Shown here: positions 1 to 56,330 of the stretch, in pieces
Layout: each line of letters starts with the position of its first letter
How positions within the stretch are numbered: position 1 is the first letter of the stretch
From: a candidate division CSSED10-310 bacterium
GTDB lineage: Bacteria > CSSED10-310
Length of the DNA stretch: 56,330 bases
Direction: 5' to 3'
Assembly: GCA_003558985.1 (NCBI GenBank)
Contig: PWNJ01000120.1
Location: 1 to 56,330, forward strand
Position numbers and translations under genes: made by a program
The notes under the pieces: generated by a model
Databases searched by the model: none
The model's input: only the letters and a program-made list of their open reading frames with translations
What the model was told of the DNA's origin: nothing

Positions 1-50
1 AAGCGGTATCTAAACGGTATCTGTGTGTGTTGCCGGCGATTGCGGTTTGG

Positions 51-71
51 AGAGTAGAGAGTAGAGAGTAG
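51..71. repeat. Heptamer tandem repeat (AGAGTAG)x3
   Basis: Three exact copies, flanked by the short inverted pair TGCGGT/ACCGCA. Confidence 0.75.
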
Positions 72-128
72 ACCGCATTGGAACACATGACTATTCTGTT
101 CACTTTTGCTTGTGCTCCAATGCTCTGT

Positions 129-167
129 AAAAAAAACAGCCAGCCATTTCTGGCCGGCGTTTTTTTT
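129..167 (-). terminator. Intrinsic terminator downstream of the tRNA pair (possibly bidirectional)
   Basis: A-run, then imperfect hairpin GCCAGCCA-TTTC-TGGCCGGC, then T-run, directly 3' of tRNA-Glu. Confidence 0.65.
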
Positions 168-168
168 A

Positions 169-241
169 CGTCCCCAACGGGAGTCGAACCCGTGTTGCCG
201 AAGTGAAAGTCCGGTGTCCTAGGCCTCTAGACGATGGGGAC
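169..241 (-). tRNA. tRNA-Glu (anticodon TTC), CCA not encoded
   Basis: Reverse complement has acceptor GTCCCCA/TGGGGAC, D-arm GTCTAGAGGCCTAGGAC, anticodon loop CT-TTC-AC and T-loop GGTTCGACTCC. Confidence 0.96.
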
Positions 242-270
242 CGGATAAACAACCTGCATACCGCGTATGC

Positions 271-343
271 TGAGCGCAGAAGGATTCGAACCTTCGACCC
301 ACGGCTTAAAAGGCCGTTGCTCTACCAACTGAGCTATGCGCCC
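271..343 (-). tRNA. tRNA-Lys (anticodon TTT), CCA not encoded
   Basis: Reverse complement GGGCGCATAGCTCAGTTGGTAGAGC...CT-TTT-AA...GGTTCGAATCC-TTCTGCGCTCA forms a canonical cloverleaf. Confidence 0.96.
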
Positions 344-373
344 CCACCTGTCACTTAAGACAGGCAGCGGCGA

Positions 374-402
374 ATAATAACGACCTCTACCGAGGCTGTC
401 AA
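374..402 (-). promoter_or_regulatory. Sigma70-type promoter of the tRNA operon
   Basis: TTGACA (402-397), 17 bp, TATTAT (379-374), then a GC-rich discriminator typical of stable-RNA promoters. Confidence 0.75.
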
Positions 403-451
403 GCGGATTCTAACAATTTGTTTTTTCAGCGGCAATAAAAAAAGACATCGA

Positions 452-481
452 TTGACAAAAGGCGCGGATTCAGTGTTTATT
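452..481 (+). promoter_or_regulatory. Putative sigma70 promoter divergent from the tRNA promoter
   Basis: TTGACA at 452-457 with a weak -10 (TTTATT) 18 bp downstream, ahead of RBS GGGAGG. Confidence 0.45.
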
Positions 482-498
482 GAACATGGGAGGCGCTC

Positions 499-711
499 AT
501 GTGGACTCATATCATTCTTACCATTGTTGTCGTTACAATTGCCGGCGCAGCGTTCGGAATCACATCACACCTGCTGGGACGCGGAGATAAACGGCCGGGA
601 TGCGGCCGCGGCGATTGCGGAGCCTGCAAAACCGGTTCACCAAATCCTGACTGTACAGCCCCGTTACAATCAGATGAAGCAAACGAAGACAGGAACACCA
701 ATGACAGATAA
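499..711 (+). CDS. Small membrane-anchored Cys-rich protein (FeoB-associated Cys-rich / NqrM-like architecture)
   Basis: Strong RBS GGGAGG; N-terminal hydrophobic helix followed by CGRGDCGAC...C. Confidence 0.65.
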   Translation: MWTHIILTIVVVTIAGAAFGITSHLLGRGDKRPGCGRGDCGACKTGSPNPDCTAPLQSDEANEDRNTNDR

Positions 712-1684
712 TATCTCCAGTTCCGGTAATCCGAAAGCAAACAATATGATCTCTGATAAAAATCTTTATTCCGATATACCGGAAATTGAATCGCGAGTCC
801 TGTCCGTGTTGCCCGCTGTTCTGAAAAACGGTTTTGTACTTGAGGATTTCAAATCACTACCTTATGGTATCCGACTGCTATTCAGAAAAGAAGATTCCAG
901 TGTCGGTGTGACACTGTATTATTCAAAAAAGAAAGGTCATTCCACTGTTTTTGATGCAAAAATACCGAAACAGATTGAGCAGGAACTGCGTTTGCATCTG
1001 ACAGAACAAACTGATTCCAGCCATATCAGCCCGGTGGCAGCGGAACAGGATTTTACTCGCTGGATCGGCTGTGATGAGGGCGGCAAAGGCGCATTTACCG
1101 GGCCTTTGGTGGTGGCGGCATATCTGTGCGATCAGGATCATGCCCGTGATCTGGCCGCAACCGGTATCACCGATTCCAAATCACTGAATGGCGAACGTCT
1201 GATGAAACTGTCACATCAATTGATGAACCGCTATAAAAACCGAATCGGTCTGGTGGAGTTAAAACACGAAACCTACAATCGTCTGTATGCTGATTTTAAA
1301 GAACAAGGCCGCTCACTGAACCATCTGCTGGCCTGGGCCCACGGCAAAGCCGTCGAAAAACTGCTGAAATGGAACCCCGATGCGGTTATTGTGGATCAGT
1401 TTGCATGGCCATCATTTATTCAGCGACGCATGCCGGAGGCGCCGAATCTGATCATTCGCACAAAAGCTGAAAACAATATCGCAGTCGCCGCCGCATCAAT
1501 CGTTGCGGCAGGCCGGTATCTGACTGCCCTGAAATTGTTATCTGAAGAATTGGGTGTTGCGATTCAGCCAGGCGCTGGAGCCAATGCGGATCAATCCGTT
1601 CGCCGGGCTGTTGACCTGCACGGCAATGACATACTTCACCGCCTTGTCAAATTGCATTTCAGAAATATAGAAAAGATTCGATAA
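701..1684 (+). CDS. rnhC: Ribonuclease HIII (type 2 RNase H with N-terminal extension)
   Basis: Motifs WIGCDEGGKG..GPLVVAA, GITDSK, VDQF, KAE...AVAAASI, KLHFRN; start re-called from 452 to ATG 701 (746 is an alternative). Confidence 0.88.
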   Translation: MTDNISSSGNPKANNMISDKNLYSDIPEIESRVLSVLPAVLKNGFVLEDFKSLPYGIRLLFRKEDSSVGVTLYYSKKKGHSTVFDAKIPKQIEQELRLHLTEQTDSSHISPVAAEQDFTRWIGCDEGGKGAFTGPLVVAAYLCDQDHARDLAATGITDSKSLNGERLMKLSHQLMNRYKNRIGLVELKHETYNRLYADFKEQGRSLNHLLAWAHGKAVEKLLKWNPDAVIVDQFAWPSFIQRRMPEAPNLIIRTKAENNIAVAAASIVAAGRYLTALKLLSEELGVAIQPGAGANADQSVRRAVDLHGNDILHRLVKLHFRNIEKIR

Positions 1685-1751
1685 TTATTAAAAAACAGGC
1701 GGTAGAAGGTTGAAGGGCTGCAAAGCGGCCAAAGGACGCGCCAGCGTGTGT

Positions 1752-1906
1752 CACCCTCTCCCTGCGACCTGCGGTCGCTTTCCTTCTCCCAAAATGGGAG
1801 AGGGTTTAAAATCAACAACTTATAAAAGTCTCTCCCCTCGTGGGAGAGACCGCAGTTGTTCCGGAAATGCCGCCAGGCAGAGACGGATTACAACGCGAGA
1901 GAGGGC
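1752..1906. repeat. Palindromic CCCTCTCCC...GGGAGAGGG repeat element (REP/MITE-like)
   Basis: Nested hairpins ACCCTCTCCC..GCGACC/GGTCGC..CTCCCA/TGGGAGAGGGT and GTCTCTCCC-N5-GGGAGAGAC, ending GAGAGAGGG. Confidence 0.65.
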
Positions 1907-1999
1907 ATCATGAGTTATGAAACACTTTGTTTCTTTCTTGGCGTTTAGGTGATTACCTTCGAAAGGTTTGTTGATTTGTGTTGAAACCCAAAAACAAAT

Positions 2000-2107
2000 G
2001 TAGGGGCGTGGTCTCCACGCCCACATCAGGACGCATGAATTATGGTTTAAATCATTGTTATAAAAGGATTTTGCCGACCGGTGAGGGCGCGGCGACCGCG
2101 CCCCTAC
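2000..2107. repeat. REPIN-like doublet, copy 1 (GTAG-family REPs in inverted orientation)
   Basis: GTAGGGGCGTGG-TCT-CCACGCCC at the left end and GGGCGCGGCGACCGCGCCCCTAC at the right end. Confidence 0.75.
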
Positions 2108-2135
2108 CCTTTGACATTGAACCTTGAACCGGCCC

Positions 2136-2244
2136 GCAGGGGCATTCGGCGAACGCCCTCAAAAGAACGCGTGATTTATGGTATAAATCGTTGATATAAA
2201 AACGTTTTTGCCGACCGGTGAGGGCGCGGAAACCACGCCCCTAC
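2136..2244. repeat. REPIN-like doublet, copy 2 (diverged)
   Basis: GCAGGGGCATTCGGCGAACGCCC ... GGGCGCGGAAACCACGCCCCTAC; spacer clearly homologous to copy 1 (TTATGGT.TAAATC.TTG.TATAAAA...TTTTGCCGACCGGTGAGGGCGCGG). Confidence 0.72.
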
Positions 2245-2269
2245 CCTTTCCCCTTTTCACCCTTTCTCC

Positions 2270-3346
2270 CTATCGGCTGCGAAGCAGCCCAGCGGCCGAA
2301 GGCCGCGCCGCGTTGACCAGTATTAAAATCAGAAGAATTCCTGCCACTGTTTCCCACAGCGCCAGTTGATCATCCGCACAAATCTGATGAACATACTCAA
2401 ACTGAGTGCTGATCAGGTAATCGGCCGCCAATCCGGATAACAACGCGAAAACCGCCACTACAATCAAATAGATTATAGCGGTTCTTCGTCCCATGACTTT
2501 CCATATTGTTGAAATAGTCGCCGCATTGGTCGCCGGTCCGGTAATCAGAAATACAAGCGCAGCGCCCGGACTGATTCCTTTCATAATCAACGCTGCCGCA
2601 ACCGGAATAGACGATGTTGCACACACATATATCGGTATCCCGATGATCATCATGAACAGCATTTGCATCAAAACACCTCCGGGGATTTTCTGCAGTAACT
2701 CCGGAGGTACATACGCTCCGATAAGTCCGGCCAGAATAACCCCAATCGTCAAAGCCCGTCCAATATCCCGGGGTAGCGAATAGAAGCTGTATGTCATGAT
2801 TTTGCTAAACGGTTTTTCCACTGTGTTTTGATCGCTGTCCACCAGAGTGGCAGACGCGTCGGTTTTATCAATACATGCGTCGTCTGACATATCAGGATTC
2901 TGTATTGTACCGGATGAGTCGGTTTCAGAGGATTCCGATTTGTCCCTGTCAAAAATACTGACAATAATACCGCCGGCAATCCCGGTTATCATGGCGGCTA
3001 TAGGGCGAAACAACGCAAAAAAACCGCCCATCAGACTGTAGGTCACAGCAATACTGTCCACTCCTGTTTGAGGTGTCGCCAATAGAAATGCCGTTGTCGC
3101 ACCTTTGCCGGCCCCGCGCAAACGAAGTGATGCAGCGACAGGGATGACACCACAGGAACACAGCGGCAGCGGAACACCCAGAAATGTTGTCTTGACAATA
3201 GACGATATCCGGTTTTTACCTAAATGTTTGCGCACAAATGATGGTTTGATAAATACATACAAAATGCCAGCAACAACAAATCCGAACAACAAAAATGGCG
3301 CCATCTGTCCCCACACAAGCCAAATATGCTTCAACAGATCCGTCAT
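2270..3346 (-). CDS. DUF318/ArsP-family permease (SO_0444-like metal efflux transporter)
   Basis: Two hydrophobic halves with PLPLCSCGVIP, ATPQTGVDSI and PIYVCAT..P, GPATN motifs, joined by an acidic linker. Confidence 0.85.
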   Translation of the reverse strand: MTDLLKHIWLVWGQMAPFLLFGFVVAGILYVFIKPSFVRKHLGKNRISSIVKTTFLGVPLPLCSCGVIPVAASLRLRGAGKGATTAFLLATPQTGVDSIAVTYSLMGGFFALFRPIAAMITGIAGGIIVSIFDRDKSESSETDSSGTIQNPDMSDDACIDKTDASATLVDSDQNTVEKPFSKIMTYSFYSLPRDIGRALTIGVILAGLIGAYVPPELLQKIPGGVLMQMLFMMIIGIPIYVCATSSIPVAAALIMKGISPGAALVFLITGPATNAATISTIWKVMGRRTAIIYLIVVAVFALLSGLAADYLISTQFEYVHQICADDQLALWETVAGILLILILVNAARPSAAGLLRSR

Positions 3347-3497
3347 TTTAAAATGTTGCCTTTCTTCATGTCTGCCAAAACTCCATTAATTAGGTGTCTG
3401 ATTCAGGTTTCAGGTTACAAAGTTTACGTGTATATGTTTCGTTATTCGGCGAATATGATATAGTAGCCATCAGACGAAACCTGACGGAGTGCAAGGT

Positions 3498-6400
3498 ATG
3501 ACAGATTCTGAAAAAATTCAATCCGATGCGCGGTTAGCTAACGAACCCGGCGGTCGTATTCCTGATCCGGAACTGCCCGAAGAACAACAGCATCTGCTGC
3601 AGATAACCGAAAACGCACATGGAGTCAGAAAACGGCTGAAGAATTTTTTCTGGGAATTACATCATCCCTTCTCAAATGCTGATCAGACCGTCAAACTGCT
3701 TAGAGATTCCGTGTTGAATGATCTGTGGTTTTTTATAAATCACAAAGACAGTGTAAAAGCCATGCAGACCATTATGGAGGTTTTTAACAGGATACTGGAC
3801 AGAAAACTGACGGATTTGCTCAAAGAACGCCTGATCACAACGCTCGTTGATTTGATGGACAGTTTATACGAACAGGATTCGCGTGATTTTGACAAGGTGC
3901 TGGATCAGGGACTTGAAACCCTGGAAAGGCATTGTCAAAGTTCTTACAGGTTGTTCTGTCGATCATCACGCTTGTTAAAAGCTGTCAAGACAACATTTGC
4001 ATCAGACCCTCGCTGGCGTGACCGTTGGTTTTTTATGCTGAAAAAAGCGCTCCAAACAAATGTACGTTTTTGGAAAAACTCCTCGGAATATGATTCATGG
4101 ATGAATGAATGGGTCATTGTTACTCATTCCGATTTATCGTTTTTATCTGATCATTTGGGAGATGCATATTTTACAGGTATTGAATCCGGTATCGATAAAG
4201 CTGTAACCTGGAACGATCTTGTTGAAATACAGGACTGGATTGATATTTCTGATCACTTTCGCAAATCGATGCAATTGATACGCAATCCGCTGGACAAAAC
4301 CTATTTTGTGTTATATCTGCTGAAACATTCCGGAATGGTGTATGAAAGAGACACGTTGATTCGTGATTTGAACAGGGTGATTCAAACAATTCATGACGAG
4401 ATTCGTGATGAAGAAGTTACCGGGTTTATTGACCGGTTGTTTGAGTTTTTTGAGCGACTGAAAACGGATTATATGGGAACAGTTCTGGATTGCATTCTGA
4501 CACTTGGAAAAGCCGTGTTTGCTCGTGAAAGCAGGTTAAGCGCAGAACATTTTATCGACAAGGTCATTCATTTCGGATTTGTGCCGCCCAAACATATAAA
4601 TGAGGCCAGAAGCTGGCAATCAGAGACCGATCCAAATCATATCAAGTGTTTGCGCGTATGGCTCGAGATAATCGAATGTGAGCCGGCGCGATGTTTGAAA
4701 CTGATTATAGCCCTTATTGTCAACATTCGAATAAAAAAACTGTTCATCGCCGATACAGATTTGTTTCAACGTGATGTTACAAACCTGTTGAATGCACCAA
4801 TTGAACCGGTATATCAGGCTGTCAGGGAGCTTGCCAGATTGTTTCCGGTTTATTTTAACGAGATTGGAGCTGAGGGTGTTCTTCGGGTGGTGACCACACG
4901 TATTGATGAAGAATCCGGACGGCAGGACCGGTTGATACATTATTTACGCAAGCAGATACATACGGAAAGTAATAATACCCATATACTGCTGGTCAAGGAT
5001 ATTGCCCGGTTCTGGTATAATGGTGATCCTGCCGTACTGAAGCGGCAGGTGCCTGCTGATGTGGCTTGTGAGCTGGCGGCATCCGGTAAATGGTTTGAAC
5101 CGGTACATCAGGCTATTCGGACTGTATGCAAACGGTTTGGTGTAACCCCTGAAAAAAGTCTGATGCTTGATCCGGATAAAGTGCATAAATATCTTGAATC
5201 TGTTGAGAAAAAAGATCCTCAAAACCGTGATATTTTCCGGCTGGTCAAACTGATCGAATTGCACCAGTTGCTTGAAGCAAAATATTCGTTGAATGATTAT
5301 CGTATTCTGGAACTGCTCAAACACGATCCGGCCATGCAGCATAAAGCTCAAAGATTGGAAAATATGCTGGCTAAAAATAATGTTGATGCCGCCTTGCACC
5401 TGGTGTTCGGTTTGCTTCAGCAGCTACGTAAAACGATTTTGAACCCGGAACAGATGCAGCCAACCGAATCCATTTATCAGAAAAGGCATATCGCTGTCGG
5501 TATTCCGTCTATGTATGGCCGGTATGCCGAACCAAAATTTGAAGCTCTTGGCCTTTCATTCCGACTGGAAGCGCTGGCATCCAATCTGATGGCACAGGTC
5601 ATTCAAAACATAAATCTGAAATACATTAGCGCATGGACTCTAAGACGAATTGTACAGGTTTTATCCTATTTCCAGACCGGGTTTCGAATGACCGGTATTG
5701 TCAATGAAGGTTTTAACACGAATATCCGAATGCTGAACGACAGTCTGGAAACAACTTCTTTCAGTATTTCGCAATATCTGAATCTGTTTCAGTTTCTTAT
5801 GAGAAGTGTGCGTCAGATTATTCAGTCGTACTGTATTCGACCCTTTGAACAGGTGCTTCGGGATGTTCTTATCAAACAATACCAGGATATATATGGTGTT
5901 GAACCCGGTCCTCGTCATGTCAGAGAACTGCATGGACAGGCAGAAATATTTTACCGGGATGTGCTTGGTGAGACGTTTTTGATATCGCAACTGGACACTC
6001 TGATAAGCCGAATTTTGGACACCCTTAACCGAATGTCATCAACAATGGAACCGGAAATTATCGATGGTGTTATGACATTCGATCCGGATTTAATGACAAG
6101 TTCAATACATGAAGCAGATCATGCTCTGGACAGCCAGATTTTTCTGGGAGCAAAAGGATATTTTCTTAAACGTCTTCATACGTTTCATTTCCCCGTTCCA
6201 AACGGATTTGTGTTAACAACGGAGATGTACCGAAGACGTGTTGCTATATCCAGATATCCGGAAATTTTTCACGAAGTGTTTGGACTCATTAAACGCCGTA
6301 TCGCTGAACTGGAATCACGAACCGGAAAACTTTTTGGAGACCCTTTGAATCCTCTGCTGCTGTCCGTCAGATCAGGAGCAGCCATATCTTTGCCAGGCGC

Positions 6401-7637
6401 CATGACAACCTTTCTGAATGTTGGACTTAATGACAACATAGTCGAAAAACTCAGTTGTCAGCCAAATTACGGATGGACATCATGGGATTGTTATCGCAGG
6501 TTTTTACAAACATGGGGTATGGCCTACGGTATCAATCGAGACAAGTTTGACCAGTTAATCATTGAATTCAAAAAACGCTACAATGTTGAAGAAAAAATGA
6601 TGTTTACCAATGAACAGATGCGAACCATAGCGCTTGCATACAAAGATGTGTTAACCGAACATGGTATCAAGTTTGAGGAAGACCCGTTTCGACAGATCAT
6701 GCAGGCAATTATGGTTGTAATGGATTCCTGGAACACTGATCGCGCCAGAATATATCAGAAATATCTTCAGATTTCGGCTGACTGGGGAACAGCAGTTATT
6801 GTACAGCAAATGGTTCTGGGAAACATCAATGTGGATTCAGGTACTGGTGTTGTGTTCACACATGATCCGTTAATACGGGAGCCGGGCATACATCTGTATG
6901 GTGATTTTACCTTATGCAGCCAGGGTGAAGATGTTGTCGCAGGACTGGTGCATACTTTGCCCATTTCCGAACACCAAAGAAAACGGTCTCCGCAAAAAAA
7001 GGGTACTTCCGATGAAATCGAATTATCGCTTGAAAAAGATTTTCCTGAAATATACCGCGAACTGCTGAAACGGGCCAGACAACTTGTATACACTTATGGT
7101 TTTGGACATCAGGAAATTGAGTTTACGTTTGAAACCGCCGCAAAAGATGATTTGTATATTTTGCAGACCCGTGATCATTCATGGGGCAGAGACGATAAAA
7201 TACCTGTATTTCGTGATGCTGACATATTCGATAACATATTAGGGACTGGTATTGGTATCAGTAAAGGGGCTATGAATGGAGTTGTTGTCTTTGATCAGGA
7301 AGACCTGAAACAGTACAAAAACATGGATTCAGGCACAAAACGGATATTGGTCAGACCCGATACTGTTCCGGATGATATCGGTATGATCTTTGACTGTGAT
7401 GGGCTGTTGACTGCTCGCGGCGGCGCCGCATCACATGCGGCTGTCACAGCCGTTCGCCTGGGAAAAACATGTGTGGTCAACTGTAAAATGCTGACTGTTC
7501 TTGAAAAAGAAAAACGCTGTTTAATCAATGGAACCGAATTACGATCAGGTGACAGGATTGCTATTGACGGGCGATCAGGTCATATTTATAAAGGTCATTA
7601 TTCAATTGAAATGGCAGCTCCGCTTGAGTTGCCATGA
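3498..7637 (+). CDS. Large PPDK-like dikinase: ~870-aa unknown N-terminal region, ATP-grasp domain and phospho-His swivel domain; no pyruvate-binding barrel
   Basis: LGAKG, PVPNGFVLTT, LLSVRSGA, YRRFLQ, QQMVLGN..SGTGVVFT, QGEDVVAG, EIEFT, LQTR, then LTARGGAASHAAV; the protein ends after the swivel domain. Confidence 0.85.
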   Translation: MTDSEKIQSDARLANEPGGRIPDPELPEEQQHLLQITENAHGVRKRLKNFFWELHHPFSNADQTVKLLRDSVLNDLWFFINHKDSVKAMQTIMEVFNRILDRKLTDLLKERLITTLVDLMDSLYEQDSRDFDKVLDQGLETLERHCQSSYRLFCRSSRLLKAVKTTFASDPRWRDRWFFMLKKALQTNVRFWKNSSEYDSWMNEWVIVTHSDLSFLSDHLGDAYFTGIESGIDKAVTWNDLVEIQDWIDISDHFRKSMQLIRNPLDKTYFVLYLLKHSGMVYERDTLIRDLNRVIQTIHDEIRDEEVTGFIDRLFEFFERLKTDYMGTVLDCILTLGKAVFARESRLSAEHFIDKVIHFGFVPPKHINEARSWQSETDPNHIKCLRVWLEIIECEPARCLKLIIALIVNIRIKKLFIADTDLFQRDVTNLLNAPIEPVYQAVRELARLFPVYFNEIGAEGVLRVVTTRIDEESGRQDRLIHYLRKQIHTESNNTHILLVKDIARFWYNGDPAVLKRQVPADVACELAASGKWFEPVHQAIRTVCKRFGVTPEKSLMLDPDKVHKYLESVEKKDPQNRDIFRLVKLIELHQLLEAKYSLNDYRILELLKHDPAMQHKAQRLENMLAKNNVDAALHLVFGLLQQLRKTILNPEQMQPTESIYQKRHIAVGIPSMYGRYAEPKFEALGLSFRLEALASNLMAQVIQNINLKYISAWTLRRIVQVLSYFQTGFRMTGIVNEGFNTNIRMLNDSLETTSFSISQYLNLFQFLMRSVRQIIQSYCIRPFEQVLRDVLIKQYQDIYGVEPGPRHVRELHGQAEIFYRDVLGETFLISQLDTLISRILDTLNRMSSTMEPEIIDGVMTFDPDLMTSSIHEADHALDSQIFLGAKGYFLKRLHTFHFPVPNGFVLTTEMYRRRVAISRYPEIFHEVFGLIKRRIAELESRTGKLFGDPLNPLLLSVRSGAAISLPGAMTTFLNVGLNDNIVEKLSCQPNYGWTSWDCYRRFLQTWGMAYGINRDKFDQLIIEFKKRYNVEEKMMFTNEQMRTIALAYKDVLTEHGIKFEEDPFRQIMQAIMVVMDSWNTDRARIYQKYLQISADWGTAVIVQQMVLGNINVDSGTGVVFTHDPLIREPGIHLYGDFTLCSQGEDVVAGLVHTLPISEHQRKRSPQKKGTSDEIELSLEKDFPEIYRELLKRARQLVYTYGFGHQEIEFTFETAAKDDLYILQTRDHSWGRDDKIPVFRDADIFDNILGTGIGISKGAMNGVVVFDQEDLKQYKNMDSGTKRILVRPDTVPDDIGMIFDCDGLLTARGGAASHAAVTAVRLGKTCVVNCKMLTVLEKEKRCLINGTELRSGDRIAIDGRSGHIYKGHYSIEMAAPLELP

Positions 7638-7648
7638 AGGAGGATTTT

Positions 7649-8893
7649 ATGAAATCAGGCAGCAGGAATTATTTAGGTATTAACGGTGCAGGCCGAATAG
7701 GCAAATTAACATTATGGCACCATATTCTTCGGGGTTATTTTCCCGGTATCGTTATTAATTTTGGGCGCGAAGTCGGAAAAAGTCTGGAAGATGCCGTGCA
7801 TTCACTTTGTTCCGATTCAACCTACGGACCTGTTGAAAAATTTCTTTATGGCATCAATGCCGAAAGAAAAATTTCGATTGTTGACAAAGATCAGGGGTTG
7901 ATAGACATGTTTGGAACCCCGGTAAAAATTTTGCGTGAAGCAAGAAACCCGGCTGAAATTGGCTGGCATCGTGACAATATTCAGCTTGTCATTGATACAA
8001 CCGGTAAATTTTCTGATCCAACAACGACTGCTGATAACTCGTCCGGAAGTCTTCGCGGACATCTTGAAGCCGGCGCAAAAGTCGTTATAAACAGAGCACC
8101 ATTTAAAATAAAGGATAAAACAAAATCCGAACCGGACGATACGGCAATGCTGATATACGGTATCAATCACACAGAATACAGACCGGGTATTCACAGAGTT
8201 CTGTCGGCAGCATCCTGCACTACCACCGGTCTGGCTCATATGATCAAACCACTTCTGGATACCGAAGAAACATCCAAAATACTGACAGCATCCATGTCCA
8301 CCATCCATGCCGCTACCAACACCCAAAGTGTACTGGACAGTGTTGCCAAAACAAAAGCGACCGATTTGAGAAAAAACCGGTCTATAATGAACAACATTAT
8401 TCTGTCGACAACAGGAGCTGCAAAAGCGCTTGAAAAAGTTTTGCCGGAGATTAAACGCGTCGGTTTCATGGCTGACTCGGTTCGAATACCAACAAACACC
8501 GTATCTCTGATCAATCTGAATGTAACATTTCATACAGCGCTGGATGACAATTTTGAACCCGTCATCAATCGGCCGTTTCTGAATGATATTTACCGAAATG
8601 CCGCCAATGGGGCTCATAAAGGTCAAATGGTCTTTTCAGAAACACAAAATGTCAGCGCGGACCTGATCGGCGTGCCAGCCGCCGTCATTATCGAAGGCAA
8701 TGATACACATACACGCACTGGATTTGTTGAAATTGGATGCGAAATGCTGGAATCACAGGGAGTATGTTGCGAAAAACCTGTTCGATTGCCGGTCACACAT
8801 GCAAAAATATTCGGCTGGTACGACAATGAATACGGCAGCTATACTTGCGCTTTGGGCGATCTGACCGAATATGTTGACCAAAAAATGGCATGA
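7649..8893 (+). CDS. gap: Divergent type I glyceraldehyde-3-phosphate dehydrogenase family protein
   Basis: GINGAGRIG, ASCTT (catalytic Cys), TIHA (His), TTGAAKA, RIPT, WYDNE; RBS AAGGAGG supports ATG 7649. Confidence 0.85.
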   Translation: MKSGSRNYLGINGAGRIGKLTLWHHILRGYFPGIVINFGREVGKSLEDAVHSLCSDSTYGPVEKFLYGINAERKISIVDKDQGLIDMFGTPVKILREARNPAEIGWHRDNIQLVIDTTGKFSDPTTTADNSSGSLRGHLEAGAKVVINRAPFKIKDKTKSEPDDTAMLIYGINHTEYRPGIHRVLSAASCTTTGLAHMIKPLLDTEETSKILTASMSTIHAATNTQSVLDSVAKTKATDLRKNRSIMNNIILSTTGAAKALEKVLPEIKRVGFMADSVRIPTNTVSLINLNVTFHTALDDNFEPVINRPFLNDIYRNAANGAHKGQMVFSETQNVSADLIGVPAAVIIEGNDTHTRTGFVEIGCEMLESQGVCCEKPVRLPVTHAKIFGWYDNEYGSYTCALGDLTEYVDQKMA

Positions 8894-9315
8894 TCAGCAT
8901 GAAAACTGCAGGAGTTATCAGTCTTATATTTTTGGTGTTCTCCGGGTTAACTGTAACTCAAGCCCAGGAACACCATGATATCTCGACCGCTTTGACTCAG
9001 GCGTTTCGCTCAGGTAATGCAAATGTCCTCAGCCGGTTTTTACCGGCTGAAGGACAGGGTCGGGTTCAAATGGCGATTGTCGGCGTGGGTATCTCCAGCG
9101 GAAATTATTCAGCAAAACAAACAATCGCCCTGCTTCAACAGGCTTTTAGACAATATGAAACAATATCATTCAGGGCTAACACTCGTAGCAGCGCGGTCAG
9201 AGGCGAATGGACTGTGAAACATAAATCTTCAGAGGAACAGAAAACAATTATCATCTATGTGTCCTTTCAGACGAAAAATGGCTCACATATAATTAATTCC
9301 ATACGAGGCAACTAG
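8890..9315 (+). CDS. Secreted protein, DUF4783/NTF2-like
   Basis: Signal peptide (..TQA-Q); AFRSGNA..LSRF and YS..Q....L..F patterns; ATGA overlap with gap. Confidence 0.55.
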   Translation: MISMKTAGVISLIFLVFSGLTVTQAQEHHDISTALTQAFRSGNANVLSRFLPAEGQGRVQMAIVGVGISSGNYSAKQTIALLQQAFRQYETISFRANTRSSAVRGEWTVKHKSSEEQKTIIIYVSFQTKNGSHIINSIRGN

Positions 9316-9337
9316 CTCTGACCGGATAAAACAGCAA

Positions 9338-10186
9338 ATGAAGGTTAAGCCAATCGATTATCTGGAATTATGGCGGACAATCACTGAACGTCACAACTCG
9401 TTCAAACAGTTGTCATCCCCTGAAGATATCTGGAAACATAAGGCAGAAAACTTTGATACCAACGTCAAAAAACGCTGGAAAACTCCTGATTCCAGCCGTG
9501 AATGGTTGCGAAAACTGCTTGAAAACAATCCGGGGTCATCGTTTTTGGACATTGGAGCTGGCACTGGCGCCTGGACCTGTTTCGCCGCACCTTTATGCGA
9601 ATATGTCACAGCCCTTGAACCTTCACAGTCCATGATCAATATCTTATCAGATAACATACAAAAGCATGATCCTGGAAATGTTCATATTATCAAAAAGGCC
9701 TGGCCTGCCAAACTTCAGGACATACATGATATCACGCTCAGCGCACACTCCCTGTATGGGTGTCCCAATTTTGCATCCTGCATCAAAGAAATGAATGATA
9801 TCACCAGTCATACCTGTGTTCTCTTGCTACGCGCTCCATCAATTCATAGTCTGACGGCTGAAATATCGCAAAAAATCTGGGGACATCCCCATGATAGCCC
9901 CAATTTTCAGATCGCATACAATGCATTGCTGCAAATGGGTATTTTCGCTGATGTCATTATTGAAGACAACGCTTTATGGAATCCCTGGGAATATGACAGC
10001 GTTGAGTCTGCTTTTTACGACATCAAAAGAAGAATGGGTGTTCCAGACAAATCCCGTTTTGATACCTGGTTAATGCAGATTCTTCATGCAAAGCTCATTA
10101 AATCCAATGAACGTTATCTGTGGCCTGATACTATTCGCAGCGCGCTGGTGCACTGGCGAACTGATTCCGGGCTGACTGATGTCTGA
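9338..10186 (+). CDS. Class I SAM-dependent methyltransferase
   Basis: Motif I FLDIGAGTG; LEPSQSM. Confidence 0.85.
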   Translation: MKVKPIDYLELWRTITERHNSFKQLSSPEDIWKHKAENFDTNVKKRWKTPDSSREWLRKLLENNPGSSFLDIGAGTGAWTCFAAPLCEYVTALEPSQSMINILSDNIQKHDPGNVHIIKKAWPAKLQDIHDITLSAHSLYGCPNFASCIKEMNDITSHTCVLLLRAPSIHSLTAEISQKIWGHPHDSPNFQIAYNALLQMGIFADVIIEDNALWNPWEYDSVESAFYDIKRRMGVPDKSRFDTWLMQILHAKLIKSNERYLWPDTIRSALVHWRTDSGLTDV

Positions 10187-10187
10187 T

Positions 10188-12044
10188 TTACTCCAAAGCC
10201 AGGCGGATACGCCTGATTTCACCATCTCGCTCAACCCGAAACCGGTAACGAATACTATCCATTCCGGCAAGCATTCGATTCAGGGTGTCCGCAGTCAAGC
10301 CGCTTCCAGGGCGCAGTTTTTCGACCTGAACAATCCGGTCACCGGCCCTGAACCCGGCATCGTACGCAACAGATTCCAATTGGACCGATGCAATTACAAT
10401 CCGGTCGCCATCGCGTTCAGCAGCTTTCATTCCAACGCGATCCAAAGCAAGTCTGCCGTATTTATCAGGATGCTCCAGAATCAGGCGGCTGTTCGGCAGA
10501 TCAAAAAACACTATGAATTGTGAGAACACCTGATTGCCAACCGTAGCTGCCGCATCCATCGTATCCATTAATGTCCTTGTTTCACCACTCATATTCATGG
10601 TTGACACAGGATTACGCACAGTAAAATCGCCGATTGAAACCGACTGAACATTAACAATTTGAATAATCGAAGTGCCGCCAGCGCCAGCCATTTCAATGTC
10701 AGCAACCCCTTCATAGCGATCAAAATGTCCGTGATTTATGAAATATCCTGCATGCAAATGAAGCCCCCCGGCTGCTCCCGTATCCAGCCGAAGTCTGCCT
10801 TCAATATCACCGTCAATAACTCCATCAACATATAACAGATTATTGACCACCTCACCGGGCACAACTGTTCCCGAACCCGTATAATCAAACGTCTCCGGAT
10901 TTAACAAAGTCACTGTTTCGCCCGAATAGTCCAATCTTAAAATCGCTCTGGCAAACAGGTCGAAACCAACAATTCCTTTAAGCTCGTTTTCCAGACCAAG
11001 CATTTGTGAAATGAAATTCAGGTCCATGCAATAAACATTCAGTGTTGAAACAGAAAACTCATCTACAGCCATAGAGTCAACTGTGACACGATCAATCGCC
11101 TCAGCGCCACCAACACCTAACGCATGCATCCCCGAAATGCGTTCAAGCCCCAGTTTGTCAGCATAGGAACAATCCATAATTGTTGCCGCAGCGCCTGAAT
11201 CCAGAAGAAAACTGACCGGTTCACGATTATTAAACGATACATCTACAATCAGATGCTCCCCATGAATCCGCATTGGAACCGTGACGACTCCTGATGCGGG
11301 GAATACGGTGTCATCCATTTCAGACGGTGGCGGGTCAAACAATGACAAATTCACCGGCGGGTTAATTTGAATATCTGTTGTTGTTATTGTTGTTTCTGGC
11401 ATGCCCGGTATTTGTATCTTTTGTACTACCTGAAATGGCAGCGTCAATCCGTTGATGTCACGAAAGTCAGAATAATAAGAAACTATCGGAATACCATCCT
11501 CTTCGGATTCCTCACGTAAACACAGCCACGTTTCAGGATCAAGATACATTCTGACCGGTTTGTTTTGTCCTGGACTTTCAATGACCAAAACATGGTATTC
11601 AACATCATCAACCGTATGAAGCCCGTCATCAGTAACGACGATTTCTTCATTCGGAAACAAATACTGAAATGAGCGCAAAACAGGAGCATATTCGTTCAAA
11701 CGCTGCATATCATCCCGAATAGTCAATTGCCGGTTCTGATCCAGACTCCAGCGCACCAGTCCGTTGGTTGCCGATGTTGCTTCCACCGCAGGCATAACAA
11801 CATGATTCCAGTATTTATCCGGAGCCAGACTGACCGACTGACCAGTCCCCTCCATGAAAAGAATGGACATATGCGTTTCTGTCTGTAACGATGTCAATGA
11901 CATCAGCGCGTCAACCGTTCCAATTGCATCCCGGTGTTTCAGCAACACCTCCGGAAGCTCGTCACACGATGCTAACGGCTGAAACAACACAGAGCCGGCA
12001 AACAACAATAAAAATAAACAATGCTTAAGATATCTCATAACCAT
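10188..12044 (-). CDS. Exported aspartyl protease: N-terminal LolA-like region, two retropepsin-like lobes and C-terminal PDZ
   Basis: Signal peptide (possible lipobox LASC); FLLDSGA..GIVG and LRLDTGA..TVG; PDZ motif SVAYDAGFRAGDRIVQV. Confidence 0.8.
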   Translation of the reverse strand: MVMRYLKHCLFLLLFAGSVLFQPLASCDELPEVLLKHRDAIGTVDALMSLTSLQTETHMSILFMEGTGQSVSLAPDKYWNHVVMPAVEATSATNGLVRWSLDQNRQLTIRDDMQRLNEYAPVLRSFQYLFPNEEIVVTDDGLHTVDDVEYHVLVIESPGQNKPVRMYLDPETWLCLREESEEDGIPIVSYYSDFRDINGLTLPFQVVQKIQIPGMPETTITTTDIQINPPVNLSLFDPPPSEMDDTVFPASGVVTVPMRIHGEHLIVDVSFNNREPVSFLLDSGAAATIMDCSYADKLGLERISGMHALGVGGAEAIDRVTVDSMAVDEFSVSTLNVYCMDLNFISQMLGLENELKGIVGFDLFARAILRLDYSGETVTLLNPETFDYTGSGTVVPGEVVNNLLYVDGVIDGDIEGRLRLDTGAAGGLHLHAGYFINHGHFDRYEGVADIEMAGAGGTSIIQIVNVQSVSIGDFTVRNPVSTMNMSGETRTLMDTMDAAATVGNQVFSQFIVFFDLPNSRLILEHPDKYGRLALDRVGMKAAERDGDRIVIASVQLESVAYDAGFRAGDRIVQVEKLRPGSGLTADTLNRMLAGMDSIRYRFRVERDGEIRRIRLALE

Positions 12045-12108
12045 CTCCCTCTTTCCGTATTTAAATACTTCAAAACAGGTCTGACACTATCAATCCTCCA
12101 GACCGTTT

Positions 12109-13134
12109 TTACAACAATCCCCGGACTTTATACCAGTCCATGGTCTGTTGAATACCATCTTTGAAACGAACTTTGGGTGACCAACCCAGTTCATTTTTGG
12201 CTCGTTGTATTGAATAGGCGCGATTAACAACAAAAAAATCTGCCTTTCGATGATCTACAGGCGGATGACGGTTAAACAACGACCAGATTTTTCCAATCAT
12301 CCATGCTGGTCCTCTTACAGACCATACTGGAGGTCTAAAAGGCAGCAGTGTGACTCCCGCAGTTTCAGCAACGCTTTGGCACAGTTCATTCACGGTCAAT
12401 ATTTCCGGACCGCACAAATGATATACACGTCCTTCGATACCGGATATTTGGGCTGCCTTGATAATACCGTCTATCAGATCATCTATATACACTGGATGTT
12501 GCTTGTTGTCTGCTTTACCGATCACCATAAACCGGCGACGGGCAATCATTCGAAAAAGCCGAACGGTGCGGGTATCGCCCGGACCATAGACCCAGCCGGG
12601 TCGCACAATTACACATGGAAAACCGGTTTTGGCGGCTGTCAGCGCATGTTCCTCACCATCCAGTTTTGTGATTTCGTAAATATCTTTCGGTCGCGGCGGT
12701 GTGCCCTCGTCAGCTCTGATTTTAGGTGGGACAGGCCCCAATACGCCAACACTTGATATGTGCACAAACCGCGTTATGGATGAATGGTTGCGGCAGGTAT
12801 CAATCATGTTTCGAACAGCTTCTGCATTGACCGACCGATATGTTTCCGCTGACAAATGTGCCGGGCCAAGTACCGCCGCTGCATGAAAAACCGTATCAAC
12901 GTTTTCCATGGCCAAATCAAGTGTATCGGGTTTAGTAATATCACCGGGCACAACATTTATTCCAGCGCTGCGTAACTGATCAGCTATTGGGGATTGGGGA
13001 TTTCTGAGCAATGCTTTTACAGACACATGTTCAGCTTGTGACAGTTTCAGTGACAGATGTGACCCAACAAATCCGCTTGCTCCGGTAACCAGACATGTTT
13101 TGATGTCACGTATTTCCGAAAGGGTGTCACTCAT
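12109..13134 (-). CDS. NAD-dependent epimerase/dehydratase (extended SDR)
   Basis: TGASGFVG, FHAAA, YEITK (YxxxK), RPGWVYGPG. Confidence 0.9.
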   Translation of the reverse strand: MSDTLSEIRDIKTCLVTGASGFVGSHLSLKLSQAEHVSVKALLRNPQSPIADQLRSAGINVVPGDITKPDTLDLAMENVDTVFHAAAVLGPAHLSAETYRSVNAEAVRNMIDTCRNHSSITRFVHISSVGVLGPVPPKIRADEGTPPRPKDIYEITKLDGEEHALTAAKTGFPCVIVRPGWVYGPGDTRTVRLFRMIARRRFMVIGKADNKQHPVYIDDLIDGIIKAAQISGIEGRVYHLCGPEILTVNELCQSVAETAGVTLLPFRPPVWSVRGPAWMIGKIWSLFNRHPPVDHRKADFFVVNRAYSIQRAKNELGWSPKVRFKDGIQQTMDWYKVRGLL

Positions 13135-14141
13135 TGGCTGGAATCCTTGCTCGGAGCTACCGGAATTACCGGCTGACGTTTTTTCCTGAATGAATAATAA
13201 ATACCGCCGAACAACGCCAGAAATATTTGTACCAGCCAGCCAAGCTCGGCAAAAGCAACAGCAGAAGGTTCGGCAATCCCAAGAAAACCGAACGTGGCCA
13301 CATCAAACCATTCTCTTAAACCAATTGCATTAATTGTCAGCGGAAACATCAGTGTGATAGCTCGAATCGGAATAATGACAAGAAAAAACGCAACGCTTAT
13401 GTCCAGGCCAAGCGCTTTTGCCAGGAACCAGTAATGAAGAATATAGTTCATTTGAAGAAGAATACCCCAGAAAAGCGCATGCGCCAGAGCGCCGGGTGTT
13501 TTGGCATAAATGCGAAATGCCGAATAGACAAGTTTCAGTTTTTGAAGAATTTTATCCGGGACATGACAGTGTTTCAAAATGCTAATAACAATAGATTCCA
13601 GCTTTGGATGCAGAACGAACGGTCCTGTCACAAGAATAAGGAAAAAAACAACAATACCAATGTAAACTCCCGGAATACGAGCCATATAGTCAAAACCGAT
13701 ATCAATTTGCATCAGCAGTACAACCGATGCAATCATGAGCATGGTCAGCATACCGGTGATTCGTTCAACAAGTATAACGGCGGTGGGTTGAATGGCAGAC
13801 CCATGATCACGCGAAGTATCATATATTCTAACCAGATCACCGCCCACGCGTGTCGGCAAAAACATGTTAAAAAAGTGACCAACCACATAGTATGAAAACA
13901 AACGGGTAATGGGTTGATAAATACCCTGTGCCTTCAGCAGGACTTTCCATCGACAGGATGAAAAGACCAAACCAACAAGGTGAAGTAATGCGCCCATCGC
14001 CAGCCATCCAAAATGTATTCCGGCAAATTCAGCCAGCACTTCAGAAATATTGACGCGCGTCATTAACAGCCATGCAATCAGGCCACCACTAAAAAATATT
14101 TTGGCACACATTAGTATGATACGACGTTTGCTAAAACTCAT
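13131..14141 (-). CDS. Flippase-like / lysylphosphatidylglycerol synthase TM-domain protein (UPF0104)
   Basis: Multi-TM; RWKVLL, FFNMFLPTRVGGD..R, ERITG, P.TINAIGLRE. Confidence 0.85.
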   Translation of the reverse strand: MSFSKRRIILMCAKIFFSGGLIAWLLMTRVNISEVLAEFAGIHFGWLAMGALLHLVGLVFSSCRWKVLLKAQGIYQPITRLFSYYVVGHFFNMFLPTRVGGDLVRIYDTSRDHGSAIQPTAVILVERITGMLTMLMIASVVLLMQIDIGFDYMARIPGVYIGIVVFFLILVTGPFVLHPKLESIVISILKHCHVPDKILQKLKLVYSAFRIYAKTPGALAHALFWGILLQMNYILHYWFLAKALGLDISVAFFLVIIPIRAITLMFPLTINAIGLREWFDVATFGFLGIAEPSAVAFAELGWLVQIFLALFGGIYYSFRKKRQPVIPVAPSKDSSQ

Positions 14142-14143
14142 GA

Positions 14144-14956
14144 TTAATCGTTTCCATCAGATTTCTCAGATGCATTCCTTCGGTCCCGAATAATACGAGC
14201 CGGGCTTCCAGCAGCAAGGTGCCAGTCGGGAATATCTTTTGTTACCAGCGAGCCGGCGCCGACAACAACACCCCGGCCAATATTGCATCCGTCAAGTATT
14301 CTTACTCCGGCGCCAAGCCAGATGTCTTCATTCATTACAATTCCTTTTACATGCGAGCCCTGCTGAACAATGGGTATATCAATCCTGTCAAAGTCATGGT
14401 TGCCACCGCCAATAACATAACAGTATGCCGCCCATAAATTGTTTTTCCCGATCACAACGGATTTTTCCGAATGGATCATACAATTCAAACTGATGTTTGA
14501 ATTGTCGCCGATCTCTATATCGCCTCCCTTACAGGAAATGACCGAATTGCGGGCGATCACAACATTGTTTCCTATCGTAATACCCTTATTGTCAATGCCT
14601 TTGGCATCCAGAACAACAAGATCGTCAAAAATACAATTGTCTCCTATACATATCTTGTCCGGATGACGTATGGTCATATTTCTTCCAAATACAACACCCC
14701 GGCCTACATGCCCCAGCAGCCTGGGATACAGCAATTTCCGGAAAAAATATCCCGGCGCTCCTGGCGTTGCATTGCAAAGCCACATAATGAATTCGTATTT
14801 AAACAATTTCCAGAATCCACGCGTTCCAATAACCATCTCACGGTATTTCTGAAGCGCGGAACGACGTTTATCAGTCAATGACGCCTGAAGCTCTGTTTTG
14901 GCTTCATCCTGTTCTTTGCCGTTTGAGCTGTTAGCAATTTTTTGCTTGTTTGACAT
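14144..14956 (-). CDS. Hexapeptide-repeat (left-handed beta-helix) acyltransferase
   Basis: Repeated IGDN/IGNN/IGKN, IWLGAG, GSPARII; start moved to 14956 after RBS GGAGG. Confidence 0.88.
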   Translation of the reverse strand: MSNKQKIANSSNGKEQDEAKTELQASLTDKRRSALQKYREMVIGTRGFWKLFKYEFIMWLCNATPGAPGYFFRKLLYPRLLGHVGRGVVFGRNMTIRHPDKICIGDNCIFDDLVVLDAKGIDNKGITIGNNVVIARNSVISCKGGDIEIGDNSNISLNCMIHSEKSVVIGKNNLWAAYCYVIGGGNHDFDRIDIPIVQQGSHVKGIVMNEDIWLGAGVRILDGCNIGRGVVVGAGSLVTKDIPDWHLAAGSPARIIRDRRNASEKSDGND

Positions 14957-14998
14957 ACTCACCTCCATAAAAACACCGAGGTCGTTGATAAGGGATTA

Positions 14999-16171
14999 TT
15001 ACTGCAAATCAACTAAAGAATCCAGCATAGCTTTCAGTTTTTGACAATATGCAGTCCAACTGTAATGCGTCTTCTCAAGCTGAATTGCGTTTTCAGCCAG
15101 TCTGGAACGCAAATCAGCATCATTGTACAATAGCCATAACCCTTTTTCGAGCGCATCCGGCTCCGGTTTAACCAGGACAGCGGTATCATGATCAAGAACC
15201 TGAGTATGCGTCAACAAATCAGTTGCAAGTATGGGCACTCCCGATTTTAGATAACTATATATTTTCAATGGAGTATTTGTGCCGACGCAACGCGGTGAGA
15301 CCAGTATATCACAGGCCGCAGTAACAGCAGATATTTTTTCAGGCGGCAGAGCGCCGGGCAAGACTGTCCTGTCTTCAATATCCATTTGACTGCAAACGTT
15401 TCGGAATGATTCAACCTGTTCTGGTGTGCCACCGACGAAAAACAGCTTTGCGTCAGGCATTCGATCTTTAACCCGGGCGAACGCCTGCGCCATCATATCC
15501 AGACCCTGATTAACTTCAAATGTACCCGTATATCCAATTACAAATGCGTTTTTCAATCCATGTCGGGCTCGAACTGCCTTAACATCTTCTTGTGTTGGAG
15601 CATCTCCCTGTTGCTGAGCCATGTTTTCGATCACATGTACATTGGTATCCGGATATGCTTTCAACGCGATATCTTTTAAATGAGGGCAAATTGCAATCAC
15701 AGCATGGCTGCGTTGCAAAATAACTTTTTCTGCCCAGCGCATAAATGCAATAACCGGACGTGACCCGGATGTTTTGTAGTTTTCAAATTGCTGCGGCAGA
15801 CTGGAATGCATATCGTAAACATGCGGGACACGAAAAAGTGGACTGAGAACTGCGCCGATCATACCTGCTTCTTCGTGAGTATGGATCAGGTCATATCTTG
15901 TTCGGTGCAGCGCCATAAATGCTTTAAGAAACAGTAGCGCATCCAGCGGAATTTTCTGCCATGAAAACCCGATTTTCACATCGTTAATACCCGGAATTTT
16001 TCGTACTCTGTGAATTGTAACACCGGAAGAATAAAAATCATCTCCAAACGGATACGTCAGCAAATCCGTCTGATGTCCCAGTTCCGACAACCCCCTGCAT
16101 CTGTCTCTGACACTGAACGGTGTTCCACGTACTCTAAACACCGGTTCCGGGGCAATCATAAGTATCTTCAT
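14999..16171 (-). CDS. Glycosyltransferase family 4
   Basis: MKILMIAP start, YTGTF...QG, DILVSPR..GTNTPLKIYSYL..G.PI.AT; ATG overlaps the upstream stop. Confidence 0.88.
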   Translation of the reverse strand: MKILMIAPEPVFRVRGTPFSVRDRCRGLSELGHQTDLLTYPFGDDFYSSGVTIHRVRKIPGINDVKIGFSWQKIPLDALLFLKAFMALHRTRYDLIHTHEEAGMIGAVLSPLFRVPHVYDMHSSLPQQFENYKTSGSRPVIAFMRWAEKVILQRSHAVIAICPHLKDIALKAYPDTNVHVIENMAQQQGDAPTQEDVKAVRARHGLKNAFVIGYTGTFEVNQGLDMMAQAFARVKDRMPDAKLFFVGGTPEQVESFRNVCSQMDIEDRTVLPGALPPEKISAVTAACDILVSPRCVGTNTPLKIYSYLKSGVPILATDLLTHTQVLDHDTAVLVKPEPDALEKGLWLLYNDADLRSRLAENAIQLEKTHYSWTAYCQKLKAMLDSLVDLQ

Positions 16172-16944
16172 TGCAGACATTTCCTGCGTCTGGCAATCAC
16201 CGTGACCGGTGCGCCAAACAAATCCCGAAAGCCGGCTTTGGCAAGAACAGATTCGGAAACGGCGGTAAATCCTGAGGAGTTAACAAAACGGTGAAGTCCG
16301 AAAGGTAAAACCAGATGTTTGTCCATAGCAGTAACAACATAATCTTCTGCGTAAAGCGCACTGGTAATGTCGCTGATGTTAAAAACACGATACGATTGAT
16401 GATTTTTTCTGAATGGACGCACCAGATGATGCACAATGGGCGCAAACCCGGCCAGACCGCATTTGGGGGGGAAATCGAGTATGACGGTATTCCGGCTGAC
16501 CCGGCATATTTCTGATAATGTCTGCCGCCAGTTCACAACATGCATGATCAGACGAAATGTTATCACTGTATCAAAAGACTTGTCAGGAAATGGAAGAGTA
16601 TGCGCATCTATTTGGGCCAATTCCAGCGGAATACCCTGAAGAAAGGATTTTTCCTGAATGATAGACAGCATTTTTTCAGATGCATCAGCCGCCAGAACAG
16701 AAGCGCCCAAACGACTTAATGGCAACGCTGTCCTGCCGGTTCCCGCCCCCAGGTCCAGAATACGGCTGCCGGACGGATTATCAATATGTTTCAGAACAAA
16801 TGACAGTTGATGTTCAGCTATGTATCGACCGAAACTGCCACCAAACCGCATTGCATCAAAATTACGTGTGATTGAATCAGTTTGATAGGCGGTATAACTG
16901 TAATGTGTACGATCAGTTTTATTAGTATCTATTGCAGCAGCCAT
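16168..16944 (-). CDS. Class I SAM-dependent methyltransferase (Methyltransf_11-like)
   Basis: ILDLGAGTG, DAHTLPFPDKSFD, EICRV. Confidence 0.88.
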   Translation of the reverse strand: MAAAIDTNKTDRTHYSYTAYQTDSITRNFDAMRFGGSFGRYIAEHQLSFVLKHIDNPSGSRILDLGAGTGRTALPLSRLGASVLAADASEKMLSIIQEKSFLQGIPLELAQIDAHTLPFPDKSFDTVITFRLIMHVVNWRQTLSEICRVSRNTVILDFPPKCGLAGFAPIVHHLVRPFRKNHQSYRVFNISDITSALYAEDYVVTAMDKHLVLPFGLHRFVNSSGFTAVSESVLAKAGFRDLFGAPVTVIARRRKCLQ

Positions 16945-18263
16945 TAAACCGTATCCTGTGATGGTTGTTTGTTTGGCCCGGACCTGTTTTTCCTGTTTGA
17001 ATAATGACGATTTCCACGCCGACGGTTTTTACGTCGGGGTCTGAAATTCAATATCCGTAAAAGATGATCCTGTTCTTTTGAAGACAAATCTGAACTGAGT
17101 ATTCTTGAGCGCCACTTGTCACGATTGCTCTGCCAGTTACCATCATCCAAAGGCAGATATAGCGATGCCAGCGCCAGAGACTCTTCAAAGAAAACTCGTT
17201 TAATAAATGATGACGGCCTGAAACGTTTATGTTTTTTTGACTGAAACCAGCGTTGAGCAATACAAATCTGGGTTATTCTGTCAAAAAATCTGCGCGGTAA
17301 CTGAAACCTGGAGGCAAATGGTTGCAGCGTATCTTCAACTTCTTTCCGCAAATGCTCACCAGATTGAAAACCGGAGGTTGCCTCTTCAACCGCAGGTAAA
17401 AAAAGCGCAGCAAGCAAGACCGGAGGTGTTCTGGGGAAATTGTTTTGAGTGGCATTATCCAGAGCATTCAGAATAGCTGATGACCGTTTTTCTTTTTCAG
17501 AATTTGTCCAGTGTTCCAGTATTTCCGGAAATATCACCTGCATCAACCCTGTGTCGCGAAGCATTTTAATACTGGAATCAGCAGCGTTATATCTAAGAAG
17601 CTGAAGGATTTCTTCCAGATTACGGGCTTTGGCACACCGAAGTACCTGATCACCATATTTATGAATCGACGAAACAACATCCCGGGCGGGTGTGAATCCG
17701 GTTCGACCACTGATACGAACCGCCCGAACCATGCGAACCGGATCCTCCTGAAAACGAATACAGGGATCACCAATACAACGCAACGTTCGGGTTTCCAGGT
17801 CTTTCAATCCACCCACATAATCAATAATCGAATAATCAGCAATATTGTAAAATAATCCGTTGATTGTGAAATCACGGCGTTTTGCATCTTCATAAGGTGT
17901 GCCAAATTCATTTTCGCGACGAAGCATCAGATCGTTTTCATTGTCAGAGCCGTTATTCTCCGGACAGCGCCTGAATGTTGATGTTTCAATGTATTTATTT
18001 CGAAATATTACATGCACCAGACGAAAACGGCGACCCACAAGATAGGCATTTTTAAAAAGATGTTTGATTTGATTAGGCCGGGCATCGGTTACCACATCAA
18101 AATCTTTTGGGTTTCGGCCCAGAAGCAGATCTCGCACACTACCGCCCACCAAATATGCAAGGTACCCATGCTGATGTAAACGATACAGAACCTTTAACGC
18201 ATCATTATCAATATTTGCCCGGGATACTGGATGCTTGCTTCGCGGTAATATGACTGGATCCAT
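16944..18263 (-). CDS. pcnB: Poly(A) polymerase I
   Basis: VGGSVRD..LG..PKDFD, PAP-specific LVGRRFRLVHV, RRDFTINGL, EDPVRM; Arg-rich tail. Confidence 0.92.
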   Translation of the reverse strand: MDPVILPRSKHPVSRANIDNDALKVLYRLHQHGYLAYLVGGSVRDLLLGRNPKDFDVVTDARPNQIKHLFKNAYLVGRRFRLVHVIFRNKYIETSTFRRCPENNGSDNENDLMLRRENEFGTPYEDAKRRDFTINGLFYNIADYSIIDYVGGLKDLETRTLRCIGDPCIRFQEDPVRMVRAVRISGRTGFTPARDVVSSIHKYGDQVLRCAKARNLEEILQLLRYNAADSSIKMLRDTGLMQVIFPEILEHWTNSEKEKRSSAILNALDNATQNNFPRTPPVLLAALFLPAVEEATSGFQSGEHLRKEVEDTLQPFASRFQLPRRFFDRITQICIAQRWFQSKKHKRFRPSSFIKRVFFEESLALASLYLPLDDGNWQSNRDKWRSRILSSDLSSKEQDHLLRILNFRPRRKNRRRGNRHYSNRKNRSGPNKQPSQDTV

Positions 18264-18272
18264 TAATAAGAG

Positions 18273-19649
18273 TTACTCCTGAGCGCCGTCGTTAACCAAT
18301 AAAGTCAGCCGGCTTTGTTGCTGTATGATCAATCGATCTCCCCGTACTGTCGCGTTTTCCAAGTGGACCTGGTCATACCGGGCCAGATCCATAAAGAGTC
18401 TATTGTAATCGGAAACATGTTTTTTTTCCAGCGATGCCACCAGCATTTGTTTCTGCTGACTGAAATAACCACATAAATATACTTCAAACCTGCCTTTATG
18501 ATGGATTACATCCGATACTACCCGGCATGTTACTGATGGAATAACATGTTCAGGTCCCTGTTCATGGACCGCAGATATTGTTCTCGGTAATGCATCTGAA
18601 TCCGATAGCGTTCCCTTCTGGCGTGCAGACTCCGGTTTTCTTAATACAAAAACAGAAAAGTTCAAAAGGTTTTTCTTCATTCCGGTCAGCCGGTCTATAT
18701 CAGTTATATGATCTGGAGCTGTCCAGGTCAGCCGGTGATGACACCAATCACGTTTACGGAACAGCATCGGACAGGGATAATGTCCCGGACAGGGATATAA
18801 AACAGTCCAGCCAAGCTGTATCAACCGGTTGCGAATATCTTCAAGACAACGTGAAATTTGTTTCCGGGCCGGCTCCAGAAGCAATGCAAATCCACCCGGC
18901 CTGACAAATTGATCAACCAATACATGAAACTGCTCGCGAGCGTCTTCCGATAATTCTGATACCACATTTGATGCGGTCAGCAGATCAAATTCAACCGGTA
19001 ATATCAGCGCTTTAGAAGATGATGATTGATTGCTTTCGGAAAACAATCCCGATTCAGAAAGAACCCTCTGTAAATTTTCTGTGTTTCGAATTATTCGCTC
19101 CAGATTAATCGACCGAAAATACTCATCTCCACAGATTGACAGGTCATGCTTGAAATACTGCACTAATTTTTGGGCTAATGATAAAAAACCCGGGGAATGG
19201 TCAAGACCCGCCAAAGATATATCAGAAGTCTCCCCAGACAGTTTTCGGGCAATCAGACTTCCCAGCAACGCTGTGCCGGGCCCGGTACCAATATCCAGAA
19301 TCCGGTTAACCGTATTCCAGGTGATCCCCGAGAGTTCAAAACTGTCAATTATCTTTGGGATATTGACCGGTAAATAGTATCCCGCATATGCCGCTTGAAA
19401 ATGACTGTCTGATCCATACATGCCGGTCTGAGCTGCATGTTCAATACAATGGTCCTGACTCTTGTACGAAAGACTGTCGTTCAGATTTAAAAAATAATCA
19501 CTGAGCATTTTAACCGATATCGACTGTTTCTGACTCTCAATTTTGTTGAAGCCAGACATATTCAGAATTGCGTGAATCCATTTGTCCGGCCATGTAAAAC
19601 TTGTTTTTCTTACTCGGCTTTTTTTGAATTTAACATTCGTCATATGCAA
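18273..19649 (-). CDS. Rsm22/METTL17-like SAM methyltransferase
   Basis: AYAGYYLP.N, LDIGTGPGT, NVVSEL, LLEPA, PCPGHYPCP...WCH. Confidence 0.8.
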   Translation of the reverse strand: MHMTNVKFKKSRVRKTSFTWPDKWIHAILNMSGFNKIESQKQSISVKMLSDYFLNLNDSLSYKSQDHCIEHAAQTGMYGSDSHFQAAYAGYYLPVNIPKIIDSFELSGITWNTVNRILDIGTGPGTALLGSLIARKLSGETSDISLAGLDHSPGFLSLAQKLVQYFKHDLSICGDEYFRSINLERIIRNTENLQRVLSESGLFSESNQSSSSKALILPVEFDLLTASNVVSELSEDAREQFHVLVDQFVRPGGFALLLEPARKQISRCLEDIRNRLIQLGWTVLYPCPGHYPCPMLFRKRDWCHHRLTWTAPDHITDIDRLTGMKKNLLNFSVFVLRKPESARQKGTLSDSDALPRTISAVHEQGPEHVIPSVTCRVVSDVIHHKGRFEVYLCGYFSQQKQMLVASLEKKHVSDYNRLFMDLARYDQVHLENATVRGDRLIIQQQSRLTLLVNDGAQE

Positions 19650-19751
19650 TCGGGATAGTTACCAGGAAACAAACTCAGTAATAACTGCATCACTTTGTGT
19701 TTCGTATGCGGGTCCTTGAAAAATATAACGATATGACATCATGGCGGGTAT

Positions 19752-20318
19752 TTACCAGTGATATCCCAGGACCAGTCCAACATGAATTCCGCCAATATGA
19801 AAATCATTGTCAAACAGTTTAACTTTGGCGTGGGAGTATCGCAGATCAAGACCAACATTGAATGTGTTCCCGATGTTCAGACAGATGCCTCCATTCACCC
19901 ATAGTCCGACAGCATGATCACTGTCCGAAACACTGATACCATAAGTTGATCCTTTTAAAGATGCATTAATTGCAGCAACTCCCCCGCCGATATAAGGGCG
20001 TACAATATCGCCAAAGACACGCCGTACTCCAAGATTAAGTTCCTCCGTACTGGCTTCATAATCAGCGATAATAGTGGATTCAACGGCTCTGGATGCCAGT
20101 ATATCTATCGCTATATTGACCGGCCAATCCGTTTTACCCCAATCAACAAGAATGCCGAACTGGGTTTGTTCTTCAACTTGAAACAATTCCCATTCATCTT
20201 TATCCAGCGCTTTTGCACCCAGAAACAGGTTGACGTTTCCTGTCCAGTTCTGAGCAAACGTCAGGGCTGTCGTCAACAAAAACAAGCTGATCAAAATTAC
20301 ATAAACCGTTTTAATCAT
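19752..20318 (-). CDS. Small outer-membrane beta-barrel protein (OmpW/OmpA-like)
   Basis: Signal peptide, amphipathic strands, RPYIGGG, C-terminal GYHW aromatic signal. Confidence 0.8.
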   Translation of the reverse strand: MIKTVYVILISLFLLTTALTFAQNWTGNVNLFLGAKALDKDEWELFQVEEQTQFGILVDWGKTDWPVNIAIDILASRAVESTIIADYEASTEELNLGVRRVFGDIVRPYIGGGVAAINASLKGSTYGISVSDSDHAVGLWVNGGICLNIGNTFNVGLDLRYSHAKVKLFDNDFHIGGIHVGLVLGYHW

Positions 20319-20490
20319 TTTTTTCCAGTCAGATTTCGAAAAAACGGGTGTTCAGGTAACAAAACATATTTGTGTGCTCCAAACATACCGAACACCCAAC
20401 AAACCATTAAATTATACATAAAATAGCGGTTAATAAAACATCTGTTTTTGTGCTTGTTCAGGTAGAGTAGTTTTCTATTACTTAACCTGT

Positions 20491-23400
20491 CTAAACGGGT
20501 ATGGCCACCAATACAAAGTTTTTCATTGAATAGATCAGTTTTCCGTCAACGATCAGAAACCCGTCAGCGTAAGCGGTTTTTTTAGTATCGTCTACTTTGG
20601 TAATAACCGCCTGAACAGTGACCTGTCTGTTTGAAGGCAGAACCTGTCCACGATAAATCCATTGATGCCGGGCATTGGGATATTCAAATCGATACTGTTT
20701 ATCACCCCATCTTTCCAGTGCGTATACCTGCAACAGTTGCAGCATGGCTTCTATGCCAAGTGAACCAGGCCAGACGGGGTCCTGATAAAAATGAGCCGAA
20801 AAAAACCACTCCTTCGGATCTATTGATTTAGTACCTTCTACCAGACCAAAACCATGGGGGCCGTCATCAATTTTCAGAACAGTAAGTGTGTCAATCATGC
20901 GCAGCGGTGATTCCGGCAGTGACGAATGGAGTGGATAGGAAACAGGCTTTTTTAACAAGTATTTATCTGTATTTACGGGTTTCTGATCTCGTATGCCAAC
21001 CTGTTCGGCAAGCGCGGCCCGGGTAAAGAATCCAAAATAGGTGTCTCCGGTATAGATATCACCTTGTGAGTCATACACAGCAAAATCAAAATGCTGTATA
21101 ATCATGCCTCCTGAATGCGATACTTTCGTTGATTTTACCTCAACAGCCAAAACTGAAGCGGTATCAATATCCGGCATTCTGTGAATAACACCATTTCCTC
21201 CAAGATTTCTGTAAGACAAATCTGTTTGGCTGTATAACGCTGATCCCATATAAGCCGAATACCATCCGCAGGGCTGTAGAGCGATTTCCAGCAATACAGC
21301 AAAAGGCATTCCGGATCGGCCGTTTGCAGCCAGATACCATTCATCTGCCCGCATATCATATTCTGTTATAATCCGGCCTCCGGCTTTCATTATCCATGGT
21401 TCGGCTTCCAGCAAAACAACACGATCAAGAAACTGATAAGGCGGGCCGGGCAATCGGGCTATAATGCGTTCACTGTCAAATATACTGTATTTGTCACCGT
21501 ATGCTTCAGATGGGTTTCCGTTAGAAAATGCCAGAATACTCGATTTGTTATACAATGCCGGACGTGTTCCGGGAATCGGTCGGGTTATGCCAGACACCGG
21601 CCGAGATTTCGCCGACCAGATTTCATTCAGTCGTTCACGGGTCAACCCTGTCAACTGAACCGACATATTCCGAATTTCAACCACCGGTTTGTTATCCGCA
21701 TACATCATAGCATCCGCAACAGCATAAGGTTCCGAATCCAATCCTATTTCCTTGATACACACCTCATAAGCCGCCACACGGGTATTTGAAGTCACTTGCC
21801 CACGGCATTTCAATTGACAGGGTACTCCCGGTTTCGGGTTCCAGCAAAATTCATCCTCCTCACCAACCCAGCCCATACCCATAAGCAATACTTTCAATGC
21901 ATGAAAACAACATTCGTACATCAGCGTTCCGGGCATAACCATGTCGTCAACAAAATGACACGTCAAAAACCATGCATCCGGTTGGATGTCCGCTTCAGCT
22001 CTGATTTTACCCAGTTTCCACTGTCCCCCGACAGGCTCAAACAAAACTATCCGATCGATCAAATGCATTTTACCACCAGGTAATGCTGCCGGATTCTTTA
22101 ACGGTAATCCTTCAAAAGATTCACCAAAACAATCTGTAAGACAGCCCCTGCGCAAAGCATTCACCTGTCTTTCATCAAAAGACTGATCTGTCAGTCTGAC
22201 GTATATATGCTCCGATTCGTTCTGATTTATGTTTTCACATGGTTTTTGAAACGCCGGCTGAATGATGCCCTGCCCTGCTGCCAATTCCTTGTCGGAGAAA
22301 AACCCTGCGGTCCCATTGCGCATACTTAACAAAAGCTCACCATCTATAGATGCGTCATATTCAAAATGAAACAGCCAGATATTTTCTTGCCGGAAAAAAC
22401 GTGTGATTCTGATGGAATACCGAATCGTTTCGCCCGGTTCCGGCAAAGCGCCAGCCATCGTTATTTCAGCGTCAAGAAGCCGGTATTTCTGAACACCTTT
22501 GGTTTCAAAATCAATACCCAGGAATCCCGATAAAAACAGGTCGGCCTGACCTGCTTCAACAGTAATACATACAGGACATTTGCCCTGATCAAGATACCAT
22601 GCGTCCGGAAGAACATCATGTTCGGTAATAATACTTCCGGGTTTCATTGATTTGGGAATGGCATCCACAGATATGATCCGATCAACAAGCATCAGGGGTT
22701 CATCCGGAAGCCGCACCCGGGTTGGATATGTATCTGCTTCCGAAAACTCGGGTCCCAGAACATTGGCAATACTTCCAACAGCAAACTCAAGACATTGTTC
22801 CCGGTCCATAAACACATCGTCCTGTTTTGAAACAGTCTGTTGACAGGGCGCCGTCATTTTATCCGTATCACTATCGCACGGTATATGCGGTAACAGTTCT
22901 GTCTGAAATGACACCAAACGACGCATGGATTCAGTCCAGTTTTGGCTGAGTTCCAGATACTGCTCATGAGCCTTGCGAACAGCAGTTCCAGTCCGATGCA
23001 ATGCGCTGGATAAAAGCGCTTCATTGGATGACATATCTTTTTGGGCTTCTGATTGTGGTGGCCCAGGCATTTTTCTGCTGTCAATATCCTTCACCGCCAA
23101 TCGATAATTGTATGCGCTTTCAGCATTCGGAATGCACGACACATCCAAAGGTGAATTAGGGCCGGGACGCCTCCATGCAGATTCCTTTTCGGAAACCAAT
23201 AATTCCAGGTTGACATTATGTCCTGCGGAGGCAAGCCGTGACAGTAACCCGAATAGTGATTCCGAAGGTTTTTTGTCTCGATTGTCCAGTAAGTCAACCG
23301 AATAGTCCTGACCTTTCAAAATTTGGTGAATCATGTTTGTGCAACTGTTTCCGGGTCCGATTTCCACAAAATGACGCACACCGTCCTGCCAGGCTGTTTT

Positions 23401-26400
23401 TACAGTTTTGACAAAATCAATCCCTTCTGTGGCATGCGCCAGAATGGCATTGGCACATTGATCCGAATTAACCGGGTAAGACTTTCCCCAAGCACCCGAA
23501 TAAACACGTATATCATACGCCTTGTCAACAGGTTGAAAATGCAGTTGGCGATACTCATCAGCAACACCGGACACTTCCGGAATATGTGCAACCGTCACAC
23601 CGGTGACGTCTACGCCCGACAATCCGACATCTTTTAAAAAAGCCTGAAGTTGCGGCCCATGACCTCCAATTACACATTGTTCCGGAGTGTTAATGATAAG
23701 CAGATACACAAGCGGATACTTGCTTAACTGTTTTCGAAGCGTTTCAGCATCACTGTTTACAATAGATATTTTCCATTCAGGATTCGTCCCTTCAGGTAAA
23801 TTCCATGCCTGCACAAGAACATTACACGGACCGGCCAGTTCATTGACAAACAACGTGGAGTTTTGCAGTTGCCGAAGCACTCTGTCCCTGTCCGGCCATA
23901 TTTTCCAACCAACCAATGCCGTTGATTCGCCCAGACTGTATCCAATAACAGCATTCGGTCGAACACCGGATCGACGTATCAGTTCAGTTACAAAATATCC
24001 ATACATGACATGACCAACGATCAAACCGTGCGGATCATGATCCATTTTTTTTCTGTCCGGCTGATTCCAGTAAACCTCCGGTTGAAACATATCTTTCAAT
24101 CGGCAGTTTTCCTTGTCCAACTCATCCAGAATGTGCCTGAAAACAAAACCGGGTTCTCTACCCAAAAATGGCCGATGATTTCCGGAACCCGAATAGACGA
24201 AAGCGGTTTCCGGAACTTTGTCGTTGTTTGCCGAATAATCAAACTGTCTGGCTATATCACTCAGTCGTTCTGTCAGCTCCGGTAATGCCAGCGGTTTGTG
24301 TGATGACGCGTCATGCTCACTCAGACAAACCGTTGCTGAAGCGCCTGAAAACGACTGCGAACAGACGTTTGCAAGCCGGAGACCATCTTCACGGTTTCGG
24401 AGCCAATACTGGGGTCCGGCCGCCTTAAAAGCATGGTCTGCCGGCATAATGCGATGATGTATGGCAATAACCGCCTGAGCCAGTTCATTCAGTCCGCTGA
24501 CTACACCGGTATCACCCGGTAAACAGGATGTTTTACGATTGAACACCACCGATGTTGACAAATCAGGATTGTTATCGCCAGTGTTGTTTCCACTCAGACC
24601 GGACATCATTTCTATGTCATCAATAACTGCCAGAACAGTATCATTCGCCTTTTCGGCATCCTTCAGACGTTTCAGAACAAAGGCTGTTGAACTGTCCATC
24701 ACTGTGTTGGAACCGGTACGCATCTCTGTTCCAATGACATTTCTCCAATCACTGTTCAGATCAACCGCTCCCACAAGGGCCTGACAAATTTCTCCATGCT
24801 GAAGCATTTGAACCGCTGCTGAAAGCGCTGCAATCCCGGACAGCTCATCAGCGGAAACGGTAAACCCGGCTCCACCCACCTTGAACGCACGAGAGACTCT
24901 GCCTGCTACCATACCACCCAATGCGCCCATTGTCCGATTGGCTGTCAGCGCGGGTGACCATGTGTTTTTTATTGTCTCAACACAAATATTTTCCGCGCCT
25001 TGTCCGTTTTGAAGCCATTCAGGCACGATTTTGTCAAGGTGCCATCGAATACAAAAGTTCGTTGTGTTCAGATCAAGTCCGACTCCTATAAACACACCTG
25101 ATTCGACCGCGTCAGACTCGTTCCAGTTTCCCTGATCAATCGCATCCGCGGCTACTTTCAGCATCAGTAACTGCTGCGGAAGCATTTCTTGAAGTTCTGC
25201 TGGCGGGATTCGAAATCGCACCGGAGATACCCCGGTTTTTCCAAGCGGATACTCAGTAAAATTTCCTGGATTGATGACATAATCACAAAACCAATCCGAT
25301 TGATCCAGTCCATTCCATGTGTGTTTACGGTTCGGGTTTTCCAAATCCTTTGACGCATCTTCAATACCTGTAGATATTTTCTGAATACCGTCCATATCCG
25401 TCCACGAGCCTGCTGCGGATGCCATGCTGACAATTGCAATTTTTTCCGGCGCCTTATCCCTTGATTTCCGATTCCTGCTTGTTTGATCGACTTTTTCTTC
25501 AGGAACACGTGAAGGTATATTTGATGAATAGATTTTCTTGCTGTGTAAAAGTTCAGAATTCCATTCTTCAAGCAGCAGATGCGCATTAATACCGCCAAAA
25601 CCAAAAGCGCTGACAGCAGCTCGTCTGGTTTGGTGCTCATTGTCGGCTATCCATGTTTCCGGTTGTTTCAGAATTCTGAAAGGACTGTCATCCAGAGATA
25701 TTTTTGATGATGGTGTGTCATAATTAGCTGATGGAGGCAGCATTCCATGCCTGATCGCCAGTAGCGCCTTTATCAGACCAGCGCCACCGGCGGCTGTTAA
25801 AAGATGGCCTATATTCGATTTAACAGAACCAATAGCACATTTTGTGCCGTTTTCCCGGTTTGAGTTATGCCAAATGTTTAACAATGAAGAGAACTCAACT
25901 GCGTCACCAACAGGTGTTCCGGTGCCATGACATTCCACCAGTTCAACGTCCGACGGCATCCATCCCGCCTGTTTATAGGCGCGTTTCATCGCTCTGATCT
26001 GACCTTCTGAATCAGGAGCAAATACACTTCCGCCAATATCATTTGAAATGCCAATCGCCCGAATTACTCCATAAATTTTGTCCTGATCCCTTACAGCATC
26101 AGAAAGCCGTTTCAATGCAACCATGGCGGCGCCTTCACCGACAACAAGGCCATCGGCTCTGGAATCAAAGGGGGAGCATATTCCCGATGGAGACAACGCC
26201 TGCAGTTGCGAAAATCCCATTTGAGTGTACATACAGTCGGGACGGCTGACCCCTCCAGTTAAAACCATATCCAGTCGGCCGGAAATCAGTTCCATAGAAG
26301 CCAGTTTCAGTGCATATAAGGATGATGCGCAGGCTGCATCCAGAGTATACACGATTCCACTGATTCCAAGTGATTGAGCCAGCATATTTGCCGGCAATGC

Positions 26401-26943
26401 TGCAGGATACAGATTTCGGGTATCATAAAGCGGAGCAGCAGTTTTCGGTTGAATGCCGGTAACAAGATGGTTGATACCCGGTAAAACCAGGTCGGCTGAT
26501 ATTTCAGAAGCTTTGCTTGTTGGCAGAATAATGTTACCCAGAATAATGCCTGTCCTGTCGCTATCGGGATAGCTACCGCAAATATCCTGGTATAAAAGAT
26601 GACCGGTGTGCAGTGTCAGATGAAATACCGGATCAAGCTGACTCAAATCAAATTGGTTGCGAAGCGCATCTGGAATATCAGGCAATGAGTCCAGCAGACA
26701 AGCGTGCACAGACCGTGTTTTATCCGGTTTGAGAGTATTAGAATGAACTGATTGAGGTGCGACCGGCCAGCGAGTTTCCGGTATTATTGAGGATGCATGA
26801 TCTCTTTTCAGAATCATCTGCCATAAATCATCAGGTGTCGGCGCTTTCGGCAAAGTTGCGGCCATGCCGACGATTGCTATTCCGGATGCGTCATGAAGTG
26901 CGTCATAACCACCGGAAATTTTTGTCCGTTTATTACCATTCAT
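20491..26943 (-). CDS. pfaC: PUFA-synthase subunit, fused PfaBC/Pfa3 type: KS-CLF-AT-DH'-DH-DH'-DH
   Basis: KS DAACASS/ECHGTGT/KSNIGH; Cys-less CLF (SADELSG); AT GYSLGES; FabA-like DH motifs CHFVDDMVMPG..E and AHFYQDPVWPG..E. Confidence 0.9.
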   Translation of the reverse strand: MNGNKRTKISGGYDALHDASGIAIVGMAATLPKAPTPDDLWQMILKRDHASSIIPETRWPVAPQSVHSNTLKPDKTRSVHACLLDSLPDIPDALRNQFDLSQLDPVFHLTLHTGHLLYQDICGSYPDSDRTGIILGNIILPTSKASEISADLVLPGINHLVTGIQPKTAAPLYDTRNLYPAALPANMLAQSLGISGIVYTLDAACASSLYALKLASMELISGRLDMVLTGGVSRPDCMYTQMGFSQLQALSPSGICSPFDSRADGLVVGEGAAMVALKRLSDAVRDQDKIYGVIRAIGISNDIGGSVFAPDSEGQIRAMKRAYKQAGWMPSDVELVECHGTGTPVGDAVEFSSLLNIWHNSNRENGTKCAIGSVKSNIGHLLTAAGGAGLIKALLAIRHGMLPPSANYDTPSSKISLDDSPFRILKQPETWIADNEHQTRRAAVSAFGFGGINAHLLLEEWNSELLHSKKIYSSNIPSRVPEEKVDQTSRNRKSRDKAPEKIAIVSMASAAGSWTDMDGIQKISTGIEDASKDLENPNRKHTWNGLDQSDWFCDYVINPGNFTEYPLGKTGVSPVRFRIPPAELQEMLPQQLLMLKVAADAIDQGNWNESDAVESGVFIGVGLDLNTTNFCIRWHLDKIVPEWLQNGQGAENICVETIKNTWSPALTANRTMGALGGMVAGRVSRAFKVGGAGFTVSADELSGIAALSAAVQMLQHGEICQALVGAVDLNSDWRNVIGTEMRTGSNTVMDSSTAFVLKRLKDAEKANDTVLAVIDDIEMMSGLSGNNTGDNNPDLSTSVVFNRKTSCLPGDTGVVSGLNELAQAVIAIHHRIMPADHAFKAAGPQYWLRNREDGLRLANVCSQSFSGASATVCLSEHDASSHKPLALPELTERLSDIARQFDYSANNDKVPETAFVYSGSGNHRPFLGREPGFVFRHILDELDKENCRLKDMFQPEVYWNQPDRKKMDHDPHGLIVGHVMYGYFVTELIRRSGVRPNAVIGYSLGESTALVGWKIWPDRDRVLRQLQNSTLFVNELAGPCNVLVQAWNLPEGTNPEWKISIVNSDAETLRKQLSKYPLVYLLIINTPEQCVIGGHGPQLQAFLKDVGLSGVDVTGVTVAHIPEVSGVADEYRQLHFQPVDKAYDIRVYSGAWGKSYPVNSDQCANAILAHATEGIDFVKTVKTAWQDGVRHFVEIGPGNSCTNMIHQILKGQDYSVDLLDNRDKKPSESLFGLLSRLASAGHNVNLELLVSEKESAWRRPGPNSPLDVSCIPNAESAYNYRLAVKDIDSRKMPGPPQSEAQKDMSSNEALLSSALHRTGTAVRKAHEQYLELSQNWTESMRRLVSFQTELLPHIPCDSDTDKMTAPCQQTVSKQDDVFMDREQCLEFAVGSIANVLGPEFSEADTYPTRVRLPDEPLMLVDRIISVDAIPKSMKPGSIITEHDVLPDAWYLDQGKCPVCITVEAGQADLFLSGFLGIDFETKGVQKYRLLDAEITMAGALPEPGETIRYSIRITRFFRQENIWLFHFEYDASIDGELLLSMRNGTAGFFSDKELAAGQGIIQPAFQKPCENINQNESEHIYVRLTDQSFDERQVNALRRGCLTDCFGESFEGLPLKNPAALPGGKMHLIDRIVLFEPVGGQWKLGKIRAEADIQPDAWFLTCHFVDDMVMPGTLMYECCFHALKVLLMGMGWVGEEDEFCWNPKPGVPCQLKCRGQVTSNTRVAAYEVCIKEIGLDSEPYAVADAMMYADNKPVVEIRNMSVQLTGLTRERLNEIWSAKSRPVSGITRPIPGTRPALYNKSSILAFSNGNPSEAYGDKYSIFDSERIIARLPGPPYQFLDRVVLLEAEPWIMKAGGRIITEYDMRADEWYLAANGRSGMPFAVLLEIALQPCGWYSAYMGSALYSQTDLSYRNLGGNGVIHRMPDIDTASVLAVEVKSTKVSHSGGMIIQHFDFAVYDSQGDIYTGDTYFGFFTRAALAEQVGIRDQKPVNTDKYLLKKPVSYPLHSSLPESPLRMIDTLTVLKIDDGPHGFGLVEGTKSIDPKEWFFSAHFYQDPVWPGSLGIEAMLQLLQVYALERWGDKQYRFEYPNARHQWIYRGQVLPSNRQVTVQAVITKVDDTKKTAYADGFLIVDGKLIYSMKNFVLVAIPV

Positions 26944-26965
26944 TACAGGGTCACCTTTTCATTGT

Positions 26966-29900
26966 TCATTCTTTGCGGTGTGCCCTGAACGCTTCCTTGA
27001 GGCCTTTATCTGCAATACATTCCAACCCTTCGATACAAGCAATAATCTTACCTGATGGGTCGCTGAAATATACATCTGAAATAATTTGAGCCGATTGACG
27101 GTTTTTAATTCTTATGTCAACATTAGCTCTTGAAGGCATTTTTTTGACAAATTGAGTATAGCGTTTCAGTCCGCACGGAAGTGATGGCATATCCAAATTC
27201 AGCGTTGTCCACAATATGACAAGCTGGAATGCCGCATCTATAATCCCGGGATCAGTGATCCATTGCTTCCTTAACGGCCTTTTTAACCATTTCGCAGGTT
27301 CTGGTGATCCGTCAGCGACACCATGTATCCCTTTTTGACTCATTCCTTCAACTGAGCGCACCCCCTGAAGCATTTTACCGTGAAACAACACATCCTGATA
27401 AAGCTGATTCCGTTGTACCGGACAGGGCTCCATCGTTTCAAACGGAAGGGGCGGTTTGACTGGTTCCAGGAACTGTTTTGAGAGCATTACATCAGTTGAA
27501 ACATGAACATATTTTTTGCCATCTGACTGAATACCCCGTAACTCGACCGGTACATAGATGGTATTACTGTCTTGTTTGAATACTCCCGCCTTGGCTTCCA
27601 GTTCAAGCGGAGTTTTTTCAGAAAGGATTATCCCTTTAAGAAGTCTGAAGTCGTCAAAAGCCAGAAAATTCAGATCCGAATGTATTTCAAGCGCACAGGA
27701 AGCACACCATTCCATCAACAGTGCCATCGGTACAACAGGTCGTTTGTTTATCAGATGATGTTTTAACACCGGAACTGAGTCTGGCGACAAAACCAGGTTA
27801 AAAACTTCACGCCATTTTATATCCGTAGGCCCTGCTTCCGGACCGGTTTTATCTACCAGGTTGTTTTCGGTCAACTCCGGCCTGAGGTCCTGTGGCAGAT
27901 CGGTATCGGGTTCTGTAGTTCCCATAACCACAATTTCTGCTGGAGCAGGTTTTTCAGGTGTGTGTTCCAGGCAGAGTTCTCTGATCAGATGACGCGCGCC
28001 AGACCGTATATCTATTACCTCTACATTTTCTTTTCTGAACAGTTCTTTCAATTCAGGTGTCACCATTCCACCGTCCCATGGACCCCAGTTGATAGACATC
28101 GTGCGGCACATTGGATACATTTTTGCCACTTTTGCTGCAAATTTGTTAAGCACTTCGTTTGCCATAGCATAATCAACCTGACCTGTACGTCCGAAACGAG
28201 CGGTACTTGAAGAAAACAAAATGATCGTTTTCATTGTTTCAAGTGTCAGATTTTCTGCAAGGCAACGCAAACTTTCTACTTTCGTATTTACAACCTTGCA
28301 AAAATCATCCTCAGATTTGTTGTCAATCAAGTTATCGGCGATAATTCCTGCGCCATGAATTAGCCCGGCAAGTGTAAATCCCGATTGATCCATTCTTTTT
28401 GTAAGGGTGCTTACCTGAACAGAATCAGTCAGATCAACCTGTTCGTATTGAACTTGCACTCCTATGGTTTTCAAGGTTTTAACCGTATTGTAGATCTCAC
28501 GGTTATTCATATATCGCAAATATTCTGTCTGCAGTTCTTTGGGCGTCAGTTTTTTATTCGCCTGTTCCATAATTGCCTTTTTGATTTCAGCATCATCCGA
28601 TATTCCTGCCAACCATTCCGGTTCCGGTTCAGGAGGTTGGCTTCTTCCGGCGAGGACAAAATTTGTCCTGAATCGCCTGGCAATTTCAATCACGCAGGCC
28701 GCGGTCACCCCGCGAGCGCCGCCGGTTGCCAAAAGCCAGTCACCCTCGACAAGCGGTTCCCGGGTCAGTCTTTTCGGATCAATGGGTTCATCTTGCATGA
28801 CAACTTGAACCTTGCCCCGGGATGAAAAACCTGTTTCAAGGGGGCCTTCACGGAACATCTCTTCTATCAAATCATTAAGATCGGGTTCATATTTCCTGTC
28901 AGCATCCACATCAATTATTCTGCAGTAAACTTCCGGCCATTCCTGTCGAATTGTTTTTACAAGTCCGGACAGAGCGGCAGTCATGGGTCTGTAATCAGTC
29001 AATGTGTCATGTAAACCCAACGCTCCATCCAATCGTAGCAGTGATATGATTGCGGGGGTTGATTTGTCAGAACGGCTGGGGTTTCTGACTTTTTTACTAA
29101 CCAGTTTTACAAGTTTAAACAACTTTTGCAGATACTCCATATCACATGAGTCCCGTGGTCCGACCAGAATCAAACCGGCAACATCATCAGGCAATTCTAC
29201 AAATTCAAGATAATCCAGCGAAATAATTCGAACAGGAATATACATGTTTTCCAATGCTTCCAATAGCAATTCACTCAATCCGCAATCGTCACGCGTGATC
29301 CAGATTTCAGCATGTTCAGGTAAAACAATTTTATTGCGGTTCGTTTCATTCAAAGGTTGAAGGGTCAGGATTTTTCTGTCCATTCGATACAGTTTGTCGG
29401 GCACAGATTCGGACACTTTCGGTTCGGATTCAGTGTTGACAACAGCAGGGGACGGCGCAGGTTCAACCGGAGGTTCCAACTGGTCCGCTTTCATAGTCTG
29501 CTTGCCTAAAGTACCTTTTAAAGCTGTCACAAGGTTTTCAATATTCCCGATGGAGCGCAATTCAGCTAACTGTTCCGGTTTAATGCCGGGAAGACCGGGA
29601 ATTGTCTCCTGTAACGCAGACATGATCTCAACACGCTTGATGGAATCAATGCCCAGATCAGCATCCAATTCCATGTCCGGTTCAAGTAAATCGGAAGGAT
29701 AACCCGTTTTGTCCGCAATAATACCGCGCACGGTTTCAACGATAGAATCACTTGTGACATCCTGTTTGATCTGAATGGGTTGAGTGTCAAACGGACTTGC
29801 TTTACCTGATGACGGTTTTGCGGATTCAACTTCAGGGGATTCCGTCGATGTTTTCTGGAGTATTGATTTTTCAGAAATTTCGGGCGCTGACATATCGGAC

Positions 29901-32900
29901 GCATTTATAAGCGCAGCGATATCATTTAACGTATGAATCGAACTCATCTGATCAGGCGCAATTTGAGTAATTTCCGGCAACTCTTCCTGAAGTGCGGACA
30001 TGATTTCCACTCGTTTAATGGAATCAATACCCAAATCGGCATCCAACTCCATGTTTGGTTCAAGCAAATCGGTTGGATACCCCGTTTTGTCAGAAACAAC
30101 CTTGCAAACAATATCCAGAACAGACTCATCTGTAATCCGGGGGGGTTCTCCATCGGTATGTCCTGGTGTTGCTGATGATTCGGCAGGCGCTTTTCCCTGA
30201 GCAACCGTGTGATGTGTTTTTGAAACAGACTTGCCAGAACTGGCCGGAACCAAATTGTTCAACAAATGAATAACATCCCGCAAAGTGCGAATAGAAGCCA
30301 TTTGATCCGGTGCAATAGGCCCTGTTTCTTGCAATTGTTCCTGAACAGCAGACATGATTTCAACACGTTTAATCGAATCAATACCCAGATCAGCATCCAG
30401 TTCCATTTCCGGTTCAAGCAGTTCCGACGGATACCCTGTTTTTTCCGAGACAATGGTCAGCACCATTTCGGAATAATCCGGTTTATCCGTCTCAATGTCT
30501 TCCTGTTTCATATCAGTTGTCTTCAGTTCAACCGTTTCGGACGGCTGGGAGCGAACAGATGATACATGTGTGACCGATTGCTGTACAGGAGGCGTTCCGG
30601 TCAGAACGTGTTGCTGTTGCGCTATCAGGTTTTGAAAAGCCTGTTGAGCCTCCATCTGTCCCGTCAGAAATTTTTGGTGCAGCAGAGCGGTTTGCTCCTG
30701 CAATTGCTGCAATCCTTCCAGATTTTTCTGAATGGATTCGAATGCTTTTGACGCAGGGACACTGCGATTATCCTTGCTCATCACAGACGAGTGTTTTTCT
30801 TCGGGCTGCCCGATTTCCCGTTGTATTTTGAATTCCGGTAATGAGCTTTTCTGTCGCACATAGTTTGAACCGGTCAGAGTGACCTGCATTTTGCTTCCGG
30901 CGTGATCTGTTGACGGCACATATTCCTGATCCCACTCGTTCACACTGATGGAATATCCCAGACTGGCAAGGGCTGCAATGGTGCGTGCAAGATCGATTTG
31001 ACCTGAGCGTTTGCCTGATGACGCATCCAGTGAAATAAGACGCACGCTCGTATCATCAAGGATAGCACGTATTAAACCGGCCATTCGTTTACCCGGCCCG
31101 ATTTCCACAAACGTTCGAACACCATCTGCGACCATTTGCTGAATTTCTGACACAAATTCAACCGGTTTTTCCAGTTGAGACGCCAGGATTTCTCTGATTT
31201 TCTTTTGTTGAGAAGGATATGTGACACCTGTTGTGTTGGAGTATACCGGAAACAGCGGTTTTTGAAATGTTATCCTGTCCAGATATTGTCCGAACGGTTT
31301 ACTGGCATCCGCGACCAGAGGACTGTGAAATGCGGCTGATACTTTTAATGGTGTAATGGTGAAATTACGTTTCCTGAAACAGTCCACGGCACGCGCTATT
31401 TCTTTGGTAGCGCCTGATATCACTGACTGATTCGGAGCATTTTTGTTGGCAATTACCAAATCAAGCTGTTCATCTTTCAAAACAACCGATATATCTTCAG
31501 CCGATGCCTGAACAGCAGCCATACCGCCACGATCCTCATCGCCGTTACTCATCAATCTTCCCCGTAACGAAGACAGATAGTTGAACTCATCCAATGAGAT
31601 CATTCCGGCAGCATACATTGCACAAATTTCACCGTAACTGTGACCGGCAGCCGCATCAACACTCAAACCGAAATGATGCGTCAAAACCTGCCATGCGCCA
31701 ATGCTTACAGCTCCAATCCCGGGCTGTGCATACTGAGTCTGTTTCAGTGTTTCAATCTGTTCATTTCTTTGCTTGTCATTAAACGTTGACAGCGGATAAA
31801 TGATTTTACTCAAGCGATTCGTATCGGATTCCGGAGCATTTTCGGCAAAAGCCCTGTCAGCATTCTCAAGTATTTCCCGAAACACAGGAAACCGGCATGC
31901 TGTATCCCGAAGCATATCGGGATATTGATTTCCCTGACCTGGAAATACGGCCGCCAGTTTTCCGGGAATATTTCCAACTCCGTAAAACATGCCATCGGGA
32001 GTATCCCACGATGTGTCCGGGGTTGCGCTAATACGACTCAGAGCCATTTTAAGCATATCTGCCAGTTGATTCGCACTTGTAACAACCATCAGCCAGCGAT
32101 GGCGGTGATCGGATTTGAATGTATCTCTGGTCTCTTTGGCAACGGCTCTTAAATCAAGATTATCCTCTGGAATGGATATATTTTTAATCGAATCAAGCAA
32201 AGCGCTGGTATTATCAGCAGAAAAAGCGACTATCTGCACCGAGCCATCCCAATCAGGCGGGGATGGTGTTCCGGTGTGTTCTTCAAGGACGCAATGAAAA
32301 TTGCTACCACCAAATCCAAAGGAACTGACAGCAGCCCGCCGTGGGTGGTTATCGGGTGTAAGCCATGGTCTTGCAAGTGTCGGCAGATAGAATGGCGATA
32401 GCCCGTTGGCCAGAGTTTTTGTTGGAGTGGAAACCTTTGCAACCGGTGGAATAACCCGATGATGCAATGCCAGCGCTGTTTTTATCAGCCCTGCTATCCC
32501 TGCGGCGGCTTTGCCATGGCCAATTTGTGCTTTTACTGAACCAACTGCACACCATTTGCCATCCGATTTTGCTTCACGGTAGACATCCGTCAAAGCTTCA
32601 AGCTCAATAGCATCCCCGACCGGAGTGCCTGTTCCATGCGCTTCAACCAGTTGAATGGTATCCGGTGATACATCCGATTCCTGATACGCACGTTTTAATG
32701 CTTTTTTCTGGCCGGAAGCAGACGGCGCATAAATCGCGTTTCCCTTACCGTCACTTGAAGCGCCGGTTCCCCGAATAACAGCATAGATTGTGTCTCCGTC
32801 GCGTTCAGCATCTGTCAGCCGCTTAAGGGTTACAACCCCAACGCCTTCGCCGATCGCTGTTCCATCTGCAGCGGCATCAAACGGCCTTGCATGGCCGGTG

Positions 32901-33673
32901 GGTGACATCGCTTTGGTTTTGGAAAAACACATATACATAAAAATATCATTAAACGTGTCAACACCGCCGGTAATAACCATATCCGCCTTTTGTGTCTGAA
33001 GCTCCATCATGGCGGTGTGTACGGATGCCAACGAACCTGCACAGGCCGCATCAACCACACAGTTCATTCCGCCAAAATCAAACCGATTCGCTATTCGACC
33101 GGCAACAACATTGCCCAGCAATCCCGGAAATGATGCTTCCTGCCAACCAACAAGTTTATGGTTGATGCGCTGCGTTATCTGATCAGCTTCGGACTCCGTT
33201 AACCCACATTCAATCAGTGTTTTGCGCATAAGCGGATGATACAACCTGGCACCCAAAGTTATAACCAGTTGTTGAGCGCCGGTAACACCAAGAATTATGC
33301 TGACGCGATCCCTGTCCAGAGCAGCGCCGTTAGTGTAGCCCGCATCTTTAAGCGCCTGTTTGGCCGCCAGAAGCGTCAACAACTGAGAGGTGTCTGTAGC
33401 CTCTAGAGCATTTGGCGCAATACCGAATTCCATCGGATCAAAAGACACCGGATCCAGAAATCCCCCGGTTCGAGCATGTGTGTGGTCGGGTTTGGCCGGG
33501 TCGGGATCAAAATAATCCTTTAGCGACCAGTGCGTTTCGGGAATCTCGGTCAGACAGTCAATACCTGACACAATGTTAGCCCAAAACATGGACGTGTCGG
33601 ATGCTTTTGGAAACAGGCATCCTATTCCGGTTATGGCAACCGGTGAGTTTTTATTTGATACGGACTGAGTCAC
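26966..33673 (-). CDS. pfaA: PUFA-synthase subunit, PfaA/Pfa2 type: KS-MAT-(ACP)3-KR-DH
   Basis: KS DAACAGS/EAHGTGT/IGH; AT GHSYG, AFHS; three LGIDSIKRVEI ACPs; KR TGGARGV, YAMAN; DH HH.....PVVP..DAAFQ. Confidence 0.93.
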   Translation of the reverse strand: MTQSVSNKNSPVAITGIGCLFPKASDTSMFWANIVSGIDCLTEIPETHWSLKDYFDPDPAKPDHTHARTGGFLDPVSFDPMEFGIAPNALEATDTSQLLTLLAAKQALKDAGYTNGAALDRDRVSIILGVTGAQQLVITLGARLYHPLMRKTLIECGLTESEADQITQRINHKLVGWQEASFPGLLGNVVAGRIANRFDFGGMNCVVDAACAGSLASVHTAMMELQTQKADMVITGGVDTFNDIFMYMCFSKTKAMSPTGHARPFDAAADGTAIGEGVGVVTLKRLTDAERDGDTIYAVIRGTGASSDGKGNAIYAPSASGQKKALKRAYQESDVSPDTIQLVEAHGTGTPVGDAIELEALTDVYREAKSDGKWCAVGSVKAQIGHGKAAAGIAGLIKTALALHHRVIPPVAKVSTPTKTLANGLSPFYLPTLARPWLTPDNHPRRAAVSSFGFGGSNFHCVLEEHTGTPSPPDWDGSVQIVAFSADNTSALLDSIKNISIPEDNLDLRAVAKETRDTFKSDHRHRWLMVVTSANQLADMLKMALSRISATPDTSWDTPDGMFYGVGNIPGKLAAVFPGQGNQYPDMLRDTACRFPVFREILENADRAFAENAPESDTNRLSKIIYPLSTFNDKQRNEQIETLKQTQYAQPGIGAVSIGAWQVLTHHFGLSVDAAAGHSYGEICAMYAAGMISLDEFNYLSSLRGRLMSNGDEDRGGMAAVQASAEDISVVLKDEQLDLVIANKNAPNQSVISGATKEIARAVDCFRKRNFTITPLKVSAAFHSPLVADASKPFGQYLDRITFQKPLFPVYSNTTGVTYPSQQKKIREILASQLEKPVEFVSEIQQMVADGVRTFVEIGPGKRMAGLIRAILDDTSVRLISLDASSGKRSGQIDLARTIAALASLGYSISVNEWDQEYVPSTDHAGSKMQVTLTGSNYVRQKSSLPEFKIQREIGQPEEKHSSVMSKDNRSVPASKAFESIQKNLEGLQQLQEQTALLHQKFLTGQMEAQQAFQNLIAQQQHVLTGTPPVQQSVTHVSSVRSQPSETVELKTTDMKQEDIETDKPDYSEMVLTIVSEKTGYPSELLEPEMELDADLGIDSIKRVEIMSAVQEQLQETGPIAPDQMASIRTLRDVIHLLNNLVPASSGKSVSKTHHTVAQGKAPAESSATPGHTDGEPPRITDESVLDIVCKVVSDKTGYPTDLLEPNMELDADLGIDSIKRVEIMSALQEELPEITQIAPDQMSSIHTLNDIAALINASDMSAPEISEKSILQKTSTESPEVESAKPSSGKASPFDTQPIQIKQDVTSDSIVETVRGIIADKTGYPSDLLEPDMELDADLGIDSIKRVEIMSALQETIPGLPGIKPEQLAELRSIGNIENLVTALKGTLGKQTMKADQLEPPVEPAPSPAVVNTESEPKVSESVPDKLYRMDRKILTLQPLNETNRNKIVLPEHAEIWITRDDCGLSELLLEALENMYIPVRIISLDYLEFVELPDDVAGLILVGPRDSCDMEYLQKLFKLVKLVSKKVRNPSRSDKSTPAIISLLRLDGALGLHDTLTDYRPMTAALSGLVKTIRQEWPEVYCRIIDVDADRKYEPDLNDLIEEMFREGPLETGFSSRGKVQVVMQDEPIDPKRLTREPLVEGDWLLATGGARGVTAACVIEIARRFRTNFVLAGRSQPPEPEPEWLAGISDDAEIKKAIMEQANKKLTPKELQTEYLRYMNNREIYNTVKTLKTIGVQVQYEQVDLTDSVQVSTLTKRMDQSGFTLAGLIHGAGIIADNLIDNKSEDDFCKVVNTKVESLRCLAENLTLETMKTIILFSSSTARFGRTGQVDYAMANEVLNKFAAKVAKMYPMCRTMSINWGPWDGGMVTPELKELFRKENVEVIDIRSGARHLIRELCLEHTPEKPAPAEIVVMGTTEPDTDLPQDLRPELTENNLVDKTGPEAGPTDIKWREVFNLVLSPDSVPVLKHHLINKRPVVPMALLMEWCASCALEIHSDLNFLAFDDFRLLKGIILSEKTPLELEAKAGVFKQDSNTIYVPVELRGIQSDGKKYVHVSTDVMLSKQFLEPVKPPLPFETMEPCPVQRNQLYQDVLFHGKMLQGVRSVEGMSQKGIHGVADGSPEPAKWLKRPLRKQWITDPGIIDAAFQLVILWTTLNLDMPSLPCGLKRYTQFVKKMPSRANVDIRIKNRQSAQIISDVYFSDPSGKIIACIEGLECIADKGLKEAFRAHRKE

Positions 33674-35340
33674 AATACCACCTCGTTTAAATCAAGATAA
33701 TCGCGTAACATATCCAGCGAAGCGGGTGTTACATTAAACAAACTTCGTGGAACTTCAAACGCATGAGTTTGAAGATTCCTGCACCGAAACAACACCGCAG
33801 CGCCCCACAGAATATTCAGTAACATCGTTGTAATACGTCGATTTTCTGGCGTTTCCAGAAAACTGCCGTACACCCATTGATTGAAAGCGCCCATGGCTGG
33901 ACCGCACCAGACCTGATAATCCGCTTTTCTGACAGACAAGCCAGCGTTTGCCCATCGGGAGGACAACCCAAGATACCATCGAAAAACCAGGGCCATTCTA
34001 TGTTTGGAGTCTCTGTTGGCACGTTCAATTTGAGATGGATCACGCCGGTTCCAGAATGTCCGGGTCTCCTCCCATATCGTGTCCAGAGATGCTTTGAAAA
34101 CCGTTTTCTCCAATTGCATCCGTTCTTTCAGAGGCAACGCTTCCAGACTGTCATGGTTCCTGTATAATTCATACAGTTTTCTGGCTCGCATCGGAAAAAG
34201 CGTTCCGCGTTTCAAAACCTGCAGATTTACACCCATTTCGAACATATCTGCCGCTGGCGCCATAGCAGTTTCCGCCTGTTTTACCTCCGACAACATCTGC
34301 CGAACAATATCAGATGAACCGGATTCGACCGCGGCCTGAGCAATTGAACCAACCATAACCCAGCCGGCGCCCATAGCAAATGCTGCTGCAGCCGCTGCAG
34401 GAGTACTGATGCCGCCGGCCGCTCCCACACGTAACGGCGTCGTATATTCGTATTCTTGCATACATTTCCGGGCCACCGCCTGAAAAGACGGTATCAATGC
34501 CACCAGAGGCCGATTGTCTGTATGACCACCCGAATCTGCCTCGGCGGTAATATCATTTGCCAGAGGAATACAGGAAGCCATTTCTGCAACCTGTTCAGTG
34601 ATAACACCACTGAAGACCAGTTCCCTAAGAATTTTTTCCGGGGGTGGAGAAAAAAACCGCTCAGCAATTTCAACCCGTGATGCCTTGGCAAGAATTCTAT
34701 TCGGAGCAACAATCGCTCCGGATACATCCCTGTGCAACCCGTGAAGGCGATATCGGACCAGAGAGGGTGTAATCGTCAGATACGCAGACGCTTCCACACG
34801 GGTAATGTTTTTACGAATCAGCAAATCAACCAGATGCTCCTCAAGAATAGACTCATGTGGGGAGTGTATCAAATTGACACCCCAGGGTCTGCTGCCGCAA
34901 CTCTGGAATAATTTCTCTATCGCTCTTTCAACCGTATCAATATCCTGACCGGCAGCGCCATAAAAACCGGTCATGCCAGCTTTGGACAGAGACGACACCA
35001 ATTCGACCGAACTGATACCGTTCGCCATTGATCCCGAAAGAACAGGATATTGAATGCCCCAGTCACGGCAAAATGACACATCCCCCAGCATATCGGGCGG
35101 ACATGAAGGCGCATGCGCAATAATCGGGTAACAGCCATTTGTTGCGTCAGAAGGTATTGAATATACCTTTCTGCCTGACAAACCCGGGAATGCGAAACCA
35201 TTATTAGTATTAATAATTGTAACTGGTTGATATATATTGTTAATTTTAGCTTTTAAACGATTTGTGTCATACGCTTCTATATCACCTGAAGATATCCACC
35301 ATCCATATTCATTCATTGATTTTAATTCACTACGCGTCAT
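33670..35340 (-). CDS. pfaD: PfaD-family trans-acting enoyl reductase
   Basis: GSMANGI, VEASAY, EADSGGHTDNRP, APAADMFEMGV, QVWCGPAMGAFN; start re-called to ATG 35340 (RBS AAAGGA). Confidence 0.93.
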   Translation of the reverse strand: MTRSELKSMNEYGWWISSGDIEAYDTNRLKAKINNIYQPVTIINTNNGFAFPGLSGRKVYSIPSDATNGCYPIIAHAPSCPPDMLGDVSFCRDWGIQYPVLSGSMANGISSVELVSSLSKAGMTGFYGAAGQDIDTVERAIEKLFQSCGSRPWGVNLIHSPHESILEEHLVDLLIRKNITRVEASAYLTITPSLVRYRLHGLHRDVSGAIVAPNRILAKASRVEIAERFFSPPPEKILRELVFSGVITEQVAEMASCIPLANDITAEADSGGHTDNRPLVALIPSFQAVARKCMQEYEYTTPLRVGAAGGISTPAAAAAAFAMGAGWVMVGSIAQAAVESGSSDIVRQMLSEVKQAETAMAPAADMFEMGVNLQVLKRGTLFPMRARKLYELYRNHDSLEALPLKERMQLEKTVFKASLDTIWEETRTFWNRRDPSQIERANRDSKHRMALVFRWYLGLSSRWANAGLSVRKADYQVWCGPAMGAFNQWVYGSFLETPENRRITTMLLNILWGAAVLFRCRNLQTHAFEVPRSLFNVTPASLDMLRDYLDLNEVVL

Positions 35341-35485
35341 AAACAATCCTTTCGCCACTGTTGTGACAATGCTCTTCATAACAGATTTATACCAATATAT
35401 CAAGTCTGGATGATGCACAAAGGGTTAAGATTCAACAACTTATGACGCATCGCGTCACATTTGATTGCATGATGTGTCAGGGACT

Positions 35486-38400
35486 CTATAATCCGACAAG
35501 CCTGAATGCTGCCCAGCACATCGGTTCGGAATGTTCCGGTTGGTTTCGAAGTGTTTTTTGAGCATTTTGCAATGCCTGTGCCGGAGACATATTCTTCAAT
35601 ACCAGGTTTCGATAAAATTCATTCATTATCAGATAAGCGCTCTTGTCCGGAACACTCCACAAACTGCCAAGAATTCTTCGTGCGCCGGCCAGCAGAAACC
35701 CGGTAAATAAACCAATCCCTTCATCCGGCAGAAGATCAGTCTCGGCAATACCTGATTCACATGATGAAAGCACAACCAGTTCTGTCCCTGAAAGATTCAA
35801 ATCTCGCAATATGTCTGAAAGTGTCCAGACAGTTTCTTTTAACCCGGACTTTGAATAACTATCAGACTTGCCTGAACCAGACGGTTTCGAATCAGTTATT
35901 CCATGCCCGTCTGCATTTGTGAAAGTCAGCCGGGACGAATACGGATCGCCGGTATCAAACATCGCATGACAACAGAAATGCAGAATATCATATCCTGATG
36001 CGGCAGCATTGATTGCATCTGAAAGCGAATGGGTCCCGTCCAGACAATGTTTATTTTTAAACAGTGAGCTGATCGTTTCAATTTCTGTTCGAATCCATCT
36101 TAGATTTGGATCCGAATCGGAAATACCCAGAAACGACTTTTCTGATGAAGATTTCAGAGGTTTACCTGTGTTATTCACAAGCGAAAACGCAGGCAGATAG
36201 TTAATCTCAAACATATCCGCCAAATATGGTTTTTCAGGGGCGTCCAGATCACGAGCAAGATGAAATGGAAGTATATTCAATTCCTTATGCGTAACCAGAA
36301 ACAGACGCTTGACATTCAGTTTTTTCAGATATCGGATTGTTTCACTCATCAAATTTGTTGACAGGTTGTCCATAAGCGACAGCAAATCCTTGTTCCAGCG
36401 TGTGTATCTGTCAAACTGCATTTTAGAAAATTGCTGGAATTGGCTGATTGGAGGCAGTTCTTGTTGACGGTAATCATTCAATTCGGTATTCAATTGCAGA
36501 AATTGTCTGGCAATGGCGTTCAGGTGATCATACTTAAATGAATCAGCAAAGACTGTATGCACCACAGTTTGTTCGGGATTTCCCGACAGAATAACGCTAA
36601 ACGATCCGTATCGGGTTACATTGAATATGACAAAAGCGGTGTTTTCGGAATCCGGCAACAGTGTCGTCATATGATTAAATGTCACTTCGCTGGACAGAAA
36701 AGACGGCTCATATTGTCGAATCCTGTCTGAGAGGCTCTTCAAATCAGATAACGCCTTCCGCATTTCATCTGCAATCCCGGTAAAAGCACGATTCTGTATT
36801 CTGGATTGCTGTTCAGCGGTGAGTTGTCTGATTTTACTGATTAATTGTTTATATTCATCCTGATGATGTTTTTTTAAACTGTCAAAAACGATTTTATCAT
36901 AAGACATTCTGTCTTTGAATAATTGCATTTTACCAGTTTCCAGCCATTCCAGAGCTTCAGTGATGCGCCCGCATTTTGCCAGACACCAGGCGGCACGTGA
37001 ATACACCATTCCGGTTATTCTGACTCGCCGGCTTTTACTGGACAGGGTAATATCCAGCTTGCTTAACTCATTGTCTATTTTTCGAATTTCATTGAAAACA
37101 GGTATGGCGGCATTCCAGTCAGTCTGATTCATCAGTATCTCCGAGACTGCCACCAGAATCTCAAGGCGCTGACGCGGGAAATGGTCAAATGTAAATACAG
37201 ACAACGCTGCTTTCAGGTGATCAAGAGCGATGTTTTGATTGGATAAACCGGTGCCATCCGGCATATTTACCATTGCCAAAGCAAGGTTCTTGTTGATATT
37301 TGCCCACTCAATCGGTGTTGTTTTCATATTAAAAACAGTCAAAGCATTTCGGCAGTAATCAAGAACTGCCTGGATGTTTTCGTTCTTGCTGCCGATCGCA
37401 CGCTCACTATAAGCGGTAGCAAGATTAGCGTTTACTCTGGCCCAGCCAGATGGCGTTTTGTCTTTTGTGCGTATCTTCAGCGCTTCTTTGTAATGATGAA
37501 TCGCTGATTCGATACGATCAATCCCGGTTTGAGAGTTCCTGATACTGTCTTGTCTTCCCAGTTCAAGCATTGTGTTACCCAGATTTGTCTGAACCATTGC
37601 CCATTCATTCGGAAATGTCTGAATCGTAAACACCTCCAGCGATTGCTGCAGGTGCGCAACAGCAGATTCCAGATTCTCAGTGCGTTCACCCCGAATTCGT
37701 CTGGTAAACACCGTTGACATGTTAAGATGAGTTTTCGCCCGATAAACGGGGAAATCGAAATCTGAAAAGACGTCAAGAGACCTGTTATAGAATTGAATCG
37801 CCTTCTCCAGATTTTCGTTCTGATCACCCAGCGATCTTGATGAAAAAGCTATTGCCAGATTCATCAACGTGACAGCATGGTTCAACGGATGTGTATCAGC
37901 AGAATACCCTTCAAGCGCCTGCAAATAATGGTGAATAGACTGTTCGGCATTGTTAACATCCGGTGTTGCGGGAGCATTCTTCCATGCAATACCCAAATAA
38001 CTTTGAATACGAGCCCATTCAACCGGTATTAAATCGCGCCGGTATTCCTCCAAAGCCGCCTCACAACATCGGATTGCATTCACGCTGTTGGTTACAGCAT
38101 TTTTAGTCCGATTGGTCAAATGCGCGGCACACAGTTTCTGCTGCAACTCGCCCCAAAATAATGGATATCGTGAACGGTCAAGGTTTTTTATACCATTGTT
38201 CAAAAAATGAATTCTTTCATCAGCAGACAGCGGTTTTTCAGAATTTTCTATCTCTTGCAGTGTCCGGACATAAACTTCAGGAATACTTTCAAGAATACTC
38301 GGCTGCACACTATGCCCCTTGCCAAACAGGGTTGTGTCTATGCCGTTGGTAATACAGTTGTATAATAAATGTATTTTTTCAGATAATGATTGTACTTTAT

Positions 38401-38548
38401 TGAAGTCTGAAAATGCCCGCATTTCAGACCGCTCGTCAACTAATACCTGTAACAGTTTCTTATCCAGAATTTCCGGACAGGTTTTCAATAGTCTGTAACG
38501 AAGAAATACTCCGGGAGACTGAAAAAAATCCTTCAACAATGAATGCAT
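35486..38548 (-). CDS. TPR-repeat CHAT-domain (caspase/separase-like) protease
   Basis: ~46-aa TPR-like repeats (WA..Q.NLG....R..G....N.E.A); His in LHFCCHA, Cys in VLSSCESG, GSLWSVPD, WAAF. Confidence 0.88.
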   Translation of the reverse strand: MHSLLKDFFQSPGVFLRYRLLKTCPEILDKKLLQVLVDERSEMRAFSDFNKVQSLSEKIHLLYNCITNGIDTTLFGKGHSVQPSILESIPEVYVRTLQEIENSEKPLSADERIHFLNNGIKNLDRSRYPLFWGELQQKLCAAHLTNRTKNAVTNSVNAIRCCEAALEEYRRDLIPVEWARIQSYLGIAWKNAPATPDVNNAEQSIHHYLQALEGYSADTHPLNHAVTLMNLAIAFSSRSLGDQNENLEKAIQFYNRSLDVFSDFDFPVYRAKTHLNMSTVFTRRIRGERTENLESAVAHLQQSLEVFTIQTFPNEWAMVQTNLGNTMLELGRQDSIRNSQTGIDRIESAIHHYKEALKIRTKDKTPSGWARVNANLATAYSERAIGSKNENIQAVLDYCRNALTVFNMKTTPIEWANINKNLALAMVNMPDGTGLSNQNIALDHLKAALSVFTFDHFPRQRLEILVAVSEILMNQTDWNAAIPVFNEIRKIDNELSKLDITLSSKSRRVRITGMVYSRAAWCLAKCGRITEALEWLETGKMQLFKDRMSYDKIVFDSLKKHHQDEYKQLISKIRQLTAEQQSRIQNRAFTGIADEMRKALSDLKSLSDRIRQYEPSFLSSEVTFNHMTTLLPDSENTAFVIFNVTRYGSFSVILSGNPEQTVVHTVFADSFKYDHLNAIARQFLQLNTELNDYRQQELPPISQFQQFSKMQFDRYTRWNKDLLSLMDNLSTNLMSETIRYLKKLNVKRLFLVTHKELNILPFHLARDLDAPEKPYLADMFEINYLPAFSLVNNTGKPLKSSSEKSFLGISDSDPNLRWIRTEIETISSLFKNKHCLDGTHSLSDAINAAASGYDILHFCCHAMFDTGDPYSSRLTFTNADGHGITDSKPSGSGKSDSYSKSGLKETVWTLSDILRDLNLSGTELVVLSSCESGIAETDLLPDEGIGLFTGFLLAGARRILGSLWSVPDKSAYLIMNEFYRNLVLKNMSPAQALQNAQKTLRNQPEHSEPMCWAAFRLVGL

Positions 38549-38772
38549 AACCCCCTCTTTCCCTTAACAAATATACAGATTTGAAAGAATATGAAAAGCA
38601 AAAAGATTATCCATGCATAGATAACAAAAACTGGCATTTCCCTGAATGTTGGTTTATATTTTCATGGTTGATATCGAACATCGCGGAAAACAAAAAAACA
38701 AATTCCAGATTTTAGATTTTTCTGCGACTATATATGGATTGGTTTGAATGTGATGAATAACGGGGGGCGCTT

Positions 38773-40140
38773 ATGATGTATCGATTGAAACAATTTTTTA
38801 TTCCATTGTGGATTGTGTTATTCCTGCATGGTTTTAACGCGAACGCTGTGTATGCAGACAATTTTTGTGTGGGTCCCTACTATCCAGATGAACCCACTCC
38901 AACACCAACAGGTTCGCCGGAGCCTGACGATTACTTCGTGCTTGATTTCCCTAACAACGCAGACGACATGGTTGTAATTCCACACGATGAAAGCCTTAGT
39001 TTTGCTGGTGACAGTTTTACAATTGATTTCTGGATGTATCCCCGCACCCTCCAGGACAACTCGCTGGTCTATAAATGGGGCGAAGACCCAACGCCTGTCG
39101 ATGATGAATATCTGATACAAATGACCTCTTCAGGAGCAATAAACTTTTCTTTGAATGGCTGGGGAAATTGGTTTGCATCGACCGGAACGGTTCAGGCCGG
39201 CCGGTGGACCCATGTCGCGTGTGTATATGATGCTGATGCACAGGTGGGCACAGTCTGGCTGAACGGCATCAACGCGGGATCAGCAACACTGACGCCATTG
39301 AATTATACAACAAACGTTTCATTGCGTTTCGGTGGAATGACGCACACACTCAGCGCTTTCGACGGCTACCTTGATGAAATCCGTATTTCTGATATTATTC
39401 GGTATTCAACCCCGTTTGATCCGCCCTGTCGCCATACACCAGACGAACGCACACGCGGTTTATGGCATTGTGATGACGGCTCGGGCACATCGCTGACAGA
39501 CAGCTCAGGCAATGCCAATACCGGAACATTGCTGGGTATGACCAGTTTTTCTCCAGATCCGGAATACTGCAATCCCGATACAACACCAACCCCAACAGCC
39601 GAACCTACTGATACACCAACCTCAACCCCCACAACCGAACCATCGGCAACCCCAACGCCCGTGCCACCCACCGCGACACCTTCACCGCCACCCACGATTA
39701 CACCATCACCGACTCCGACACTTACTCCGGAAGCAACTCAAACACCAACGCATCCGCTAAAGATCACGTTGGATATGCCCAAACAGCATTATTATGCCAA
39801 TGATGAGTTCTATCTGAATTGTGAACTGTCACTGACAACGGGAACTCCGGTTGCCGGGCGTTTATTTGTCCTGTTGGAGGTTGCCGGGCTGTATTACTAT
39901 TATCCGTCCTGGCGTCGCTTTGAATGGTCTGACCTGTTTAATAAAGACAAGGATGAGTGGAGTGTGCCAATGACCGTTCTTGAAGACACAACCGAAATCG
40001 TTCTGGAGGCTTTCAAGATGCCGTTTTGGCCATTTCCAATGACCGGATGTTACTTTTTGTCAACATTTACGGATCACGAAGTAACTGTGTTGTTAAGCAA
40101 TATTGATGAAGTAGAATGGGGGTTCGGCGGCGAACCGTGA
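38773..40140 (+). CDS. Secreted protein: LamG-like jelly-roll, Pro/Thr linker and conserved C-terminal domain
   Basis: Signal peptide; FTIDFW, WTHVACVYD, FDGYLDEIRIS; PT repeats; C-terminus paralogous to 41889..44033. Confidence 0.82.
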   Translation: MMYRLKQFFIPLWIVLFLHGFNANAVYADNFCVGPYYPDEPTPTPTGSPEPDDYFVLDFPNNADDMVVIPHDESLSFAGDSFTIDFWMYPRTLQDNSLVYKWGEDPTPVDDEYLIQMTSSGAINFSLNGWGNWFASTGTVQAGRWTHVACVYDADAQVGTVWLNGINAGSATLTPLNYTTNVSLRFGGMTHTLSAFDGYLDEIRISDIIRYSTPFDPPCRHTPDERTRGLWHCDDGSGTSLTDSSGNANTGTLLGMTSFSPDPEYCNPDTTPTPTAEPTDTPTSTPTTEPSATPTPVPPTATPSPPPTITPSPTPTLTPEATQTPTHPLKITLDMPKQHYYANDEFYLNCELSLTTGTPVAGRLFVLLEVAGLYYYYPSWRRFEWSDLFNKDKDEWSVPMTVLEDTTEIVLEAFKMPFWPFPMTGCYFLSTFTDHEVTVLLSNIDEVEWGFGGEP

Positions 40141-40190
40141 TGTTTATCGCACGATAACTGAGTACAAACCGAAGAATCGTTACAACGTGT

Positions 40191-41555
40191 TTACGGTCTG
40201 ACCGGCTCAACAGGCGCGACTGCGGGTTTGACAAAGATTCGTTTTTTCCATTTGCCGGTAAAAAAGTATAGCGCCGACAAAAGCGCTCCGGCAAACCACG
40301 CAACAGGTATTCCCCACCAGATACCGTCTGTTCCAATTCTTGCCGACAGATATGCTGAAACCGGTATTCGAATCAGCCATAGAGACAGCAACGTAATGAA
40401 CATAGGAATCAAAGTGTCTCCAGCGCCGCGTAGAGCGCCATTAAAAATGAACATAATCATGAATGCAATATAGAAGCCGCCGACAATAACCAGATATTGT
40501 CTTCCGATATCAATGACAGCCTGATCATGAGTAAACAGTCGTATCAGATGATTGCTGAAAGTGATGACCAGAAATGAAATAAATGCGGCTATTGCCAGCG
40601 ACATAAGCATACCCGTTTTGATTGCTGTTCTGACCCTGTCATGTTTTCCGGCGCCGATATTCTGGCCAACAAACGTTGACATGGCCATGGACAGATTCAT
40701 CGCCGGCATCATCATGAATGAATCTATTCGGCCGGCGGCAGTGTAAGCGGCGATTGCATCAGACCCGAATTGTGTGACAATTCTAAGCAGAGCCATCATA
40801 CCCGTTGCAACAAGCATCTGCTGTGCTCCGGTCGGCAGACCGATTTTCAGACTGTTGACAAAGAGTTCTCTGTCAAACCGTAACTTAAGATAATTGACGC
40901 GAAACAGAGGATTTTTCCGATGCAGATAAACAATACCTCCAATAAAGGAAAACCCCTGGGCGATAACCGTTGCGGCCGCTGCCCCACGTATTCCCCAGCC
41001 GAACACCAGAATAAACAGCAAATCAAGGCCTATGTTCAGAAACGATGCCAGAATCAACAGATATAACGGTGTTTTGGAATCTCCCAGTCCTCGCAGAATA
41101 GCGCTGATAGCATTGTAGCCGAACAACAAAATCAGACCGCCAAACATAATATTCAGATACAGTTTTGTGTTGACATAGACATCATCCGGTATATCCAGAA
41201 TGTTTAAAATAAAGTCATTCATCAGCAATCCGATAACCGTCAGTGAAACTGAGGTTATGAACAGAAACACGTAGGCTGTTTCGATACAGAGTTTCACCTT
41301 TTCAAAGTTTTTCGCGCCGTAATTTTGTGAGATCAGAACGGTTATACCCATTGTTGCGCCTATAGTCAGCGCTATCAACAAAAACATGACCGGAAATGAC
41401 GCTCCAACAGCCGCAAGGGCTTCCTTTCCCAGAAATCGGCCAACAATAATGGAATCGGTGACATTGTATAACTGCTGAAAAACACTTCCGATAAACATCG
41501 GAATTGTAAACACCAGAATCAGCCTTGCCGGGCCGCCTTTGGTCATATCTATCAT
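40191..41555 (-). CDS. MATE family efflux transporter
   Basis: QQLYNVTDSIIVG, LRGLGDSKTPL, GQNIGAG, LRGAGDT; about 12 TM segments. Confidence 0.93.
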   Translation of the reverse strand: MIDMTKGGPARLILVFTIPMFIGSVFQQLYNVTDSIIVGRFLGKEALAAVGASFPVMFLLIALTIGATMGITVLISQNYGAKNFEKVKLCIETAYVFLFITSVSLTVIGLLMNDFILNILDIPDDVYVNTKLYLNIMFGGLILLFGYNAISAILRGLGDSKTPLYLLILASFLNIGLDLLFILVFGWGIRGAAAATVIAQGFSFIGGIVYLHRKNPLFRVNYLKLRFDRELFVNSLKIGLPTGAQQMLVATGMMALLRIVTQFGSDAIAAYTAAGRIDSFMMMPAMNLSMAMSTFVGQNIGAGKHDRVRTAIKTGMLMSLAIAAFISFLVITFSNHLIRLFTHDQAVIDIGRQYLVIVGGFYIAFMIMFIFNGALRGAGDTLIPMFITLLSLWLIRIPVSAYLSARIGTDGIWWGIPVAWFAGALLSALYFFTGKWKKRIFVKPAVAPVEPVRP

Positions 41556-41888
41556 GACGCTCCCTTTTCAGTGTGCCGAATTACAGAGCACGGAATTAAT
41601 GCATGTCTATGCTCATCCCGAAAGTGGCTTTTTCGATATATGTCAGGTGCATCGGTTTGTCAATCGCGGCGGCAGGCCTGCTGCGCAGCCGACGGGGCGA
41701 ACAGGAGAAACGGTGAAAAGGGGCGGATTTGTGAAACTGCATTCGACATGTGTCAGACTTTTTGTTATTTTAGGGTTATTGTGGTTCGGGATTTGTGCAA
41801 GAATAACATTTGTATTGATTTTTGTATCAGCAACACACGTTTTGTATTGATCCGTTATTAAGGAGTCGGATGTTATGAGGAGGATGCC

Positions 41889-44033
41889 ATGTATCAACTG
41901 AAAAATCTGTTCGTTTTTTTTATTTCAATACTAGTAGCCGGAACAGTTGCAACGTGCGTGAATGCGGAAACCTTTTTTGCAAACGAATATGAATTTGTTT
42001 CAGAATTCGGTAGTCATGGCAGTGGTCCCGGTCAGTTTGGAACAGATTTGGGCCCCAGGGGCATTATTGTCAAAGACGGCATCATTTTTGTTGGAGACTA
42101 CGGCAACCAGAGAATACAAAAGTTCACTTTGTCTGGAGAGTATATTGACCACTGGTCATCGGGATATATGGCACAACTGGCAGAAAAAGACGGGTATTTG
42201 TTTCAACTGGCGCCGACCGGCTCGATTAAAAAATGGACACTTGAGGGTCTGGAGGTGGACTCGGTAACTTTTTCAATACCGGCATGGTCAGCAGGTATGA
42301 CCATGGACAGTGACAATAATCTTCAAGTCAGTATTGCCGTGAATAAACATGTTCGAAAATACAATACGGATTTGGATTTTTTAGGTGAATATTCAGTTCC
42401 CGAAGGGTGCGGGAATGACATTCATGGTTCGGCTGACGGTCATGTTTATTTTTCAACTGAAGAACAGGAGTTTGCCAAATACGCGAATGACGGTGAAGAT
42501 ACCGAATGGCGCCGTCCCCGTAATAATACCAGCTTGCTATACATCACCAGCGGCGGTGACTTTGCCGTACGTGATAATGATTTGCAGCAAATATTGTTTT
42601 ATGATTCTGAATGGAACCTGATAACAACTCTGGGAACACCCGGTGGGGGAAACAGTCCCGGCGATTTCGGATTTATTCGTGAAATCACGCTTGATGAAAA
42701 CGGGTATTTGTATGTCTCGGACGGCAACCCCAATTACAGAATTCAGATTTTTGCTCCAGCCGGTGAGCCTTCACCAACCCCAACAGCAGAACCAAATCAG
42801 GATTGCTGGCCGGTTACAAGTCAGACTCATGCATTGTACAAATTTGAAGAGAATGCCCTGGATGCGGGTCCCAATGAATTTCATGGCACAGCACATTCAG
42901 CACTCTGGTCACAGGACAGCGCTTGTGGAGATTATGCATATCAAAATCAAAGGACTATAAGTAATTACATAGAATTACCAGCAGATGTTTTAAACACAAT
43001 TGGTTCGAGTTGGGGTATTCGGGCTCATTTAAAGTTAACCGGACATGGAAACAATGGCAACGAGTTAACATTTTTGTGCTTTAAAAGTGGCATTAATTCT
43101 CATGCGGTTTCAATTGGCGAGAGTCCGGACTGGGTTGACTGCAGTTTTCTTACTTTACTCGATAATGAACACAGTCTGTGTATTGATGGCTTGACTACCG
43201 GTGTGTATTACGTTTACGAACTCCGCTATACAAACAATGATGGCTATGCAAGGGTTTTTCTTGACAATGTTCTACAGGATGAAGTTTTTATAGGTTACAA
43301 TCCTCTGACAACACACGATACGTTATATGTTGGTAAAGGTATGTTTGGAAATGAGAATCGTCCCTGGTGGGGCAGAATAGATCATCTTGAATTTCTGGAC
43401 ATTGATGAGACATCAACACCAACCCCGACACCGACAGATACACCGTCGCCAACAGACACACCAACTCCCGAACCCACAAACACACCAATACCCTCAGATA
43501 CACCCACTCCCGAACCAACCGTGACACCAACAGCGACCAATACTCCAACACATATTCCAACCAATACTCCGACATATACGCCAACCGAAACACCGATACC
43601 ACCAACCCCGACACCCGCTCCAACCCATTCACCTACTCCGACTTATCCGATTGAGCTGGCGCTTGATATGCCTTTGGATCACTATTACAAAGATGACGAA
43701 TTCTACCTGAACTGCCATATAACCCTTCATTCTGATACTCCAGTCTCCGGCCGGTTTTTTGTGCTGATGGAGGTCAACGGCCTGTATTACTATTATCCGT
43801 CCTGGAGACAATTCAACTGGTTTGATCTTTTCGATGATAATAAAGACGAATGGAGTATATCCATGACTGTTCTGGATGATACAACGGAGATTGTTCTGGA
43901 ATCATTCAAAATGCCCTTTTTCCCGTTTTCAATGACCGGCTGTCTGTTCATGACAACGTTCACGGATAAGGATGTGACGGACTTGATTGGCAATATCGAT
44001 ATTGTAGAATGGGGTTTCGGCGGCGTACCCTGA
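41889..44033 (+). CDS. Secreted protein: NHL/beta-propeller, LamG-like domain, Pro/Thr linker and conserved C-terminal domain
   Basis: RBS GAGGAGG; signal peptide; [25 protein letters not shown]...RIQIF; ALYKFEE..WGRIDHL; long PT tract. Confidence 0.82.
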
Positions 44034-44096
44034 TTTTTGGGGAATACCGCTTGTCATACTATTTGAAAACCCTGTCTGCAGTAAACAAAGGTATAT

Positions 44097-44855
44097 ATGC
44101 ATTCATTCGACACGTCCAACAGCAAATTTCCATGGTATCGTCAGTCTTTTGGTGATTTGTATCCAATAGTATATGCACATCGCAATTCAGAAGCTGCCGA
44201 TCGTGAAATACGATTGATGTCGCAATGGATTGGCCTGACTCCGGGTCATATCGTTCTGGATGCCTGTTGCGGTGACGGCCGACATTTACAGTCTTTGTTA
44301 CAGTTGGGCTGTGCTGGCTACGGTTTTGACCTGTCTTCTGAACTGGTTATCCGCGCACAATCCAATTCGGTCACACAAAACAGAGTTTGCCGGGCTGACA
44401 TACGAAACATACCCTTTGCTCCGGTTTTCGATTATGTGTTCAATCTTTTCACAAGTTTCGGTTATTTTTACGATGACCGTGAGAACCAGGCCGCATTGAA
44501 ACAAATGGTATCCTGTCTGAAACCCGAAGGAACATTGATACTGGACCATATGAACACCGGTCGTATTCGGCGGACACTGGTTGAAAAGTCTGAATCCCGA
44601 ACCGGTCAGTATCACATCGTTCAGCATAGGCGTTTTGTCGGCAATCGTGTGCAGAAACGGATAGAAATTCAAACGTCTGAAGACAGAACACACGTGTTTA
44701 ATGAAGATGTCCGAATGTTTTCACCGAACGAAATCATTCAACTGGCAGGCATTTGTGGTCTGATAGATATTTCACTCCACGGCAGTTTCTGTGGTAGCAC
44801 GTTTGATGAGAGCTCCGAACGAATGATTCTTAGGGCCCGGCGCCCTTGCCGCTGA
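44097..44855 (+). CDS. Class I SAM-dependent methyltransferase
   Basis: VLDACCGDGRH, FDLS, NLFTSFGYF, LKPEG. Confidence 0.88.
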   Translation: MHSFDTSNSKFPWYRQSFGDLYPIVYAHRNSEAADREIRLMSQWIGLTPGHIVLDACCGDGRHLQSLLQLGCAGYGFDLSSELVIRAQSNSVTQNRVCRADIRNIPFAPVFDYVFNLFTSFGYFYDDRENQAALKQMVSCLKPEGTLILDHMNTGRIRRTLVEKSESRTGQYHIVQHRRFVGNRVQKRIEIQTSEDRTHVFNEDVRMFSPNEIIQLAGICGLIDISLHGSFCGSTFDESSERMILRARRPCR

Positions 44856-45807
44856 CCGGCACGCCCCGCGTGGCCTGTTTCTGAGTTATTTTGCTGTTTG
44901 CAGGCACGCTTTTGGTGAGCCATACATTTCCACCGATAACAGAACCGGTTCCAATTGTAATTCGCCCCAGCAATGTAGCTCCGGAATAAACAACCACGTT
45001 GTCTTCAATAACAGGATGCCGGTCAATACCCTTCACCGGTTTGCCGTCCTTGTCCAGAGGAAACTTCAAAGCTCCCAGAGTAACTCCCTGAAACAGTCGG
45101 ACATGACTGCCGATTTTGCAGGTTTCACCAATAACAATTCCGGTACCGTGATCCATGAAGAAGTGATCCTCAATTTCAGCTCCCGGATGAATATCTATTC
45201 CTGTAATACTGTGAGCGTGTTCAGAAATTATACGGGGAATCAGCGGTACTTTCAGTTTGTATAACTCATGCGCAATACGATGATTGGTTATAGCCAGTAA
45301 CCCCGGATAACAGAAAATAACCTCATCAGGGGACATTGCAGCCGGGTCCCCTTCATAGGCCGCCTGAACATCCGTGATCAGATAACGCCGAATATGTGGC
45401 AGGCGCACCAGCAGTTTCTCTACAACACTTTTTGCCCTGTTAATACAATCATCCCGCAACACACAGCATTTATCATTCGGGCATTCAAAACAGTATCCCC
45501 GGGCAATCTGATCTTCCATCAGGTTCCGTGTCTGATCAAGAATCGTACCCATGTAATACGGCAGAGTTTCATCGGTCAGATCGGTAGGGCCAAAGTATCC
45601 CGGAAACAGCGCCATACGAATGTTTTCAACAATTTCAATGACGCGACTTCGGGATGGAGCCAGATGACGGGTCGGTTTACGACGCAAACGTGCCATCTTC
45701 CCGGTTGCCGCAGAACACAGATCGTAAACTACAGATGTGACAAGTCCATCATCCGCAGATGTGAATGATGCGCTTTTATGCTTGTTTAAACCCTTTGAAA
45801 AAGTCAT
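44830..45807 (-). CDS. cysE: Serine O-acetyltransferase (CysE/EpsC type)
   Basis: GDPAA, YPG..A...HRIAH, TGIDIHPGA, DHGTG.VIGET, QGVTLG, RHP. Confidence 0.9.
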   Translation of the reverse strand: MTFSKGLNKHKSASFTSADDGLVTSVVYDLCSAATGKMARLRRKPTRHLAPSRSRVIEIVENIRMALFPGYFGPTDLTDETLPYYMGTILDQTRNLMEDQIARGYCFECPNDKCCVLRDDCINRAKSVVEKLLVRLPHIRRYLITDVQAAYEGDPAAMSPDEVIFCYPGLLAITNHRIAHELYKLKVPLIPRIISEHAHSITGIDIHPGAEIEDHFFMDHGTGIVIGETCKIGSHVRLFQGVTLGALKFPLDKDGKPVKGIDRHPVIEDNVVVYSGATLLGRITIGTGSVIGGNVWLTKSVPANSKITQKQATRGVPVSGKGAGP

Positions 45808-46000
45808 ATAAAACTCCTGTTATGCGTGCAGAACAAAACGTATTTTAAGCTGGTCATCGAACACCATTACCCGCGTTCGAAAACACCCTTGAAAAATACA
45901 TGGATTTCAGGATTCAATCAAGCAACGCTGACAGCCGCGATCAATATGCTTCTTCTGTTGCGATAAACATCTTTGTTCCCGGACGTAGAAGTTCTTTTTT

Positions 46001-46837
46001 TTACAGTATTTTGTACCAGACATTCATGCTTTCTAGACTGCCGCTGATCTGAGTGTTGTTTCGCAGAGTGCCGCCATATTGATACCGGCATTTTCCAAAT
46101 GTGCAGTTCATGCCGAAACTGAGCGCTCTGGCAATCGTGTAAAGACACCGGCATCCTCCATCTCTTACAGCGCTTTCCATGTGATCCAGCAGCGCTGTTG
46201 CCAGACCGCGACCGCGGCAGGCAGGCAAAGTTGCAAAATCGGTCATTTCAGCGTGCATGGCTGCATCGTCCCGTTCGGCGGATGCAAGAGCGATCAGGTG
46301 ATTGTTTTCCCATATTCCGAAATAATCGATGTTCGTTTTCATGGTTTGTATAAGATATTCCGGTTCATGAATGGGAAACGGATACGATTCAAACACGCCA
46401 CGGTACACTCGGGCTGCATCAATCGCATCATCCGGAGTCAGTTGGCGCAACTGGCATGAATCCGGAACATTTGTTTCATTCAGATCATCGCGTTTCTCAA
46501 GCGCTTTTCGCACCACTTTCCTGACAGCAGTCTGATCAATCCGTCGTCTGCCGGGTTCAGGATAAAATGCCATAAATAAACCGGTTTCTTCACCGCGAAA
46601 CAGTCCTGGCGCCAACGCTTCAATCTCGTATCCGGCAGCCAGAAAAGGTTCCATCAGCGATACCGGTATTTTTGCAAATACTTTGCTGTATTTTTCGGAC
46701 GTTAGCAACTCCTCTGTTCTGTCCAGTATTGCATCACGATCATTCTTTGCAATTTTCATCAGATATACGCGATCGTTGGCTTTGCCGTGCTGTATCAGAC
46801 TGTTGCCAACGGTTTCAAAAACATCAAATTCAGACAT
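46001..46837 (-). CDS. ablB: Beta-lysine N-acetyltransferase (GNAT)
   Basis: HG..NDRVYLMK, VFESYPFPI, EMTDFATLP..RG.GLA, YTIARA.SFGMN, ESMNVWYK; directly downstream of the aminomutase. Confidence 0.9.
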   Translation of the reverse strand: MSEFDVFETVGNSLIQHGKANDRVYLMKIAKNDRDAILDRTEELLTSEKYSKVFAKIPVSLMEPFLAAGYEIEALAPGLFRGEETGLFMAFYPEPGRRRIDQTAVRKVVRKALEKRDDLNETNVPDSCQLRQLTPDDAIDAARVYRGVFESYPFPIHEPEYLIQTMKTNIDYFGIWENNHLIALASAERDDAAMHAEMTDFATLPACRGRGLATALLDHMESAVRDGGCRCLYTIARALSFGMNCTFGKCRYQYGGTLRNNTQISGSLESMNVWYKIL

Positions 46838-46925
46838 AGTCTATCCTCATATCGTTTCACAACCGAACACCCGATGTCTGTCTGACTGACGAATGCTCAG
46901 ATCGTTATTTTTACACATCGTTATG

Positions 46926-48230
46926 TTACCGTCTGTTTATGCGCTCGTTGTTTTCCGGAATTAGAGCAATCGCTTTGCTGTGATCAGCCAGCAACTGTGA
47001 AATACCCACTGAGCGTGTTTCTGCTGAAGAATCCAGTTTCAACTGAAGCTTGCAGGAAGCACAATTTCTGTCGCAAAACCATGCCTCATATGAATCCGGT
47101 TCCTTGTAAGTGCAAATAACGCCTTCATAATTCCGCAGCACAACTTTATTGGTTGACCACGAGATAATATAGTTCGGCATGACTGGAATTTTGCCGCCAC
47201 CACCGGGCGCATCAATAACATACGTCGGGACAGCCAGTCCGCTGGTATGACCGATCAGATTTTCAAGGATTTCAATGCCCTTTCCAACAGGCGTTCGAAA
47301 ATGACCAAGTCCCTCCGACAAATCACACTGATACAGATAATAAGGACGCACTCTGTTTTTAACCAGTTTATGCACCAGCGCTTTCATAATTCGGGGACAA
47401 TCATTTACACCAGCCAGCAACACAGACTGGTTACCCAATGGAATGCCTGCATTAGCCAGTCTTGCCAACGCCTTTTCGGATGACTGGGTAAACTCACGCG
47501 GATGATTGAAATGAGTGTTGATCCACAGTGGATGATATTTTTTCAGGACATTAACCAGGTCTTCCGTAATACGGTATGGCAAAACCACAGGCATACGTGT
47601 GCCGATACGGATTATTTCAACATGGGGTATCTCTCTGATTTTACCAAGCAGCCAGTCCAGCCGCTTGTCAGATAACATCAGCGGATCACCACCGGATACA
47701 AGGACGTCCCGAATGACCGGATTCGCCCTGATGTATTCAATCCCTTTCATCATATCTTCTTTTTCCGGAATGAAATCAACATCACCGACCTTGCGTTTCC
47801 GGGTGCAGTGTCTGCAATACATCGAACAATAATTACTGACAAGAAACAATACGCGGTCAGGATATCTGTGTGTTATACCGGTCACCGGACTGTCGGCATC
47901 TTCCGATAGTGGATCAATCATATCGCATCGCGATACATCCATTTCATGCACTGACGGAAATGCCTGCCGCCAAACCGGATCATTGTCCCTGTCTTCCGGA
48001 TGAATCAGCGATAAATAATACGGTGTTATCGCCATCGGAAACATTTCAAGGGTTTTCTCAAGTTCCCGGCGTTCTGTTTCTGAAAATTTAACACCGAGCA
48101 ACTCTTCAAAATCATCTATTTTATGAATGTTATGACTCAACTGCCATCGCCAGTCAAACCATTTTTCGTGCGTTTCATCCGACCGTTTCCAGTCATCCAG
48201 TTTTTTAGGTTTATCTGTAATAACAATCAT
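46926..48230 (-). CDS. ablA: Lysine 2,3-aminomutase (radical SAM/PLP)
   Basis: [20 protein letters not shown] (CxxxCxxC), [14 protein letters not shown] (PLP Lys), C-terminal CDRNCASC. Confidence 0.95.
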
Positions 48231-48786
48231 TGTGATACCTCTTTGTTTTCAGGACATATGTTTAATTGATAATGACCGTGAACCCCGCCGGTGGTTTGAG
48301 TGTCACCATACCTTTCATCCTGTGAACGGGTTCGACGTGTTTCCGGCTCCGTCTTTTCCATTAGAGCGGCCACTTTCTGCAGCGATGCCAGTATTTGCGA
48401 CTGCTCCCAGTCCGGCAACTGTCCAAACGCAGAAACAAACCGGTCCTGCAAAGGCGCCGGCGCTCGATTCAACGCTTCGTGTCCAGACACAGTCAACCGA
48501 ACAAGAACTCTTCGTTTGTCACGGTCACAACGTGATCTGACTATCCATCCTCGCGCTTCCAGACGGTCCAGAATACCAGTCAAAGTCGCCTGACCGAATG
48601 TCGCCCGGCGAGCCAACTCACCGGCTGTCATTCCGTAACCCGGGACAACTCCCGTAAAATAAGCAGTTGAGGTGTCGTAATACCCTGGCGCTGAACCAGC
48701 ATATGTGAATGCAGATCATGAGCCCGAATAATGCGGCGCAAAACCGTTATTACCTGCTCAAAAGTATGTGTACTAAAATCTGACAT
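48227..48786 (-). pseudogene. EctR-like MarR regulator with a 1-nt frameshift near 48630-48642 (pseudogene or sequencing error)
   Basis: RBS AGGGAGG and ATG 48786 give MSDF...LRRIIRAHDLHS..LVQRQGITTPQLLILREL..., stopping at 48628; homology continues in another frame as MTAGELA...TLTGILDRLEARG...DKRRV. Confidence 0.85.
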
Positions 48787-48818
48787 TGACAAACCTCCCT
48801 GTCAATCATTTTAAGTTC

Positions 48819-48884
48819 AAAATATTATATTCACTGACAAATGTCAACTCTATAAGGAATATTCAGTATAAATACTTTATATTC
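48819..48884 (-). promoter_or_regulatory. Putative promoter and operator palindromes of the marR-ablAB operon
   Basis: TTGACA (48847-48842), 17 bp, TATTTT; imperfect palindrome GAATATTCAGTA-N4-TACTTTATATTC at 48857-48884; TGACA-AA-TGTCA over the -35. Confidence 0.5.
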
Positions 48885-50541
48885 AAAGCAAATTCAGCCG
48901 TGCCGCAACCGGCATTCTGCGTCCGGCGCCAAACGCTTTTGACGTCACCTTTAAACCAGGCGCTGCCTGACGTCGTTTATATTCATTCCGGTCAACCGTT
49001 GCGGTGACCCATCGCACGGTATCAGGATCATACCCTTTTTCTGATATGTCATTTGCTGACAAGCCTTCATCAATATAGAGCGCCAGAATCGCATCCAGTG
49101 TTTCATACGGCGGCAATGTATCCTGATCAGTTTGATTACTTCGCAGTTCGGCCGACGGTGGCTTGTCAAGTATCGCCCGGGGTATGACTTCATCGATTCG
49201 GTTTATATGCCTGGCAAGTTTGTAAACCCACGTTTTCGGAACATCCGACAATACACTCAAACCACCGCTCATATCTCCGTAGAGCGTACAGTATCCAACC
49301 GCCACCTCACTTTTATTGCCGGTTGTCAGCACCATTGCACCGTTTTTATTTGACATCGCCATCAGTAAATTGCCCCGGACACGCGCCTGAATGTTTTCTT
49401 CAGCAACACCAAAAGGCGTGTTTTGAAATTGCGGTTCAAGCGACTTCAAAAACGACTCATATATGTTCGTAATACTGATTATATGACACGATATATTCAG
49501 GTTTTGGGCCAGCTTGAGCGAGTCGGATACACTTCCTTCCGAAGAGTATGGCCCGGGCATTGTGATTCCGGTAACATTTTCCGGGCCGAGCGCCTGAACA
49601 GCCAGAACAGCCACGAGCGCTGAATCGATACCTCCGGATAAACCGATCAACACCTTTTCAAACCCGCATTTTCGGACATAATCCTTTAACCCCAGAACCA
49701 GCGCCTGACACATGTTTTCCGCTGTGTCATCGTCTGAAAAGCTGTCTGATGCAACATCTGAATCGATTCCCTGAGCGGTATCAATTGCCTTAACCATCGT
49801 CTGAAATGCCGGCATTTGCATCAAAATATGTCCAGATGAAGAAGCCACCATTGACCGTCCATCAAAAATTAACTCGTCATTACCTCCAACCTGATTGACA
49901 AACACAAACGGTACTGAATGCTTGCCTGCATGACCACAAATCAATTGCCGACGTATTTTTTCTTTCTCAAGATGATACGGCGAAGCTGATATATTAATCA
50001 TTATAGTTGCGCCCTGCTGCGCCAACTCATCGATCGGATCATGATCATACATCTGTCGATGCCATAGCGACGGATCGTTCCAGGCATCCTCACATACAGA
50101 TAACCCCGGTTTTTCACCCCTGAAACTGATAATCTGATGTCTGTCCCCCGAATCAAAATAGCGTTCTTCATCAAAAACATCATAAGCAGGCAACAACCGT
50201 TTGTTTTGTTGAAGCAGGATTTGTCCCTGATGAATCAGCAATGCTGAATTATACAATCCCTTACCGTCTGAACGATGTGTCGGAACCGGGGCTCCGACGA
50301 CTATTCCTGCATTCAAGGATTCACTTTCACGCAATAAAAACTGTATTGCTTCACCTGCCGATCGGACAAACCATGCCCGCTCAAGAAGGTCACGCGGCGG
50401 ATAACCGGTTATACACAGCTCCGGAAATACAAACAGATCGGGATCACTATCTTTACCAGAGACTATTACATTGCATATTTTCTGAAGATTACCCCGGATA
50501 TCTCCGATAACCGGATTGATCTGACCGATAATGATTCGCAT
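48883..50541 (-). CDS. nadE: Glutamine-dependent NAD+ synthetase
   Basis: Nitrilase triad FPEL / NKRLLP / VCED; SGGIDS, ENIQAR.RG, TGNKSE, PPSAEL; start 50541 after RBS AAAGGAG. Confidence 0.95.
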   Translation of the reverse strand: MRIIIGQINPVIGDIRGNLQKICNVIVSGKDSDPDLFVFPELCITGYPPRDLLERAWFVRSAGEAIQFLLRESESLNAGIVVGAPVPTHRSDGKGLYNSALLIHQGQILLQQNKRLLPAYDVFDEERYFDSGDRHQIISFRGEKPGLSVCEDAWNDPSLWHRQMYDHDPIDELAQQGATIMINISASPYHLEKEKIRRQLICGHAGKHSVPFVFVNQVGGNDELIFDGRSMVASSSGHILMQMPAFQTMVKAIDTAQGIDSDVASDSFSDDDTAENMCQALVLGLKDYVRKCGFEKVLIGLSGGIDSALVAVLAVQALGPENVTGITMPGPYSSEGSVSDSLKLAQNLNISCHIISITNIYESFLKSLEPQFQNTPFGVAEENIQARVRGNLLMAMSNKNGAMVLTTGNKSEVAVGYCTLYGDMSGGLSVLSDVPKTWVYKLARHINRIDEVIPRAILDKPPSAELRSNQTDQDTLPPYETLDAILALYIDEGLSANDISEKGYDPDTVRWVTATVDRNEYKRRQAAPGLKVTSKAFGAGRRMPVAARLNLL

Positions 50542-50724
50542 CAGGCCACGCTCCTTTCCATTATCCCAATCAACCACCAATTCATGTTAACAGCTATCAG
50601 ATACGATTCGGCTGTCGCGATTTTTTTGAATAACACGTTTGTCACATCCGTATCATTCATTGGATATTATAGAGGGAATTTCACGGAACGTAACCCTGTT
50701 TGGCAACCAAGGAGAAAAAAAGCA

Positions 50725-52146
50725 ATGAAAAAGTTACCGTTGATGTTGATTGTTTTAGGTCTGATGCTTGTTATAGCGCCGTGCCGCGGTGACAGCTCTG
50801 CCGAAAGCCTTTTAAGACCCGGGCACTGGATCGGCGATATTGCTGTGCCCGGCGGAACTCTGAAAATTGTCTTTAACATCGAGTTTGACGGAGGAACGTT
50901 TACCGGAACATGTGACAGTCCGGATCAGGGTGTGACAGGCCTTGAAATCGGCTCAATTACTGTAACGGACAACAAGGTTGAACTTACGGTTCCAATAGTT
51001 ATGGGATGGTTTGAAGGTGAGCTTCAGCCATGCGGAACAATTATCACCGGCAAATGGCATCAGGGTGGCATGGCAATGGAGTGTGAGGTCACGCTTTCCG
51101 ATACTCCCTACGCTGTAAATCGACCCCAGCATCCTGAGCCACCGTTTCCCTATATCGCCCGTGATGTAACATTTCCCAACCCCGACGCAAACATAACACT
51201 TGCCGGAACACTGACCATTCCCGAAGGTGAGGGGCCTTTTCCTGCCGCCGTTCTGATTGCCGGTTCGGGACCGCATGACCGCGATGAAACTGTTTTAGGA
51301 CACAAACCATTTCTGGTGTTGAGCGATCATTTGACGCGAAACAATATCGCTGTTTTACGGTATGACAAACGCGGCATTGGCGGCAGCGAAGGAAACTACA
51401 TGAAAGCCACATCCGAAGATTTTGCATCTGACGCTTACGCCGCGTTGACATATCTGAAAACACAGGACTTCATCCAGCAGAATCTTGCCGGTCTTGTAGG
51501 TCATAGCGAAGGCGGTCTGATAGCGCCGATGGTGGCCGCGAAATATCCCGATCAGGTCGGTTTTGTTGTTCTGCTGGCTGCGCCTGGCGTTCCCGGACAT
51601 GAATTGCTGCTTCTGCAATCGGAAAAGATACTTGAATTTTCCGGAGAGTCCGAAGAGTCCATTCAAAAATCACTGAAACTGCAACTTGAACTGTACAGAA
51701 CGGTGTTGGAAGAATCAAACCCCGATAAAGCAGCGAAACGTATTGAAGAAGCAATACATCGCGTATATGCAGACCTCGATGACGACGACAAATCGGGAAG
51801 TATGACGGAAGAACAACTGATAAAGACATCTATGGCATTCAATACTCCCTGGTTCAGGTATTTTCTTAGATTTAATCCACAGACCGTGTTACCAAACACC
51901 CTTTGTCCGGTACTGGCCATCTGGGGAAGCAAAGATATTCAGGTTATTCCGGAACAGAATCTTCCGCCCATGGCACGCGCGCTGGCTGATGCAGGCAATC
52001 CGAATATCACACTCCGGGTTTTTCCGGATTTAAACCATCTGTTTCAAACCGCTGAAACCGGGAATATAACCGAATACGCTCAGATTGAGGAAACCTTTTC
52101 GCCAATAGCGCTCCATGTCATCAGCGAATGGATAAACAAATTGTAA
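50725..52146 (+). CDS. Exported alpha/beta-hydrolase with N-terminal beta domain
   Basis: RBS AAGGAG; signal peptide; GSGPHDRDE, RYDKRG, nucleophile GHSEG, KDIQV, LNHLFQ. Confidence 0.88.
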   Translation: MKKLPLMLIVLGLMLVIAPCRGDSSAESLLRPGHWIGDIAVPGGTLKIVFNIEFDGGTFTGTCDSPDQGVTGLEIGSITVTDNKVELTVPIVMGWFEGELQPCGTIITGKWHQGGMAMECEVTLSDTPYAVNRPQHPEPPFPYIARDVTFPNPDANITLAGTLTIPEGEGPFPAAVLIAGSGPHDRDETVLGHKPFLVLSDHLTRNNIAVLRYDKRGIGGSEGNYMKATSEDFASDAYAALTYLKTQDFIQQNLAGLVGHSEGGLIAPMVAAKYPDQVGFVVLLAAPGVPGHELLLLQSEKILEFSGESEESIQKSLKLQLELYRTVLEESNPDKAAKRIEEAIHRVYADLDDDDKSGSMTEEQLIKTSMAFNTPWFRYFLRFNPQTVLPNTLCPVLAIWGSKDIQVIPEQNLPPMARALADAGNPNITLRVFPDLNHLFQTAETGNITEYAQIEETFSPIALHVISEWINKL

Positions 52147-52203
52147 CTAATCAAAATACCTGAATCAGCTATATAAAACATTAATCATATTGAATAGTTC
52201 ATC

Positions 52204-52230
52204 AAAGGCGTTTCGACTTGAAACGCCTTT
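52204..52230. terminator. Hairpin, probable intrinsic terminator
   Basis: Perfect 11-bp stem AAAGGCGTTTC-N5-GAAACGCCTTT. Confidence 0.7.
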
Positions 52231-52249
52231 ATCGTAGGAGCAATTTTCT

Positions 52250-52278
52250 TTGACATAGTTAACTAATACAAATATTAT
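52250..52278 (+). promoter_or_regulatory. Sigma70-type promoter
   Basis: TTGACA, 17 bp, TATTAT upstream of RBS GGAGG. Confidence 0.65.
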
Positions 52279-52314
52279 AACCATTCTATTGTAGATCAGG
52301 AAATGGAGGTCAAA

Positions 52315-53607
52315 ATGAAAAGCAAAATATCCGTTTTATTTATGATTATGTTTCTGGTGTTGTCTTTCTCGGTATGCCAGGCAGCTATCTATGTTTGCCA
52401 AACCAACGGAAACAATCAGAATCCTGGAACAAAAGACAGTCCCGTGAAGGAAATTGACAGGGCTATCAATCTGGTTGAAGCCGGAGGGGAAATATTTATT
52501 GCCGGCGGCACTTACACCGGAACATTCGGTGTGGGTTATATGGAAAGCGATAAACCATTGAAAATGTTTGGGAGTTATGACCAAACTTTCACAACCCGAA
52601 ATATCATGGATACACCTACTGTGTTTCAACCGGATAACGAGGCGGGTGGCAGGGCGCGCAGAGCGTTTCTGAAATTCACACGCGCTGTGGACGGTACGGT
52701 TATTGACGGTATCGTTTTTGATATGGGATATCGAAACGCTTATCATGCCACAGAAGGCATTATTGAAGGTCTTGAAACCGGACGTATGCTCCGAGCAACC
52801 GAACGCCCGGCAACCGGTAACAGCACGGCAGAAGAACCGATCATACAGATTGTCAGCGCTGCCCAGGGCGGTGATGTCACCATTCAAAACTGTGTTTTCG
52901 TCAATGGCGCCAGTTTTGCCATTCAAGGCGGTCTCCGTGAAGGAACATTCCGGGTACTGAATAATATCTTTGTGAGCAATCGCATGGCAGCAATTGAAAT
53001 TTACGGCACATGCGGCTCAAGAGGTGGTCCCGGAACCATGGCCAACTGCGGTAAAGTGGAAATCGCCAATAATACCATTCTGTTTACCTGGAGTCGGCTG
53101 GCGGATATGAAAGACATGGGATACGGAATTCGAATAATGACACGTTGTGAATATCACATCCATAACAACATGATAGGCGGCAGCGTGCTTGCCGGTGTTG
53201 ACAACACCCGATTCACACCGGATGACCGGGTAAAATTGGATAACAACATCTTTTTTGTTAACAAACAGGCGGATCTGGAATACAGTCCCGCCAGCAACGT
53301 CAAACTCAATCTGACAGCCGATCAGTTCGGAGATCTTCCATTTGCATCTGCTCGAGGTAACAAACAAGATATTCCGGAAGGTCTGCCGATCAACAGACAG
53401 TACCTTGAAGGGTTTTTAAGCGCCAGTTATACCGAGGAAATTGATTTTGACCCCAATTCAACGGCTAACCAGTTGCGCGCCGCAGTCGGCATGAACAAAC
53501 AAGGTTCGATAACGTCTTCCGTTACCATGTTCATGAACCGCTATCCATGGCGGGATGCAATTCAGTTGTTTGGAGCTGTTGAAAACGTCGGTGCACAGTC
53601 ATTTTAA
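52315..53607 (+). CDS. Secreted right-handed beta-helix protein (DUF1565-like N-terminus)
   Basis: Signal peptide; IYV....G...NPGT...P.K.I..AI, IAGGTY; IQNCVF, NNIF, ANNTI, HNNMI repeats. Confidence 0.75.
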   Translation: MKSKISVLFMIMFLVLSFSVCQAAIYVCQTNGNNQNPGTKDSPVKEIDRAINLVEAGGEIFIAGGTYTGTFGVGYMESDKPLKMFGSYDQTFTTRNIMDTPTVFQPDNEAGGRARRAFLKFTRAVDGTVIDGIVFDMGYRNAYHATEGIIEGLETGRMLRATERPATGNSTAEEPIIQIVSAAQGGDVTIQNCVFVNGASFAIQGGLREGTFRVLNNIFVSNRMAAIEIYGTCGSRGGPGTMANCGKVEIANNTILFTWSRLADMKDMGYGIRIMTRCEYHIHNNMIGGSVLAGVDNTRFTPDDRVKLDNNIFFVNKQADLEYSPASNVKLNLTADQFGDLPFASARGNKQDIPEGLPINRQYLEGFLSASYTEEIDFDPNSTANQLRAAVGMNKQGSITSSVTMFMNRYPWRDAIQLFGAVENVGAQSF

Positions 53608-53639
53608 CCCGAAACACATTAACAGGAGGACAACGTTTC

Positions 53640-55040
53640 ATGAGTGATATCAAAGATATTCTGAAATCAATCAGTGGTGAGTTACGTAAAGCACAGAACA
53701 ATATGTTCTCAGGCAAATTTGCAGAAGCAGCCGAAATTACTTCAACACTGGATATGCTGCTGGAAGATGCTGTTGCGGCAGATCCTGGTCATGTTCAGGT
53801 TAAAACCTTTACCAATCAAATCGCCAAACTGAAACGGGATTTGGAACAGCGTATGGGAAAAGCTCCCGGCGGAACAGCCAAACCGACAACGACATCAGCG
53901 CCTCAACCTCCACCACCCCGACCTGCCACAACAGCGCCCCAACAATCACCTGCCGCAGCGACCACATCCACCAAAACCGCACCCGTTCTCCCGGCCGGAG
54001 TCAATAAACGTATTCGGGACATGAATGAATTGATTCGACGTGGAAAATTACGTGATGCCGCTGCGCTTCTGGAAGAAATTGACAGACAGTACGCCGGTCA
54101 GTTTGATACCGAAAATCCTGATTATCTTGATGTTAAACAGCGTCTGGAAACCGCGCTGAAGGAAATGGAAGACAAAGCGAAACAGGTTGAAGCTGATAAA
54201 AATCGCGCGGAACAGGAACGTGCGGCAAGAGAAGAATTATCGAAAGAATGGGAAACCAGATTGAAAGAACTTCCGTCTTTCAACGTTCGAACAGCCAATA
54301 TTCAAAACCTTCTGGAACAGCAGCAGGCCTTCGAAGTCGCCAGCAAAGTGTATTCTGAATACAAAACAGTCGATTTTCCCTATAGTAAAACATACGGACT
54401 TCAACAAATCGAAAAAACAATCTCCACCAATATCGACCAGTTCCCGTCTCTGCTGGAACAAACCCGAAAAAAAGCATTTGATGAAGCAATCGCTCACATT
54501 GATTCACGATATACCGGTCTGGACAGAATTGTTGAAGGTAAACCGGCCATAATGAATGACGGGAGTATTAAACAGACCGAAACATTTCTTGAAAAATACT
54601 GGCCGCTGTTTCCGGAAGGCACCCCTGAACACACACAAATAAATGAACGATTTGAAGAATTGATCCGGAAAAATCTTGGCAATAGAGAAGAACGCGCAAA
54701 ACAGGTAACCATGCGTGATGATATCTATCAGGGCGGTGATGCGGCTGACATCAAAAAACGTATGGAAGAGTTTATACTTACGGCTGATGGTTCAGCTCAA
54801 ATTGTCCGATCTGTTGTGTACAGCCCGGAATGGAAAGAACTGTCACAATGGGAAGATTATGCCGGTAACAAACGGTTTGTGACACGAGGTGAAATTTATG
54901 GTCAGGTCATTGCAACCATAAATGATGTTCCGAAGTTGTATACTGTCTATATAACCAAAGAAAAGAAATCAGATGGTTCATGGTCACTATTGACCGGAAA
55001 TGTCATGTATATTGAAGATATTGCACAAGAAAACCTGTGA
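53640..55040 (+). CDS. Hypothetical protein: helical N-domain, Pro/Thr/Ala linker, coiled coil and C-terminal beta domain
   Basis: RBS AGGAGG; 466-aa ORF co-oriented 32 bp after the beta-helix gene; no recognisable catalytic motif. Confidence 0.7.
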   Translation: MSDIKDILKSISGELRKAQNNMFSGKFAEAAEITSTLDMLLEDAVAADPGHVQVKTFTNQIAKLKRDLEQRMGKAPGGTAKPTTTSAPQPPPPRPATTAPQQSPAAATTSTKTAPVLPAGVNKRIRDMNELIRRGKLRDAAALLEEIDRQYAGQFDTENPDYLDVKQRLETALKEMEDKAKQVEADKNRAEQERAAREELSKEWETRLKELPSFNVRTANIQNLLEQQQAFEVASKVYSEYKTVDFPYSKTYGLQQIEKTISTNIDQFPSLLEQTRKKAFDEAIAHIDSRYTGLDRIVEGKPAIMNDGSIKQTETFLEKYWPLFPEGTPEHTQINERFEELIRKNLGNREERAKQVTMRDDIYQGGDAADIKKRMEEFILTADGSAQIVRSVVYSPEWKELSQWEDYAGNKRFVTRGEIYGQVIATINDVPKLYTVYITKEKKSDGSWSLLTGNVMYIEDIAQENL

Positions 55041-55089
55041 TATAAAACTGCATCGAATTGCATTTAACTTGTAAAAAACGTTATTCTGT

Positions 55090-55126
55090 CTGATACGGTC
55101 GGCTTGTCTCAGCCGGCCGTTGTCAG
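55090..55126 (+). terminator. Intergenic hairpin (terminator or processing stem)
   Basis: CTGATACGGTCGGCT...AGCCGGCCGTTGTCAG imperfect stem without a strong U-tract. Confidence 0.4.
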
Positions 55127-55136
55127 AGGTGTTATC

Positions 55137-56330
55137 GTGAAACGGTATATTGTTTTTTGTGTGTTATTTGTTTGTTTAAACGCCTGTACTCGTCCGGTTT
55201 CTGAAGATTCAACAGGCACCCCGGACATTGTCCCCAACATTATAATGATATCTTTGGATACTCTTCGAGCAGACCATCTTGGATGTTATGGACATCCCGA
55301 AATTCGGACTCCTGTTATCGACAGGATCAGTCGAAACGGACTGCTGTGTTCTGATCATCATGTGAACTCAAATTGGACCCTACCCTCACATGCGTCCATG
55401 TTTACTTCCATGTATGTTGCTGACCACCGAATGGTGTACGACAACCGGCCTATGCCGGATTCAATCATTACACTAGCTGAGTTGCTTCGTGATTCCGGGT
55501 ACCGCACTGGTGGTTTTTACAGCGTACATCACTTTTCACCCCAGTTAAATATGACCAAAGGTTTTGATCTGATGGAGTTTTACGATTGGGTTGACGGTGC
55601 AGACTGGACGCGCATTACGGACTGGTTGAGCGCTGAATCTGAACAGCCATTCTTTCTTTTTCTTCATACGTTTGAACCCCATGCGCCCTATGGCGGTTAT
55701 CGCGAATATCAGCAAACTGAATTCGGGCGTAATCTAAGAGATCTGGATGCATTTGAATCATTTACGAAATCCTGGGAAGCCGGCGAAACGGATATTGACT
55801 GGCTGGATTATCGTGAGGGAATGATGATGATGCTTCTGGGGTTTCAAAAAGGTGAAGACCGTCATTCAGACAGGATTCAGGAAAAAGTTGCGCGAATGAC
55901 TGATGCCCAGCTTCGGTTATGGCGGCATGCCGGAGAGGTTCCGATTACAAACGAAATTGATCCCTGGTTTGATTCAAAATTTTTCCAGCCGGATGTTCAG
56001 GCCATGATTGACAATTATGTTCTTCGAGTTGAAAAAACGGATCGTGAGATGCAACGTTTGTTGAAAGAACTCTATCGTTCCGGTCATCTTGAAAACACGG
56101 TTATTTGTATTACATCGGATCATGGAGAAACCTTTTTTGAACGTGACAGAGTATATGGACACGGCGGCAATCGACGGGACTATATTGATCCTTATCTTGT
56201 CGCCGACAGCAGTTTTCACACTGAACTGATTTGCACTCCGCTTATACTTCACGCTCCGGAACAGTTAAATTTTATTCCGCGATACGTCGAACCCCACCTG
56301 ACCAGCGCTCTTGATATTATGCACTCGTTG
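55137..56330 (+). CDS. Sulfatase-like/alkaline phosphatase superfamily lipoprotein (runs off the window; absent from the ORF track)
   Basis: GTG start after GAGG; lipobox LNAC; PNIIMISLDTLRADHLGCYG, NWTLPSHASMFT, HTFEPHAPY, TSDHGE. Confidence 0.85.
   Translation, partial: MKRYIVFCVLFVCLNACTRPVSEDSTGTPDIVPNIIMISLDTLRADHLGCYGHPEIRTPVIDRISRNGLLCSDHHVNSNWTLPSHASMFTSMYVADHRMVYDNRPMPDSIITLAELLRDSGYRTGGFYSVHHFSPQLNMTKGFDLMEFYDWVDGADWTRITDWLSAESEQPFFLFLHTFEPHAPYGGYREYQQTEFGRNLRDLDAFESFTKSWEAGETDIDWLDYREGMMMMLLGFQKGEDRHSDRIQEKVARMTDAQLRLWRHAGEVPITNEIDPWFDSKFFQPDVQAMIDNYVLRVEKTDREMQRLLKELYRSGHLENTVICITSDHGETFFERDRVYGHGGNRRDYIDPYLVADSSFHTELICTPLILHAPEQLNFIPRYVEPHLTSALDIMHSL

Follow-up and report, generated by a model that had tools for sequence, protein, structure and literature searches.

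The locus lies on contig PWNJ01000120.1 (assembly GCA_003558985.1) of a candidate division CSSED10-310 bacterium, of which positions 1 to 56,330 of the forward strand were analysed (the window, hereafter, is that whole stretch of 56,330 nucleotides). It consists of two adjacent genes, a giant dikinase gene (which we refer to as the giant) and a GAPDH paralogue (which we refer to as gapL), with the following features:

3498..7637, plus strand: giant dikinase gene, 1,379 aa from ATG 3498, with an in-frame GTG at 3489
3498..6107, plus strand: N-terminal all-alpha domain, residues 1-870, from an AlphaFold2 model, with no family match
4623..5633, plus strand: most conserved core of the N-terminal domain, residues 376-712, with 23 of its 26 invariant residues
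4743..4775, plus strand: acidic motif, residues 416-426, with invariant Asp419, from conservation
4842..4886, plus strand: Gly-rich G-A-x-G ... R motif, residues 449-463, with invariant Pro450, Gly457, Ala458, Gly460 and Arg463
4926..4982, plus strand: basic/His motif, residues 477-495, with invariant Asp477, Arg484, Lys485, Gln486 and His488
5472..5552, plus strand: beta-hairpin loop, residues 659-685, with invariant Lys662, His664, Ser671, Gly674, Tyr676, Glu678 and Lys680
6129..7181, plus strand: PPDK-type ATP-grasp nucleotide/phosphate-binding domain, aligning to PPDK residues 16-319
7341..7580, plus strand: phospho-histidine swivel (PEP-utilizers mobile) domain, putative catalytic His1313 (codon 7434-7436)
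7637..7643, plus strand: Shine-Dalgarno sequence AAGGAGG, 5 nt ahead of ATG 7649
7649..8893, plus strand: gapL, long divergent type-I GAPDH paralogue, 414 aa, or 419 aa from the alternative ATG 7634

The giant stop codon (TGA, 7635-7637) and the gapL ATG at 7649 are 11 bp apart, in agreement with the spacing first read from the letters, and the alternative gapL ATG at 7634 would overlap that stop. The database copy of the giant (P0005) is likewise 1,379 aa long, and the enzyme has a mass of 150 kDa. An ArsP-type permease is encoded upstream in the window; it was not among the gene clusters common to at least three of 80 homologous loci (set 1).

Pfam matched PPDK_N (PF01326, E 2.8e-25) and PEP-utilizers mobile (PF00391, E 2.7e-16), both confined to the last ~450 residues of the giant, and the PEP-utilizers_C barrel (PF02896) found no Pfam match anywhere in the protein. 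The C-terminal 509 aa align with residues 16-319 and 378-512 of Clostridium symbiosum PPDK (E 1e-72), retaining the ATP-grasp motifs (G-x-K-G, S-V-R-S-G, Q-G-E-D-V-V-A-G and E-x-E ... Q-T-R) and, as His1313, the histidine of the PPDK G-G-x-x-S-H-A-A motif; the giant ends near PPDK position 512, where the linker to the PEP/pyruvate barrel would begin. PPDK is a closer relative than PEP synthase (369 vs. 68 bits), yet the score of 369.4 bits against NCBIfam TIGR01828 falls below the cut-off of 843.45 and covers profile positions 13-335 of 865. The sequence-only reading, which held that the ATP-grasp motifs and swivel histidine are kept, that the C-terminal barrel is missing and that an ordinary 'PPDK' label is therefore unfit, was upheld on each point, the last also by an all-alpha N-terminus. 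By its sequence, the giant is a dikinase in anatomy with a swapped acceptor domain, in which the ATP-grasp and swivel His are joined to a non-barrel partner. PADLOC assigned no defence family to either the giant or gapL, and an anti-phage reading was rejected.

Compared with PPDK (EC 2.7.9.1; PDB 1kbl/1dik), with which it shares the ATP-grasp nucleotide/Pi domain and the swivel His, the giant lacks the TIM barrel, carries 870 additional N-terminal residues and has GAPDH, not pyruvate metabolism, as its conserved partner. The same logic of ATP-grasp and swivel His with another acceptor domain is found in rifampin phosphotransferase (RPH; structures 5fbs/5hv1), glucan-water dikinase and PigC/RedH. 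The giant gives weak ATP-grasp matches to the RPH and PigC models and to these two RPH structures (30.5 bits against RPH model NF041857, cut-off 999, over the ATP-grasp segment only, with no homology beyond), whereas its acceptor domain is N-terminal (in contrast to the RPH domain order) and three times larger, and its ATP-grasp is of the PPDK (Pi/PPi) type.

An AlphaFold2 model of residues 1-870 (pLDDT 85.5, pTM 0.76) is entirely helical except for one hairpin, so the helix-rich, unrecognised N-terminus of ~870 aa described from the sequence stands. Pfam, NCBIfam and PDB sequence searches returned nothing for these residues, and Foldseek with the whole domain gave no specific fold, only HEAT/ARM/TPR-like solenoids (TM 0.10-0.21); the top VIA-align Z in the wide search was 10.6, for a 95-residue stretch of helical bundle, these scores being at noise level for helical proteins, such that a relative could have been missed. 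Residues 22-395 match helical repeats only, and alpha-solenoids usually bind proteins. The conserved core modelled alone (pLDDT 83, pTM 0.73) gave a best Foldseek E of 0.49 and a best VIA Z of 8.1, the latter covering a helical hairpin only, and PDB sequence, Foldseek and VIA comparisons revealed no likeness of the domain to any known 3-phosphoglycerate (3-PG) site or solved fold. In the ESM Atlas the best feature score, 0.87 (lead threshold 0.9), fell on a 959-aa cluster without a name, which probably belongs to this family. Across 16 sequences with identities down to 23%, 26 residues of the N-terminal domain, mostly charged or polar, are invariant, and they are also kept in a branch without a GAPDH partner. 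Because these residues persist at such divergence, the domain looks like a ligand-binding or catalytic site and not a scaffold only. The beta-hairpin, which is its sole strand element, is modelled with low confidence at residues 661-673, and its loop is therefore probably mobile.

gapL matches Pfam Gp_dh_N and Gp_dh_C and scores 284.2 bits against the type-I GAPDH model TIGR01534 (cut-off 367.2); in a tree it forms a separate clade on a branch of length 2.42, so its description as divergent holds. It is ~80 residues longer than type-I GAPDH through six lineage-specific insertions. Alignments with solved and canonical GAPDHs show that the Rossmann G-x-G-x-x-G, the putative catalytic Cys (S-C-T-T-T, 8213-8227), the putative catalytic His (T-I-H-A-A-T, 8300-8317), the phosphate-site Thr179 and Arg231 (in standard GAPDH numbering) and the T-G-A-A-K-A phosphate loop are all retained, and the Rossmann, Cys, His and Thr/Arg elements are invariant over 34 gapL sequences. 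Retention of the nucleophile, the His and the phosphate-binding residues argues for a substrate resembling glyceraldehyde-3-phosphate (G3P) or 1,3-bisphosphoglycerate (1,3-BPG). An apparent loss of Asp32, which could have indicated NADP specificity, was dropped as the HMMER and MAFFT alignments disagree at that position and an invariant G-R-E follows. Other type-I GAPDHs are likewise dedicated to a special partner (ArsJ-associated GAPDH, Epd/E4P dehydrogenase and Bacillus subtilis GapB), but gapL falls short of the cut-off of every model (144.3 bits vs. a cut-off of 450 for NF033735, and 110 vs. 531 for Epd), is longer, forms its own clade and is partnered with the giant.

The giant had been called an orphan, which did not survive a profile search: 687 cluster representatives were recovered, and the family is present in at least 564 species genomes from more than ten phyla, its members currently carrying the annotation 'PEP/pyruvate-binding domain protein' or, in error, PPDK. 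Scanning with protein P0263 by itself gave no loci, whilst alignment A7 recovered them. One subfamily (P0173, P0179) carries an N-terminally fused hemerythrin domain, a domain more typical of sensors and regulators, and a divergent paralogous branch in Nitrospirota lacks the GAPDH link in 29 of 31 loci. Eleven DNA sequencing runs from salt-lake, soda-lake, lake-water and sediment metagenomes matched, with no RNA sequencing run among the run matches listed. A literature search at the level of result listings returned no paper on the family and nothing on a 'phosphoglycerate dikinase' or a PPi-dependent PGK.

Where 1.4 kb or more of sequence is available downstream, gapL follows the giant directly and in the same orientation in 52 of 68 set-1 loci, 10/10 loci of the hemerythrin-fused variant and 38/46 loci of set 3, bearing out the expectation that the gap linkage would be conserved in homologues. 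In nine of the 16 set-1 loci without a downstream gapL, a different GAPDH gene is encoded no more than 260 bp upstream. A GAPDH-family gene is the sole conserved neighbour, drawn from three clades (gapL, gapS and a housekeeping-like gap), and no other pathway genes are conserved nearby. Gene content follows the same pattern: gapL-level matches occur in 7/7 giant-carrying and 0/7 giant-free genomes of the host's phylum, in 13/14 and 0/14 of a second order, and in 3/3 and 0/2 of Nitrospirota (pooled, 23 of the 24 genomes sampled that carry a type-1 giant, and none of the 23 that do not). In ten giant carriers picked for a gapL-less locus, seven lack gapL altogether. In set 3, pgk follows in 13 of 49 loci, all Thermodesulfobacteriota and usually with tpiA; it stands directly after gapL in ten, after an intervening canonical gap in two and directly after the giant in one. 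Twelve set-3 loci have a canonical-like gap 3-149 bp upstream of the giant, and where this gap and pgk are both present the order is gap-GIANT-gapL-pgk-tpiA-secG, which sets the pair precisely between the enzyme producing 1,3-BPG and the one consuming it. This insertion is seen in one lineage group only and may go back to one ancestral event. The three kinds of GAPDH neighbour, the gap/pgk insertion, the hemerythrin-fused variant and the GAPDH-free branch all go beyond the sequence-only reading.

PGK is encoded in the host genome and in all five other carriers examined, a canonical gap coexists with the giant-gapL pair, and a canonical-size PPDK is present in all 13 other genomes of the host's phylum. 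With all three coexisting, a role for the giant as a substitute for PGK, canonical GAPDH or PPDK was rejected, and the presence of PGK and canonical gap means that the pair is not needed to complete the pathway. A membrane H+-pyrophosphatase is encoded in 14/14 genomes of the phylum, so a PPi economy exists there, although its co-occurrence with the giant is, for the same reason, uninformative as evidence.

We consider it possible, if somewhat short of an even chance, that the giant is a His-dependent dikinase interconverting 3-PG and 1,3-BPG with ATP + Pi/AMP + PPi and working with gapL, the two forming one metabolic module at the G3P/1,3-BPG/3-PG node. By homology, the ATP-grasp would load His1313 from ATP, with the gamma-phosphate passing to Pi (ATP + Pi + E-His <-> AMP + PPi + E-His~P). 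The His domain would then swing to the all-alpha domain, where the invariant Asp/Arg/Lys/His/Ser/Tyr cluster and the mobile hairpin would bind an anionic acceptor, proposed to be 3-PG (E-His~P + 3-PG <-> E-His + 1,3-BPG), and gapL, judging from its conserved catalytic residues, would interconvert 1,3-BPG and G3P with NAD(P)(H). The pair would parallel PGK + GAPDH as PPDK does pyruvate kinase. Run one way it would provide a strongly driven gluconeogenic step at the cost of ATP to AMP, and run the other way it would yield ATP from AMP + PPi. Textbook standard free energies put the reaction 1,3-BPG + AMP + PPi <-> 3-PG + ATP + Pi near equilibrium. Phospho-His transfer to a carboxylate to give an acyl phosphate, reversibly and from a mobile His, is known from succinyl-CoA synthetase and ATP-citrate lyase, which also have an ATP-grasp domain but share no sequence relationship with the giant and work with ATP/ADP in place of ATP/AMP + PPi. 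Overall, the chemistry proposed here is that of the gap-pgk-tpiA operon, yet the giant has no sequence or fold relation to PGK, and its proposed couple runs through a phospho-enzyme where PGK transfers directly between ATP and ADP.

This dikinase reading is favoured because of the dikinase anatomy, the conserved N-domain residues, the gapL linkage and co-occurrence and the gap/pgk insertion; the gapL catalytic residues, the His-to-carboxylate chemistry and the PPi economy were also counted for it. Counted against it were the coexisting PGK and canonical gap, the lack of likeness to a known 3-PG site, the solenoid-like first ~395 residues, the hemerythrin subfamily, the gapL-less carriers, the GAPDH-free branch and the restriction of the gap-pgk insertion to one lineage group. 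Several of these points would fit a giant directed at a protein, whose solenoid N-domain would bind gapL or another GAPDH as a tetramer that the phospho-His phosphorylates or controls, switching GAPDH isoenzymes by energy charge or, in the hemerythrin-fused forms, by O2, NO or iron. The helical-repeat matches, the hemerythrin fusion, GAPDH neighbours from three clades, the gapL insertions as possible docking sites and the fact that gapL never occurred without the giant in the sampled genomes all suit such a role, but an invariant Asp/Arg/Lys/His cluster in a buried-looking core, kept even in the GAPDH-free branch, does not, and no phospho-acceptor site was identified on gapL. To our knowledge, few PPDK-type His domains are known to phosphorylate a second protein, and we regard this role as unlikely, though deserving of real weight.

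The long branch of gapL, its score below the type-I cut-off (284 vs. 367 bits) and its constant coexistence with a canonical gap, which suggests a changed role, could instead point to a different acid/aldehyde couple, the giant making another acyl phosphate from a phosphorylated or plain carboxylate (e.g. 4-phosphoerythronate or a sugar acid) and gapL reducing it, in the manner of a carboxylate-reductase or Asd/ArgC-type pair. We hold this to be doubtful, as gapL keeps the GAPDH residues that bind the attacking phosphate as well as that of the substrate, the giant is found paired with canonical-like GAPDHs too, the pair sits between gap and pgk-tpiA in Thermodesulfobacteriota operons, and no other pathway genes accompany it. 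Finally, the close resemblance of the C-terminal half to PPDK might suggest an ordinary PPDK completed by a barrel from a separate subunit or by a cryptic barrel at the N-terminus. No stand-alone PEP-utilizers_C gene was found in the host genome, and at 60% completeness this absence is weak evidence, but no stand-alone barrel was found in the five other carriers and 13 other phylum genomes either: barrel matches there lie in frames of 558-1062 aa (the sizes of Enzyme I, PEP synthase and PPDK), with the sole exception of a gene in G017 whose parts lie on two contig ends, and none adjoins the giant or belongs to its conserved neighbours. With an all-alpha model of the N-domain and canonical-size PPDKs alongside, this explanation is largely refuted and we give it very little credence. 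The sequence-only reading had staked itself on three points, and the outcome agrees with it on all of them: the N-terminus has no barrel fold, no barrel subunit restoring PPDK activity is supported, and the gap linkage is conserved.

Lower glycolysis is regarded as fully mapped, and the giant-gapL pair points to an undescribed step in it or in gluconeogenesis. More tentatively than the dikinase reading as such, the giant may be a '3-phosphoglycerate, phosphate dikinase' (3-PG + ATP + Pi <-> 1,3-BPG + AMP + PPi) with channelling of 1,3-BPG, in either direction, between it and its dedicated GAPDH. The family is found in hundreds of anaerobic species with a constant architecture, a private GAPDH paralogue and, in some lineages, the gap/pgk insertion, and its 870-residue N-domain is large, confidently modelled and without a detectable structural relative, yet bears a catalytic-looking invariant site; automatic 'PPDK' labels on its members mislead pathway reconstructions from MAGs. 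If the giant instead regulates, it would represent a new way of controlling GAPDH. If the dikinase reading is true, it would add a third PPi-linked step of glycolysis/gluconeogenesis beside PPi-PFK and PPDK, widespread in energy-limited anaerobes, and, working in opposition to PGK, it would close an ATP-driven cycle that generates PPi. Such a cycle would be a candidate for the missing source of PPi in PPi-dependent glycolysis, a problem that PMC8863071 states for C. thermocellum, itself not a demonstrated carrier of the giant. A PPi-linked bypass of PGK would offer metabolic engineering a reversible step of high driving force and, for fermenters, syntrophs, sulfate reducers and sulfur disproportionators, would alter how models account for ATP and PPi.

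Two co-directional open-reading frames (3489/3498-7637 and 7634/7649-8893) fill the interval around the giant gene and its GAPDH neighbour:

3498-7637, plus strand: the giant, a dikinase-type protein of 1,379 residues from ATG 3498, the same length as its database copy (P0005)
7649-8893 (alternative start 7634), plus strand: gapL, a divergent long type-I GAPDH paralogue of 414 aa that hits both GAPDH domains

The 11-bp spacer reported in the sequence-only reading is correct (stop TGA 7635-7637, AAGGAGG 7637-7643, ATG 7649), and gapL most likely starts at this ATG, downstream of the AAGGAGG stretch. Both genes lie slightly below the rest of the window in G+C (giant 0.428, gapL 0.441, rest 0.458), which, taken with their patchy distribution across phyla, would agree with the pair having spread laterally.

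The giant is a conserved, widespread dikinase-type protein without the PEP/pyruvate TIM barrel of pyruvate phosphate dikinase (PPDK). A Pfam scan of the protein placed PPDK_N and the PEP-utilizers mobile domain (the phospho-His swivel) within the last ~450 residues, with PEP-utilizers_C (the barrel) absent and no match to residues 1-870 (hereafter the N-domain). The NCBIfam PPDK equivalog reached 369 bits where its cut-off is 843, covering profile positions 13-335 of 865 only, and the PEP synthase models reached at most ~68 bits. Among solved structures, Clostridium symbiosum PPDK aligns through residues 16-319 and 378-512 with the C-terminal 509 residues of the giant (E 1e-72), and as the alignment stops at residue 512, the giant ends at the start of the barrel linker of PPDK; the absence of a barrel proposed from sequence is thus borne out. 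His1313 (codon 7434-7436) is the retained histidine of the motif G-G-x-x-S-H-A-A.

An ordinary PPDK activity completed by a barrel supplied in trans is essentially excluded. In five other carriers PEP-utilizers_C was found only inside frames of 558-1062 aa, with no small stand-alone protein of this domain and none near the giant. The window's own genome (a MAG of 2.79 Mb, 259 contigs, 60% complete) yielded no PEP-utilizers_C, probably an assembly gap, since all 13 other genomes of this small phylum (14 species genomes) have a canonical-size PPDK. The own genome encodes PGK as well as a canonical gap (contig 59, 223 bits); PGK was also present in 5/5 other carriers tested, and H+-pyrophosphatase in 14/14 genomes of the phylum. 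The own genome further encodes three PPDK_N proteins without mobile-His domain or barrel (L083-L085; C108:6992-13814 and C143:1-3228), of 1,058 aa with a C-terminal Pol-beta-type nucleotidyltransferase, 582 aa, adjoining glutamate dehydrogenase, and 746 aa.

The N-domain is all-alpha, with a catalytic-looking invariant site and, within the reach of the searches made, no detectable structural relative. A profile of 16 full-length relatives gave no match for it among the sequences of solved structures (best non-PPDK E-value 0.37). The AlphaFold2 model, built from 56 sequences, is confident (pLDDT 85.5, pTM 0.76) and consists of helix apart from one hairpin (656-677), in agreement with the helix-rich N-terminus predicted from sequence; the hairpin tip (661-673) is its least confident stretch, the two termini aside. 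Foldseek returned generic alpha-solenoids only (TM 0.10-0.21), and the best VIA-align hit among 48,161 chains, Z 10.6 across 95 residues of a helical bundle, falls within the range which the tool itself rates uninformative for helical proteins. The most conserved core (residues 376-712), folded separately (pLDDT 83, pTM 0.73), likewise matched no fold (Foldseek best E 0.49, VIA best Z 8.1). Given the all-helical model and the empty fold searches, the N-domain is not a cryptic PEP/pyruvate barrel, the outcome that would have undone the sequence-only reading. Across 16 members with overall identity down to 23%, 26 of its residues are invariant: Asp419, Leu431, Pro450, Gly457, Ala458, Gly460, Arg463, Asp470, Asp477, Arg484, Lys485, Gln486, His488, Lys595, Tyr596, Lys662, His664, Ala666, Ser671, Gly674, Tyr676, Glu678, Lys680, Gly733, Arg820 and Asp833. 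Such invariance at this divergence argues that the domain is more than structural. A Gly-rich loop with Arg after it, a cluster of basic residues and His, and an invariant, mobile hairpin are features to be expected of one site that would both hold an anionic, probably phosphorylated, ligand and receive a swinging phospho-His domain.

The label 'orphan' fails as to relatives and stands only as to a known function. An exhaustive search using a profile limited to the N-domain recovered 687 cluster representatives (259 at E <= 1e-30), a word-indexed search with residues 1-870 matched 652 proteins (E <= 1e-3), and a scan in which each species was represented by a single genome gave at least 597 stretches, at least 564 of them confirmed. 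Among the matches listed (120 of 652), nearly all are 1,340-1,402 aa with both Pfam domains present, and they carry source names such as 'PEP/pyruvate-binding domain-containing protein', 'pyruvate phosphate dikinase', 'ppdk2' and 'hypothetical'. When 25 divergent representatives were scanned, all full-length ones had PPDK_N and the mobile domain, in none was the N-domain seen joined to a different catalytic partner, and two (P0173, P0179) bore an additional N-terminal hemerythrin domain; giants fused to hemerythrin HHE (loci L088-L098) come from Myxococcota and one Spirochaetales MAG. Record titles place carriers in groups such as Geobacteraceae and other Thermodesulfobacteriota, Bacteroidales/Lentimicrobiaceae/Marinilabiliales, Clostridia, Atribacterota, Cloacimonadota, Calditrichales, Ignavibacteria, Dehalococcoidia, Myxococcota, Spirochaetales and Nitrospirota.

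DNA of the window's organism was detected in salt-lake, soda-lake and sediment metagenomes. At 46001-48230 (minus strand), with a MarR gene upstream, a lysine-2,3-aminomutase (434 aa) lies beside a GNAT acetyltransferase (278 aa), which we take to be the ablA/ablB pair for the osmolyte N-epsilon-acetyl-beta-lysine; such a pair would suit an organism whose DNA turns up in salt and soda lakes. The window also contains a 1,020-aa TPR and CHAT (caspase-like protease) protein (35486-38548, minus strand) and a PUFA-synthase-like/polyketide cluster (20491-35418, minus strand) of three proteins, presumably resembling pfaA/pfaC/pfaD: one of 2,235 aa (KS, AT, three PP-binding stretches, KR, PS-DH), one of 2,150 aa (two KS-type stretches and FabA-like dehydratase domains) and one of 582 aa (NMO-type enoyl reductase with a FabD helical insert).

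GapL is an almost obligate GAPDH paralogue dedicated to the giant. Clustering of all mechanically called open-reading frames in the window and 80 related loci (the best 80 of more than 564 relatives, not a random sample) placed a GAPDH in 71/81, the only gene family besides the giant common to more than nine of the loci, the remaining neighbours being lineage-specific housekeeping genes (LepA, BirA, deoxynucleoside kinase, RlmN, MatE). We counted gapL where a gene sharing 45% identity or more with the window's copy started on the same strand within 450 bp of the giant's end, and by this measure the linkage drawn from the single sequence is conserved in homologues of the type-1 family, sets 1-3.

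Loci with gapL directly downstream of the giant (denominators, loci with at least 1.4 kb of sequence downstream of the giant)
Set 1, L001-L080: 52/68; a partial gapL also in 8/12 loci cut off short
Set 2, L088-L098, hemerythrin-fused variant: 10/10
Set 3, L130-L178, mostly Thermodesulfobacteriota: 38/46; gapL ~1.3 kb further on in 3 other loci and on the opposite strand in 2
Set 4, L099-L129, divergent type-2 branch of Nitrospirota: 0/23

Sixteen set-1 loci lack an adjacent gapL: in three the giant is directly preceded by a short GAPDH of the same strand, in six by a housekeeping-like gap 108-254 bp upstream in divergent orientation; two have a GAPDH slightly farther off and five none. The triple order gapS-giant-gapL, with a short GAPDH (gapS) upstream, occurs in 11 set-1 loci. 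In a quick maximum-likelihood tree of 43/78 adjacent GAPDHs (all 24 short, 19/54 gapL), gapL forms a single clade whose branch measures 2.42 changes per site (SH-aLRT 100), gapS (15 upstream same-strand genes) another (support 100), with members from Bacteroidota, Ignavibacteriota and Cloacimonadota only, and the divergently oriented neighbours group with ordinary GAPDH. The type-2 giant (genomes G054-G058, Nitrospirota/Thermodesulfovibrionales; ~1,460 aa, 23% identical) keeps the invariant N-domain residues yet is without gapL; no neighbour is common to more than 5/31 of its loci, and a canonical gap lies just downstream in two. At the window locus an ArsP_1-type permease (2270-3346, minus strand), divergent from the giant, is not in the gene clusters common to at least three of the 80 set-1 loci; its position is suggestive, as an ArsJ-linked GAPDH family exists. 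On the other side, 8890-10186 (plus strand) holds a 141-aa DUF4783 gene with a signal-peptide-like start, overlapping the gapL stop by 4 bp, and then a 282-aa SAM methyltransferase with a weak PADLOC mad2 match (E 2.4e-15), neither with a homologue in the 80 related loci.

The same association was seen across genomes.

Co-occurrence of the type-1 giant and gapL
Window's phylum, 14 genomes: type-1 giant in 7; gapL in 7/7 with the giant, 0/7 without
Second order, 28 genomes: type-1 giant in 14; gapL in 13/14 with, 0/14 without
Five Nitrospirota genomes with the type-2 branch: type-1 giant in 3; gapL in 3/3 with, 0/2 without

Altogether gapL was present in 23/24 sampled genomes with a type-1 giant and 0/23 without, a pattern rather than a statistic, as the genomes are related and not independent. 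In the seven carriers of the window's phylum a gene matching at gapL level (62-100% identity) lies beside the giant on its contig, the seven non-carriers have canonical GAPDH only (<=41% identity), the three Nitrospirota type-1 giants adjoin gapL, and in the sole exception, in the second order, the giant frame has two in-frame TAG stops. The dependence is one-sided: ten genomes picked for a locus without gapL had it elsewhere in three cases, a ~500-aa GAPDH form in five, two ordinary GAPDH copies in one and a single GAPDH in one. The ~500-aa form, a third type in the gapL-less Bacteroidales carriers G009-G013 (frames of 492-526 aa, e.g. G009:C28:65587-66063), may be the long N-terminally extended GAPDH of NCBIfam NF006139.

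GapL scores 284 bits against the type-I GAPDH model, under the cut-off of 367. Aligned with solved and canonical GAPDHs, it keeps the glycine motif of the Rossmann fold, the S-C-T-T motif with the nucleophile Cys (8213-8227), the catalytic His (8300-8317), the T-G-A-A-K-A loop and, in the usual GAPDH numbering, Thr179 and Arg231, with Arg195 replaced by Lys. Its ~80 additional residues fall in six insertions, conserved less than the remainder of the protein, and at the NAD-versus-NADP site, which is followed by an invariant G-R-E, the HMMER and MAFFT alignments disagree.

In some lineages the pair is placed inside gap-pgk-tpiA operons. A canonical-like gap precedes the giant by 3-149 bp on the same strand in 12 set-3 loci, and pgk lies downstream in 13/49, followed by tpiA in 12 of the 13; it stands directly after gapL in ten, after an intervening canonical-like gap in two (L141 and L161) and directly after the giant in L169, which has no gapL match. 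In none of the other 122 loci was pgk or tpiA within reach. Loci with both flanks read gap-GIANT-gapL-pgk-tpiA-secG (PGK, TIM and SecG confirmed by Pfam in L132), the available sequence of the cultured Thermosulfurimonas dismutans S95 (L135) reads gap-GIANT-gapL-pgk, and Desulforhabdus sp. TSK (L161) has the variant order GIANT-gapL-gap-pgk-tpiA. The order gap-GIANT-gapL-pgk sets the pair precisely between the genes for the producer and the consumer of 1,3-bisphosphoglycerate, and this insertion, perhaps one inherited arrangement, is the most specific contextual clue at hand.

A barrel-less dikinase, the N-domain site, a dedicated GAPDH and the operon placement together point to phosphate transfer to a metabolite of the GAPDH reaction, in which the giant would, via His1313, move phosphate between ATP/Pi (AMP/PPi) and that metabolite. 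The metabolite that we tentatively favour is 3-phosphoglycerate/1,3-bisphosphoglycerate, because no other GAPDH substrate requires a phosphoryl donor for its interconversion, because the giant's ATP-grasp is of the PPDK (Pi/PPi) type, because the reaction lies near equilibrium by textbook free energies and because succinyl-CoA synthetase offers a direct precedent for transfer from phospho-His to a carboxylate. The main rival, to our minds rather unlikely, is a protein-directed role, with the N-domain as a solenoid arm that binds GAPDH, the His domain modifying or regulating it and the hemerythrin fusions acting as sensors. That giant and gapL serve a different acid/aldehyde couple seems more doubtful still, as the phosphate sites of gapL are conserved and gap and pgk form the genomic context. 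If the giant does phosphorylate 3-phosphoglycerate, the reaction could drive gluconeogenesis forward in autotrophs, acetate oxidisers and syntrophs or, run in the other direction, give fermenters a PPi-saving gain.

Follow-up and report, generated by a model that had tools for sequence, protein, structure and literature searches.

The 56,330-nt stretch of DNA analysed here (the window) contained an intact Pfa synthase that probably supplies acyl chains for a very long polyunsaturated hydrocarbon, built by OleABCD enzymes encoded on another contig of the same genome. A release step seemed to be absent from the system because the candidate release genes sit outside the window.

Organization of the pfa cluster

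Three intact, co-directional ORFs on the minus strand (ORF list of the window) encoded PfaD, PfaA and a PfaBC fusion (Table 1). The pfaA gene overlapped the pfaD stop by 4 bases. Starting from an in-frame ATG at 35340, taken as the end of the cluster in a preliminary description of this DNA, pfaD would encode a 556-aa product; this start matched those of its closest relatives in an N-terminal alignment and is likely the true one. Promoter and terminator scans at the operon ends gave nothing above the shuffled expectation on the relevant strand.

Table 1. Positions in the window of the pfa genes, their predicted domains and the block of genes downstream
Feature	Position	Strand	Basis or remark
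pfaD-like enoyl reductase (ER) gene	35418..33670	-	582 aa from GTG at 35418
pfaA-like gene, 2235 aa, KS-AT-ACP×3-KR-DH	33673..26966	-	Family scans and motifs
PfaA KS, aa 10-413	32435..33646	-	Pfam; active-site cysteine in DAACAGS, HGTGT
PfaA malonyl-type AT, aa 576-862	31088..31948	-	Pfam; motif GHSYG
PfaA three tandem ACPs, about aa 1069-1385	29519..30469	-	Pfam PP-binding in three stretches
PfaA KR, aa 1648-1867	28073..28732	-	Pfam KR, E = 7.4e-30
PfaA C-terminal PKS-type dehydratase, about aa 1956-2220	27014..27808	-	Pfam PS-DH, 36.7 bits
pfaBC fusion gene, 2150 aa, KS-CLF-AT-(DH'-DH)×2	26943..20491	-	Family scans
PfaC KS, aa 21-408	25720..26883	-	Pfam; cysteine in DAACASS, HGTGT, NIGH
CLF-like KS, about aa 470-900 (approximate limits)	24244..25536	-	Second Pfam ketoacyl-synt stretch
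PfaB-type AT, aa 906-1213	23305..24228	-	TIGR02816 pfaB_fam, 95.8 bits, below the cut-off of 144.3
First FabA-type dehydratase/isomerase, aa 1616-1765	21649..22098	-	His in CHFvDDmVMPG
Second FabA-type dehydratase, aa 2009-2140	20524..20919	-	His in AHFyqDPVwPG
Downstream block: methyltransferase, GT4 glycosyltransferase, hexapeptide acetyltransferase, flippase-like protein, SDR	12109-16944		
SDR gene of the downstream block	12109-13134		

The PfaD product matched TIGR02814 pfaD_fam (606.6 bits, cut-off 449) and contained the Pfam domains NMO and FabD_helical_ins, and PfaA matched TIGR02813 omega_3_PfaA (1500 bits, cut-off 1010). Each of the three PfaA ACPs carried the attachment site LGIDSI, with DS[IL] sites at about aa 1105, 1223 and 1349. 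The C-terminal dehydratase of PfaA scored 24.5 bits against PKS_DH_N, under the cut-off of 27.

In PfaBC, the CLF was without an active-site cysteine, the equivalent position reading S-a-d-E, and a single KS-cysteine motif was present in the whole protein. The solved structure that best matched the KS-CLF region was 6riw_A, a PfaC-type KS-CLF (residues 21-736, 315 bits over 716 residues). Alignment with 11 relatives revealed GYSLG at aa 1009-1013 of the PfaB-type AT and the conserved His in TVAH; GYSxG is given as the hallmark of bacterial PfaB in excerpts of PMC12895367. The C-terminus of PfaBC lay only 10 residues past the last DH, and neither the Pfam scan nor the tail sequence revealed an AGPAT domain (PF01553) on it. 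ORFs, family scans and motif checks thus agreed with the preliminary description, which had given the order as ER, then KS-MAT-ACP3-KR-DH, then KS-CLF-AT-DH'-DH-DH'-DH with intact motifs and no C-terminal AGPAT.

Candidate genes for activation and release

The window was also described as free of PPTase, thioesterase and ole genes. This held for the window, in which a scan found no PPTase, thioesterase, dedicated thioester reductase or ole gene, but not for the genome: of the Sfp-type PPTase and ole genes for which a genome search had been proposed, both were found.

The genes oleA, oleB, oleC and oleD lay in a row on contig C168, with oleA cut at its 5′ end by the contig start. All four proteins of the OleABCD pathway were present, namely a thiolase-fold OleA, an alpha/beta-hydrolase OleB, an AMP-dependent OleC and an SDR-type OleD. 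The NCBIfam models PRK09258 (399.5 bits, cut-off 285) and PRK09274 (696.7 bits, cut-off 478) were matched above their cut-offs. OleC scored 613 bits against the olefin beta-lactone synthetase model (equivalog cut-off 850) and OleD 431 bits against the OleD model (equivalog cut-off 580), missing these narrow cut-offs, yet scoring far above other models of their class. As seen in an alignment, OleA kept the SNACLG cysteine, the HQ histidine and the GN asparagine. The metagenome-assembled genome is 60% complete, and C168 is a 6.1-kb contig placed in it by binning; its GC content (46.8% versus 45.5%) and the 66-77% identity of its Ole proteins to those of relatives argue, but do not prove, that it is part of this genome.

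An Sfp-type PPTase of 228 aa, with HetI as its best NCBIfam match, was encoded on contig C121, neither adjacent to pfa nor on the ole contig. It shared 34% identity with the PPTase encoded after oleD in a related locus (L011). An Sfp-type PPTase was dropped as a pfa-specific marker, since G005, G009 and G011, which lack pfa, have one too. No PfaT-like hotdog thioesterase (PF13279, 4HBT_2) was found in the 60%-complete genome, and the family's loci had none beside pfa or ole. A search of the genome for PF01553 gave a single gene, a separate PlsC-type frame of 263 aa on contig C143.

Association of pfa and ole among relatives

In G004, a genome from a different genus of the family, pfaD-pfaA-pfaC-oleA-oleB-oleC-oleD were contiguous on one contig (C5). 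Outside the phylum, 25 related loci were compared: an oleA homologue directly followed pfaC in 21 of them, all four ole genes were present in 15, and Pfam agreed on the oleA after pfaC in the eight loci sampled. Within the phylum, pfaD occurred in 5 of the 14 species genomes, each of which had an OleD match of >400 bits. The only family member without pfaD (G005, 90% complete) had no OleD match of >400 bits either.

In the genome under study and its two closest relatives (G007 and G008), pfa and ole were non-adjacent, which counts against their coupling; in this genome the case for it is made by co-occurrence and by matching PfaC and OleC trees. Both trees gave the branching (G004,(own,(G007,G008))) with support of 99-100. 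Identity to G007 and G008 was similar for the two sets, at 56-65% for the Pfa proteins and 66-77% for the Ole proteins.

Among the best matches, the homologues bearing names were 42-47% identical and belonged to Geobacter/Trichlorobacter, Gemmataceae and the like. Judged by its gene order, domain content and named homologues, the cluster appears to be of the “Type I” pfa-like kind (Shulse & Allen 2011) and not myxobacterial; in the PfaC tree, which compared its family with other ole-linked sequences, the family was sister to these. Type I clusters were earlier proposed as suppliers of olefin precursors (excerpts of PMC3098273). Geobacter bemidjiensis, which carries a tandem pfaD,A,B,C-oleABCD-pfaE arrangement, produces C31:9 (PMC4882568), and C31:9 is characteristic of Gemmataceae, having been reported for all of them (PMC7397252).

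In view of these reports, the product need not be regarded as wholly unknown in structure, as it was at first. Close orthology to a characterised cluster with a known product, which the preliminary description took as its counter-case, was largely found by way of Type I and C31:9, but not fully: 42-47% identity is not close, and no genetic or biochemical demonstration of a Type I cluster's product was found in the literature surveyed.

Proposed route to the product

The Sfp-type PPTase on C121 would be the likely activator of the three PfaA ACPs, on which the Pfa synthase would build a polyunsaturated acyl chain. This chain would most likely leave via OleA, which may draw directly on the PfaA ACPs and join two ACP-bound chains head to head; OleD, OleC and OleB would then process what OleA makes to a very long polyunsaturated hydrocarbon. 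This may, by analogy, be C31:9 hentriacontanonaene, formed from two 16:4 chains, although chain length is not readable from sequence. The GYSLG AT inside PfaC could offer a second way out, into membrane lipids. Off-loading by this AT had been suggested before and agrees with its PfaB-type hallmark, PfaB being described as a late or terminal acyltransferase (excerpts of PMC12895367, 2026).

Such a route is known chemistry and of no new kind. The presence of both systems places a small uncultured sediment phylum among the lineages with a Geobacter/planctomycete-type Pfa synthase and OleABCD, from which the C31:9-type polyunsaturated hydrocarbon seen in anoxic and cold settings may come. The family also offers a contrast, with the seven genes in one block in one genus and split in two others, and this can be used to ask if linkage matters for the hand-over from PfaA ACP to OleA.

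Alternative products

Instead of an olefin precursor, the synthase could make a long-chain PUFA (EPA-, ARA- or DHA-like) for membrane phospholipids, with the GYSLG AT off-loading the chain to soluble ACP or CoA, the housekeeping PlsC esterifying it and ole acting separately on ordinary fatty acids. This is rather unlikely. It accords with the intact AT bearing the bacterial PfaB hallmark, with the late or terminal role ascribed to PfaB, with the PlsC-type acyltransferase on C143 and with the unlinked pfa and ole of this genome. It also accords with another genome of the phylum (G012), where oleABCD occurred without pfaD, indicating that the Ole enzymes of the phylum can work without a Pfa synthase. 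However, the AT was equally present where ole directly follows pfa, and it is thus no mark of a PUFA-only system. The nearest named relatives, moreover, were of the ole-linked Type I kind, C31:9 was reported for both G. bemidjiensis and Gemmataceae, the Gemmataceae fatty-acid table contained no PUFA (excerpts of PMC7397252), and PfaC and OleC branched in the same way within the family. PUFA synthesis need not exclude synthesis of an olefin, since Shewanella does both.

The split of pfa from ole in the branch formed by this genome and genus g5 might reflect a functional uncoupling, in which a synthase with a shortened, diverged PfaB-type AT region would release a polyunsaturated acid or other lipid for membranes and OleABCD would act on ordinary fatty acids, as in the pfa-less G012. 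We regard this as unlikely; if true, it would provide an example from nature, in a phylum without cultured members, of a Type I synthase turned to a use other than making olefins.

It is very unlikely that another secondary lipid is made and released by an enzyme (such as a thioesterase or reductase) whose gene lies in the 40% of the genome that was not assembled. This kind of release would fit the incompleteness of the genome, the failure to find a PfaT-like thioesterase in the assembled part and the fact that a Type I product was never directly demonstrated, but neither the 25 loci nor the family showed a partner of this sort beside pfa, where ole recurred instead.

Hand-over of the pfa product to the downstream block to give a glycolipid, as in heterocyst glycolipid synthesis, was rejected as extremely improbable: the block was syntenic with pfa in the window, L004 and L023, but its GT4, flippase-like and SDR genes also occurred together in the pfa-less G001, G002, G003, G009, G010 and G012, it lay on C43 in G004, apart from pfa-ole on C5, and genes for a CCA-adding/poly(A) polymerase, an Rsm22-like methyltransferase and an OMP stood between pfaC and the block, which is a phylum-wide module independent of pfa. 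Its SDR weakly matched both Thioester-redct, at 64 bits (cut-off 213), and the OleD model, at 109 bits, but was rejected as an OleD or thioester reductase, being 27-29% identical to true OleD and best matched by the sugar-epimerase-type HpnA model. The OMP beta-barrel gene after pfaC was unrelated to the OMP gene after ole in G012.

Comparison with known systems

In the myxobacterial pfa1-pfa2-pfa3 PUFA synthases (Sorangium, Aetherobacter), Pfa3 carries a C-terminal AGPAT. The cluster in the window resembles them in its three genes, with the ER gene first and the AT inside the KS-CLF-DH protein, and the preliminary description had likened it to them. Unlike Pfa3, PfaBC is without AGPAT, and this domain was listed for none of the best 120 homologues, of which those with names belonged to Geobacter/Trichlorobacter, Gemmataceae and the like; a myxobacterial affinity was therefore rejected. 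The Nannocystaceae relatives found (L020 and L021) were ole-linked.

With the gammaproteobacterial pfaABCDE systems (Shewanella, Photobacterium, Moritella) the cluster shares its chemistry, domain set and GYSxG PfaB-type AT (excerpts of PMC12895367). The separate pfaB and adjacent pfaE of that type were not found here, the AT being fused into PfaC and the PPTase encoded on C121; further differences are the first position of pfaD, the three ACPs, a KS-CLF region that scored no higher than 315 bits against 6riw_A and, as far as the 60%-complete genome is concerned, the failure to find a PfaT-like thioesterase. The unlinked pfa and ole recall Shewanella, in which OleA appears to take 16:4n-3 straight from the PfaA ACPs (PMC6463001).

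The closest likeness in gene set and order, pfaD, pfaA and a pfaBC fusion with no separate pfaB, is to the Type I description (excerpts of PMC3098273), and the domain content agrees with it, PfaA having KS-MAT-ACPn-KR and PfaBC KS-CLF-AT-DH2 with the catalytic residues kept. As in the Type I clusters of G. bemidjiensis Bem and Gemmata/Gemmataceae, pfaD comes first, followed by a pfaA with KS-MAT-ACP-KR and a pfaBC with KS-CLF-AT-DH2; a full oleABCD set is present in the genome, and the tandem arrangement exists in a sister genus (G004). Unlike the tandem Type I systems, this genome has pfa, ole and the PPTase on separate contigs, and its host belongs to a small uncultured phylum of 14 species genomes. 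The PfaC of the window is also ~150 aa shorter, because it lacks a linker before the AT, as the alignment shows.

The pfa cluster is complete

As the preliminary description had claimed, three intact, tightly packed ORFs on the minus strand of the window formed a real and complete pfa cluster with the expected domains and catalytic motifs (see table). The PfaA and PfaD ORFs overlapped by 4 bases. Compared with relatives, an in-frame ATG at 35340, the end previously assigned to the cluster, fitted their pfaD starts better than the upstream GTG. In family scans, PfaA comprised a KS and an AT, then three phosphopantetheine sites, a KR and a DH of the PKS type. The PfaC-like protein comprised one KS and one KS-like domain, an acyltransferase of the PfaB family (95.8 bits, under its 144.3 cut-off) and a pair of FabA-type dehydratases, and it ended 10 residues past the second dehydratase. 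Cysteine and histidines were kept in both true KS domains (PfaA and PfaC), while the KS-like domain was without the cysteine, fitting a chain-length factor. The AT motif of PfaA was GHSYG and its three sites read LGIDSI; the PfaC AT had GYSLG plus the conserved His, and both FabA domains kept their His. Family and domain scans of the window revealed neither a PPTase, a thioesterase nor any ole gene, and an AGPAT domain was likewise absent, also as described before.

Around PfaC residues ~850-1213 (window 23305-24400), a linker of ~30-40 residues before the AT was absent in the window and in two relatives' loci, L004 and L023. The AT had diverged so far that it scored under the Pfam cut-off (24 bits, cut-off 32.7), with Ser and His kept.

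Features of the window
Feature	Position	Strand	Remarks
tRNA-Glu(ttc), tRNA-Lys(ttt)	169-343	-	Sole Rfam matches in the window
1382-aa protein	3489-8893 (stretch including next gene)	+	PPDK_N and PEP-utilizer mobile domains, only in last ~450 residues
Methyltransferase, GT4 glycosyltransferase, hexapeptide acetyltransferase, flippase-like (LPG_synthase_TM), HpnA-like SDR block	12109-16944	-	
PfaC-like protein (pfaBC fusion), third ORF	26943..20491	-	2150 aa; family scans
PfaA-type protein	33673..26966	-	2235 aa; TIGR02813, 1500 bits (cut-off 1010)
PfaD-family enoyl reductase	35418..33670	-	582 aa; TIGR02814, 606.6 bits (cut-off 449)
TPR + CHAT (caspase-like) protein	35486-38548	-	1020 aa
MarR-family regulator, lysine 2,3-aminomutase, GNAT acetyltransferase, in a row	46001-48631	-	Aminomutase 434 aa; GNAT 278 aa

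The TPR + CHAT gene was co-directional with pfaD, which began 67 bases beyond its end, and had no counterpart beside pfa in L004 or L023. The first ~900 residues of the 1382-aa protein matched no Pfam family, and a divergent GAPDH-like gene (419 aa) came next. The aminomutase and GNAT pair resembles ablA/ablB, which make the osmolyte N-epsilon-acetyl-beta-lysine.

Partner genes lie on other contigs

The ole and PPTase genes that had appeared to be lacking sit outside the window, on other contigs of the same MAG (2.79 Mb, 259 contigs, 60% complete, 0.6% contaminated), of which the window is contig C179. Searching this genome with OleA and OleC of a related locus located both (58% and 52% identity) on the 6.1-kb contig C168 (GC 46.8%, window 45.5%). 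The four genes there run oleA-oleB-oleC-oleD and overlap at their ends; oleA is truncated where the contig starts. OleA matched NCBIfam PRK09258 (399.5 bits, cut-off 285) and kept the thiolase cysteine, histidine and asparagine in alignment; OleB had haloalkane-dehalogenase-like NCBIfam matches. OleC matched PRK09274 (696.7 bits, cut-off 478) and scored 613 bits against the olefin beta-lactone synthetase model (<850), and OleD scored 431 bits against the 2-alkyl-3-oxoalkanoate reductase model (<580).

Two PPTases were encoded, an AcpS-type on contig C128 and an Sfp-type on contig C121. The latter (228 aa, two domains; best NCBIfam match HetI) was 34% identical to the PPTase after oleD in a planctomycete locus.

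pfa and ole co-occur in relatives

Scanning a single genome for each species yielded 25 loci with a PfaC relative (41-56% identity), from Planctomycetota, Desulfobacterales, Nannocystaceae, Elusimicrobiota, Thermoanaerobaculales and unclassified bacteria. An OleA homologue directly followed pfaC in 21 of them and all four ole genes were visible in 15; in sampled loci, Pfam confirmed the succession of thiolase, hydrolase, AMP-binding and 3-beta-HSD families. The four loci without oleA after pfaC were L012 and L014, whose sequence ends 495 and 898 bases past pfaC, and L004 and L023. These last two are the closest relatives of the window (PfaD 62-63%, PfaA 63-65%, PfaC 56%) and shared its entire downstream gene order; in their genomes, G007 and G008, oleABCD lay on other contigs than pfa and encoded proteins 66-77% identical to those of C168. 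Locus L006, recorded as 'Candidatus Woesearchaeota archaeon', carried a bacterial-type pfaC-oleABCD grouping with Desulfobacterales in the OleC tree, and is probably a mis-binned contig.

Among 14 species genomes of the phylum, pfaD was present in five, all of the window's family, and the same five had an OleD match >400 bits; the one family member lacking pfaD (G005, 90% complete) had no such OleD match. In G004 (same family, other genus), pfaD-pfaA-pfaC-oleA-oleB-oleC-oleD were contiguous on one contig. G012, of another family and 96% complete, had oleABCD (L039, G012:C157, 7591-12194) and no pfaD, showing that Ole enzymes of this phylum do not always need Pfa. Its Ole proteins shared just 37-48% identity with their counterparts in the window's genome, and its olefin pathway is presumably fed by ordinary fatty acids.

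Trees of PfaC (FastTree, 19 rows) and OleC (quick IQ-TREE search, 19 rows) were built without loci in which the gene was partial, frameshifted or fused (PfaC: L005-L007, L016, L018-L021; OleC: L005, L007, L012-L014, L017, L019, L021, L028). Both recovered the branching (G004,(own,(G007,G008))), supported at 99-100, indicating that the pfa and ole gene sets branch alike within the family. Linkage, as in G004 and most outgroup loci, is probably ancestral, and the split probably arose on the branch to the window's genome and the genus of G007 and G008.

Proposed function

We consider it likely that the Pfa synthase, with the Sfp-type PPTase and OleABCD, makes a long polyunsaturated hydrocarbon. 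The Sfp-type PPTase would probably activate the three PfaA ACPs; PfaA, PfaBC and PfaD would build a polyunsaturated chain iteratively; OleA would join a pair of ACP-bound chains; and OleD, OleC and OleB would complete the product. Some acyl chains may instead leave through the PfaB-type AT towards membrane lipids. Terminal or late acyl transfer has been proposed for PfaB, whose bacterial hallmark is GYSxG (Lofeudo et al. 2026, PMC12895367). Against this stand the unlinked pfa and ole genes in the window's genome, the OleC and OleD scores under narrow equivalog cut-offs, the placement of the short C168 by binning, Ole without Pfa in G012, and Sfp-type PPTases in pfa-less genomes (G005, G009, G011).

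A membrane-PUFA role for the synthase is rather unlikely; it is compatible with olefin synthesis. Release by another enzyme, encoded in the 40% of the genome absent from the assembly, is less probable still. No PfaT-like thioesterase was found in the 60%-complete genome, and none adjoins pfa or ole in the family loci. We rejected the idea that the conserved downstream block turns the pfa product into a glycolipid: its GT4, flippase-like and SDR genes occurred together in pfa-less genomes (G001, G002, G003, G009, G010 and G012), and in G004 lay on another contig than pfa-ole. At least these three genes were together in 11 of the 14 phylum genomes, with or without pfa; the block is probably an envelope glycoconjugate module.

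Comparison with known systems

A search of a large protein collection scored 7999 candidates, 4925 of them at E ≤ 1e-20. The best 120 of these 4925 included named proteins (42-47% identity) of Geobacter pelophilus, Trichlorobacter lovleyi, T. ammonificans and Geomobilimonas luticola, as well as Gemmataceae, Verrucomicrobiota, Elusimicrobiota and Desulfuromonadales. In contrast to myxobacterial Pfa, an AGPAT domain was absent from the window cluster and listed for none of these 120.

In Shewanella and E. coli, OleA connects the Pfa and Ole pathways, a 16:4n-3 chain was argued to pass straight from PfaA ACPs to OleA, and the pfaT thioesterase was viewed as accessory rather than as the release enzyme (Allemann et al. 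2019, PMC6463001). A direct hand-over from ACP to OleA would be predicted here as well. G. bemidjiensis, with pfaD, A, B, C, oleA-D and pfaE in tandem, produces hentriacontanonaene (C31:9) (Yoshida et al. 2016, PMC4882568), which the Limnoglobus description calls characteristic of all Gemmataceae (PMC7397252); Gemmataceae MAGs supplied two of the ole-linked loci found. Pfa-like clusters with a pfaBC fusion were defined as Type I recorded for Geobacter, Desulfuromonas, Pelobacter and Gemmata, and proposed to supply olefin precursors (Shulse & Allen 2011, PMC3098273). The window cluster is most likely an ordinary case of this published Type I pfa/ole system.

Follow-up and report, generated by a model that had tools for sequence, protein, structure and literature searches.

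Two genes in the 56,330-nucleotide stretch of DNA analysed here (the window), which comes from a candidate division CSSED10-310 bacterium, encode proteins that start with a signal peptide, continue with different passenger regions and end in the same 129-residue domain, raising the question of what such a domain does at the end of an exported protein. The two genes are laid out as follows.

38773–40140, + strand: gene 1 (ORF, 455 aa), with signal peptide, Laminin_G_3 passenger, Pro/Thr linker and terminal domain
38773–38856, + strand: predicted signal peptide of gene 1, about aa 1–28, ending ...NAVYA (h-region score 2.8, own heuristic)
38959–39393, + strand: Laminin_G_3 (ConA-like lectin) passenger of gene 1 (Pfam PF13385, 76.1 bits against a cut-off of 27.6; E 4.2e-21, aa 63–207)
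39577–39750, + strand: Pro/Thr-rich linker of gene 1, borders approximate (aa 255–336 are covered by 30-aa windows in which P/T/S make up at least 60%)
39751–40137, + strand: terminal domain copy 1, 129 aa (HMM core aa 333–451 of protein 1, i-E 8.9e-27)
41889–44033, + strand: gene 2 (ORF, 714 aa), with signal peptide, NHL region, unassigned middle, Pro/Thr linker and terminal domain
41889–41966, + strand: predicted signal peptide of gene 2, about aa 1–26, ending ...CVNA (h-region score 3.3, own heuristic)
41976–42770, + strand: NHL-repeat (beta-propeller-like) passenger region of gene 2, approximate (Pfam NHL E 3.7e-8, 2 stretches)
42777–43403, + strand: middle region of gene 2, without family assignment (no Pfam match at E≤10)
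43407–43643, + strand: Pro/Thr-rich linker of gene 2, approximate borders (P/T/S-rich windows span aa 498–595)
43644–44030, + strand: terminal domain copy 2, 129 aa (domain HMM match aa 592–710, i-E 7.5e-27)

Both terminal domains stop one residue short of their own stop codons. The original prediction held that they align without gaps and are identical at 88 of 129 positions by manual count, and BLASTP returns exactly that figure (109/129 positives, 0 gaps, E 8e-71). The shared motifs (51 protein letters, not shown) and the two conserved cysteines (C24 and C100 of the 129-aa stretch) to which it pointed are all present in the translations and in the list of invariant columns, and it was right to place Pro/Thr stalks directly upstream of the domain and to call both proteins secreted, as each starts with a hydrophobic, signal-peptide-like N terminus by our own heuristic. 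The passengers, given as LamG in one protein and NHL plus LamG in the other, were only partly as described: Pfam finds Laminin_G_3 in protein 1 and NHL in protein 2, for which NCBIfam adds partial NHL-type matches (aa 30–86 and 233–294) far under the cut-offs, but a LamG domain in protein 2 has no Pfam support. The whole of protein 2 gives no LamG match at E≤1, and its middle region (aa 297–504), for which just one homologue was found, gives no Pfam match at E≤10 and matches the LamG region of gene 1 by BLASTP only at E 0.81.

When compared as DNA, the copies are identical at 270 of 387 positions and at 58 of 129 third codon positions. A dN of about 0.23 against a dS of about 2, which is saturated, indicates an old duplication under purifying selection and rules out a recent repeat or an assembly artefact as the source of the pair. 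The two window genes are thus read as paralogues that diverged long ago, one coding for a LamG lectin-like protein and the other for an NHL-propeller protein.

The pair is not a mere two-copy duplication. An iterated HMM, run to convergence over the 6599 ORFs of the source genome (2.79 Mb, 60% complete), finds the domain in 81 ORFs, one copy each, or approximately 3.5% of some 2293 crude genes. Sixty-seven copies lie at most 8 residues from the stop, 11 lie right after the signal peptide, beginning 2–4 residues past its predicted cleavage site, and 3 are internal. When considering ORFs with a complete 5′ end, 64 of 67 domain carriers have a signal-peptide-like start compared to 687 of 1776 background ORFs, by the same loose heuristic with its background rate of 39%. 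These counts bear out the expectation, put forward with the original prediction, of many matches at the C termini of signal-peptide proteins. A linker of at least 40% Pro+Thr precedes 33 of 64 C-terminal copies. Nearly all N-terminal copies (10 of 11) fall in one clade of a neighbour-joining tree without support values, which suggests that shifts of position were few events. The domain is terminal, rather than found at any position, in 78 of the 81 copies and in 151 of 155 matches from metagenomic proteins (147 C-terminal, 4 N-terminal and 4 internal), a set of 152 proteins made up of the best 150 representatives and 2 cluster members.

The passengers among the 81 ORFs include 12 peptidases (S8, C1, C25, M28, M6 and trypsin-like), LamG, Kelch, FG-GAP and PQQ propellers, beta-helices, PLD, metallophosphatase, redoxin, cohesins and FGE-sulfatase, the last of which follows the domain in 9 of the 11 ORFs with an N-terminal copy. 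In relatives, GH18, VWA and transglutaminase occur as well. Altogether, the domain is combined with more than 20 unrelated Pfam passenger families, which argues for repeated shuffling followed by retention. Around the 81 genes and around two clusters in relatives lie more passengers, along with sulfatases, radical-SAM enzymes, glycosyltransferases and transporters, but no recognisable binding partner, scaffold or source of an envelope ligand.

The suggestion that the domain is lineage-specific also stands. Of 14 genomes from the phylum, 11 are matched by the profile, each with between 58 and at least 150 copies. Outside the phylum there is essentially nothing, the one match in 27 genomes of other phyla being marginal (E 5e-4), and named relatives are all labelled ‘candidate division CSSED10-310’. 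A genome of the phylum that is negative for the domain encodes a homologue of the S8 peptidase, 46% identical over the catalytic part, in which a long Pro/Thr/Ser linker leads to a hydrophobic helix and an RRRE tail at the end; in this one example, a membrane-anchor-type C-terminal signal appears to stand in for the new domain. The phylum is diderm, with Omp85 in 14/14 genomes and secretins in 5/5; a signal peptide by itself takes a protein no further than the periplasm of such a cell, a caveat to any surface reading.

The original prediction recognised no known motif in the domain, and indeed it matches no described Pfam or NCBIfam family and no sequence of a solved structure in the PDB. Scanning 78 members against NCBIfam and Pfam at E≤1 touched 6 and 16 families, with at most 2 of the 78 touching any one family and all scores under curated cut-offs. 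An AlphaFold model of 39763–40137 (pLDDT 92.8) has 8 strands and is all-beta apart from two short helices, giving a generic Ig-like/CARDB/macroglobulin-like sandwich of approximately 110–125 residues; the best structure neighbours reach a VIA Z of 9.2 and a Foldseek TM of about 0.5, and so generic a fold is uninformative on function. Nearest by shape and faint sequence signal are CARDB and the macroglobulin MG domains, though those families are internal and tandem. We rejected CARDB (PF07705), which 1 of 78 members touches at E 0.15, below the gathering score, and to whose structure 3idu the likeness (Foldseek TM 0.51, E 2e-3) is one of shared fold class only. We likewise rejected MG3 (PF17791), which gives 18.1 bits against a cut-off of 23.1 for window copy 1 and nothing for copy 2, and MG4 (PF17789), touched by 2 of 78 members (best E 0.039); complement C3 MG domains resemble the model at a TM of about 0.5.

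An undescribed terminal module carried by at least 81 secreted proteins in one rare, uncultured phylum most likely serves to tether or target them to the cell surface. The reading that we favour, with a probability of roughly 45%, is a terminal surface-docking module of an undescribed, phylum-restricted family. Sec-exported proteins of many unrelated activities would each bear one Ig-like beta-sandwich module at a free chain end, usually behind a Pro/Thr stalk, and the module would hold its carriers on the cell envelope by binding non-covalently to a common envelope component or receptor, for which SLH domains and dockerins are precedents; the window genes would display a LamG lectin-like and an NHL-propeller protein in this way. 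With the family, its size, terminal position, passengers, fold class and taxonomic restriction established by observation, we infer the surface location, the binding and the nature of the partner. The number of copies, their terminal position, export and lineage restriction all support the original proposal of a lineage-specific surface docking or export tag.

The likeness to dockerins is closest in usage. Dockerin type I is also a single terminal module, mostly C- and sometimes N-terminal, on unrelated secreted proteins behind linkers. It is a calcium-binding helical module of approximately 60 aa, whereas the new domain is modelled as a beta sandwich of approximately 110 aa, has no known cohesin-like receptor and is itself found on cohesin proteins. 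The dockerin family (PF00404) was rejected as an assignment, as it gives no match on the domain and its short helical duplicated segment is at odds with the all-beta model. The genome contains 44 dockerin matches, placed C-terminally on M14 peptidase and Kelch proteins and N-terminally on an FGE-sulfatase protein, and the new domain is placed in the same way on the same kinds of passenger. Three ORFs of one contig (C17) run from cohesin through a PT linker to the new domain, and complete frames in relatives have the same layout (G002:C35, 1907 aa with 2 cohesins; G005:C2, 508 aa; G004:C3, 1072 aa). Cohesin, linker and anchor is the layout of the anchoring scaffoldins of Clostridium thermocellum. 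By analogy, the domain seems to be used like a dockerin in this genome and to be carried by cohesin proteins in the manner of an anchoring scaffoldin. One protein (L049) bears both modules and the genomes with the most domain copies (G007 and G009) are without dockerins, so the likeness is one of analogy only.

SLH domains share with the proposed module the role of an N- or C-terminal, non-covalent envelope anchor common to many exoproteins. They are helical and usually come in three tandem copies, whereas the new domain is a beta sandwich in one copy per protein, and SLH (PF00395), with no match in the Pfam scans, was rejected. The tripartite signals (LPXTG/sortase, PEP-CTERM/exosortase, GlyGly-CTERM/rhombosortase and MYXO-CTERM) are also lineage-restricted tags on many signal-peptide proteins, and they too were found by counting a shared C-terminal homology region (PMC1569441; bioRxiv 10.1101/2023.06.07.544157). 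Such signals combine a motif, a transmembrane helix and a basic tail within approximately 25–40 aa, whereas the new domain is globular, and the window proteins end ...EWGFGGEP and ...EWGFGGVP with no hydrophobic helix there, so this class was rejected as well.

In a less likely but serious rival reading, the domain would be an export signal that is recognised by a putative outer-membrane translocon of the phylum, like the C-terminal domain (CTD) of the type IX secretion system (T9SS), and maybe cleaved after transport. The T9SS CTD, a globular Ig-like beta sandwich of approximately 100 aa, forms the extreme C terminus of proteins made with a signal peptide, with tens to hundreds of carriers per genome (rich in proteases, adhesins and beta-helices) in one lineage, and the new domain has much the same anatomy: 8 strands and Ig-like neighbours in the model, the extreme C terminus in 67/81 copies here and 147/155 metagenomic matches, comparable numbers of substrates, lineage restriction and T9SS-like passengers (S8, C25 and C1 peptidases, beta-helices and propellers). 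The carriers and their gene neighbours include two peptidases of the C25 (PorU/gingipain) family, and diderm organisms need some outer-membrane route. However, the 11 N-terminal and 3 internal copies break the always-C-terminal rule of such a signal, and a module working at either free end fits docking instead. Neither T9SS CTD model (TIGR04183 or PF18962) is among the families touched at E≤1 by the 78 members or matches the window proteins, which come from another phylum, and no T9SS CTD chain appears among the structure matches listed, where similarity may still exist. PorV (PF19572) was not detected in the source genome (60% complete) or in five further genomes from the phylum, of which four have a completeness of 90% or more and no more than 5% contamination and the fifth is 96% complete with 6% contamination; the positive control, Bacteroides thetaiotaomicron, gave a match. 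No candidate translocon adjoins the domain genes in the neighbourhoods of the 81 genes or the two clusters in relatives.

Just as serious a rival is a CBM-like or matrix-binding module that would direct many enzymes not to the envelope but to one abundant polymer outside the cell or to the biofilm matrix that the organism makes. A beta sandwich of this length is a typical fold for carbohydrate-binding modules, and many enzymes with a CBM have it once, at one end, after a PT linker. Aromatic residues are frequent at the conserved positions (YGxxWFxPSW, FxWP), and sulfatases and glycosyltransferases recur among the neighbour genes. The structure neighbours include GH66 dextranase N-domains (Z 9.2, 8.8 and 8.1), the Vibrio matrix protein RbmA (Z 8.0) and, more weakly, a porphyran-binding CBM (8wae, Z 7.0) and the Wzt carbohydrate-binding domain (6o14, Z 7.3), though these Z scores fall in the range that the search tool describes as common between unrelated sandwiches. 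The sequence matches no CBM family; most passengers (the 12 peptidases, redoxin, PLD, phosphatases and cohesins) are not carbohydrate-active, lectin passengers bind ligands themselves, and a module for a widespread substrate would not usually be so strictly confined to one lineage. Very unlikely, in our view, is the absence of any targeting role, with the domain a stabilising Ig-like end-cap, spacer or self-association module spread by duplication and domain shuffling in one lineage. The generic fold would suit this, as would the many mutually paralogous carriers (for instance, those in the FGE-sulfatase clade or in the C17 cohesin clade) and the rare proteins with two or three copies (P0003 and P0004). 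Ig domains that act as spacers, however, normally sit in tandem inside a protein, in contrast to one copy in 81/81 ORFs and a terminal position in 78, and both the range of unrelated passenger families and the purifying selection on the window pair speak against it.

Beyond the surface-docking module itself, a wider reading is possible, if rather doubtful, in which the domain would be the substrate mark of an undescribed sorting or attachment system specific to CSSED10-310. Such a system, with a receptor or translocon as yet unrecognised, would be replaced in other branches of the phylum by membrane-anchor-type C-terminal signals, and would serve approximately 2–4% of the proteins, which may include the anchoring scaffoldins of a non-cellulolytic cohesin–dockerin network.

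Two genes of the window encode proteins that end in a shared domain, with the following features.

38773-40140, + strand: gene 1, an ORF of 455 aa (protein 1)
41889-44033, + strand: gene 2, an ORF of 714 aa (protein 2)
39751-40137, + strand: domain copy 1, the last 129 residues of protein 1
43644-44030, + strand: domain copy 2, the last 129 residues of protein 2

The original prediction put the two domains at about 88 of 129 identical residues without gaps; protein alignment gives exactly 88/129 identical and 109/129 similar, gap-free (E 8e-71), and all of the motifs then quoted, together with both conserved cysteines, are found in the two translations. The secretion signals and Pro/Thr stalks described there are likewise seen, as each protein has a signal-peptide-like N-terminal segment and a long Pro/Thr-rich stretch immediately ahead of the domain. 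The passengers, that is the remainder of each chain, had been read as LamG in protein 1 and NHL plus LamG in protein 2. Pfam finds Laminin_G_3 in the former (E 4.2e-21) and NHL repeats in the latter (E 3.7e-8), but a LamG domain in protein 2 is unsupported by Pfam, by comparison with the LamG of protein 1 and by homologue search. At the DNA level the copies agree at 270 of 387 positions, and at 58 of 129 third codon positions; with dN near 0.23 against dS near 2, the pair goes back to an old duplication and has been retained under selection. The two are mutual nearest relatives on a long branch of a neighbour-joining tree (Biopython) that carries no support values and whose clade statements are weak, which weakly suggests that they may be divergent members of the new-domain family. 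Homologues of the LamG passenger elsewhere bear a dockerin instead, according to precomputed Pfam annotation.

Directly upstream of gene 1 and on the opposite strand lies a protein of 1020 aa that combines TPR repeats with a CHAT (caspase-like) domain at its C terminus (35486-38548, - strand; E 7.4e-48), and a MATE-family efflux protein separates the two paralogues, again on the opposite strand (40191-41555, - strand; MatE, E 1.5e-67). Further along (46001-48230, - strand) are a lysine 2,3-aminomutase (LAM_C, E 8e-43, radical SAM) and then a GNAT acetyltransferase, a type of gene pair known for synthesis of the osmolyte N-epsilon-acetyl-beta-lysine, which may be its product here.

The domain is by no means limited to this pair. 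When both copies were compared by tblastn with the window's own genome (G000; 2.79 Mb in 259 contigs, 60% complete), dozens of matches over the full length were found, 21-33% identical. An HMM seeded with the two window copies was iterated over all 6599 stop-to-stop ORFs of G000 (minimum length 90 aa); it picked up 13 ORFs, then 79, then 81, and was stable from there, with one domain per ORF throughout; a profile built from A2, an alignment of 78 members, finds 83-84 sites in the same genome. The carriers make up about 3.5% of roughly 2293 crude genes. The domain lies within 8 residues of the stop codon in 67 of the 81 copies, so the many C-terminal matches on signal-peptide proteins that the original prediction had looked for are there, and the alternative of only two copies, a simple duplication, fails. 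In 11 further copies the domain starts 2-4 residues past the predicted signal-peptide cleavage site (e.g. ...PVLA/EDIHLE...), and only 3 are internal. A signal-peptide-like start is present in 64 of 67 carrier ORFs whose 5' end is uncut by a contig end, against 687 of 1776 background ORFs by the same heuristic, which is loose, yet the enrichment is clear. Among 64 C-terminal copies, 33 have at least 40% Pro+Thr in the 40-aa stretch ahead of the domain. A large subfamily has one Cys a few residues ahead of the domain and a second in a GDxC turn, an arrangement that suggests a disulfide. Ten of the 11 N-terminal copies fall into one clade of the tree without support values, together with two C-terminal copies.

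A similar picture emerges from metagenomic data. Searching 1.84 billion cluster representatives gave 2702 matches at E<=1e-3 and 2297 at E<=1e-10. Within 152 of these proteins (the best 150 representatives of the 2702, plus 2 cluster members) there are 155 domain matches, 147 of them C-terminal, 4 N-terminal and 4 internal, and only two proteins have more than one copy. Rare multi-copy forms are P0003 (440 aa), with two partial copies and one full copy, and P0004 (1147 aa), an FGE-family protein with one internal and one C-terminal copy. An organism name is attached to 4 of 20 inspected proteins, each time "candidate division CSSED10-310 bacterium". Among 41 genomes searched at E<=0.001, 12 are positive: G000, 5/5 of its family, 4/4 others of the order, 1/4 others of the phylum and 1/27 from other phyla, the last being a marginal match (E 5e-4). 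At E<=1e-5 the 14 genomes of the phylum divide into 11 with the domain and 3 without a match; positive genomes have 58-106 matches each, apart from three for which capped scoring gives at least 150 (261-298 candidates). A search of 401 genomes returned the same 11 and none besides, at an over-strict E<=1e-30 and with 11 candidates scored per genome, a setting that finds strong members only and would leave weak relatives elsewhere hidden. The phylum is predicted to consist of Gram-negative, anaerobic heterotrophs in the one paper devoted to it (PMC8248873), whose text and table leave the domain unmentioned. Omp85 is found in 14/14 genomes of the phylum and secretins in 5/5, which indicates that the cells are diderm.

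The family is new by sequence and ordinary by fold. Neither Pfam-A nor NCBIfam 20.0 has a match above cut-off for the window copies, and a described carbohydrate-binding or Ig family, whose match would have spoken against the original reading, is missing; the nearest approach is MG3, at 18.1 bits against a cut-off of 23.1 and for copy 1 only. When the 78 members were scanned singly at E<=1, any one family was touched by at most 2 of them, and the profile, run against the whole set of PDB sequences, had 0 matches at E<=10. The conserved positions of the domain include YGxxWFxPSW and FxWP. The precomputed Pfam column, from a newer release, is empty for the strong metagenomic carriers P0173, P0180, P0160, P0166 and P0172; PF27052, entered there for P0182, was rejected as the domain's family, being missing from those same five. 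Source records label the relatives "hypothetical protein" or by passenger name, and literature searches on sorting domains and on cohesin/dockerin in candidate phyla returned no description of the module. AlphaFold2 with A2 models copy 1 (125 aa) at pLDDT 92.8 and pTM 0.83, as eight strands, the fourth and fifth of which are joined through two short helices. The sole Foldseek match in the PDB at E<=1e-3 is GM2 activator (E 4.8e-4), and a lipid-binding reading based on it was rejected for its poor TM of 0.37 and rmsd of 10 Å; further matches are CARDB (3idu, TM 0.51) and complement C3 macroglobulin domains (TM about 0.5). Among 48,161 chains compared by VIA-align, three reach Z>=8 (9.2, 8.8 and 8.1), all of them Ig-like domains from the N terminus of GH66 dextranases and CITase; RbmA comes next (Z 8.0), ahead of a long series of other Ig-like domains with Z around 7, though by the tool's own note such scores are no proof of relationship. 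The modelled fold is a generic Ig-like/CARDB/MG-type sandwich.

The passengers are diverse. Pfam was run on the 79 non-window carrier ORFs of G000, and in none does a family cover the shared domain; 36 of the 79 have no Pfam family at all. The others include peptidases (five S8, three C1, one C25, one M28, one M6 and one trypsin-like), propellers of the Kelch, FG-GAP, PQQ and regulator types, beta-helix and PMP repeats, and enzymes such as PLD, metallophosphatase, endonuclease/phosphatase, transglutaminase and AhpC/redoxin, as well as three cohesin proteins, one dockerin protein and ten FGE-sulfatase proteins. An FGE-sulfatase domain lies downstream of 9 of the 11 N-terminal copies. The targeting module of the FGE-sulfatase proteins in this anaerobe-type genome is always N-terminal, being a dockerin in L098 (G000:C257:1777-2961) and the new domain in nine ORFs (L011, L018, L022, L027, L028, L034, L040, L042 and L052), and some of the proteins have two or three FGE domains per chain.

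In mode of use the new domain is similar to the T9SS CTD, dockerin and SLH, and we tentatively favour a docking module (probability roughly 0.45). Its place at either free end, and hardly ever inside a chain, fits a plug-in unit and not a strictly C-terminal export signal. G000 has 44 dockerin and 15 cohesin matches, and its dockerins stand at the same chain positions as the new domain, at the C terminus of M14 peptidases and Kelch proteins and at the N terminus of an FGE-sulfatase protein, which points to docking. Three ORFs on contig C17 of G000 are cohesin proteins ending in a PT linker and the new domain, and frames with cohesin and new domain occur in three relatives (1907, 508 and 1072 aa). 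Anchoring scaffoldins have the same layout; in those of clostridia an SLH or sortase signal stands at the place taken here by the new domain. The cohesin-dockerin network of G000 is a large one, and it occurs in an organism that is diderm and apparently non-cellulolytic. The dockerin expansion (16-42 per genome) is limited within the phylum to the window's family; the new domain occurs in four families and the two genomes richest in it lack dockerin, so that it is the more general system of the two and is independent of cohesin.

Other parts of the cohesin-dockerin set were also noted. It includes C17:1-11127 of G000, and multi-cohesin ORFs on C183:1-5297, C12:2-2230 and C199:3-1442, whose own anchors are not visible because contig ends cut them at the 3' side. 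Secretin ORFs (771 and 791 aa) have, within one open frame, a secretin domain and a cohesin-like match just C-terminal of it, at these sites in three relatives:

G002:C26:161440-162528, + strand: secretin/cohesin-like site
G004:C16:59661-60659, - strand: secretin/cohesin-like site
G005:C6:161094-161441: secretin/cohesin-like site

A secretin capable of binding dockerin proteins would be unusual.

Two other readings are serious rivals to docking. The domain could be an export signal for a putative translocon, but the N-terminal copies are unfit for a strictly C-terminal signal and no translocon-like gene lies in the neighbourhoods searched, so we consider this unlikely. We searched the 247 neighbour ORFs of 81 carriers and found no receptor- or translocon-like gene, the recurrent families being B12-radical-SAM, sulfatase, dockerin proteins, GT2, FGE-sulfatase and C25; the relatives' clusters L100 and L101 hold only more passengers and transporters, again with no such gene, and PorV was not found in six genomes of the phylum with a working control. 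Ligand binding, by a CBM-like or matrix-binding module, is about as improbable as an export signal, and that the domain has no targeting role at all seems less probable still. The original reading of a lineage-specific docking or export tag stands up to the HMM count, to the size of the family and to the search for described relatives.

Some neighbourhoods have features of their own. Six paralogous B12-binding radical-SAM proteins lie within 3 genes of carriers in G000, which may only mirror a large family, with sites as follows.

C121:25313-28325: B12-binding radical-SAM site
C123:13879-15408: B12-binding radical-SAM site
C128:23912-25483: B12-binding radical-SAM site
C5:4442-5929: B12-binding radical-SAM site
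C80:4617-6062: B12-binding radical-SAM site

In L101 (G004:C12:228000-240000) a multihaem cytochrome with domains of the MtrC/MtrF type lies between two Temptin_C-domain proteins, which coincide with new-domain copies at G004:C12:232090-232419 and 236371-236709.

An example of a different tail comes from a domain-negative genome of the phylum. The S8 peptidase L112 (G012:C397:23864-27145, - strand), a homologue with 46% identity over residues 37-471, combines a P-domain with a very long Pro/Thr/Ser linker (more than 130 aa) and a terminal hydrophobic helix followed by RRRE, and its tail region is common to three further ORFs of that genome (4 in all). The end is a membrane-anchor-type signal where the new domain sits elsewhere, possibly a CTERM-type sorting signal; as a point for docking this single example is only suggestive.

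The observation made in the window is confirmed, and the family is far larger than was visible from that sequence alone: one unnamed module is found on at least 81 proteins in the 60%-complete G000, and each of ten relatives has from 58 to at least 150 such proteins. Other shared terminal tags, among them LPXTG, PEP-CTERM and the T9SS CTD, have each opened the way to a dedicated sorting machine, and here the 11 positive and 3 negative genomes would give a handle for locating an envelope receptor or translocon through phylogenetic profiling. With the family defined, about 2700 protein clusters at present labelled "hypothetical" would gain an annotation, and the secreted proteome of these organisms a marker. 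The carriers account for most of the predicted exoproteome in this phylum, for which metagenomes are the only source, and the cohesin-dockerin network appears here in diderm cells and outside a cellulosome, together with a candidate anchor of a new kind.
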